Of a stretch of DNA of 64,000 nucleotides, positions 1-64,000 are shown piece by piece; within the stretch, counting starts at the first letter, position 1; the number at the start of each line of letters is the position of its first letter. Source of the stretch: Bugula neritina. Lineage: Eukaryota > Animalia > Bryozoa. The notes under the pieces were generated by a model that was not told the origin of the DNA, did no database searches, and was given only the letters and a program-made list of their open reading frames with translations. The position numbers were made by a program, and so were the translations under genes. The DNA lies in NCBI GenBank assembly GCA_964035545.1, contig OZ037772.1, forward strand, positions 4,654,233 through 4,718,232. The letters run 5' to 3'.

Positions 1-1503
1 TTATAATATGTTTATCAAAGCTATAAGCCAGAATTAAGATAAAAATACACACATATTTACAACAGAAAGCAACATTCAATGAAAATATGCAGTACTGATG
101 ACATTATCAAATGATGTAAGTTGACAGCATTTTTATGCACAAAACATTTTACATTTATACCAAAGATATTCAGATTTACAACTTTCATTTGTTGAATTTG
201 CAATAAAAAGGATTTTTTTTATTTTTATGTTTTAAGTTTCTATGAAGTAAAACGTCAAAATAACGCACCAACTTAGGCCCCAGAATAACATGTTTCCATA
301 AAAATGTACTCGACATAATTTTTATTATATAGTTTCTTACTCTCTACGAAGAAAATTTTAGAACTGCTTGTACTGAGAAAAAAATAAACACTCCTCAATG
401 AATCAAAGTTATATACAAAGGAAAGATAACTTTAAGTCAGTGAACTTTTTGCATATAATAATATACTCATGCGGTGCTATAAATGCAAAGCTAAGAGTAA
501 TAATGTATCCTGTTATAAATACTGGAAACTAACTTTAAAGCAATGCTCACTCATGTATATTGTCTAGATACTAGGTCATTGTGTAAATTCAGTGTTTAGA
601 TTATTTATATCATCTCTGTAACTTGTTATGTAACAAGAAAATCTAACCCACAATACAGTTTAATATAATTATTGTGTATATATATGTCTCTCATTGAAAT
701 ATTATATTTTACAATAAAGGAAACATGTAATTTACTTGGTAAAATCAATTTTATTTTGTGTAAAAATAGTCTAGTTGAAATTAAAAAAACGCATATTATA
801 AATGATCTGAATCTGTTAAAACAAGCGCGATACATTGGCATCTTATTAAGATGTTTTAATTGAGGGCAATATCAGAATTAATTGATACTATATTAGAATA
901 ATATAATAATGTTGTATAGAAAATGTTAACAACTAAAAAAAACCGCTTTAAGTTCATGACAAACTCTAAATTTTGGATAATAGATCTTTAAAAAAATAAA
1001 ATAATTGGAATAGCTTATGATTATTACAAGTAAAAATACTTAGAACTAGTAAATACAGCAAAATTCAAACCAATAGACATCGTAAATACATTGTTTTCAC
1101 ACTGAAGAGTTTGGTTGACGGTTCAAACTTTGCATGATATGCAAATATGATTTATAAGTATGTTTCATTTATACAGTGAACAGTAAACATAAAAGTAGAT
1201 TGGAATGTCACAAAACATGCATTATTATGTGAAAGATGCAAGAATAAAAAACCCTTGTATATTATTATATGTCAAATCTTCAACTTTTGTAAGAAAACCT
1301 TCAGCATATAATAGGTACTTTTATATGAAATATTTAAATAGAGTGAAAATATAAAAATAAGTTACCGTTGTGATTTTAATGAAAAATGAGAAAAAATTGT
1401 AGTTAAATTAGTAATATAATGATTTTATTTTTTCTCATTACTATGATTCAAATGTGACAAATATTTAAGCTTTTAGAAGGAAAATTAACTATACGGCTGC
1501 AAT

Positions 1504-1699
<196 letters not shown>

Positions 1700-2865
1700 C
1701 AGGGTTGGGGTCAATTACATGTAAATGTAATTAATTACAATTACAATTACATGAAGATTTGTCAATTACAATTACAATTATAATTACAGTAAAAATAAAT
1801 GTAATTAATTACAATTACAATTACATGGCAATGTAATTAATTACAATTACAATTACTTTTGTTCTCACAAGGAATAAATAGAAGTCACTTCTAGGGTCTA
1901 GCTACCAGGGGCAGTGTTGACAGTGGTGAACCTCTTTTGTTTTCTACAGTGATACTATTATATCATTCCATACCAAATCAACCAACTTTCAAGGGGTCCC
2001 AAGTCTTTGTGTCTCAGATTTTGCTCATATTTACACTAAATGGACCTACACATGTTCAGATCACCATTCGTGAATATTTCTGGCCTGACACAAAAACACT
2101 TTGCGAAATTACTACTTTGGTGAACAAAGGTTGGAAAATATTTTGAGGAAAATTTGTGATTTATACTTTTAAACCAATTTATAAGTAATTTAAAATTTGA
2201 TTAGGCGAGTAATTGAAATTTTTCAAAATTTACAAAGATTTGTTCATATTCAATGACTTTGCATATATGCACACAAAGTATTCTGTAATATGTGTTGCTA
2301 CTAGTGCAAATTGATAGGTATTATCAAATCACACAGCAAATTTTAAGGCTCAGGCTAGAAAAATGATTGAGATATAGACGTTTATAGATTAGTCTAAAAG
2401 TAGAAATCACAAATTTTACTCAAAATGTTTCTCAACCTTTGTCCACAAAAGTAGTCAGTTCTCAAAAAAATTTGTGTCAGGTCAGAAATACTGAAGAAGA
2501 GTACTTGAGGCATGTGTAGGTCTATTTGGTGTAAACATGAACAAAATCTGAGACGCAAATAGACGCGTGCAATTCGGTGAGCTGGCATGGAATGACCCTA
2601 CTATATTGACCTAACTATCTGAACTTGTTATTTAACAGTAGGCATTGTAGAAAAAGAAGGAGTTTTTTAAGATTTAAAAGTTTGAAGTAATTGACATGTA
2701 ATTATAAAGTAATTGTAAAAATCAATTACATTAGATATGTAATTAATTACAATTACAATTACAATTACATTTTTAAGCCTCAATTACAAATTACATTCAA
2801 TTACTTGAAAAAATGTAATTAATTACAGCCAATTACAATTACAAATTACAATTACCCCAACCCTG
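1700..2865. mobile_element. Non-autonomous hAT-type DNA transposon (MITE) inserted in (TA)n
   Basis: Termini CAGGGTTGGGGT...ACCCCAACCCTG. 8-bp TSD ATACATAT at 1692-1699 and 2866-2873. Subterminal AATTAC repeats at both ends. No transposase ORF. Confidence 0.9.
1961..2598. mobile_element. Nested MITE with about 140-bp imperfect inverted termini
   Basis: Left tcattccatacc...gtctcagattttgctcatatttacactaaatggacctacacatg matches the reverse complement of right catgtgtaggtctatttggtgtaaacatgaacaaaatctgagac...atggaatgaccc. Ends are approximate. Confidence 0.75.
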
Positions 2866-3127
<262 letters not shown>

Positions 3128-3360
3128 ATTGAGATATTGAGATATTACGCTCTCATTTAATGCTCAGCAATGACATTAAATGATTGAGCACTTTCACCAT
3201 GGTCACAAACTCAAGCTGCTAGCATTTTGCAATGCTCGTGACTCCTAGGTGACCCCTAGAGTCACTCGAGCACTCTGGCTTGAGTTTACACACCTTTTAA
3301 ATATGCTTTAGTAAAACTATAAGTTTTACTATTGCGAAGGTGTGGGCCATGGTACTCTGT

Positions 3361-3407
3361 TCTGTGCTGATGAGGGGACAGATCCCGAAACAGCTGCTGT
3401 CCACAGA
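3361..3407 (+). ncRNA. Type I hammerhead ribozyme, copy 1 (predicted cleavage after C3401)
   Basis: TCTGTG (stem I) CTGATGA GGGGACAGATCCC (stem II) GAAA CAGCTGCTG (stem III) TC^ CACAGA (stem I'). All core nucleotides and the GUC triplet are present. Confidence 0.92.
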
Positions 3408-3631
3408 TTGAGATATTACGCTCTCATTTAATGCTCAGCAATGACATTAAATGATTGAGCACTCTCACCATGGTCACAAACTTAAGCTGCTAGCATTTTG
3501 CAATGCTCGTGACTCCTAGGTGACCCCTAGAGTCACTCGAGCACTCTGGCTTGAGTTTACACACCTTTTAAATATGCTTTAGTAAAACTATAAGTTTTAC
3601 TATTGCGAAGGTGTGGGCCATGGTACTCTGT

Positions 3632-3678
3632 TCTGTGCTGATGAGGGGACAGATCCCGAAACAGCTGCTGTCCACAGA
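3632..3678 (+). ncRNA. Type I hammerhead ribozyme, copy 2 (predicted cleavage after C3672)
   Basis: Identical to copy 1. Confidence 0.92.
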
Positions 3679-3902
3679 TTGAGATATTACGCTCTCATTT
3701 AATGCTCAGCAATGACATTAAATGATTGAGCACTCTCACCATGGTCACAAACTCCAGCTGCTAGCATTTTGCAATGCTCGTGACTCCTAGGTGACCCCTA
3801 GAGTCACTCGAGCACTCTGGCTTGAGTTTACACACCTTTCAAATATGCTTTAGTAAAACTATAAGTTTTACTATTGCGAAGGTGCGGCCCATGGTACTCT
3901 GT

Positions 3903-3949
3903 TCTGTGCTGATGAGGGGACAAATCCCGAAACAGCTGCTGTCCACAGA
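3903..3949 (+). ncRNA. Type I hammerhead ribozyme, copy 3 (predicted cleavage after C3943)
   Basis: Same core, with a single change in loop II (CAGA to CAAA). Confidence 0.92.
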
Positions 3950-3969
3950 TTGAGATATAAATATATATA

Positions 3970-4004
<35 letters not shown>

Positions 4005-4743
4005 CAGTACTATATAAGTAATGTGTGTGGCCTTTTTATGTACTCCAACTGATTGAACCTAACTTCTCAAATAAAATACAATTTACAAAACAACTTCATC
4101 TCACGCAGGTCATATATGCACAATATATCTAGTTGATTGCCTCATATAATCTTAATTAGCTTTCTGAGTGCACGGCAAGAAAAGCTGTTGTATAGACAGG
4201 GATATAATGTATATTATATATCATGAATAATTGAAATGAACTTGCTTAAAGTCATGTTGGAGTTACTTGCACCTGTGTGGTAATCCACTGAATAAGTTCG
4301 TCTACAGACAAGTTATTTACAACTTCTGGTCCAGCAGAGAAGGCTTTTAGCAACCAGACTTACATGTAACTTGAACGGAAGCTAATTAGGTGTAAGAACA
4401 GAATAAAACTTTTGCTAACGCAAATAAGCTGTATATTAGATAGTAGAATAGCAACACAACTTTGATATGGTAAAATATGTTGTATAAATTTCATTACTGA
4501 TAATTAACATATTATAATAATGCATATAAGCAGTGCAATTTCTGTTGAGTATATAATAATATACAGAAATATAATTACGATGTGAATGATATACACATTA
4601 TAATATACTTGACACTATCATGAGTGTGTGTATTGGTGAATTCTCTAGAATAAAATTATATACAGTCAGTGATCACAAATATTATCCATTTTATGTCCCA
4701 GTACCTCACTGAGCTGATTATTAGTAAACTGTAGCTGATAAAT

Positions 4744-11378
<6,635 letters not shown>

Positions 11379-11477
11379 TATACTTTGCAAATGCTCTAAG
11401 AAAACAAGTTTCAATTGAAGTTATGAGGTAAACACCATTATATTTACAAGCAATCTTTATTTGGTTATACAAATTGC

Positions 11478-11700
11478 TTGCCTTTATAGAAATTTGAACC
11501 AGAGACCTGCGGCCTACAAGCTGACATGCCAACCATTACACCAAAAGGGCTGCTAGCTAAGCTCAATGCTATAGGGAGCCATATTAAAACTTCCATAATC
11601 TTTCGAAGCTTTCAAACTGCTAGCTTAATTTTGATAAATGAAGTTACTAAGTGTTCAACCTACCTGCTAGTTGTCAGTGTGCCGCAAAATGTTAGCCAAT
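11478..11700 (-). mobile_element. Repeat with a tRNA-derived (Pol III box A/B) cassette
   Basis: Minus strand GCCCTTTTGGTGTAATGG...GGTTCAAAT. Upstream TTGAG...CAGCCC and GGCTAACATTT are shared with the copy at 60591-60890. Confidence 0.55.
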
Positions 11701-14700
11701 ACACAAATGACTGTAAATAATGATGTTGTGCTGTTATAGATAAAGGGGCGGGTATGTTATGAGTCACCTGACATACAATAACCATGTAATGTCATGATTT
11801 AGTACAGTGGCTGTTGTTATCTAAACATAATAATGTTATCAGTGTTTACACATTATTGTCTCTATCTAATTTCAGTACTAAATATCAAGGACAGATTGTG
11901 CTCTAAACTAGGAATTATAGTTTCTATATTCTTCAGTTATGTAACAATAGTTTGTGTGATATGAATATGGTATATTTTTTCAAGTATAAATTTTCTGCAT
12001 TTTCTTAAATGTATGTTATGAAAAATTTGGTTCTACTTCTTTTATAAATTACAATGAATGTATAGCAGATCGATCATATTCCTGAGTTTTTTGCTTATAG
12101 CATGTACAGCAGTAATTTTCATTCTATATTGTATTAAATGTGTTGTATTACAAAAGTTTACTATGACACTATCCTAAAAACTGATGTAATGTAGAAACTC
12201 CTGGTTGAATGTAGAATCTGACTAGAGAATGACACTTGACAAAAATCTCTTACCTTAGCAGACACTCTGTGAATTAGGGAAGAATCAAATGAGTGACAGG
12301 TAACTCATAGTAGCTGTTGAAACTTCAGAGAAAATGAATTTGTAAACAGAAACTGTGCTTTGCCTAACGCCAGCTCCTAATAACACAGCAAATTTTGGCG
12401 TTAAATGATTGGTTTTCTTATATCCCAGTAAAATTTATATTCCTTTCTTTGGAAAGTTACAGTCTCTCTATCAGAGTATGTAAATGCTAAATGGAAGTCA
12501 ACTATTCTACTTATTAACCAACTTAGCTGTGCCAGTGTTCCTACAGCATGTGATGTAGTGTTAATATGTGTGGGCTCTCAGGTGACATACCCTAACTCTA
12601 GTATAAATAGTCTAGTCATGTGATATTAACTTCAGGCTACATTATATCACATGAGCATGTTTATCTCAAATATTATATCTATATTAAACACTATATATAA
12701 TGATAAGAAATGTCAAACTATTAATAAAGTTTGTTTAGTACTTGAATTGCGACAAATTTTAGATAACAGTTTTTCAATTAGAGTTGCTCTGTAGATAAAA
12801 ATTACCTATCGTGTGAAACTACACTGTAAATTTTTTCTCAAATCAACTTACTAAGAGCAACCTACAGTATATATTATTCACTTTTGCTATGGTTAAACAT
12901 GTAATCAGCAGTATTTCACATTTGTAATGTAAACTTAGTTCCGTATGGTTCCATGCAATCTAGCTTCATGAGCAAGCTATAAAATGTATGCAAAAGACTT
13001 TTAATAATGCATTACAGTTGAGGATAAGTCATCTGATGAAATCGATTATACAACAGCTAAAATGTGTTGCCATCTTTCTCTTTCTAATATGTTGTCATGC
13101 ATTTAGTATAACAAAATGGCTCGCTTTAAATACAAGAGTCTAACTCTGTTAATGATATAGACCAGGACTTGAGTTTAATCATAATATTCAGGCTGCTACA
13201 GGGAAGTGTGTATTATAATAAGCAAACACAAAATTACTATTTTATGTTATGATTTCGTTAATATATATTAGCAAATAATATCAGTTTTTCCTTCTTCCCA
13301 TTTATATAGCTTTATCCCTTTCCTTCATTATAGATTATGTTCCTCAATTTATATAAATTATTATAGGAGTTGTACCCTTTCACACTAATTATAGAAAAGT
13401 TGCTCATTAAGCTCTCAGGAGTAGACTGTGGCACGTTTACAGATAATCTAATTTCATTGTCCACACTATAACAAGTCCTTCCGAGAATATGGAGTGGTTT
13501 CAGCAAACATCTGGATGTGAGGATTAAGTAGAAGCTGACACTTATATATACAACACAATGTGTTTGTTAATGATTTTTCCTCCCCGAAGCTTCGATTGAT
13601 GAGCTATTAATTGTTGAGTCACTACTAAAAACTTTTTGACTCCATATTATAGATTGAGGTTTCAAATTAGCAGGTTTTGAATATGCTAGTCTCCACTGTA
13701 ATTAATTAGATCTCTTTGACTTTTTATGATTCTACCACTAAATAATGTTAGCACCACTAAAAGTAGCATGCTACTGAAAACATTGACAAGCTGCTCATTG
13801 TTGAGTTGCTCATAAAAATTTATTGACTTCCTTTTATGGATCGAAGTTCTAAATAAAGAAAATTTGAATAAATAGTTAATTGTTGTCAATTACACATCAC
13901 AATAATGCTTTATATTGTTTGAATAAACTCTGTTGGTTGATAAAACATTATTATGGGATTGAGAGCTTTAAAGTCTGGCTATACATACTCGTGAGAATCA
14001 CATGAGTCATGTGACAATTTTGTATGGTATCCTCTCAATGCTGACCCGCCACATGCTTGTTGAACAAATCAATACATAAAAAAATATTCTGAGAGAATGG
14101 GTCTTGCAACACAAGATAAAACCACTCTAGCTGCTACCTGTCAAACTAGTTTTGAGGATGGCTCTAGTTTCTATATTTGTTCACATGGTAACAAGCCATT
14201 AAATTACAATATCACACTGGTGATTAAACATATCTCTCTTGTTATTAGCATTAATAAAAAAGTGTATGATGAGGACAATTCTTCATTTATACCATTCCAC
14301 TATTTTGCAGTTTCTGTAGCCAGAACTCGCAAAACATCATCTCAATTGTTAGGTTCAACTGTTGTTGTGTGTTTATAATCAAAGTAAGATTTGTCCGACA
14401 GGCATCTCCGTAACCAAACTTCATTTATGATATTCTATTGTTGAAAAACACCAAACCGGGCAGCAAAAAACAGGAAACATGATATAACTGTAATAATAAT
14501 TGTTGTTAAAATTCTTTTGACCAATCAAGTGGTACTTATTATCAACTACGCTTTTTTTTCTATCATCTTAGCTGTGTGCACTTAGTGAACACAATTTCAT
14601 ACGGATTCTTTCAAATTTAATTGTATGTCTTGTCGTTTCCTGTAAATTATAGACTATATCTTGTGATTCTTATGAGTGTGTGCCCAGCCTTCACTGTAAA

Positions 14701-15183
14701 TACTGGCAGAATGGCTGATCACACATGCTTAGTAGACAATCCAAACTCATAATGAATATGACTCATTAGAGAAAGTATGTATAATTTGTAAATATCACTT
14801 TTAAAAGAAACCATACATAAGTATATCAACTTTTGTAAAAAAGCTGTTTTAGATTTGTCAGTGCATAACCTAGCTCAGCAGTAATATTTTGAAAAAATCA
14901 ACAATAAACACACTTTATTAGGTAATACCTAATGACTACATATAGTTGTTTTATATTACCTAATGAAGTTATACAATTTACTTCACTATATATTAAATAT
15001 TGATATTGAGTTATAAAGTGAAAGAAATTGCAAAACTAAAATTACTAATCAACATCAAATACTGCATATAAGCAGTGCAGCTGTCCTGTGGTACATATGA
15101 ATATTTACTGAAGTACAATCACACTGTAATTGAAATACACAATATATTATATCTGACACTATCATGAGTGTGAGTTTTGATGA

Positions 15184-15455
15184 ACTCCCCGACACACTTT
15201 GCTAAAACGTCAAACATAATGTCAAATATCAGTTCTCAAAGCCTGCTATTTGGTATGATTTATGACACCTCATTGATTCATATCCAATGAGTTGACATGA
15301 ATGCCTCTCCATCCAATAAGAGCGCAGCGTTTTTTGATTAGGCAGTTTTTGATATTTAAAGTACCGTGACGTCGCACGGTCAGCCCATAGTTTTTTTAAA
15401 AATTGCTAAAATTTGACGTTACCCTCGATGTTACCGCAAGATGTGTCTGAGGAGT
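15184..15455. mobile_element. Short TIR MITE just 3' of paralog 2
   Basis: ACTCCCCGACACACTTTGC...GCAAGATGTGTCTGAGGAGT imperfect TIR. Absent from the homologous 3' flank of paralog 1 near 4640. Confidence 0.65.
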
Positions 15456-15557
15456 CATGTAATGAACACAATTTGTTGCCAGTGATTACAGAAAAACTGT
15501 CCAGTTTACTATGTGTACCTCACTGAGCTGAGTATTAGTAAACTGTAGCTGATATAT

Positions 15558-26879
<11,322 letters not shown>

Positions 26880-29800
26880 CTTGATTGTAGGAACAAAGAT
26901 TCTGCAAAACATACACATATACCCATAGCATATCTTTTTACAGTATATCTATGAAAGGTTGTTTTTCACCTTGAACCAGTCAAGAAACCGAGCTACTAAG
27001 TTCTAAGTCTCAACCAGATTATCAGCAACAAACCACACATTAAGATATAAAAATATGTTAAACAAAGCTGCTCATGCAGTAATATATCTGGTATGCGGGA
27101 TTGTGAAATAGAATAATTAGTATTATAGCTAAATATTCATTGAAGCAAACAGTGTGCTTATAGCTCACAAAAATCATATCAATCTTTCAGCTTCCAATGA
27201 GACTGTGTCAGTTCTGTTGCAATTTCAGTCCATTGTCACATTTCAAGCCCTATATGTATTATAATATAATACATACAATAATACAATTTCACAGTAAGGG
27301 TGAATACACGTCATATTATGACGTTTATTCACCCTCATTGTGAAATTTATAAAATCTATAAAACAACGTTGTGTGATGTACATAGCTATAATAGTATTCT
27401 GCTCTGTATAATCAATGTATCATATGACAAGGAAAGGGGCCATGCCAGGTTTCTATTTTGTTCTACTATAACACCTACTATTACATAAGATTTGAGTGTA
27501 ACTTAAATGTTTATAATAAACAACCGATCGATGTCTGAACATATCACTTATAATAGATAAGTAAAACTACGTTCATCTAGCCAATTTACTTGTAACAAAG
27601 AGCAAGAAATGTGGAGAAATTATACAATGCAAATTATAGTAAGCCCAAAACTCGTCTCATTTGAAGAATATCAAAATATTTGAGTAAATTAAAAATACTA
27701 AAAAATTCTTTCTTTTAATGACACAAGTGATGTAGAGATGGAGTCACTGCAAATATTGCACTTGGAAGAGCGTAGTATATGATTATTATGTATACAACCA
27801 GTATAAACTTACAAATATAAATATTGATGGTACAGTTATATTACTCACATCAGATGTTGAGATGATCAAGAGTCAGAATGTGCAGGCTGTATGTAGACTG
27901 AATGACTGCCAAATGCTGATTATATTAATTCAAATTACATGATTTGTTTAGGTTTAAAAATTGATAGAATGAGGCTTTTGTGTTTCACAACAAATTATTC
28001 ATTCATTATAATTATGCATTGCATGATTGCAGTTAATTTGTCAATATACATAACAATCAGAGCAGGAGGTTGAAATAATAACTCTATATTGATACTAAAA
28101 ACTAAATATATAACCTATACATATGTTGTTTTATGTGCCTAACAACATAATTGTAATAATACAAAAGAGCTATGCATAGCGACAAAGCTAATGGCTCAGT
28201 CACACTGCCCATCAGTATTATGAAGACTCTGACCCAAACTGGGATATAATAGTTCATGCAATAAATAATGATGAAATTTTAAAAAAGGAAATTCAGACAG
28301 TTGGAGACAAAGCACAATAACAGTACAGTGAGAAAGCAAATGTTCTCCTTTACAACAATAAAGAAAGTTCCCACCTAACCCAGCTTTTGACTAAAACTGA
28401 GAACTAAAACAGACAACTAGTAATATTGTATCTACAGTCTTTAGTACACAGCAAAATATGTTTTGTTTGCGTATATCCTACAGAACATTTCAGAGTGTTG
28501 GATAAAGAGTCAATTCTGGTATTTGTGGCATTACAGAACGAGTAGGAAATTATACCTATAAGGGAGGTAATATATATATAGTACTGCTAGAAGAAAACAG
28601 TCATCATGATGCTTGTGTCAGAATGTCCCAAGATATGTATATAAGGAGTGTATAGCATGTCTGCAGCAGTCGCGGGGAGAGAAGATATCAGTATAGAAAT
28701 ATATAAGTATGCAAGACAACTTGGCTTCAAGCGCCTTTTATTATCCCTAATTATAGAGACGATGACTTCTAGTAAAAAAAAGATAAAGCCCCATGACCAT
28801 GCATAAAATATTGTTGGCAGACTACCAGGGGTTGCTAATTGCTAACTACACACCCATCATGAAGACGAGACTAAAAAATGCTCTTTAAAGCAAGAGTCTC
28901 GAACCGAGCTAATGAAATATTGAGCACAAGCACAGACTAGTACCACAGCTAAGTTCAGAATGAAATTAATAAAGCTAGCAAGTAGGAAGATGTTGAGCTT
29001 TCACAGATAAAGTCATTGAAATGCTTGGTATAAAAAACAATTCAACCCATAAATAACGGGCAATGCAATCAAGGAGTAGAGAAAAAATCGGAAGACAAGT
29101 TACAAAACGGGTTTCAACATATTCGCAAGATGCTGATGTATAAATATTCGACTAACATTTTTTTATTGCAACAAGATGTGTCTGCTGACACAGCACTTAG
29201 TATATCAAGTAAATTCTCTAAAACTAAGATTTTGCAATACATTTGTAGAATTATAGCCTGGAAAAGTAACAACTAAATTGAGAATAAAGAATAACTAAAA
29301 AGTAGCAGGGGTAACTTAACGATGTGACCATGTAGATGAGGAAGAGAAGACTGTAATGGTATGTGTATGTATGCAGAAGAGGCAAAGCAGAGGACATGAA
29401 CAGAGTAGGCATCATCAGTTCTATTCAAGAAAAAAGAACAGCTAGGAGAAGGAACTAAATGGTACCATCAAATTATATATGAAAGCATGAAAATTGAATT
29501 GGACACGATAAGTGACAAAGTTGGATATATTGGAGATGACTATACAGAACCCTGTTACCCACAATGACTGAAATGGATGCGATGAAAATACGCGGAAAGA
29601 TTTCTTTAGACTTAGGTTTCTAGGCTGTAAACAATGTTTTTAATATGTTTTTACAACTTTTTAGCAGCTAACTTTAGCTGTTATATATTGTAATTTTATG
29701 CAATCCAATTATTTTCACAACCATTTGAATCCACAATCTAGACAGAAAAAGATTTCTTTAAAAAAGAGCTTTTCATACGTTTGCAGCAAAGCAACTTAAG

Positions 29801-30302
29801 CACATTGATTGAAAAATTGTATTTTATTGTAGTTTTATATAATAAATATTTGTGCGTTTATATTTGCATACATAATTGATAGTTTTGCAACTGATAATTA
29901 AACTCTTGCAAAAAACGTAATAAATGAGTTTTTTGTAAGCAAAAAAACAATGTCCCTTTGATTATAAGTTTATAGTTCAATGGTAACACACTAAAATATG
30001 AATTACCAATACATTTCAAAAAAGTCAAATGCAACAGATTTTCTCTAAAATTGCTACCAGAGCCTTATAAAATGTATATGTTAATGCTTGCTGAAATTAT
30101 TATGATACTCTTTTCTAGAGGTTATTATTTACTGGCAGTACCATTGTGTAACGCAAAATACACGTAATTATAGAAATAATGACATTAGCCATTAATAGAA
30201 AAGTTTCACTATTTCAATATTTCTAAACTTTTACACCATGGTTAAAGCAACTCAAGGATCATGTCACCCTATCTTCCAATTAGTATTGTAATTGAATTAT
30301 AT

Positions 30303-33287
30303 GTGTCATCCCAGATAGACGCTTCCCAGTTAAACGATAGACTAAACTTCCTACTTAGACATTTTACACTTGGACGCCTCCCACTTAGATGTTATTTATT
30401 TATATTGGTACAATATATATTGTATGTATGTGCAATTATTAAAATATTATTTAAATCTTATATGTGTATTTAAATAAAGCACGTATTGAGGGCATAAATA
30501 AATCTCTTTGATCTGCATTAACATATTATTTTACATATCTTTTGCTTATTGTTTAAACAGATATTTTGGTTAATAAGTTTTAAATACTTAAAAATAATGT
30601 TTATTATTAATATATTACTGGTTTTTGTCCCACACAAATCTATGAAAATTAAAGTATTATTCTAGATAATTTACGCTTACTATTACAGCTATTAGCATTT
30701 TAGCTATTTAGCAATCAATACAACAGTTATATAGGTATACATATATTTAAATATAAGTATATTACTATAAAATTATATGGAACCAAAATAAAAAACAGCT
30801 TTTAACTGACAAGTGTCCATCTCATCTCATCTCATATAATTAATCTCACTCGGAGCGCTTTGGCTCCTTTATCGAGATGCAGTGGTGTATGAACAATTGT
30901 TTAAATTATCAGTAGTAAGGAAGAAAACCATTTTGTCTACGAGATAAGAATATAGTTAATTATGCTTTGATTCAAAGCTCAATAGCTAGCTACTGCCAGG
31001 AGAGAAAAAAAAGAAAAGAAGTAAATAAATAAATAAATATACACCGCACAGCTTCAGATGATATAAAGCAGAGTCGGTGTAAAGTGCTTATAATCAGTTA
31101 GGCAAAGCAGCTAGAATCATTAGAAAAGTTTATGGATGCGATGTTTATATGAATGTTTGGCAGTTTTGGTATTGATATTGCCCTTAATAGCACCATGTCT
31201 GGTATTGTGTGACTCTGCAAAATGAAGGGAGAACCGGTCTTGGTCTATAGCGGCACTACCAGAAAGCATACGAAAGTACATTTTTTGGTTTGCATTGTTA
31301 CGTCTTTGTGCAAGGCTATCCCAATTAGAATTTGTCATGAGCTCAGTTATATGATCTGGTTTTCTCTTACAGAATGTCCACCTGAAGGCTTTTCTATTTA
31401 TACCTTCTATGATGTTGATGTTTTCTAATTTAAATGGAGACCAGGTGTGGGTCGCAAATTCTAGTATAGGGCGACATACTGTTTTATAAGCTATGGCTCT
31501 GGTTTTACTTTTAGCCTTTTTTAGACAGCGCATCAGCATGTGTAATAATTTATTAGCTTTTGAGCAAATGTTTATTATATGTTGATCGAATGACAGTTTA
31601 TTATCAATCGTGACACCAGGGTATAATATTTTGTCAACACATTGTAAGGGGTCATTATTCATGCTGTATTGAGACACTAGAGGATTTACAGTGGAGCGTT
31701 GAATTGTCATATGCTCACATTTATTTATATTGAACTTTATCTGAGAACTGTCTGCTCAAGTTATAAGATGGTATAAGTCATTCTGAAATAAACTAGAATC
31801 AGCAGGTGTTGTGATTGGTTTGTACAATAAGAAATCATTTGCATATAGTTTAAGCTTGCTGTTGGCTACCGCAGAGTGCATGTCATTTATGTACACATTA
31901 AATAACAATGGTCCTAATACACTGCCTTGGGGCACTCCTGAAGTCACATGTCTAGTGGCCGATTTGACGTTGTTGAAACAGACTGAAAGTAGACGGCTCT
32001 GAAGCCATGAAAAAATCCACTTTTATCAGCTATTCCAATATTTAGCAGTTTAACCTGTAGTTCATGGTGCGACACAACGTCAAAGGCCTTTGAAAAATCC
32101 AAGACAGCGAGGTCAACCGGTATCATTTTGTCGAAAAAATCTATAAATTCACTCACGGTATTCAGCAACTGAGTATCGCAGCCATGATTTGTCCTGAAGC
32201 CATGTTGGTGTGGATAAAACTGGTCATTTGATTCTAGGAAACAGTTGATATTATGTGATACGATATGCTCGAAGATTTTGGATATGATAGAAGTGAGTGA
32301 TATTGGCCTGTAATTCAGCGGGTCTGTACGACTTCCTTTCTTGAAGATCAGTACAATGTTTGCTGTTTTCCTGTCTTGTGGTGTCTGAGATGTATCTTAA
32401 AAGTACTGAAAAACCTTTGTCAGGGGCTCATATATATAATGTGCAATATATTTTAGAAGTGCAGGAGAAAGTTCCTCTGGGCCAGCACCTTTTCGTGGAT
32501 CGAGTTTGGTGAGCTGTGTTAGGACTCCCCGAGGATCAAATTGTATAGGGGATGATATAGTTTGAGGTGGAATGCAGGGAGGGATACTACCATCATCAAT
32601 AGAAAACACAGAAGCAAAGGAGTCCGCAAAAGATTCAGCTATAGCAGTATTGTTGTTAGGGGGGATGTTGTCTAGTTGACGTACAGTATTTGAGCTGCCC
32701 TTTTTACTTGCTATGAACCAATAAAGAGGTTTTGAATCACCCTGCTCTAATGTATTGCATATGTGTTTGTTTATATAATTATTATAGTCCCTGTTACACA
32801 ATTTCTTGCAGTACCGGGACTGGGTGGCATGTTTTAAAATGTTGTGCGGGGTGCGATCGTTAAGGCAAGCTAGGTGAAGGTGTTTTCTTTTTCTGATCTC
32901 ACTTTTAGTTTCTTGGGATATCCAGAGTTCTGATTTTTTCTTTCTAAATTTGTATGGGATATTGGAATGTGCTACCTGAAGTATTCCAGATTTGAGATTA
33001 TGCCATAACTGTTCAGCGCTACATTTCTTAGAGATACCTGAGGTGATTTTACAATGTAGGGAGTAACAGTCGACGGTGATGTTCGTTATGCCTGCCTTTT
33101 CAAATTGCCAATATGGTTTTAGTTTGGTTAAGGATGCTGTCCTTTTAATGACATTATCCGCCAACACATTGAAATTGATAATAAAATGGTCAGAGCAGGA
33201 TGACTCAACTCGGGGGTTAGTGGGAAACGTCTAAGTGGAAAGTTTAGCCTATCGTCTAACTGGGAAGCGTCTATCTGGGATGAAACC
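30303..33287. mobile_element. Mutator-type MITE split by a LINE insertion
   Basis: About 65-bp TIRs TCATCCCAGATAGACGCTTCCCAGTT.../...AACTGGGAAGCGTCTATCTGGGATGA. Flanks TTGAATTATAT/TTGAAATATAT match at 10 of 11 and look like a TSD. A LINE-free relative lies in the opposite orientation at 37288-37849. Confidence 0.8.
30818..33215 (-). mobile_element. 5'-truncated CR1/L2-group LINE with disrupted ORF2
   Basis: Endonuclease C-terminal SDH motif near 33190. RT motifs NYRPISLTSI, QHGFR, LDFSKAFD, SGVPQGSVLGPLLF, YAND (from YADD). Several stops and frameshifts. 3' tail (ATGAG)3 at about 30837-30819. Confidence 0.92.
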
Positions 33288-34297
33288 TTGAAATATATAA
33301 TATGTCTTTACACTCACCGTTTTTAACCTATAATAGCTGTCTTTGCAAACTTAGCATCGAGAAAATTTTTTAGTATTTGGGTTAGCTTGAATTATTGATT
33401 TACTGAATTTGCCCAACAAGCAGATTACTACAGTCATGTTTGAACTTTTTGTAATTTATTCAGAGTGACCTATACTGTATATGACATTATAGGGATTCAT
33501 CCCACTCAATAAACTTATCTTCTTTAAGCAGAGACTGTTGCACTTTGCACTGGAGAAAAACATTCAATTGGAGTTATCTTTTCTTGGTAAACTTTAAAAA
33601 ATGTATATTTTCTTTATCAGAGAATAATTATTTATTTGTAGATAAAGAGAATAAAAATACCGCACCTGGAAATTGCCTTCTCTCTTGCAGTACCAAAACC
33701 TTAAATGTTAATTAGCCAGATTCTCACAATATCCCAATAACTATCACAAATGAGACTAGAGAGTCACGTAACTTGTTGTATTATGTTTTCACGAATGAAC
33801 ACACTCTATTATGAAATATTCTGATGACTGTACACATAAGACATGTCAGTAAAATATTTGGTAAATTAGTATGTTTAGACATATATTTAGGTAAATTATA
33901 CCAAGGGGCAGCCTTTGCCTAATGGCCTAGTAAACTTAAAATCAAGGGATTGAGTCCAAACACTGGCAGCGGTGTTAGAAATAGCATCAAATCACAGTCT
34001 TACGACGCAACAAGCTTTTTGAAAGATTTCTTATCACAGGTTCTCACAGGGGTAGCAACTAAAAATTACTTAAAAGTTTGTTACAGCAAGTTTTGGCTGT
34101 TCTATATAGAACTAAACTATAATACTGATCAAAGTGTAAGGATACCGTAAGTGAAATGTGTATGTCTTTAGAATAATGAGTGTGTGTGCTGATAAATCAA
34201 AATACATATTGCATATATACATTCTAGGAATACAAATAGTTTCCAATTCATATCTCAGTGCTTCTGATTGACTGTTACAAAGCTGTTGACGACAATC

Positions 34298-37200
34298 TCA
34301 GCATTGTATGGTGTATTTCTTGAGACCGTCTATACCACTTGCTAAAAACACAATGTTCCTGTTATACACAGCAATGTCCTTCACCCAGCTTCTCACATCT
34401 AGAGTTCGTCTAGGAATCCTAAGCACCAGTTGACCTGTAAATAGAAGCATCATATTGTATCAGTTTGGTTTGTATTGGGAAGAAATTGGTAGAGCTCTTT
34501 CAAGCAGACTAGCGTGTTACAGTTAGATTTTGCCAATCAGTAGTTTACTGAGCTTCATGGTTTTTTTGTTTGCGTCATTGTAACCAATCTTCGTTACTTC
34601 GAGCCGAGCCGATACCTGGATTACAGTAAATAGAAACACCTTTGTTATGACTACTGCACTATTACATTATATGTAATCTATGCATGAACAAAGGTTGCTT
34701 GCAGCTAGTTATTGAAACCACTAAACTGAAACTTTATTAGTTATAGTTCAATGATTGAAACAAAGAACTATATACCTACACTGCTCATGCATGGAAGTGA
34801 GTAAATTTGCAAATAGATGACATTGAAGGAAAGCTACATGTTTCTATGCAATCCATAAAAAGTTGTCTTTTCTTAAAAAAGACAACTTGTTTTCAATTGC
34901 GGCATGTTACTTTCAAATGTAAGTTGACATGATCGACATTGGCTCAGTGCTACAGCCCTATGATAATTTTACTACTGTATCTCCTACAACTTTTGCTAGA
35001 ATAAATTCACATAAGAGATAAATACTTTGAGTCAGTTTTTTCTCTAATTTGAAAATCGAAAACTATATATTAAAGCGTATATTATCTTATGACTCTTAAA
35101 CAAAATTTGAAGAGCAGATTAAACTTTCAATATGAAAATAGTTCTCATCATAGAAATGCTTTGGCTTACAGAAACGCTTAATGGATTTAAGATAATCAGT
35201 TATCATGATCTTAAATATTAGCGGCTAAGATAAATAAAAGAATTTAGATCATTATAGAATGAGCTGCATTTTAGTGTAGGTTTTAACTTATAGTTATCGT
35301 TTATATCTGCGGTAATTATGTAACTAGCCGCCACAAACACTGATCTTTGCTTTCATCGCAAACGGTTTTATTTGATTCAATTGAAAGACTCGTTTTCAAG
35401 CTGTGCATAATGTGAATGGAATTTTCTTCCGTAGGAACCATTATAAAGTATTGCAGTTGCCGCTTTTCTTCAATGCAACTATTTCCATGAGGTGAATAAA
35501 AAACTTATTTGCATGACTCAAAACATGGAGGCGTCGTGCTAAACATATTTAATGTTTACCTTCAAGTGAGAGAATGAGGAGAGGTCCTAGGGCTGTACAA
35601 ATGTGAATTAGTTCAGATGTTGAATCAAAGGAAATACCAGTTGGTTGTGGAATGCTAGGAAACTCCCACAGTTTAGTGAGAGTTGTGTTCTCCACTTTAT
35701 ATCTACTCACTGCACCATCTAAACTCCTGTCTCCAATGAGTACAGTTGAGTCTGGAAGGATACATAGAGGTCTAGGGTCTTCCATCTCAGGGACTTCAAA
35801 TTTCTGTGTCGTATCGTCAACTAAATTAACGACCACAAGCCGTTTTTCTCTATAGTCCAAAATATACACTTGTGAAAGGTGCTGAGCTATTCTATAGAAA
35901 GTAGGGATACTTATTAGGTGTCTATAGAGGGTTCGAGACTTCTCAAAAGTGTTTTGATCAAGAAGTGTGACCTCGGCTGTGTTATCGTCTACATTATAAC
36001 AGCTTCCAACCACAACTCCTTTTGGTTGGATTATTTCAGTCCATATCGTCGTGGTGGTATCATCAACTGTGCTAATAGTATCGAAAGTGGTTCTATTGAT
36101 TACTTCTACAGCTTCCTTTCTGCGACACATCATATTTCCATCAGCCTTGATGTTCACCGTTCTACACCAGCCCCTTTTTTGAAGTGTATCAGACTGTAGA
36201 GAGGTCGGAGGTTGCAGCAGCTTCAGTCCTAGGCTGTCTTCACTAACTGCAACGCAAAAATAACAATTCTATAATTTGAGAATCTCATCACCTTTGTTTA
36301 TTCAGTCATACACCTCAGCTTATACTGACGGCAGGAAATCATCATAACACAGTTTAGGAGCTCACTTAGACATTATATACTGCTAATCTAAAGTTGGCAT
36401 GCTATTTATAGTTAGTGTTAGTATTTATAGACTCCACCTACATGTGGGTACCAAGATGCTGTCTGGAAGTACACACTTCTCTATTACACCAATATCTGTA
36501 GCCTTTTCCATCTTCTCACTCATCTCTTTGTAGTCTCTCACAATCCCTGCATCATTGAACTTATCAACTGCATGTTGTACTGTGTCCAGCAAAAACTGTC
36601 TGCTCATTGTCTTACTCAAGGCTAGCTCAATTCTATAATTATCCACTATCTGTGTGCAGCTTTTCAAATATCCATATATTTCTAGCCTCAAGTTTGTAGC
36701 TCTCTTTCTAATCTCTGCTATCTAGTAAATAGTAACAAATTATAACCACATCTACACCTCACAACACTTGAAATAAAGCATGACTTCTGACTGACTATCC
36801 ACTGACTGGGCACACAGTAACTTAGTCATGTAATACATCACACCACACATATCCTCCTGTCAATCAATAACATATTAAACTTTGCTGAATAAATAGTTGA
36901 CAAATCCAGATGGAAAACTTTTTCACCGAGTAAGTGGTCATGGTAAATGTCCACAATGTAATAATAATTTAATAAATTTTGCAATCTGGCTGTACATGTA
37001 TGGTATAGGTAAAAATGGCACAGTAAAATAGAACAGGTAATAATAGAACAGGTAATAACGGCACAAATGGGAACGCAGGTAAATATCGCAAATTTTCAAG
37101 ATTTAGGCTTGAGTGCCGAGGTTAGTGGTAGGGGTAGAAGTTTGTGGCTATATGAGTTGGAATTGAGAGTTTGGGTTTGGACTCTGATGTTTGGGGTTGG

Positions 37201-40200
37201 GCAAATCTAACATCAGTGTGCCATTTTTAGCAAATTTTCAATTGTGCCATTTTTACCCCTGTTGTTTTTGCGTTGCGCTGTTTTTCCGGTTTCATCCCAG
37301 ATAGACTAATTACAGTTAGACGCTTCCCACTTGGACGCTTTCCACATGAATGCTTCCCAATCAAACGCTATTTTTTGTTTTGTTACAATATAGGTATATC
37401 GAAATATACCTATATACGTACCTACATAATTGTTGTATGGATTGCTGATTATAAGATAAAAACTAATATAAATTTTATGAAATAGGATTTTAACACTCAC
37501 AGATATGTGTGGGACAAAAAGAACCGCATTAAATTATTAATACACATTATTTTTAATGAGTACTTGTTTACAAAATATCTTTTCAAACAACAATTGAAGT
37601 ATAGAAAATGTAAAATTATCAAGTTAATGGGGATCAAAGAAATTTATTTATGTGCTAAATACCAAGCAATTGATCCAAGTTAATTTAAATATACATATAA
37701 TTCAATAATATACAAATAAAGTGCACACAAAATGCATATTATACTAAAACAAACAAATAGCCTCTAGCTGGAAAGCGCTCATGTGGGAAGCATCTAAGTT
37801 GGAAATTTAGTTTAGCATCTAACTGGGAAGCGCCGATCTGGGACGCCACTGTTTTTCCCAAGCCAGTTCTACCTAATATATGTCAGCATACCTGAGCATC
37901 AGCTACAGCGTTTACTCTGGCAACCATCTTCTTCACTTCATCTTCTATTTTATTCAGTTCTTTCCAGGCATCCTTTGAGATGTCATTCAACTCTGCAACT
38001 TTCTCAGACAGAGTCTCTATTCCACCAGCCAGAGTTTCTCGTAATTCACAAGACAGATCAGTCAAAGGTGCCGTGTCATTGAACGCCAATTCATGTTCTG
38101 TACAAATAGGTTTACTAGGTCAACAAATCAGTCTCATTTTATAAATGATAGCATATTTATTGCACATCTACTACCTATAAATATATCATGTTGATGCTGT
38201 AACACCCACAACCAATTGAACTCTGATTGCCTTACCTCAATTCTTATCAAAATGGGTTATGAAGAGGCTTAACAAAAATTAACTGATGATTTTGCGCAGG
38301 ATTTCCCTGTTTATTTTCATGTAAAGAGATAAACCAAGTGCATACCTGTTTTACCTTTACAGCTTGTCTTCATATCACATCTCCTACAGAATATCTGGTG
38401 ACACTTGGAACACACTTCTGTTAGTTGTTCATGTTTATGATGTTCACATTCAGTGATAGTATATCTCTGTGGAGAGGCTCTGTATACATCAATGTCAATA
38501 AACTGATGTCTATCTCCCATCAGCTCTTTGTGATTCTGTATAAAAAGTCCACAATCAGTTGGTAAAGGTTTTACCATTATTTTTGTCATAGTTGAACCAT
38601 GCACAGCATCCAGAAAACTTTGTGCTTGACATCGAAAGTTCCACAAACTTATAACATTTCTGCTTAAAAGTATTCCACACACAAACAGACCTAGCTGGTT
38701 TATTAACCAATTTTAGAAGAAGTTTTAGAAAATAAAAACAGACTTACTTCTTGATGCTGCTGACACAGCTTTTTTTGACTCTCAACACAGAACACAGCAG
38801 CTTCTGTTCCACTTTTACAAGCATCGCAGCGAATGGGTGCAGGTTTGGGTGAAGATTTATATTCTAAGGGGTCTCCATACGGAGCTACTGGTAGTGTTGT
38901 GGGATCTGTTATGTCATAGTGATCTTTTCTACAATATATAGCAATCAGTATGTTACCTGTGTTAGCTGTGTGTAGTATATCTCAAGTAATAAGATACCCC
39001 ATCCACACACACAACTATGTCCTTGACAAATACTCAAATAAATACTCATCACTCGACATCAACAAACATTCATTATATAAACCACAGGATATCACACAAA
39101 CACACATCACAGGGAAGGGGTGCAGGTTTAGGTGGAGATTTATATTCTAAGGGTCACCATGTTTAGCTACAGGCAGAGTTGTGGGATCTGTGATGTTTTT
39201 CCTAAATTACATTGTTTAGTATTATTTAGTGTCGGGTAGCACACCATCGCACATTTATGTTAAACATCTAGTATGATATAAGCGTATTCTTTCTAAATGA
39301 GAGCTAGTACTTGAAGATTTATATACATTTTGAGGCTACAATCACCATCATATAAAATATCATGTATAAAGCATATTCTACTTGTCTGTCGTGACCACTA
39401 ATGCGTAGATAATGTTGCTCACTGCTGTATATCAAGTATATCAAGTATGATGCAGCTAAAGCAGGCAAATGCTTCTACACATGAATAAAATAAGCAGCAG
39501 GTTTTTAAATGTGCATTACCATTGTAGTGACTGCACAAATATTGGCAGTTTTCTTAATTAATGGTAGATAATGAGAAACTACTTCTATAATTGTCACATA
39601 TTACCTAAAGTTTTGCCAACTGTAAACCCTAACAACAGTATCTTTGATCTTAACATCGTGCACTTACAGCATAGCTTTACATTAACCGTCACCACCTTGT
39701 AATCTTATCCAATCAGCAACAAGAAGTATATATGTACATATAAGTATTGAATTGCTGTAGTATCAGCCATTTTCACAAATGTCTGAGCTTCCTGTACGGT
39801 GCTACGGTGCGTTAGGATCAAACACTACTTGATTCAAAGTTTTTTGCGGTGGGTTTCTATTGGACAGAAAAAACTTTGCGTCAGCTCATTGAATAAAATT
39901 GTCCAATGAAATGTTTTATATTTTACCTAATAGCGGTTTTTGTAAACCTCAGCCCGGACAAATTAAAGATAGCTGATATTTTACATTACGGCGTACGATA
40001 CAGCGATGTGTGAACATGGGGTTAATTAGTTGCCTAACATTATCTCAATTTTTTAGTTGGTATATATAGGTAGCATTAAAGACAAATAGTTTAATTAATG
40101 ATAACATATTTATATTTTCATTCTAGCTCCTTCTAACAAATCAATAATATTTTGATAGCTTTAGTTCTGTAAAACGAAAGGTTAGCAGCATCTTTAGTCT

Positions 40201-40890
40201 CTGCCGTTATTGCTATATTGACTACAAGTTTGTTTAGTTGCAAATTCAAGCTTATGCAATTCTAATTATAATCTATTGGCGTAATTTTGTCAGCTGGACA
40301 TCAAAGCAAGAAAGCAAGATGAAGAGAAGAAGTTTAACGGCAGCCACTAATAAGCCAGGTTATGCATAATTTCTGTATTGCATGTGCATTGCATGAAAAG
40401 TAAATAATCTTTGCATTCAAGCATTATAATATTATATAAAAACAATTATTTTTTATCCCTAAATTGCCTAAAAGCATTTATATTGCAGATACATCATTCA
40501 GCATAACAATAGCCACTACTGCCTTCTTAACCAAATAACGTTCATAAACCTAACAACATAATAACTATAGTTTACATAAAATATACAGAAATGTTAAATC
40601 TTCAGATATAGAAATCAGGCAACTCCTAGATAAATACCAAGGCTATTAGTGAAAAACTATTTATCTGAGCCTCCCATATGATATATAAAATTGTGTACTT
40701 TAACTCACCTACAATAAGCACATCTGATATGATCCTTCCTACCACCGATGTCAGTCTTCAAACATCTCATGCAGTAGACATGCAGACATGGCAGAGTTCT
40801 GGGGTCTTCAAGTTTGTTGAAGTACTGCAAGCAATACCCACAGCGATATGAATTGTTTAGTCTTTTTTTCACAACTCTGGATTCTGCCAT
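34298..40890 (-). CDS. TRIM-like E3 ligase (RING, 2 B-boxes, coiled coil, NHL-like propeller), paralog 3, 620 aa
   Basis: Exons 40890-40709, 38928-38748, 38535-38346, 38097-37892, 36721-36442, 36246-35560, 34434-34298. GT-AG introns, frame open. Ends ...LKKYTIQC*. Confidence 0.88.
37005..37875. mobile_element. Foldback-type MITE (family of 8172-8587) in intron 4 of paralog 3, with a nested MITE
   Basis: GGTAAAAATGGCACAG units, a GT-rich core and inverted TGTGCCATTTTT units. Ends approximate. Confidence 0.65.
37288..37849. mobile_element. Mutator-type MITE with 9-bp TSD
   Basis: GGTTTCATCCCAGATAGAC...GATCTGGGACGCCAC. TSD TGTTTTTCC at 37279-37287 and 37850-37858. Confidence 0.85.
39101..39201 (-). 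pseudogene. Degenerate duplicate of TRIM exon 2 within intron 1 of paralog 3
   Basis: Aligns to the ITDPTTLPVA...LEYKSPPKPAP.PCDVC coding sequence with small deletions. The acceptor is kept and the 3' third with the donor is lost. Confidence 0.8.
39766..40021. mobile_element. Small TIR MITE, Harbinger-like ends
   Basis: CCATTTTCACAAATG...CGATGTGTGAACATGG imperfect TIR around a CpG-richer core. Confidence 0.5.
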
Positions 40891-40982
40891 TTTGGTTATT
40901 TGATGAGGAAGTCCTGTAAAAGATACACATCCTCTTAGCATAATATTCTACACTACATCTGTGAAGGGTTGTATTGCTGTGG

Positions 40983-41169
40983 GTACTGCAAGCAGTACCC
41001 ACAGCGATACGAGTTGTTTAGTCTTTTTTCACAACTCTTGACTCACTCTCAGCCATGTTGATTTAGAAGATCTTCAAAGAAACAAGTTTATTTTTAATTA
41101 CCCTGCAAACGTTATAACATGCAGCGATATGAATTTTCGAGTCTCTTTTTTACAACTTTGCATTGCCAT
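40983..41169 (-). pseudogene. Two truncated relics of the RING-exon 5' end upstream of paralog 3
   Basis: 41056-40983 reads ATG MAESESRVVKK, then a 1-nt deletion (KD*), then the LNNSYRCGYCLQY sequence out of frame. 41169-41121 is a more decayed copy. Confidence 0.8.
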
Positions 41170-44100
41170 TATATGGATTGGCAAAGCTAAAAAACCAAGT
41201 TGTCATTTCATTTCTCAAAAAGTCTTATAATTATAAAATTACATGCTGATGATCTTCTATGGCTTTTATATGAGGTGGAGAATATTATAAATATAACGTC
41301 TGACAAAGGTATTTTTGAAAACCCTAAAACTTTAAAAGTAAATAATGCATATAATTTCGAGAATATATATTATTAGTCAATTAAAATTTGTCAGGCAAAA
41401 ATTTAGAGATGCTTTGATAATTATAGGCACCTGATTCTAAAATAGAGTTAAAATTATTTAATATTAATATAAGTATTATATTTTCTGGATAAAGCAATAT
41501 ATTTTTGTTGTTTTAATGCTGAATTCAGAATCTCAAAATATTTATTATTCAGCTATGTAAATATATTGGATAATTTCTCCGGATATATTTCAGGTGTGAT
41601 GTTGAACAATTTTGAATAAAAAGTAAGTGTTTTGTGAGTCACTGCTCTAAACCACAAAATTATAAATTATTTTTGAACGTCTTACATATTTTGGCATATT
41701 ATAGTCAATTGAATAGTGTCAAAAGTCGTACATCAAACAAATCATTTCATTTTTCAGCAATACTTTTTTATACCTCTAAAATAACTTTTCAGTATCAATA
41801 ATCCTCAAAATCATGATATCACATCTGTGCAGTTAGTCTTGAAATTCGCCAAAAAATTTTAAAATTAAATATATGTAGTTGAATCATAATTTAACTTTTA
41901 CAGGTATAAATATGTTTCTTTATAGTCAGGTTATGTCCTCACTTACCTGTGAAGTAGTGTTTCCTGTCAATTTTATTTATGAGTTCAAAATTAAACTATC
42001 TAACTATTTTTTCATTAGTGCTCATATAGTGTCCCTGTTCCAATCCTTTTCTACACTTATCTATTTTGCTTTTTTATAATGTTTGCAATTGGCTTTTTTC
42101 TTACAGTATATGCTACTTGGCAAAACTCCAAATTTGTGGAGAATACTAATAGATGATTGGTAGATCTTATTGGTTAGGTAAATTGCCAATCACATCAGTT
42201 TACAGCTTCAAACAATAGCGAAGCAAAGAAATAGATTACTTACTGTCAATGTGTTGGCTCTTAACCGTTCTCCTATCATGAATTCCTGAACCATGTAGAT
42301 GGAAGTAGATTTGCATAATATAGGTGCACATGTACTAACGACAATATTATGCAGAAAATTACATTCCATAAAAATAAGAGAATATTACTATACACCTTTC
42401 TCTGCAGTCGGTTTATTCGACGATGACTGTTCTATGGTTGTGACTTGGTGGCAACTCTCCACACCACTTGCTTTTCCGCATGCTCTTACCATCTTTAATA
42501 TAAGAGTATATTACTATGCACCTACACTACATATAATATATTATTATAAGGCATCTACCAATGCCCATGGCAATGTTGAATGCAGCAATGTCAAGCAATC
42601 ACTAAACATTGAGTCCCATGGACCAAGAAACACAGCAAATATTGTAAACATCTATAAAGATCCATGCAGTGGCTGGCACTACAAGTCTCACCAATTCTCA
42701 AGGACTGCTTGATTATAATATTTTTGCCAAGAATAGCTATTTAGCCAAGGGCCACACTGTGCATATTTTTCCAGGCAAAAATTTAAACCACAAATAGAAA
42801 AGGTGTCCACTGTAGCGGATAAATTAAGTTTTCATTTTTAAATCGCACTTGCTTTCAATAAAACACAATTTACTAAAATTTAACACTGAAATAAAAAAAA
42901 TTGTGCTCACTTATAATAACTGCCAGCCAATTAGGTGACGATGACAAAGAAGATTCGAGCACTTGCATCCAGAATGCTGAGTGACAACTGCGAATGTTTG
43001 CTCAACGCGTACAGTGGACACCTTTGCTACTTGCGGTTTAAAGTTTTGCCTGCGAAAATACGCACAGTGTGGCTATGAGATTCAATTGATTTGCCTGCCG
43101 CTTTTGCTCTCTTAATCTCCAATATTGACTTACTTCACACAACTCAATAGCATTAGAATATATTACAAATTTATTATTTGTTGCGGTGAATTAAACTAAG
43201 CTTGTAAAAATCTATAGTAGTTTGTTAATAACCAAAATAAACATAAAACAAAAAAATGACATTGAATAAACGGTGAAAGTAAAATTACGGTGACATTGAC
43301 ACTTTATTTATTTTTGATAGTAATGATATTCTTTTATTAAACTATAATGCAAACACTGTAGCTATAACAAGTAATTTTAATTAATGTTGTTGTTTTAATC
43401 GGCTTTTAAAATGTACAGTATAGTACAGGTCTCAATTTATTTAATTTCATCTTAGTTATTTAAAGCTGCAAAATTATTTAATAAATATTTATATGGTTTA
43501 AAGAGCATGACTTCTGAGATGGTGAAGTCAGGGTTAGCGGACCGTCTATGGACAGAGCATGGTGCTGCTGGTATGGATGGGGCCTCCTTGCAGGGTTTCT
43601 TTATCCTATAGAAAGTCTGGCTGTCTCCTTATTAGCTTCAAGCTGTCAGACAGTAAATTTTTGCTTCTTCTTTTTGTACTTCTTCCTTTTCCTTAGCTAA
43701 TTAGTTTAAGATTTTAATTTTTTTTTCTTTTTTCATTCTATATTTACTATTAGAAGCAATAAATTGAAAACAACAACAACAAATGAAAAGGTTTTGAAAA
43801 AAGCACTGATAAATTTCTACTGCATATATGGGTAGGTCGATTGCATGCTTAAGTTTGATTAGCATATTGCAATTTATTTTTGTTCTAAGTGTGACTAAAT
43901 ATAAACAAGCTAAAACATTATTGGCATTTTGTTAATACATTTTTGTCTATGTATAAGGCATTGAAAAAGCCTCATGTTGCACTATCAAAATGTTAATATG
44001 TTGGGTGGATACTAACTGCAGTAAGTATTCTATTTACTAAGTGGGTGTGCCTCTGCTATGCCAGTGTTCCTACAGCACATGTTGTAGTGTAGTTACATGT

Positions 44101-44703
44101 GGGCTGTCATGTAACCCACCTTAACTTTAGTATATATAGTTAATGCATGTGACATGACTCTACGCTACATTATAGAAATAGTCAGGTCATATGATATATC
44201 TTTAAAGATGATTATAAAACACAGGAATGTTAATCTTAAGTATGTTATATAATATTCCTATCAACACTTCACATTAAGAAGTCATGTTTGGCAGACAGCA
44301 CTGTTTACATAGTATACTCAATATAACAAACTATAGCAGCTTTTCTAACAGTATTTTACTGTAGACTAGAGCCTTTCTATCAACAAAATTGTATTATATA
44401 CACTTCTCCACCCAGCTGCACAAAAGCACTGCATACTATTGTTGAAACTGTCTATATGAATAAATGTGTACTCAGTAATATTTCAAAATATTATTATCAT
44501 AGTGTTATATTATTACAGGAAAGTATAGTTTTAAAGAGACTTGAAATGTGCTCGACTAATGTTTAGGTGAAATCTAGAATAAGTGAATTTATAATGCAGA
44601 TTTTTGCATCCACAACATCTGACCAACTGTTTATTTTGTCATTTAATAAAGTTTAATCTATTATATGTACATTTCTGTTAATCAGTTTTCACTCTGAGCT
44701 ACT

Positions 44704-44848
<145 letters not shown>

Positions 44849-46705
44849 TGTATGTCAAAACATGAACTATGAATCAATTACCGATACACTAGTTCTTAAA
44901 TTTCTGTCTAATAGTTGAATAAAATAGTATTTTCTAGAAACTCTACATTTTCACCACATGCTAAAGCTATGCTGCCTTTCAGGCAGCAGTGGTCATGTGA
45001 TCATGATTATATCTATCATCTTATACCGCTCTATATATTAGCGGTGGAAAACTTCGGGTCAACCAGAGGTAATATTCATTGTATTGGTGATTATCCTTCA
45101 GGTGGAGACAACAACTAACAGTGATGTAGAGGATTGTTTATAGTGTTGACTTCAGTAAACCTAACTTTGAAGAATGCATATTTTCTCTATCAGAGAAATA
45201 TTTATTTATTTGTAGATATAAAGAATAAAACTACTCAAAGTTTAGCATCTGTAGATATTCGCTTATAGAGTGGATGCTGCTATATTTTAAATAAAAATTA
45301 TGATAATGCCATAGAAAAAATATTATAGTGCACACAACTCATGCTTCTCTACATAAACCAACCTATAAAACTAATTGTGAATAATTCAAAAAAGAGATGA
45401 CAACTTCCATGCTTATTTTCGGTTCTTATACTACTTTATACTATCACAATTGACTGTAGTTATAGCAACTGCTTAGAAAGTTCAATTTTAATATACTGGG
45501 TTTATTATTGTTTAGAGTCGTACATACACTTGCTCTGCATTTGGACAAATAATTCTATTTCACATTGGCAGATAACTCCAATTGTCAAGGAATTGTTCTA
45601 TGCAGGGATTGTAAAGGGGAAGACAACTTCTAACAAATAATGCGTTGTTTCACATTTTACATGAATAGCTAGTATATATAAGGAATGGGGAATAAGTGCC
45701 TCTGCTTGCCTAAAGGCATCAGTTAGTGAAAGGTTGCTTCAGCCTGTGGTTTCTCACTATAAGCTGGTGGTCAGTATCTACCCTACTTATGACAACCAAT
45801 TTTATTTCAAATTTCTTTTTTTTGTTTATATAACAGGTCATGTTTATTAGATTAAGGAGCACAAAAGTCTGATCAGACGGTAGCATTTTGATTTTTTTTT
45901 TTTTTTTCGAATGAATTCATGGAAATTGTCTTCTGTCAGTGCACTTGATAGCATATTAATATATTACAGTTACAGCTACAAGCTAAACCTATTGGAAGAA
46001 ATTAGGTTTTACAAATAAATTGTGTCACAGGTAGCTATCAAGTGAAGGTTAGTAGGCTGTTGATTATTTTGTTTGAGAGATTATATTTATATATGTTAGT
46101 TGTTTATATGCATGACAAGAAACAATCTATTTGGCTATCCAACACTATTAGATAAGCAGTATAGTAGTATTTGACCAACTAATGCGTATTACAGGCTAGA
46201 ATGACTTGTAGGAATTACTTTGTCTGCAGCTATGTTGGAGTTATTTGCACCTGTATGTATACTTGCTGAGTAAAATACATTAATTTTTATTATAGCTACT
46301 GGCTAAGTAACTAAGATTTGTTGGTAACTAAACTGGAATTAAACTAATGCACAAATGAGATATATTTTCAACAATAAATACAATATATTAATGTATAATA
46401 AGATGACTACAAACATTTGATACGGCCTAGGTATACATTATATAACTAGATTGTTTACTAATCAACATCAACGGATGCGTAGGAAAAACTGGAATCCTGT
46501 TGAAGCTATGTATAATGATTTATACTGGAATTTGATCTCGCTGTATAGTTAAAATAAGCATAACAATATGTATTTTGCATTATAATTGATGTAGATTATA
46601 TTGATGAATTGGAATACCTAATACTATATAAAGTTTAATGATGCCAAATATTATCTTCTTCTACCATTCACTAAGCTGATTAGTTGCAAAATGCAGCTGA
46701 TGGAT

Positions 46706-49700
46706 TTAGTATTTGATTGTGTATTTCCTCAGTCCATCTCTACTTGCTAGAAACACTGTGTCTTTGTTATACACAGCGACATCAACCACCAAGCGATTAA
46801 GACCAATACTTTCTTTAGACACTCTAAGCACCAGTTGACCTTGAATAACATCATTATATTGTACCAGTTGGTGTGCATTGAGAGAAAACAGATTTCCTTT
46901 AGAAAGAGCATAAAACAGATAATATTAAAAATAATGAAATTTATTCAGCAGCTACACTGTTTTATTCTTCTTGCTATTAGTGCAAACACATTTAGATGCC
47001 AATTAACTAAACTTACTACAATAAACATGTTAAATGTATACCTTCAAGTGAGAGAATAAGGAGAGGTCCTGTGCCTGAGCAGATGTGAATCAGTTCAGAT
47101 GTTGACTCAAAAGAAATGCCAGTTGGTTCTGGGATGTGTGGAAACTCCCACATTTGAGTGAGAGTTGTGTTCTCCACTTTATATCTTCTCACTGCACCAT
47201 CTTCAGTGTGGTCCCCTATAAGGATACTTGAGTCTGGGAGAATGCATACAGGTTGAGGGTCCTGCATATTGGGAACTGGCAGCTTTTGTATTTTATAGTC
47301 AACTAAATCACACACTACCAGCTCTTTTTCTCTACTGTCTACAACATACACTAAAGATTGACGTTGAGCTATTCTATAATAAGTGGGTACATCTGCAAAC
47401 TGTGTATAGAGAGACTGAGACTTCTCTAAGGAAATCGGATCAAGAAGCATGACTTCAGCTAACTTTTGTTTCCAGTTATAACAGCTGGCAACTACTACCC
47501 CTTCAGGTTGTATAATCTCTCCCCAACCCGTAGTGTAGGTGTGTTTCACTGCGCTGATGGTATTCAGTGTGTCTCTACTTATTGCTTTTATACTTTCTTG
47601 TGTTCCACACATCAAATGTCCATCGACTGTGGCATTCACTGTGTAGCACCCTCCATGCAAAAGCAGTCCATCAGATTGTAGAGAAGATGGTGGTTGCAGC
47701 AGCTTCAGGCCCAAACTGTTTTCACTGACTGCAACAATCAAGTATAATGATCTTATATATTGATAATCTAATCCAAATCAAAGTACTTGCAGGGGTCAAT
47801 ATAACCTCAGATGGCACTCAACATATAATATACAATTTAAACTAATTGCTGAAATGTGAGGCAGAGATCTAAATAGCAGGATTTTATTAATAATAAAAGA
47901 AAGTATAATAGTCAACAAAACAGTGCTTTATAGCAACTATTATAGCTTATACACAGTGGTAAACCATGAAGTACTGCAAAATTGATAAACAACGTGAGAG
48001 TAGCACACAACTCAATCATTTCAGGAATATCTACTGTGGTCTTGAGATTACCCATTAGCCTCTGTAGTCTTCTGGCTTGCAAACTAGAGGTCTGAGGTTT
48101 GAATCTTAGCATGGGAAATATTATTTTACAAGCCATTTTGACTTTTAGTGAAGTTATAGAGTATTCTAAGGGAGTTGAGAGTTTAAGGAAGCCTGAAGAC
48201 TGAAAGAACAGTAGGGAGGCCAGTTGAACTTGAGTGAAATAGAAAAGATTTAGGGTTGAGATAACCCAGCAGCTTGATTTGTTAGGAGTGGTTTGCATGA
48301 TAGTTAGAACACCAAAAGTCTGCGGTCTGTATTCCAGTTGAGGGAAAGTTATGTTGCATCAACCTTAAACTGCAGCCACTTTCTTTAATACTCTACTGAA
48401 GTTTCTCTTTGCGTTTTATATTTCATAAATATTTGAAAAACACCGTTGAGTGTATGTTAAGCTGACAAGTATTTATAAGTATATATTGCTTTTAATATTC
48501 GTACTCCACCTACATGTTGGTACCAAGATGCTGTCTGGAAGTACGCACTCCTTTATTACACCAATATGTGTAGCCTTTTCCATTTTCTCACTCCACACTT
48601 TATAGTTTCTTACAATTTCTGCATCATTGACCTTGTCAGCTGCATTTTTTACTGTGTCCAGCAAAGACTGTCTGCCCATTGTCTTGCTCAAGGCAATGTC
48701 AATTTTATAGTTATCCACTATCTGTGTGCAGGTTTTCAAATATCCATATATTTCTAGCCTCAGGTTTGTAGCTCTCTTTCTAATCTCTTCTATCTAATAG
48801 ATAGTAACACAGTATATTTACATCTGCACCTCACAACTTCTGCATTTAAAATAAAATTGGGTCATTTTAATTAATTTAGTACACACTGAAAGTCTCCACT
48901 TTTTAGCTATTTTTCGCAATTTAGCTTTTAACGAATATGGGTTTTTGCCGAAAACTAGTTAATTATCACTAAATACACCTAAAAAATCAAGGTGCTTTTT
49001 GATTTTGCATGCTTGACTTCCTTTATATATTGATTGCAGACCGTCACAAGAAATTAGACAGCAGCTGCACAAGAATATTTGAATCATATTTTTGGTAAGC
49101 TGAGCTACACGTGAGCTACACATGAAGAATGGCTGCTTTGTTAACAGTAAGGTTCTGATTACAATCAAAAATTAATTTGCACACAAAACTATTTCAGACA
49201 AATAATCGATAAGCTTACCTGAGCATCAGCTACAGCATTTACTCTGGCAACCATCTTCTTCACTTCATCTTCTATTTTACTCAGTTCTTTCCAGGCACCC
49301 TTTGAGATGTCATTCAACTCTGCAACTTTCTTAGTTAAGGTTTCCATTTCATTAGTTAGACATTTTCGTAACTCACAAGACAAATCACTAAGAGATGTGA
49401 TGTCATGGAATGCTGCTTTCGTTTCTAAAAGTAACCGCACAAGAGTCAGTGAATTAATATCATCATATAACATAATATTAAACTTTTAGTGCATCTTATA
49501 CTAGTTATAAAAACAGGGAACAACTTATGTTTTATACACATCCTATGTAATTACTAAACCCTTGAATTCTGTCAATAAAGTGTTGTTTTTAGCTTTGATC
49601 ACAACCCACTCTTCAACAGCAGTGATTAACAAAATGGAACATTCTAGAACAATGTCACTACATATATTCACTGCAGTTCAAATTACGAAGATATGAACAA

Positions 49701-51195
49701 ATAGTAAAAACAATTTTTATAACAGCTCTTTAGAGAAATATAATAAAAACTCAAGTGATCAATGAGGTATTTTATATATTTAATGTAACAGTAGCAATAT
49801 AAACCTTTTCTGTCCTACTCAATACTTATATTGCTGAGGATAGTTGAGGCTGTACACCTTAAGTTTATGAAACATGAGACTAAGTTTAAGTATTCATGAC
49901 AGTTTAATCTGTGAAAATGTTTTTGACTTCGCCGTTTCCTAGCTGTTACATGACAGACAAATAATAAGCTTCTGCTTGACGATTATTAGTTTTTCTTTAT
50001 ACAAACAGAGATAGTAACTATATACCTGTATTATTTTTACAATCAGTCCTCATATCACATCTCATACAGAATATCTGGTGACACTTGGAACACACTTCTG
50101 TCAGCTGTTGATGTTTATGATGTTCACATTCAGTTAGAGTATATCTTTGGGGAGAAGCTCTGTAGACCTCAATGTCAATAAACTGATGTCTATCTCCCAT
50201 CAACTCCTTGTGGTTCTGAATAATAAATATCAACAGTTCAAATGCTAAAACTTGTATTATTGAGAAAATCATGTGTTAAGTTGCATTTATCTTTCACGAT
50301 TTTCAGTCAAAAATTAAATTTGGCACAGTTGAAATTTCAACGAGTTGCATCACGTTGTAAAAGCCATTCCTCAAAATTGTTACATGTACTGTGATTACTG
50401 AGTCAGCTAATTTTAGAATAATAACCAAACAAAATAATAACTCCTTGTAGTTATTGGTATAATGTGACTTTAGAGACAAAATGACATACTTAAACAGCAA
50501 TAAATAAGGCTTCAGCAATTAAACTATAAAAACTTCATGTTTATAAGTGTGTGATTTACACTATCTGCTATCAACTTTAACAATTCATCACGTTTTTTAA
50601 GTGCATAAAGTAGCGATTAACAGAGTCATTATCCACAATTAAAACTTGAGATTTTGCATTTATATAGTTTCAACAAGTTTCAGTAAAACTGTAACGATGT
50701 GTGAGATTAACTGAAGCTGGGAACTTTTCTCAGCAGAAGTATGAACCAAAACTTTGGCAAAAACATTTGCACAAACTCAAAAGATTTTTGCTCAATCTTA
50801 TTCCACACACAACAGAACAGATTTAAAAGCAATCCTTAGACAAAATTCTAGAAAAGACTCACATCTTGATGACGTTGACACAGTTTCTTCTCACTCTCAA
50901 CACAGAACACGGCAGCTTCTGTTGTATCTTTACACACATCACAGGGAATGGGTGCAGGTTTGGGTAAATATTTGTATCCTAAAGAGTCACCATACTGAGC
51001 TACTGGCAGAGTTGTGGGATCTGTGATGTCATAAAATTTTTTCCTAGAATATATTGTTCAGTGTTTAAGCTGTGTATAGTACAATTAGTATAATATTTAT
51101 AACAAAATCATATCTTAAGTACGTATAATGAAAAACCTTCACTTTAACACACGTGCATATAACTACTTTGTCGACATCAAAACCTCTAGGAAATG

Positions 51196-51264
<69 letters not shown>

Positions 51265-52270
51265 TAAATAGTCACTAATAATAAAGATAACATCAACTGT
51301 TATTCATATTGTTGAAAGGACAGGATTACAAATTGACAGCTTTGGTGATAACATAATATGTCAATAACGATGCATAAAGTATTGACTTTGACTCATAATC
51401 ACATGAAAAAAAGATTAAACACATTGCCAGATAATTAATTATGATTCATGAGTTATGTATACTGAAACAATTCGACTCAACACAATTGAGTAATGGTAGA
51501 AGAAGGAACCAACTTGTCATATAGCTAAAGAAACACCAAATTTGCAGAGTTTACTATGCAGTGATTAGCAAACAAATACTATTGCACCAAACTACTGCCT
51601 ACCAGCTCTATATTATAATATATTCTGCCACAAAGTTCTCACACACTGCTGTATTTTATTAGTGGAGAAACTTTTGTTTTCTTGTGCTATAATGCAAACA
51701 ATATCCACTACATACTACATATCACGTACTATTCCTTTCACAATGACAACAGCATTCAACTACATAGCCGTGTGAATGGAAATGTAACAGAAAAAAGGCA
51801 CCATAAGATATATTACTCCATGAGCAAGAAATGAAAAGACAACCTTAAGTTCACGAGACACCACAGCACCACAATCGTACAAGGGAGTACAACTCATAGT
51901 AAATCTACAAAACAATTGTAGTGTTTTCCTTTCAATTGCCACACAGACACTCAAAAACTTTGTAACCAGAGTTTAGGTAAAATATGCAATGTTTGCTCTT
52001 CAAAGATACGGATCAGACAACTCCTAGACGATAGGAGTGACAAAAGCAGATGTAAATCTATGAAAGTACATTATATACTGTAACTCACCTACAATAAGCA
52101 CATCTAATATGATCCTTCCTACCACCAATGTCAGTCTTCAAACATCTCATGCAGTACACATGCAGACAGGGCAGAGTTCTGGGGTCTTCAAGTTTGTTGA
52201 AGTACTGCAAACAGTACCCACAGCGATACGAATTGTTGAGGCTCCTTCTCACAACTCTTGACTCTGCCAT
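46706..52270 (-). CDS. TRIM-like E3 ligase (RING, 2 B-boxes, coiled coil, NHL-like propeller), paralog 4, 619 aa
   Basis: Exons 52270-52089, 51043-50863, 50215-50026, 49424-49219, 48793-48514, 47728-47042, 46839-46706. GT-AG introns, frame open. The last intron is only 202 bp. Confidence 0.88.
50278..50754. mobile_element. Decayed TIR MITE (family of 60012-60460) in intron 2 of paralog 4
   Basis: AAGTTGCATTTATCTTTCACGATTTTCAGTCAAAA... is colinear with 60012 onward. It explains the enlarged intron 2. Confidence 0.75.
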
Positions 52271-53007
52271 TGGAACTAGATCTAAGTACTTGTCAGTGTT
52301 AAGTCTGCGTTACTTGTCAGTCAAGGAATTATCACAACTGTGAATACTTTATAAGTTACCCTGCAGGAAGAACTGAGGTTGACATGACATGTTGAGTCAT
52401 ATGACATGCAGTAGCCAGTTATGTTTAGCTTATAGGGAAGTGCAATTGCAGTTTCTACATTGTAGTGTTAGTCAGAATGATAGTGCTTGATGACTATTGC
52501 ATACATGGTAGGCTATAGCCTGCATTTGATTCAGGAACTAATTATAGTTATATCAGTTATACATAGTTTTCTCTTCTGTCATAAGATACAGTGCTGCTGT
52601 TATCAATCAAGTTAGGCTTTTTGTAACTCAAACAAGTTAGTTTTTCAAGTATATTCAGCATATGTGTTGTTGTTATTAAAACTCTGTTCCACTAATACAC
52701 TATAAAATAAAATTATTTGATAATTGCCAAATAGATCATGTTTCTTATAGAATACAATCATTTTCTGTTTAATGCTTCATTAAATAAAAAAGGAACTTTG
52801 GCATGTTGTTTTCGAGAAATTTATTGAGTCACATAACTCTATGTTCTTAGCAAAAAGGAATTTGTCTGCTCAGTTGACAAGTAAAGAAAAATGAACTATT
52901 ACAATGTTGAGTATTTATTTACTCTCGCATGCTTCATGCCTGTGTACATTTCATCATTCATATACTTATCAGTTCTATATGTTTGCATAACCACATAATG
53001 TTATTAT

Positions 53008-53168
<161 letters not shown>

Positions 53169-54393
53169 GTATAAGCGTATGTTAAAATGCTATGTTATGT
53201 TGTATATAACATAACATTTTAACTAAGTAACACGGAGCAATACTTTTTTGACATCATAGTCAGCATGCGTTTTAAGCAGAATTTTGATTTATAATATTTT
53301 TTCAGCAACTAATAGACTATAGAGGTCGCTGAGTAGAAAGCAATAATCTATTTTTATTATCATCTAATGTTTGGATTATCTTTAGTATATGAGCATTTTA
53401 ATCTTTCAACTAAGAAACATTGCATGGATTATCATAATAATTAATCTTAGTATTTAATGAGTCATGTTGGAATGATTCTACATTACTTTGATGTATGTAT
53501 GAACATGTTATAAAACTCACTGTTACGTCAGCAGGTTATGCTATATAGTGTTGTATATGTCCTATCAGACACCTGGTTTTTCGGATTCTTAATATAATGT
53601 ATGCATAATCATATAATAGTGAATAGATTTTAAATCCTGGCATCTATAATATTATATATACACGCATTAAACTCTTTCAAATAAAACTATATTATGCATC
53701 TTTATACTGGAGTGGTTGAACGTAATTCTTTTATAGTATGCAATGAGTCACACGTTATTGATGAATGCTATATGCATTAAATACTAAAGCTGATATAGTT
53801 GTCATCTGTCAACAGGTTCTGCTATAGTAATATTTATCAGAATCCCCGAGTTGACATGCATACATGCCTTACTTTGTGCTACATGCATGTTATTATAGCC
53901 GGAACTTGTGACTCATATTATATTAAAAACAAGCAATTAACGCAATATGGAGAATGATAAGTCCACTGCTGTATTACCAGAGATAAACTTTTGTCTTACT
54001 TCATAATTTGGTTTATGAAAATGAATGAAAGCTGATAAATAGCTGTTAGAATAAGATTTGTAAGCAACTGCAAGCACATGTAAGTATATATATATAGAAG
54101 CACCTATAGTGACACTTGAAAAAATCTGTAAAAAATGTCAAGGTAGAAGAAAATATGAGCCTAAAAATCATGTGATGTTTACATTTAAGGAATCATTTGA
54201 AGTACAGTCATTCATTTATACAGCATCTTTCAAAAATAATTTTGCTGTGTATTGCTTTCTGCCTTAAAATATATTTGATGTATAGAAGAGCTAGGAATTG
54301 AACAGAAGAGAGAAATAGAGAAATGGTAGAGAGAAAGTGATGAGTTTGTTTTATAGTGATAGAACACTATCAGTAGACAGACTGCTGGACAAT

Positions 54394-54421
54394 TTTATTT
54401 ATGTTATATTTGTGTTTTATT
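54394..54421 (-). terminator. Two AATAAA polyadenylation signals of the cationic peptide gene
   Basis: AATAAA on the minus strand at 54421-54416 and 54399-54394, about 115-140 nt past the stop. Weak evidence in AT-rich DNA. Confidence 0.5.
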
Positions 54422-54536
54422 TAAGCTCAAAATTTTTAAACAAATGTTGACATAAGAACAAAATAAATAAAAAGCTGAATGGGCATTGCTTGAATTAAGT
54501 TTACTGTGAATTTTCAGTTCATTTTTAGCTAATTGC

Positions 54537-56135
54537 TTAACTCCTTTTTTGATCTCGCCTTCTGCTAATTCTGTTCCTCACGTTTGACCTAGTTCTGGCC
54601 CTGATTCTATCCGCTCTACTCCTGGGAGCCCCAAGTCTTTCTGTAAGAACTGGTCTTCTTCCAATAACTACCGGCCCTTTGTTTCTACATCTGACAGCTC
54701 TACCTCTACATCCTACAATACAATATAGAAACTTAGCTTGAGCAATAATGGCATGAAAACGCTGAGCCTTGACAGATTATATATTATAGGATTATCTTGA
54801 TGAGCCTAGGCTTATATGCTTGATTTGTATTTTTCTTAATCCAGTGTATAATCTGAGATAATACTTTAAGCACTCTTACTATAATTATCATGCCATTTAG
54901 GCAGATGCAGAGTTAATATGATCAAAGCTGAAATCAAGAACTATTTGCAACAAAATAGGAAAATGAGCCAATTTATTTAAAATGATGAATTTCTTAGAAA
55001 AAAAGAACAAATTTAAGTTGTTTTGTTTAGAAAAACAGTTTTTGGGCTCTGGTAACTTGGCAGTGAGAGATTATCATTGATGTCAAACATGCATTATGCT
55101 TTATGCATACATAGGCTAGAGTCTTGTAAAGCTTAATTATTGTCGAGGCACTTGGTTAGCAATATTAAATGCAAAGATAGTCATCGAAATAGAGAAATGA
55201 TTGCCAATTGGCAAATAATTTTTGAAAAGTTTTTGGTGTTTAAATAAAACTTTTGTCGGTTTAAATATATTTACAGCAATTGTTATGAATATCTGTATAC
55301 TAATAAGGGCAAGCAGTATATTTCAATTGGCAAATGGGGCAATCATAAAATCATTGAAGCTTGAAAATTCAAAACAATACCATGCCCTTCTGTTGAAGCT
55401 GTGAATTTTTTTACAACTTGTTTGTGTTATAATGAGATCACTGCTAATACTTTGATAAAACAATAAAGCATATGATTAGCTCATTATGGTGTCATTAGGT
55501 CAGTTGAGTGAAGATATACATGAGCTGATATTTAGATGTTCCAGTTGTAAGTAACATATTATATACGATTTTATTGCATGTATCCTATTTCTACATATAG
55601 TTTGCAAAATAGATGTGATTGTTGCAGAAGAAAAACTTTGCAGCCTTACTTAGCTGTATTATTTGTTATAATATTTACAACTAATATATAATCACCTACA
55701 GTATTATATGTATAGCAGATAATTTTATATACATCTGTATAGTATATTATAAATTATACATGTAGTATATTATACACAATTAGTATATTATCAATATTTA
55801 GTATATCATCTACATCTGATACATCTGCATTCTATACAGTGTCTTTTATAAAATGTCTACAAAGCCAGTGATGATACAAATATATTTGCTCAATCAACAA
55901 CACTTGACTTATATATACTCACAATATTAGGCTGTCATACCGGCAACTCCATATTCTAATATGCACATTACATATATACAAGTATAATATTTGTACATAT
56001 ACTTTACGTTCTGTGCACTATGGTTTCATACAGAGATGAATTATTCAACTTACTACTTCTATTAGAATGAGCCAAGTCAACCAATAAGGCAAAGCACAGC
56101 ATAGCCAGGAAGATGGTAAACAAGATGCTTCTCAT
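54537..56135 (-). CDS. Secreted Arg-rich cationic peptide precursor, 85 aa (candidate antimicrobial peptide)
   Basis: Coding exons 56135-56054 (donor A|GTAAGT) and 54712-54537 (acceptor TTGTAG|GA) join in phase 1. Product: MRSILFTIFLAMLCFALLVDLAHS-NRSRCRGRAVRCRNKGPVVIGRRPVLTERLGAPRSRADRIRARTRSNVRNRISRRRDQKRS*. An acceptor lies 2 nt before the ATG, and an upstream non-coding exon ends at 56345 (CAG|GTAAGA). Confidence 0.78.
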
Positions 56136-56249
56136 TGCTAGGAATATGGTTCAAATCTGTTTATTCTACAAAGTAAAAATCATAAAAGCAAATATAGGAG
56201 TCTGCTTATGTGTTTATTTCATATAAAATGCTTTCCAAACACACGCAGA

Positions 56250-56322
56250 AACACACACACACACGCACACGCACACGCACACGCACACGCACACGCGCAC
56301 ACACACACACACACACACACAC
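56250..56322. repeat. (CA)n/(CACACG)n microsatellite in intron 1 of the peptide gene
   Basis: Seen directly. Confidence 0.93.
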
Positions 56323-56344
56323 AGAGCATAAATTAACGTCTTAC

Positions 56345-56401
56345 CTGTATGCAGGAACGACAGCTGTGGTCTTAGCCCTGTAAAGTTTCTTCAGTTTTAT
56401 A
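56345..56401 (-). promoter_or_regulatory. TATA box and short non-coding first exon of the cationic peptide gene
   Basis: TATAAAA at 56401-56395. Predicted TSS near 56370. Strong donor immediately after 56345. Confidence 0.55.
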
Positions 56402-59400
56402 TCAAGCTTTTCAGTTCATTTATAATATTTCCTGTAGTAATGGAGGAAGTAAAGATTAAACTAATAAAACCACATCTGCAGGAACTTAATAATTAGCCTT
56501 GAAATGGATTAAGCAGAGAATCAGAACTTGCTCAGCTATGAAATCTCATCAAAAGCTACATTATACCACAACCATCATGTAATCATGTTATTTATTATAA
56601 AACCTGAGTCTGTGTATCACATTTCCTAAACTAAGATGTTTTAAAACTTGCTAGCATGAACGCTAGTCTATTATCTATCAGGGTAGTCCAAAATATATTT
56701 GTGTGGCGCAAAATTCACTAGAGTGGTCTAGGATCTAGCATGGATTGGCCCAGTACTCCATAGCCTAGAGTGGTCTATGTACTATAGGGTTTGATCGGGT
56801 GATGCAGGGTCTGATCGAGCATGCCCAAAACTTATGTAATAGAATGGTCCAAGATATCATAGAGTTATCCAGTATTTTATAGAGTAGCGTAAAATCTGTA
56901 AAGCTAATCTAGGCCGTTTGGGAGGCTGGACCAGTTCCAAGTATGCTGGCGCAAATCCTAAATAGATAAACAGATAAAGATGCAATTTCTTTAAACTACA
57001 AACCATTTATATTTTGCGGTTTGAAGTTGTCTTCTTTTATTTTCTGCATTATGATTGACTTAACAGTTATATAAATATTGAACATCATAACTAATTAGTT
57101 CCCAATGCAGCTCTAAAAGGCATTATTATATGTTTTGCCAAACATTTATTTTTCTCTAAAACTTTGCTTCAAGACCATCTACAGTAAAATGGAGGTTATC
57201 TGCCCTTGTTTGTATCAAACTTCATAGGGTACATATAAGAGATAATTTTTAATAAAGATTATATTAACTGATTTCTTTCTTCATTTTTTTAGGAATACTT
57301 TCATTGCTTAGAAAATGTTTAAAATATTTCTCCCTCAGAGTCTTACCCTAGCGGAAAAATATTAAATTTTTATAATTACAGTATAGTACAAGCCACAAAA
57401 ACAAACATACAAATAAACAAACAAATAAACTAAAAATATATACATAACATGTAAAAGACAGTTAGAGTTATGGAATAAATATCAGTATATGCGATATTTC
57501 CTTATAAGATTTTTGCAAAGTAAATATATTTTATACTGGTTTCAAAGTACATGAGAAACAAGCCTGCATGATTACTCTCTTTGTCTAACACCTGTGCCTG
57601 TAGTAAATGTTTAGAAAAGTTGATCGAAAATATGCCCTATATTACTGGCCAGGGCACTTAGTTGTAAAAAAAAATTTAATCATCTAACCTTGCTATAAAA
57701 TATTATGTAGTTTGCCTCTATAAATACATGGGCTTATGACTTCTTTTAAACAGTCTTAAATAAAATGATGATGCGCTTCCTTAGAGATATACACAGGTTG
57801 AGAGGGTCCAAATGAGCCCATGGCTTGGCTCTCTCATGGTCCATGAGACCTTCAGGCTATCTAACATAATAGATGTACCATGTTGTCAACGGAATAACAT
57901 ATTCCAATGCATGCATGTAATATGCACTTTAAAAGTGTTTTATAGTAGCATAGAATAGTAGAGTAGGCGATAAAAAGATAACGACTAGTATAATCATCAT
58001 AGTTTAATTGATACACTAGCTAACTGCTTATTATACAATACAACAAAGTGTAGTATAGGACATAAAATATAATTAGTGAGATACGACAGAACACACAAAT
58101 AGAACACCGAATGCGTTCTCTACAAAATTATTTTAAAAGAACCTTGCTGCTGGTCGTATTTTTTTCGTGCAATTTTTCCCAATACAGGTTTTTAGCATTA
58201 GATGAAAATCTTTTAATGCAACCTATACATTTCAACATATTACAAGGCAGCGGCAGCTGGCCATAGGATATGTAATGACCCACAACATTGGAGATTGCTA
58301 TTACAGGCAGTGCTGGGCAGCTATAAGGTGAACTTTGTAAAATATATATTAGTTTTAGAGAGAAGACAACTACAAATACATGTAGTTAAAGAGACAAATG
58401 CTGAAAGTGCTATTTACATAATGGCACACTGCATATTAATGTTGTGAAAGAAGTAACACCAGTTGCGTTATTGAAGTCATGATCACCTAAAATTGCATAA
58501 CAATTATATTATACAATTTGATTTTATTAAATTACAGTTGAAGTATATTTCTCTCGCTTCTATAAAAAAACATATGATAGTATTGACTTTACACAAAATT
58601 TTCAGCTATATATTACAAGTATATATGAAGTATGATTTATAACAGAAAAGCCATATAACTTGATAATATATCGAAGACTACCATCATCTATTTATGATCG
58701 TCAAAAGATATTTGATTTAGAACCTAAAGTTATTTAAGTTTAAACCTGTTGAAATCCTGGCATGCAGTCTTAGATAGTTTAATAGCTTTTAAAACCAGCA
58801 CACAAACAATTTTAAATATATTTTCTTAGTAGCATATTAGGCTAAATGAAATTTAAAAATTATAGCTGAGAAATTTGAAATTCTATTAGCTGTAATTAGT
58901 TTAACAAATCATCCAGCTATAGAGTTACAACTGCATATTTTACAGTATTCAAAATATGCAGCAAATAAAAAGTGCAGCAAAAATTTGGTGTGATAAATCA
59001 CTATGTTGCTAAAGGATTTCTTCGGTCTGGAAAGCTCAGGCTACAGCTTTTAATTTTGGTAATAGAGAAGACAACTTATAAAGTGCATTGCAAAACTTGG
59101 TTATCTTTTGAAAACAGCAAAGTTTTATTTAATGTGTTTGCAATACAATTGAACTTTTTATCTACATACAATAAATGAAAAAATATTATTAATCTGATTG
59201 ATATTATTAATATTATTAATATAAATGCTACTTCAAGTAAACTTATCAAAAATTATAAAACTGTAGAGTAAAAATAGAAAAGATGGAACTTTTAATGTAC
59301 ATTATCGGCATCAATTTTAATTTAGGTTTTAATGAAAAATCAATCCTTTGATCAAAATTGAGGTTTCTTTGTAATTTTCTAAAAGTTTCAAGATTAAAAA

Positions 59401-60011
59401 TATATTGAATATAAAAGCAATTATGAAAATACAGCATAAAATTATTCTAATAGTCATATGTGTGCCTTTGAAACCTATAAATATAAAGCAAACATTTGTG
59501 TGACACTTGTGGTCTTCTATTTTATAGTGATCAGTTGTGGTGTCTTGCTAAAATGGGTGCTGCACCAAAATTTATTATTATTTTTCAGTTTTTTATTGAC
59601 ATGCTGAAGAAAATTCCAAGCAAATTTAGCAATCCAACAAAATGAATGAATTGGTCGATGACATGTTAGACAGTGAAGCCATGAGTAAACACTTAATGAC
59701 TCCTAAATTTTTTTTGTCTATTAGCATATTGTGGGGCAAGCAACTCTTACTGCCAAATTTCAAATTACACTTTATGTGGTAAAAAAACCCTAACCCTGGG
59801 CTGTTTCACTAGGTTCTGACATATACAGAGCTCACAGGCTACAGAATTATTTCATTATAAGCTGCTTTGAGTTAGGAGTAATTGATTGCAGCTGGTTTAG
59901 GATTTTCAAGTTTGAAGTTGGGGTTTAAATTGGAAATTGGAACTCCCAATTCCTAACTCAAGAATTCTAAACTATTCTACACTCCATCACCCCAAGTGAG
60001 AGCTGCTTGTA

Positions 60012-60460
60012 AAGTTGCGTTTATACCTTCACGATTTTCGGTCAAAATTTCAATTTGGCCGGGTTGAAATTTCTCCGAGTTGCATTGCATTGTAAAAGCC
60101 ACTCGTTGAAATTTTTGTACTGTGATAACTTAATCGGCCAATTTTAGAATAGGAGTAATAACTCCTTGTAAACATCGTTATTTAGTTATCACTTTGGCGA
60201 TTAGACAACGTACTTATACGGTTATAATTATATAGCCTACGCCTTCTCAATTATCGCTTTTATGCTTTCCGCTTCACTAATTCACGACGTTTACAATGGG
60301 CATCAAATAGCTATTATGCGAGTCAAATTTCAATTTCAGAAAGTGAGCAACTGCATCAATATGATTTCAACGAGTTTAAGTTTGACTATAAAGGGGTACC
60401 CGGACAAGCGTTATTAACTTAAACTCGGTACTTTTTTCAGCAGAGGTATAAACGCAACTT
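60012..60460. mobile_element. TIR MITE, possibly Kolobok-type
   Basis: Perfect 17-bp TIR AAGTTGCGTTTATACCT/AGGTATAAACGCAACTT in a TTAA-like context. A second copy starts at 50278. Confidence 0.8.
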
Positions 60461-60814
60461 AAAGCCGTTCCACGACAACCAGTGCTTTGCTGGCTTAACA
60501 AAAACAGCTTGCAAGAATAATCAGTGCAACTTTTCACTTGGGACTGAGCAATTCCATATATAATCTTATATTAAGTTGAGTGCATTTTAGGGCTAACATT
60601 TCGATTTGCTAGAAGATGTATCTTGCACATGTATGCAGCTAAATTTTGCGCTGCAACAACTCGGTTTGTAAAGTAGAGGGATTCCTGTGATGAGAACAAA
60701 GCTGATCATTTTACTAGTGCAGCCATTCACTGCGTAAGAAAATAACCTTTTAGTAAATTGGAATTTTTGCTCTGCAGTCACCTAAACATACTGCAGTGTT
60801 GAGTTAACCCAGCT

Positions 60815-60888
60815 GCCCTTATGGTGTAATGGTTTATTGCACCTTCTTGCAAGCCGGAGGTCGGTGGTTGGAATCCAGGTGGAGGGCA
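60815..60888 (+). mobile_element. tRNA-derived (SINE-like/pseudo-tRNA) cassette
   Basis: GCCCTTATGGTGTAATGG (box A)...GGTTGGAATCC (box B)...GGAGGGCA followed by TTTTT. The anticodon and T stems do not pair properly, so this is not a true tRNA. Confidence 0.65.
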
Positions 60889-62048
60889 ACATTTTTACAC
60901 CCACTTTTGATTACTCAGTCCCAAATGAATTGCTGCACTGACTGCTGCTTGCCTGTTGTTTAGTTATTGAACTGGCAGTATATTGATCGCCGTATGGAAA
61001 GTTGTAGTCTAGGACTATACAGTGTTTGCAAAATTTGTGTAAAAGTCATGAATAAATAACCTGCACATAGGAAATTATTAGTTTTGTTGGAGCTGTCAGA
61101 CTATGTTTACTTATTGCTGTGCGGTTCACAGAAAAAACAAGCCTTTCATTTGAAAAGAAAGAAATAAATTAGTTTACTCTCACTTTAGTAGAGAACAAAG
61201 GTTTACAAGATGAAAAATTTTGCAAATAAATTTGGATACAACATGGTGTTTTAGAAACATTCAACTTGCTTTTAATTGGTAGTATTTGACCACATAACAA
61301 TTACTAATCAATGAAGCAGTATAAAAGCTGCATGTGTACCAAAGTATTACGAGAACAATTTACATTGCTTGTACTAATTTTTGATTGATTCATCATAGCA
61401 ACATCATGGTTGGCTTTATCTAACAGCAAAAACCGTGAACAGCTACACACGGAAGAATTAAATTAGAGTTTGTAGTCAAATGCATTTTTGTCAAGCTACA
61501 GTTTCAACCAAACATATCATCAGAGTTGGCTTGCCAGTGACTGAATCTATTATACCAGATTATGTGATGATGACAACATTTATTTAAAATTACGTAGCAC
61601 AAAAAACTAATGCTGTGCTTAGCTCTGACAACAATTGTTTCTGGCAAATGAAAAAACAAATCAACAGCTAAAAGAAACAGATATATAAAAGCAAAACAAG
61701 CAGATCATATAATATAAGATTTTGTGTGAAATAAACTCTATATTATAATAAAAGCCCTAAAACCGACCTTCCCTATATTACATATATCATATATATATAC
61801 TTATCATAAAAAAGTAAAATTGGAAAAAGAAAAATATGGCCATTTTGCTCTTCTTCAGGAGAAAATACATAGTAAATTTTTACCTATTCATAACGCAGTA
61901 TTTTTTATAAGCAATCAAATCAAATTGCCTAGTTCCTAAAACATTTGTTATCTAGGCAAATCCTATACCAAATTTCGAGAACGTGCTATAACTAATGCGC
62001 TATATAATATATTATAGTAATAATACTTTCATCCAAAGGTGTCATATA

Positions 62049-63640
62049 TTAGTTAGCATCAACATGTTCAACAATTTCTAGTCCATGAATTTCTAACTCA
62101 TAGATGTTTAGATTAGCATTCACTTCAACAGCTGTTACTCTCACATATCTACCATACATTCTAGTATGACATGTAACCAGAAATATATCTGCAGGTGGTT
62201 GTCCAGGAAGGTAGTCACAGATCTCATCTTCTGGTGGATCATCAAAGTTAGTGTCAGTTTTACCAACTGTTACTCTCACATTGGCCAGTCTGTCATTGTT
62301 AACTATAAAATCAATTGACATATAAGGGACTTCAATAAACAAAGTCAAATAATTAGTGAAAAAAAACAGGATTTTTCACTATTCAAATAGCATATAATTA
62401 TTGTTAGTATTGCAATCATCTATAGTTTGCCATTGAACACACAAAAATTAACATAAAAATTTTTAAAGCAGACATGCAGAATGTAATTATATATAAACTG
62501 TAAGTCAAACACTTTTACTGACTCACATTGGCTTGCACTCTCAGATCTGTCCCATATTTTCACACCATTGATCAAATGATTGATGAGTAAGTCTATTTGC
62601 AACCATGGAGACAGCTCTTGCTGAGTGGCTAATAAACTTTCTTCTTCTCTCAAGCCAAAGTCAGATGGAATATAAATCCCATCAATAGCCTTGAGACCTG
62701 AAGAGTCTGCATCATATGTGCTACTCGTTGTAGCTATTTTACCTGAAAATCATCAGACAAGCAGAAATGATAACACCATATGAGGCGCTGGCATGCGTTG
62801 CATAGTTTTTACATAATTTTGTTTATGAAATTTGTGCTATAGAAGCTATCAACTTGTCTTATTACTACGCTAGCATTATTTCTAGCTTCTCTATATTTGT
62901 TTGTAAATGCTTATAGCTCAATTTAGAGTAATCGAATGACCCTCTTCACCTTTAGCAAGATTGGTAGAAGAGCCATAAACAGTCAGCTGCTCAGAGTACA
63001 TCTTCTTAACAGAACTCAGTCTACTAGTCTGCTCTGTGTTGATTATCACTTCTGGTTTATCAGACAGGAAACAGGTTGATGTATTCTTGTCATATGACAC
63101 AGCAACACATGACTGGTTACAGGAGCAGAGGGACAGACAGGATTCATGACTAGAAGTGATTCTATGTTGGTAGTTTGTTGTCACATCAGAAAAGTTCTGG
63201 GCTAGAAAAATATTCTCACCTAAAACAAATAAATATAACCAATATCAGCTGTGTTCTATTGATGCACATAATTGATTCATATATAATTAGTTTAATCTTC
63301 AATATTTTTCAATAAGCACCCACATTTCTTAAGTACACAAAATGAGGTTTATAATTACTATATAGCATTATCTTTTAAACAATTTAGGCAATTCTGCGCT
63401 TTAGAATTAACTATGAATTACATGTTATTTACTTGTGAATAAAGATATCTTTATAAAGTAAACCATATCTCCTGAGGTTCCTTCTTCCAGCTCCACTGGG
63501 GGCTCACTGAAAAGTCTACAGGTTTTGGTTGCTGGTTCAAAGACACCAGCTTGACACTGACTTTGGTGGAAGCTACACTGAGTCATACATTCTAGAGTAG
63601 AACGAGCTGCAATAAAACAATTTTTTTGCAAAGTTATAAC
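62049..63640 (-). CDS. PAN/apple, PAN/apple, F-type lectin (fucolectin-like) domain protein, 5'-partial
   Basis: Exons 63640-63433, 63219-62950, 62742-62527, 62302-62049, GT-AG with phases 1,1,1. PAN motifs ECMTQC...C...F...TKTCRL and SCLSLC...CVAVSY...TCFLS. F-type lectin motifs NLAKGKIATTSST...KAIDG...SPWLQIDL...GRYVRV...ELEIHG. Upstream exons lie beyond the window. Confidence 0.82.
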
Positions 63641-63752
63641 CTAAAGTATTTTCTATAATAGGAAGAAATTTAGCTGAAAATAGGAAGAATACAGCTTATA
63701 AGAAACATTATTGGTGTTAGAGAAAAAAAAATAAAACTAATTTTTTCACCGC

Positions 63753-63772
63753 CTATATATATATATATATTT

Positions 63773-63817
<45 letters not shown>

Positions 63818-63936
63818 TGTGTGTGTGTGTGTATATACACACACGAAAAATCTTCATCAATTGAGATAAATACAAGATTAGGCATTTAGTTGTGAGATGT
63901 ATTTACACATCTATTTTATCTAGAGTCTGATATTAC

Positions 63937-64000
<64 letters not shown>
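63753..64000. repeat. (TA)n and (GT)n microsatellites in an intron of the lectin gene
   Basis: Tracts at about 63753-63833 and 63940-64000. Confidence 0.9.

Follow-up and report, generated by a model that had tools for sequence, protein, structure and literature searches.

The DNA analysed here, referred to as the window, is a stretch of 64 kb (C8:4654233-4718232) from an animal genome of 216 Mb. At positions 3136-3958 of this stretch, Tandem Repeats Finder reported a tandem repeat with a period of 271 nt, 3.0 copies, 98% matches and zero indels, which bears out the description of three near-identical 271-bp units given in an earlier note on this sequence. The array is set in (TA)n, also as described there: an upstream (TA)n microsatellite, presumed to be the insertion target, spans 2866-3129, and a downstream run spans 3955-4002 (both from Tandem Repeats Finder). 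Direct reading of the 5' junction revealed an additional copy of the 8-mer TGAGATAT at 3130-3137 (+ strand), equivalent to unit positions 8-15, which repeats the site where the arrays stop on their 3' side. The array itself, all of it on the + strand, begins with a 5'-truncated unit 0 (3136-3401), which a BLAST of the unit against the locus aligned to unit positions 6-271 and which runs up to the first predicted cut site. Two predicted excised monomers follow, namely monomer 1 at 3402-3672, defined by cut-site geometry, and monomer 2 at 3673-3943, which on comparison of the units carries four private substitutions; each measures 271 nt, exactly as had been claimed. The last 15 nt (3944-3958; unit positions 1-15) represent the constant 3' end of the insertions and lead into the (TA)n. 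Upstream of the array, another (TA)n run and AATTAC hexamer repeats were seen at window positions 1504-1699, 1712-1856 and 2745-2855.

Three hammerhead motifs were located in the array, at 3361-3407, 3632-3678 and 3903-3949, with predicted cuts at 3401/3402, 3672/3673 and 3943/3944, i.e., after C3401, C3672 and C3943 of a GUC triplet that is found in all three units. A 35-nt ribozyme core matched exactly at 3367-3401 and 3638-3672, and with one mismatch, in loop II, at 3909-3943, as compared with no match in 100 shuffles. Comparison of the units revealed that the loop II A behind this mismatch in hammerhead 3 is the usual family base, and that the G at 3381 and 3652 is private to the window array. 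Read directly from the window units, helix I is formed by UCUGUG/CACAGA (6 bp) and extends past a UGU/UU internal loop by eight further pairs; the core is CUGAUGA, with GAAA after helix II in all three units; helix II is GGGG/UCCC (4 bp, of which the last pair is G-U, with a 5-nt loop); and helix III is ACAG/CUGU (4 bp, with a CUG loop). The invariant positions of a hammerhead are all present (CUGANGA, GAA, the A15.1-U16.1 pair and a triplet ending in H, not G), and the topology is that of type I, in which helix I is open and loops cap helices II and III. All three motifs were also recovered by a descriptor that required CUGANGA, a helix II of at least 3 bp, GAAA, a helix III of at least 3 bp, UH, and a helix I of at least 5 bp; a scan of the 64-kb window returned these three sites only, each of them on the + strand, and the expectation from simulation was 0.005 per 64 kb. 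The full catalytic core, the 6-bp stem I and the GUC triplet that had been claimed are hence confirmed by direct reading and by the descriptor scan, and each window unit, judged from its primary sequence, carries a complete type I hammerhead motif. The same scan identified no minus-strand hammerhead in the window, which makes a symmetric viroid-like replication unlikely. By analogy, the extended helix I would correspond to the canonical type I layout with loop-loop contacts, unlike the minimal Penelope-type hammerhead (general background and PMC7229834).

Searches with Rfam models were negative. No Rfam hammerhead family was reported for the whole window at gathering; Hammerhead_1 (RF00163), the model that the earlier note had proposed for this purpose, gave no match at 3100-4000 or 3610-3700 with E up to 10, and did not report the 271-nt family when it was run on the whole genome. 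The RAGATH-1 hammerhead model produced a local match to the core and helices I and III (15.2 bits, E 1.5, threshold 56.3), aligned to 3632-3677 of hammerhead 2, and neither RF00163 nor the members of its clan attained their gathering score. Since all of the defining bases and helices can be read directly, this miss is put down to the limits of the model, which has 45 positions and derives from other sequences. The one RF00163 match of the genome lies at L031:1499-1549 (C5:11895045-11895091; 25.4 bits, cut-off 34) and is a different motif with an 8-bp helix I; the same locus holds, at 700-764, a decayed copy of the 271-nt-family ribozyme. A hammerhead of yet another sequence, with a CUGACGA core, a 7-bp helix II and no ORF of at least 150 aa within 10 kb, was observed at L035:5884-5928, which points to at least one other hammerhead-bearing family in this genome.

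As had been claimed, the unit lacks an ORF, the longest open stretch in the multimer being 38 aa on the + strand and 45 aa on the - strand. Its G+C content is 43.5%. Folding of the linear monomer gave -103.3 kcal/mol (z -7.7), and that of the circular monomer gave -97.4 kcal/mol with 72% of the bases paired. No LTRs flank the window array or the other arrays that were read, the flanks being occupied in most cases by (TA)n instead. The sequence-level features that are characteristic of metazoan non-LTR retrozymes were found, i.e., tandem units of 271 bp (expected range ~150-450 bp) with a type I hammerhead in each, absence of coding capacity, a G+C content below 50% and a strongly self-paired monomer.

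Part of the unit is contained in 20 public runs, one of which is on record as RNA. The four runs examined all consist of assembled contigs, from which RNA ends, strand and level are not readable. In the oligo-dT metatranscriptome X3, the unit is covered at low depth and one contig crosses a unit junction; DNA carry-over is a possible source. The contigs all show the usual family base at 3483, 3538 and 3652, indicating that these three window bases are private to the window array. In X17 and X1, the summed contig depth over window positions 3385-3690 reached up to ~1.1 million in a run of 620 million letters, a contig depth that is not interpretable as such and could reflect either very abundant RNA or collapsed copies.

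In the whole genome, the unit gave 72 scored matches of 97-100% identity on contigs C1-C9. Pattern counts revealed 483 copies of the 41-mer hammerhead (with at most two mismatches), 401 junctions of the terminal 15 nt into (TA)n, 228 copies of unit positions 16-44 and 65 seamless internal unit junctions; the reversed-pattern control was 0 in each case. The genome therefore holds ~400 dispersed insertions of a 271-nt family whose members are 97-100% alike, and the family accounts for about as many short repeats in (TA)n microsatellites that Rfam misses. The majority of insertions are one unit or less in length, and only 65 units are flanked by two ribozymes; the 65 internal and 401 terminal junctions are spread over all large contigs, and long arrays at a few loci, as in satellites of the newt type, were not seen.

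To describe the ends of the insertions, 21 arrays of one to four units were read base by base and the 5'-end statistics were completed with the whole-genome pattern counts. The 3' end was identical in all 21 arrays: 15 nt past the cut site, the sequence passes directly onto (TA)n. The 5' ends fell at 16 different unit positions, from 1 to 230, and the 5' flank was (TA)n in most of the 21 arrays. No target-site duplications were visible in arrays with non-(TA)n flanks. A constant 3' end, a ragged 5' end and a single type of target are together the signature of target-primed reverse transcription, not of satellite spread. On contig C3, an inverted, 5'-truncated retrozyme fragment (C3:3688142-3688260, - strand) stands head to head with a 1.1-unit array (C3:3688444-3688751, + strand), an arrangement that recalls the inverted partial copies described for Penelope-like insertions. 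Tandem 208-nt hammerheads at locus L033 were considered as a second family and rejected; they are a 5'-truncated fragment of the 271-nt family, starting from about unit position 217; the duplication (L033:929-1432, C8:1883429-1883932) also took in 50 nt of an unrelated repeat as well as a (TA)n run, and this copy provides no evidence for a shared 3' module. The unrelated repeat is ~270 bp long and occurs at L033:700-978, L034:3917-4185 and L035:3062-3330; a first look gave 164 candidates at 83-91% identity, and its best matches are concentrated on contig C8.

The junctions also hold information on the template. Every insertion contains the sequence that spans the cut site, so the template was either uncut there or cut and re-ligated. 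Among the 228 copies that reach unit position 16, 65 (29%) cross the junction and 163 (71%) end within ~25 nt of it. The largest class of 5' starts comprises 50 copies in which (TA)n is fused to the ATAT at unit positions 12-15 (31 of them exact); beside a (TA)n flank, such a start is indistinguishable from a start at position 16, which lies exactly one 271-nt turn from the 3' end. The main 5'-end peak thus coincides with the ATAT site of the 3' end. By whole-genome pattern count, no copy starts at unit position 1, i.e., at the cut site, after an A/T flank, and two copies start at unit position 4; in the sample of 21 arrays, 5' ends slightly past the junction, at unit positions 260-267, also occur. 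A linear monomer released by ribozyme cleavage would terminate at position 1, and ends of that kind are absent from the counts. A reverse transcriptase travelling around a circle, on the other hand, would meet its own primer after one turn and, unless it is strand-displacing, would stop there or a few bases further on, which matches the observed pattern. The junctions therefore favour a circular monomer, putatively copied by target-primed reverse transcription, as the template; it is possible that the ATAT peak arose instead from microhomology capture on a linear multimer.

Units diverged by a mean of 0.5% within an array, where many are identical, as compared with 1.5% between arrays. Several arrays have variants that are common to their own units and private within the sample of 21 out of ~400 insertions (190G and 149T in L018, 203A in L029, 37T in L010 and 137C in the window), and these fit repeated copying of one monomer. 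Three arrays are mosaic. L017 has 264G, 10T and 19A at all three of its internal junctions, with none of these at its terminal junction or 5' end; L025 has a deletion common to two units and absent from the first; and of the window units, 0 and 1 have 251G in common and are two bases apart, with six differences separating unit 2 from either. These mosaics fit later unequal exchange, and because of them the similarity of the units in an array does not cleanly prove rolling-circle copying. Multiple copying of a monomer and later unequal exchange probably both act.

The foremost competitor to a circular template retains the same retrozyme and has it move in a SINE-like manner from linear RNA, with an uncleaved multi-unit or read-through transcript being primed on a (UA)n tail; no circle would be involved, and tandems would originate from multi-unit masters and unequal exchange. 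A tailed linear template would likewise give a constant 3' end followed by (TA)n, the mosaics of L017, L025 and the window array show duplication of units at the DNA level, and the preponderance of copies of one unit or less is in keeping with it. However, an efficient hammerhead would remove the tail from its own template, zero insertions start at the 5' end that the ribozyme would make, and the top 5'-end peak is the 3'-end site, at a distance of exactly one turn. Moreover, arrays of exactly 2.0 (L018) and 4.0 (L017) units counted from the ATAT site cannot grow by homologous exchange from a 1.0-unit copy. We consider movement from linear RNA to be unlikely, though it is the one competitor of some weight.

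An enzyme that could copy such a template is encoded in the same genome. Locus L036 contains at 2889-5216 (- strand) a 775-aa ORF with an RVT_1 match, the C-terminal end of which displays a GIY-YIG motif that includes the Cys/His insert characteristic of Penelope nucleases. Of the 43 copies in which the codon after residue 775 is readable, only the L036 copy and two others have a stop there; the codon is open in the remaining 40, and in these the frame continues through the remainder of the nuclease domain wherever the continuation was read in frame. A language-model atlas placed the L036 protein with animal clusters that combine HTH_animal, RVT_1, DUF8422 and GIY-YIG. The Pfam GIY-YIG profile gave one hit only over the genome, and the nuclease of this Penelope-like element (PLE) was not detected by it. 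The family comprises at least 400 candidate pieces, including loci L037-L066, with 94-100% identity among the 30 best-matching and down to 77% in older pieces; a young family with both RT and GIY-YIG domains therefore co-exists with the retrozyme. The pieces are 5'-truncated at many points and have the 3' side in common, and at their 3' junctions TATA or ATAT of the element passes into (TA)n. Of the two main 3' sites, one ends in AGATAT, as does the retrozyme. A preference for (TA)n has been reported for Naiad PLEs, and an insertion bias towards microsatellites has been proposed for Neptune PLEs (PMC8557442); furthermore, PLEs have been proposed as the drivers of retrozymes (PMC7229834 and bioRxiv 10.64898/2026.07.22.740005).

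With respect to sequence, the unit and the one PLE family examined have no similarity by blastn with short words, and descent of the unit from the PLE was rejected, as only chance 9-13-mers are shared. The descriptor, even when relaxed, identified no hammerhead in the PLE. In the 3' UTR of the PLE, at L036:2495-2540 (- strand), CUGAAGA, a 6-bp hairpin and GAAA followed by UAUC resemble a Penelope-type hammerhead of minimal form whose helix III has one pair; this motif fails the descriptor. PLE pieces were present in the 1.5-kb flanks of 2 of the 21 arrays, never abutting them, and none was present in the 64-kb window. A genome-wide check of copy number and of linkage to Penelope, suggested in the earlier note, resulted in ~400 insertions, of which the 21 arrays read do not abut PLE ORFs. 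At L052, a retrozyme copy is arranged tail to tail with a PLE copy in one (TA)n tract (~695-942), and at L018/L047 (C4:14352538-14356069) the two occur within ~1 kb in the same (TA)n tract; such neighbours suggest common insertion hot spots. The proposal that a Penelope-like RT mobilises the family stood in part: circumstantial support comes from a young PLE family having the same (TA)n target and type of 3' junction, and its sequence has zero similarity to the unit. On the strength of these junctions, the co-resident young PLE family is the likely driver of the retrozyme.

The same observations bear on whether the units could be leftover PLE terminal repeats, i.e., an orphan pseudo-LTR and not an independent element. 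PLEs form partial tandems and carry hammerheads, and the young family occupies the same (TA)n sites, including the tail-to-tail pair at L052; nevertheless, the unsimilar sequences, the scarcity of PLE pieces near the arrays and the (TA)n on both flanks of most arrays make this origin very improbable. Less probable still is an ordinary minisatellite or satellite that spread at the DNA level with a fortuitous or dead hammerhead, for which the silence of the Rfam models and the unequal exchange within arrays could be cited, but which is at odds with ~400 dispersed short copies having one fixed and one ragged end, with the invariant core bases and three helices kept in 483 copies, and with the only hammerhead variant shared across several arrays, 253 T>C (five arrays), which converts the G-U pair of helix II to G-C.

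The assignment to metazoan non-LTR retrozymes with a type I hammerhead, made in the earlier note, is supported by the complete motif, the non-coding and self-paired unit, the ~400 young copies and the junctions of reverse-transcription type. We consider it probable that the window array represents a single insertion of a non-LTR retrozyme family, young and non-coding, that moved by way of a circle and target-primed copying, likely driven by a PLE. According to this scheme, the hammerheads in a + strand transcript of a multi-unit locus would cut after GUC and free 271-nt monomers, which a host RNA ligase would close into circles; self-cleavage and the 271-nt circle are predictions at this stage. 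The end of a nicked (TA)n target would anneal to the AUAU at unit positions 12-15 and prime reverse transcription. The enzyme, most likely that of the young PLE family resident in this genome, which follows the same (TA)n insertion rule, would copy one turn, with early fall-off about half of the time giving rise to 5' truncation. After 271 nt it would reach its own start, where ~70% of the copies would end within ~25 nt, and the remainder would go round again to produce tandem units. Subsequent unequal exchange would add or homogenise units.

A more specific claim can be formulated, that the ~400 insertions record the whole route of mobilisation: a re-ligated circle as template, priming by a (TA)n end on the AUAU that lies 12-15 nt beyond the ligation site, termination in most cases after one turn, and a PLE driver that obeys the same (TA)n-to-AUAU rule with no shared sequence. 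This we put forward tentatively and rate as slightly less likely than not. If it is true, target-primed copying of ribozyme-made circles would thereby be demonstrated from a genome for the first time, and recognition would be by microhomology rather than by a shared 3' module. Animal retrozymes are a known class, but the route by which they are copied into DNA and the enzyme responsible have not yet been demonstrated. The present family is young, small and restricted to a single target, such that its junctions are still readable and the route through cleavage, ligation and target-primed copying is directly testable in one organism.

As far as can be judged at the sequence level, the 271-nt element belongs to the known class of metazoan non-LTR retrozymes. 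The members described by Cervera and de la Pena (2020; PMC7229834) likewise consist of units a few hundred bp long, arranged in tandem and each carrying a type I hammerhead, and have no ORF or LTR and a G+C content below 50%; no PBS or PPT is present in them, and they resemble the present family in their self-paired monomer, their many dispersed copies and the co-residence of PLEs. Arrays of up to 62 units occur in the coral of that study, whereas at most four were seen here and most insertions are one unit or less. Expression and circles were demonstrated there, and target-primed copying of circles was proposed as a model (PMC7229834); the 271-nt family is known here from genomic sequence. 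The ribozyme core string had no match in the printed sequence of the papers.

PLEs and their pseudo-LTRs (Craig et al., 2021, PMC8557442; Li, Clavereau and Pollet, 2026, bioRxiv 10.64898/2026.07.22.740005) are alike in their microsatellite bias, 5' truncation, partial tandems and occasional inverted neighbours, and their terminal regions carry hammerheads, as does the 271-nt unit. In Xenopus, homology between a retrozyme and a pLTR has been described (bioRxiv 10.64898/2026.07.22.740005), whereas none was found here against the one PLE family examined. The 271-nt unit differs from PLEs in that it encodes nothing, is unlike the resident PLE in sequence and has a canonical long-helix hammerhead, as compared with at most a minimal-type one in the 3' region of the PLE. 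The hammerhead repeats of Schistosoma also combine a type I hammerhead with short tandem repeats and self-cutting RNA; those repeats are SINE-like, whereas the 271-nt arrays are tiny and dispersed. Newt satellite 2 (as cited in PMC7229834) is similar in having a type I hammerhead within short tandem repeats that give self-cutting RNA, but its arrays are long, and its hammerheads, in which helix III is very short, work as dimers, in contrast to the 4-bp helix III and the tiny dispersed arrays of the present family. Plant LTR retrozymes (PMC4918200) are non-autonomous retroelements whose RNA is cut by hammerheads and circularised, as is predicted here; their hammerheads are of type III and lie in LTRs, they have a PBS, a PPT and TSDs of 4 bp, and Gypsy elements mobilise them; this family shows none of these features. 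SINEs that follow the tail rule of a LINE partner are comparable in being non-coding and 5'-truncated, with a fixed 3' end and the target and tail of a resident autonomous element. Unlike in SINEs, the 3' sequence shared with the PLE is only the hexamer AGATAT, the template crosses the ribozyme site, and copies can exceed the length of the unit. What the family adds to the known class is a strict targeting of (TA)n, a fixed junction 15 nt past the ribozyme site and a stop after one turn, an insertion signature that goes beyond what is described in the available parts of PMC7229834 and bioRxiv 10.64898/2026.07.22.740005.

What the first reader, a model, noticed from the sequence alone, without database searches (positions are those of the whole stretch)
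54537..56401. Hidden 3-exon gene for a secreted, highly cationic Arg-rich peptide (candidate new antimicrobial peptide)
Seen, and absent from the ORF track: a TATA box, a short non-coding exon, an exon encoding a typical signal peptide (MRS, hydrophobic core, AHS), a phase-1 intron, a GC-richer terminal exon and AATAAA signals. The predicted 61-aa mature region has 21 Arg and 2 Lys against 3 acidic residues (net about +20) and one Cys pair (C-RGRAVR-C). A G-RR site suggests a possible amidated 20-mer, NRSRCRGRAVRCRNKGPVVI-NH2, plus a second Arg-rich fragment. Known: signal peptide, cationic disulfide loop and amidation are hallmarks of invertebrate antimicrobial peptides. I do not recognise the family. 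Alternatives are a neuropeptide, toxin or adhesive/matrix protein.
Basis: partly seen in the sequence, partly recalled or inferred. Interest (0 to 1): 0.85.

Follow-up and report, generated by a model that had tools for sequence, protein, structure and literature searches.

The report
Orphan arginine-rich secreted defence peptide gene
Strong splice and codon signals in this invertebrate genome predict a single-copy gene for a small, probably secreted protein whose mature part is one-third arginine and has no detected relatives; it is likely a new host-defence peptide, but its expression and activity are untested.

Summary
The gene model largely holds. The spliced minus-strand frame gives 85 aa: a 24-aa signal-like leader and 61 aa with 21 Arg, 2 Lys, 3 acidic residues, one C-x6-C pair and a G-R-R site. 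Exon 3 is coding-like beyond chance: 19 in-frame Arg codons, 0 of 20,000 shuffles. Its acceptor ranks 4 of 511 and the exon-1 donor 3 of 491. One correction: exon 2 most likely starts at 56165 (acceptor rank 1 of 511), not 56137 (rank 259); the protein is unchanged. A rival exon-3 acceptor 7 nt downstream would give a 39-aa product. The gene appears single-copy, has no relative in any collection searched, and lies between a TRIM-NHL cluster and a PAN/F5-8 gene. Best reading (0.55): a precursor cut at G-R-R into an amidated disulfide-loop 20-mer (+7) and a 38-mer (+11) that bind microbial surfaces or nucleic acids. Against: no aromatic residues, low hydrophobicity, no family expansion. It resembles myticalin precursors but is not one: its C-terminal extension is cationic, not anionic, and it has cysteines. 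Expression and activity are untested.

The parts
56395..56401 (-). TATA box candidate (TATAAAA); a second TATAAA lies at 56424-56419
   Evidence: sequence; use as promoter inferred
56345..56375 (-). Predicted non-coding exon 1 (5' end estimated 25-30 nt after the TATA box); no ATG
   Evidence: donor CAG|GTAAGA ranks 3 of 491 GT sites in 52.4-62 kb; start site inferred
56166..56344 (-). Intron 1 (179 nt, GT..AG) holding a CA/CG microsatellite at 56239-56323
   Evidence: acceptor ranks 1 of 511; microsatellite; ends
56054..56165 (-). Exon 2: 30-nt 5' UTR, ATG at 56135, leader and first mature residues
   Evidence: CDS GC 40% against 29% in intron 2
56064..56135 (-). Predicted 24-aa signal peptide (basic n-region, hydrophobic core, A-H-S cleavage site)
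   Evidence: rule-based scan; SignalP not available
56133..56150 (-). Decayed tandem copy of the start of the coding region (15 of 18 nt match 56117-56100; all three differences at third codon positions)
54713..56053 (-). Intron 2, phase 1, 1341 nt
   Evidence: acceptor ranks 4 of 511, donor 43 of 491
54537..54712 (-). Exon 3 coding part: Arg-rich mature region and stop codon
54687..54710 (-). Cys pair, C-x6-C; predicted disulfide loop
   Evidence: bond inferred
54654..54662 (-). G-R-R: predicted convertase cleavage and amidation signal ending a 20-residue peptide (net +7)
   Evidence: processing inferred
54540..54653 (-). C-terminal 38-residue cationic segment (net +11) with many R-x-R steps and further dibasic sites
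54705..54707 (-). Rival acceptor (AG ending 54706) that would shift the frame and give a 39-aa product ending K-G-R
   Evidence: ranks 8 of 511; product
54394..54421 (-). Two AATAAA polyadenylation signals (54421, 54399)

Best explanation
The locus is likely a single-copy, lineage-restricted gene whose predicted spliced product, an 85-aa precursor with a signal-like leader and a net +20 mature part, would be secreted and likely acts as an antimicrobial host-defence peptide. Shown: the splice signals, the single open Arg-coding frame, the composition and the lack of detected relatives. Inferred: the signal peptide is removed after residue 24; a prohormone convertase cuts at G-R-R; carboxypeptidase and PAM amidate the N-terminal 20-mer, which closes a C-x6-C loop; the 38-residue C-terminal piece is released as a second polycation or trimmed at its dibasic sites. 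With no aromatic residues and little amphipathicity, the peptides would more likely bind LPS, teichoic acid and then nucleic acids, or destabilise membranes by charge (protamine-like or viral Arg-rich-domain-like action), than form classical amphipathic pores. Odds: real gene about 0.88; host defence given a real gene about 0.62.
For: Gene: exon 3 open in 1 of 6 frames with 19 Arg, 0 of 20,000 shuffles; top of 573 stop-free segments by net charge per 40 aa; Arg codons AGA 12, AGG 6, CGA 1 follow the AGA preference of neighbouring exons (AGA 24 of 38); acceptors rank 1 and 4 of 511, exon-1 donor 3 of 491; only leader-plus-strong-donor hit in the window, seen in 1 of 30 simulated windows (criteria set after seeing the target); the splice phase fits. 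Not a transposon piece: only the self contig covers exon 3 at 80% likeness, whereas neighbouring exons collect many copies. Function by analogy: myticalins have three exons, a non-coding exon 1, a phase-1 second intron, a dibasic site with Gly for amidation and pI above 11, and 4 of 7 tested had MICs of 2 uM or less against at least one strain (PMC5577615, passages and section 2.1). The 20-mer fits the length, charge and Arg enrichment of beta-hairpin AMPs, some of which have one disulfide (PMC13001179, passages). An Arg-rich viral domain peptide kills bacteria by membrane permeabilisation or DNA binding and binds lipid A (PMC3681751, abstract). Neighbours are TRIM-NHL and PAN/F5-8 genes; circumstantial only.
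Against: No aromatic residues; GRAVY -1.44 for the mature part and -0.86 for the 20-mer. Only 9 of 44 18-mers pass an approximate version of the Ciona helical-AMP filter, all starting at mature positions 14-25. In Ciona, four hydrophilic cationic segments (three of them Arg-rich) had no or weak activity on E. coli (PMC7387483, passages; its supplementary figure not seen). Single copy, whereas myticalins and Ciona AMPs are multigene families. No NF-kB-like site in 3.1 kb upstream, about 2 expected by the window rate (weak). The exon-2 donor scores 3.3, below the weakest leave-one-out host donor, 3.8. No YTRAY branch motif near either acceptor. The single-sequence AlphaFold model of exon 3 shows no hairpin at the Cys pair (low confidence). 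No homologue allows a conservation test.
Confidence: 0.55

Rival explanations
1. A secreted polycation with a structural role: it would bind acidic glycans, mucus, cuticle or mineral matrix, or act in adhesion or gamete coats.
For: Net +20 with an alternating R-x-R pattern (9 of 20 Arg-Arg spacings are 2) and low hydrophobicity suit binding of polyanions; single copy.
Against: No Tyr, His or Gly-rich repeats, which typify DOPA-type adhesives and shell proteins (recalled); a G-R-R processing site and a lone disulfide loop are typical of bioactive peptides; no classical heparin-binding motif by my pattern.
Confidence: 0.15
2. A signalling-peptide precursor: the amidated, disulfide-looped 20-mer (or, with the 54706 acceptor, a short amidated peptide from a precursor ending K-G-R) is a neuropeptide or hormone acting on a receptor.
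For: Signal peptide, G-R-R and a C-x6-C ring are also neuropeptide hallmarks (recalled); the rival acceptor ranks 8 of 511 and gives a 39-aa precursor with a terminal amidation signal.
Against: No Pfam, PDB or protein-library match, though short neuropeptides often escape such searches; neuropeptide spacers are usually acidic (recalled) while every 18-mer here is net +2 or more; the 57-codon Arg periodicity only makes sense in the 54713 frame.
Confidence: 0.1
3. A defensive or competitive cytolytic or deterrent peptide aimed at eukaryotic predators, foulers or neighbours.
For: Orphan, secreted, cationic and amidated peptides occur in invertebrate secretions (recalled).
Against: Lacks the hydrophobic or aromatic face and the multi-disulfide core of most such peptides; no family expansion; no solved-structure match at E up to 10.
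Confidence: 0.07
4. Not this gene: the pieces are a chance alignment, a dead gene, or exons of a different transcript (for example with an extra internal exon).
For: No relatives anywhere searched; moderate exon-2 donor; a 39-nt frame-keeping open candidate exon exists in intron 2 (55734-55696); leader-like frames alone are common (1.5 per simulated window).
Against: Joint signal of top-ranked splice sites, matching phase, 0 of 20,000 and 0 of 3,000 shuffle results, GC step, TATA and polyA signals in the right order; no stop or frameshift; the contigs of the one DNA run agree with the window over both coding exons.
Confidence: 0.13

Closest known systems
Myticalins and modiocalins of mussels (PMC5577615, passages and section 2.1; PMC12294457, passages)
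   Same: Three exons with a non-coding exon 1 and a phase-1 second intron; signal peptide, Arg-rich mature peptide, dibasic site with Gly for amidation, C-terminal extension; pI above 11; taxonomically restricted.
   Different: Extension here is cationic (+11), not anionic; one Cys pair (myticalins lack Cys); intron 2 lies just after the signal peptide rather than after the dibasic site; single copy; not Pro-, Tyr- or Trp-rich. No sequence match found, but no myticalin sequence was aligned directly.
Single-disulfide loop and beta-hairpin AMPs: thanatin, arenicin-1/-2, ranacyclins, tigerinins (PMC13001179, passages)
   Same: Predicted 20-mer is within 11-25 aa, cationic, Arg-enriched, one disulfide, predicted amide; the C-x6-C spacing equals thanatin's (spacing recalled, not from a call).
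   Different: Loop is N-terminal with a C-terminal tail (thanatin has a long N-terminal tail); no aromatic residues; no hairpin in the low-confidence model; no PDB sequence match; no BRICHOS pro-domain.
Ciona linear cationic helical AMPs such as KH.C7.94 (PMC7387483, passages)
   Same: Signal peptide followed by an Arg-rich cationic segment of low hydrophobicity (KH.C7.94: +11, hydrophobicity -0.03, active at 6.25 uM).
   Different: No anionic C-terminal region (lowest 18-mer net +2); Cys pair; no aromatics; single copy.
Protamine-like and viral Arg-rich-domain antimicrobial polycations (HBc147-183, PMC3681751, abstract); amphioxus BjAMP1 (one table row of PMC12466427)
   Same: Very high Arg content, low hydrophobicity; likely LPS and nucleic-acid binding.
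   Different: Protamines and the viral domain are not secreted host peptides (recalled); no sequence relation was found or directly tested.

Membership tests
Myticalins/modiocalins | Three exons, non-coding exon 1, phase-1 intron 2 | tested here: met
   predicted structure; definition
Myticalins/modiocalins | Intron 2 placed after the dibasic site, inside the extension | tested here: not met
   intron 2 falls three codons after the leader, before the Cys pair
Myticalins/modiocalins | Anionic C-terminal extension | tested here: not met
   38-mer net +11; lowest 18-mer +2
Myticalins/modiocalins | Linear mature peptide without cysteine | tested here: not met
   two Cys; definition
Myticalins/modiocalins | Conserved signal-peptide consensus | tested here: inconclusive
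   by eye a loose T-I-x-x-A..L-C likeness to the printed consensus; not scored, and common in hydrophobic leaders
Myticalins/modiocalins | Dibasic site with preceding Gly; mature pI above 11 and over 10% Arg | tested here: met
   G-R-R at 54662-54654; pI at the 12 ceiling, 34% Arg
Beta-hairpin AMPs | 11-25 residues, cationic, Arg-enriched, disulfide-cyclised | tested here: met
   predicted 20-mer, net +7, one Cys pair; depends on inferred processing; the review's summary names two or more Cys pairs but it lists one-disulfide families
Beta-hairpin AMPs | Antiparallel beta-hairpin fold | tested here: inconclusive
   single-sequence AlphaFold of exon 3: pLDDT about 45-53 over residues 1-30, no strands
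Beta-hairpin AMPs | Measured antimicrobial activity | not testable with these tools
   needs synthesis and MIC assays
Ciona-type linear cationic helical AMPs | Cationic amphipathic helical segment | tested here: inconclusive
   9 of 44 windows pass an approximate filter, all mid-sequence; the predicted helix (exon-3 residues 32-55) has negative mean hydrophobicity
Ciona-type linear cationic helical AMPs | Anionic C-terminal proregion (17 of 22 candidates) | tested here: not met
   definition
Polychaete BRICHOS AMPs (arenicin type) | BRICHOS pro-domain before the mature peptide | tested here: not met
   85-aa precursor; no Pfam hit at E 0.1 for either coding exon
Known neuropeptide precursor families | Conserved family motif in the amidated or disulfide peptide | tested here: inconclusive
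   no Pfam or library hit; no dedicated neuropeptide database; PMC4990251 seen as outline and abstract only

The most novel reading that the evidence does not exclude
Founding member of a new invertebrate AMP family with a two-warhead precursor: no acidic, charge-masking pro-piece, and one G-R-R cut releasing both an amidated disulfide-loop 20-mer and a protamine-like 38-mer that kill without aromatic residues, by binding envelope polyanions and nucleic acids. If the host is a bryozoan (a recalled impression, not tested), it would come from a phylum that two recent marine-AMP reviews do not mention at all (0 occurrences).
Probability: 0.25. Interest if true: 0.65.

Novelty: new variant of a known kind. 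Interest (0 to 1): 0.42.

Why it matters
Short orphan secreted peptides are missed by ORF callers and homology searches, so this is a concrete, cheap-to-test lead. If active, an aromatic-free, very Arg-rich peptide pair from a marine-type invertebrate would test whether pure polycations can work as natural antibiotics in salt, and whether a precursor can do without the acidic pro-piece that myticalins and most Ciona AMPs carry. If inactive, it points to an unrecognised class of secreted polycations in matrix or signalling.

Tried and rejected
No RNA holder listed: 1 run was listed, unlabelled and behaving as genomic DNA, so splicing could not be tested; this blank is no evidence either way. 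No whole genome is held, so paralogues were sought only by laying that run's contigs at 85% and 80% likeness; more diverged paralogues would be missed. Homologue searches used single exons, never the whole precursor: exon 3 gave nothing in the 5.8-billion word search (31-100 aa only), 0 of 1.84 billion representatives at E 0.001, Pfam, PDB sequences at E 10, metagenome, genome and viral contigs (0 of 594, 600 and 142 pattern matches confirmed), and only 0.79 unnamed Atlas look-alikes. Exon 2 with its natural flanks gave 0 of 595. Within the window tblastn found no paralogue; a leader-like frame at 12058 has no donor. Rfam: 0 matches in 52.3-62 kb. The loop motif occurs in 0 papers; the term sets gave 0 papers and one search gave 2 (listing only), none about this peptide as far as titles show. 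Host lineage: neighbour NHL homologues are unnamed, a genome scan gave one weak bacterial match and a viral scan no locus; the lineage stays 'animal, probably lophotrochozoan'. A lag-30 self-similarity in exon 3 (0.45, best of 30 lags) was not treated as a repeat. The acceptor at 56138 was rejected in favour of 56166. No fold search was run because the model is low-confidence. Earlier-scan look-ups by place, relatives and sequence were empty.

Full report
Setting. The window is AT-rich animal DNA with TA and CA microsatellites. It carries four minus-strand RING/B-box/coiled-coil/beta-propeller (TRIM-NHL-like) genes, an LTR element, a LINE-like remnant and, at 62-63.3 kb, exons with PAN and F5/8-type domains. 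The candidate sits alone between the first coding exon of the last TRIM gene (about 52.3 kb) and the PAN gene. No whole genome is held. The lineage could not be fixed: neighbour homologues are unnamed. The Atlas look-alikes of the propeller are mostly molluscan where recorded, which does not give a range. 'Probably lophotrochozoan' is inference; 'bryozoan' is only a recalled impression.

Observation. Splicing 56135-56054 to 54712-54537 gives 85 residues: a 24-residue leader and 61 residues with 21 Arg, 2 Lys, 2 Asp, 1 Glu, two Cys six residues apart and G-R-R after residue 20. TATAAA motifs lie at 56424 and 56401 and AATAAA at 54421 and 54399.

Is it more than chance? Exon 3 is open in 1 of 6 frames. 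That frame holds 19 Arg codons against 2 and 5 in the other forward frames; 0 of 20,000 dinucleotide shuffles reach 19 in any forward frame (mean best 10.2). Its codon-position bias is reached by 0 of 3,000 shuffles and by 2 of 2,128 tiles of the window, one in an NHL exon and one in AT-rich intron sequence. Its GC (46.8%) is reached by 0.5% of 171-nt windows outside the LTR element, and it is the most basic 40-residue stretch among 573 stop-free segments. Arg codons are AGA 12, AGG 6, CGA 1, in line with AGA 24 of 38 in the four NHL exons. A rule-based scan finds 2 leader-like starts in the window; only this one has a strong donor behind it, which occurred in 1 of 30 simulated windows. These rules were set after seeing the target; looser rules give 6 hits, this one the most hydrophobic. 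A weight matrix from 23 acceptors and 26 donors of the neighbouring genes (sites read off paralogues, hence redundant) ranks the exon-3 acceptor 4 of 511 and the exon-1 donor 3 of 491 in 52.4-62 kb. The exon-2 donor ranks 43 of 491 and scores below the weakest leave-one-out host donor.

Corrections. No ATG lies between them, so only the 5' UTR changes. A second AG 7 nt into exon 3 (54706) ranks 8 of 511 and would give a 39-residue product ending K-G-R. The first AG is normally preferred (established knowledge), and the Arg periodicity supports the long frame. One 39-nt open, frame-keeping candidate exon lies in intron 2 (55734-55696) and cannot be excluded. The 5' UTR of exon 2 is a decayed copy of the first codons: 15 of 18 bases match and all three differences are at third positions. 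The longer alignment beats 2,000 of 2,000 shuffles, and such a match occurs in 1 of 426 background tiles. This is a small hint that the frame has been under protein-level constraint.

Copy number and relatives. In the one run that holds the DNA (possibly the source of the window, so not independent), only the self contigs cover exons 2 and 3 at 85% and 80% likeness (depth about 127). The TRIM RING exon bin reaches about 4,400 and the PAN/F5-8 bins 440-11,000, a positive control for the method. So exon 3 is neither a transposon fragment nor part of a recent family. No relative of either exon was found. All searches used single exons, and short low-complexity peptides are hard to find, so 'orphan' means 'none detected'.

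How it most likely works. Shown: gene signals and composition. Inferred from the secretory pathway: signal removal after residue 24, cleavage at G-R-R, trimming and amidation, giving a 20-mer (net +7, about 2.3 kDa, one disulfide) and a 38-mer (net +11, about 4.6 kDa) with further dibasic sites. There is no acidic pro-region: the lowest 18-mer is +2. Neither piece has aromatic residues; mean Fauchere-Pliska hydrophobicity is 0.06 and -0.15. A single-sequence AlphaFold model of exon 3 gives a C-terminal helix (32-55) and a disordered N-terminal half (mean pLDDT 68, pTM 0.39), which is weak evidence. I therefore favour charge-driven action: binding LPS or teichoic acids, destabilising or crossing the envelope and binding nucleic acids, as reported for an Arg-rich viral domain peptide (PMC3681751, abstract) and listed for amphioxus BjAMP1 (table row in PMC12466427). 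Confidence 0.55. Against: in Ciona four hydrophilic cationic segments showed no or weak activity (PMC7387483, passages; supplement not seen), although the similarly hydrophilic KH.C7.94, which has aromatic residues, was active. The gene is single-copy and has no NF-kB-like site upstream. Rivals are a structural polycation (0.15), a signalling peptide (0.10), a deterrent or cytolytic peptide (0.07) and a wrong or dead gene model (0.13).

Comparison with known families. The layout works like myticalins: three exons, non-coding exon 1, phase-1 intron, dibasic site with Gly, C-terminal extension (PMC5577615, passages and section 2.1; PMC12294457, passages). It fails three defining features (anionic extension, no Cys, intron position), so it is not a member. 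The 20-mer fits the size, charge and Arg content of disulfide beta-hairpin AMPs (PMC13001179, passages), but the hairpin is unproven. It lacks the BRICHOS domain of polychaete AMPs and the anionic region of most Ciona AMPs. Literature searches found no description of this peptide; the library lacks most subscription journals. An earlier AI note on another genome (e1-9818638) only pointed to the Ciona paper.

Verdict. Very probably a real, unannotated gene for a secreted polycation with no detected relatives; likely a host-defence peptide with an unusual all-cationic precursor. The general kind is well known and function is untested, so: new variant of a known kind, interest 0.42.

Noticed in passing
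window 7274-11400, 18471-26880, 35549-40890, 47016-52271 (minus strand): Four tandem TRIM-like genes (RING, two B-boxes, coiled coil, single-exon NHL-like propeller); propellers only 60-65% identical to each other while RING exons are over 90% identical in DNA. Many copies in the genome; a fast-diversifying immune-like family.
   Followed up: partly
window 20615-24500: LTR retroelement (90% identical terminal repeats at 20615-20932 and 24174-24500, broken gag/pol-like frames) inside an intron of the second TRIM gene.
   Followed up: no
window 62049-63244 (minus strand): Multi-copy gene with a PAN domain and an F5/8-type (fucolectin-like) domain.
   Followed up: partly
window 56428-56763: A stretch about 86% identical to another contig ends right at the upstream TATAAA motif of the candidate gene; a repeat or a related promoter region.
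   Followed up: no
window 56100-56167: The 5' UTR of exon 2 is a decayed tandem copy of the first codons, with differences only at third positions in the best 18 bases.
   Followed up: yes
window 60010-60460: Very high-copy short interspersed element (summed depth about 154,000 against 130; many internal deletions among copies), MITE-like.
   Followed up: no
window 30300-33290 (minus strand): Degenerate LINE-like reverse-transcriptase element with frames broken by stops (identity recalled from motifs).
   Followed up: no
window 3136-3958: Three tandem copies of a 271-bp unit, 98% identical, flanked by TA microsatellites.
   Followed up: no
P0003, P0004: Public metagenome/Logan proteins 89% and 83% identical to two of the window's TRIM propeller exons: DNA of a close relative exists in public data, yet no orthologue of the peptide exons was recovered.
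   Followed up: partly
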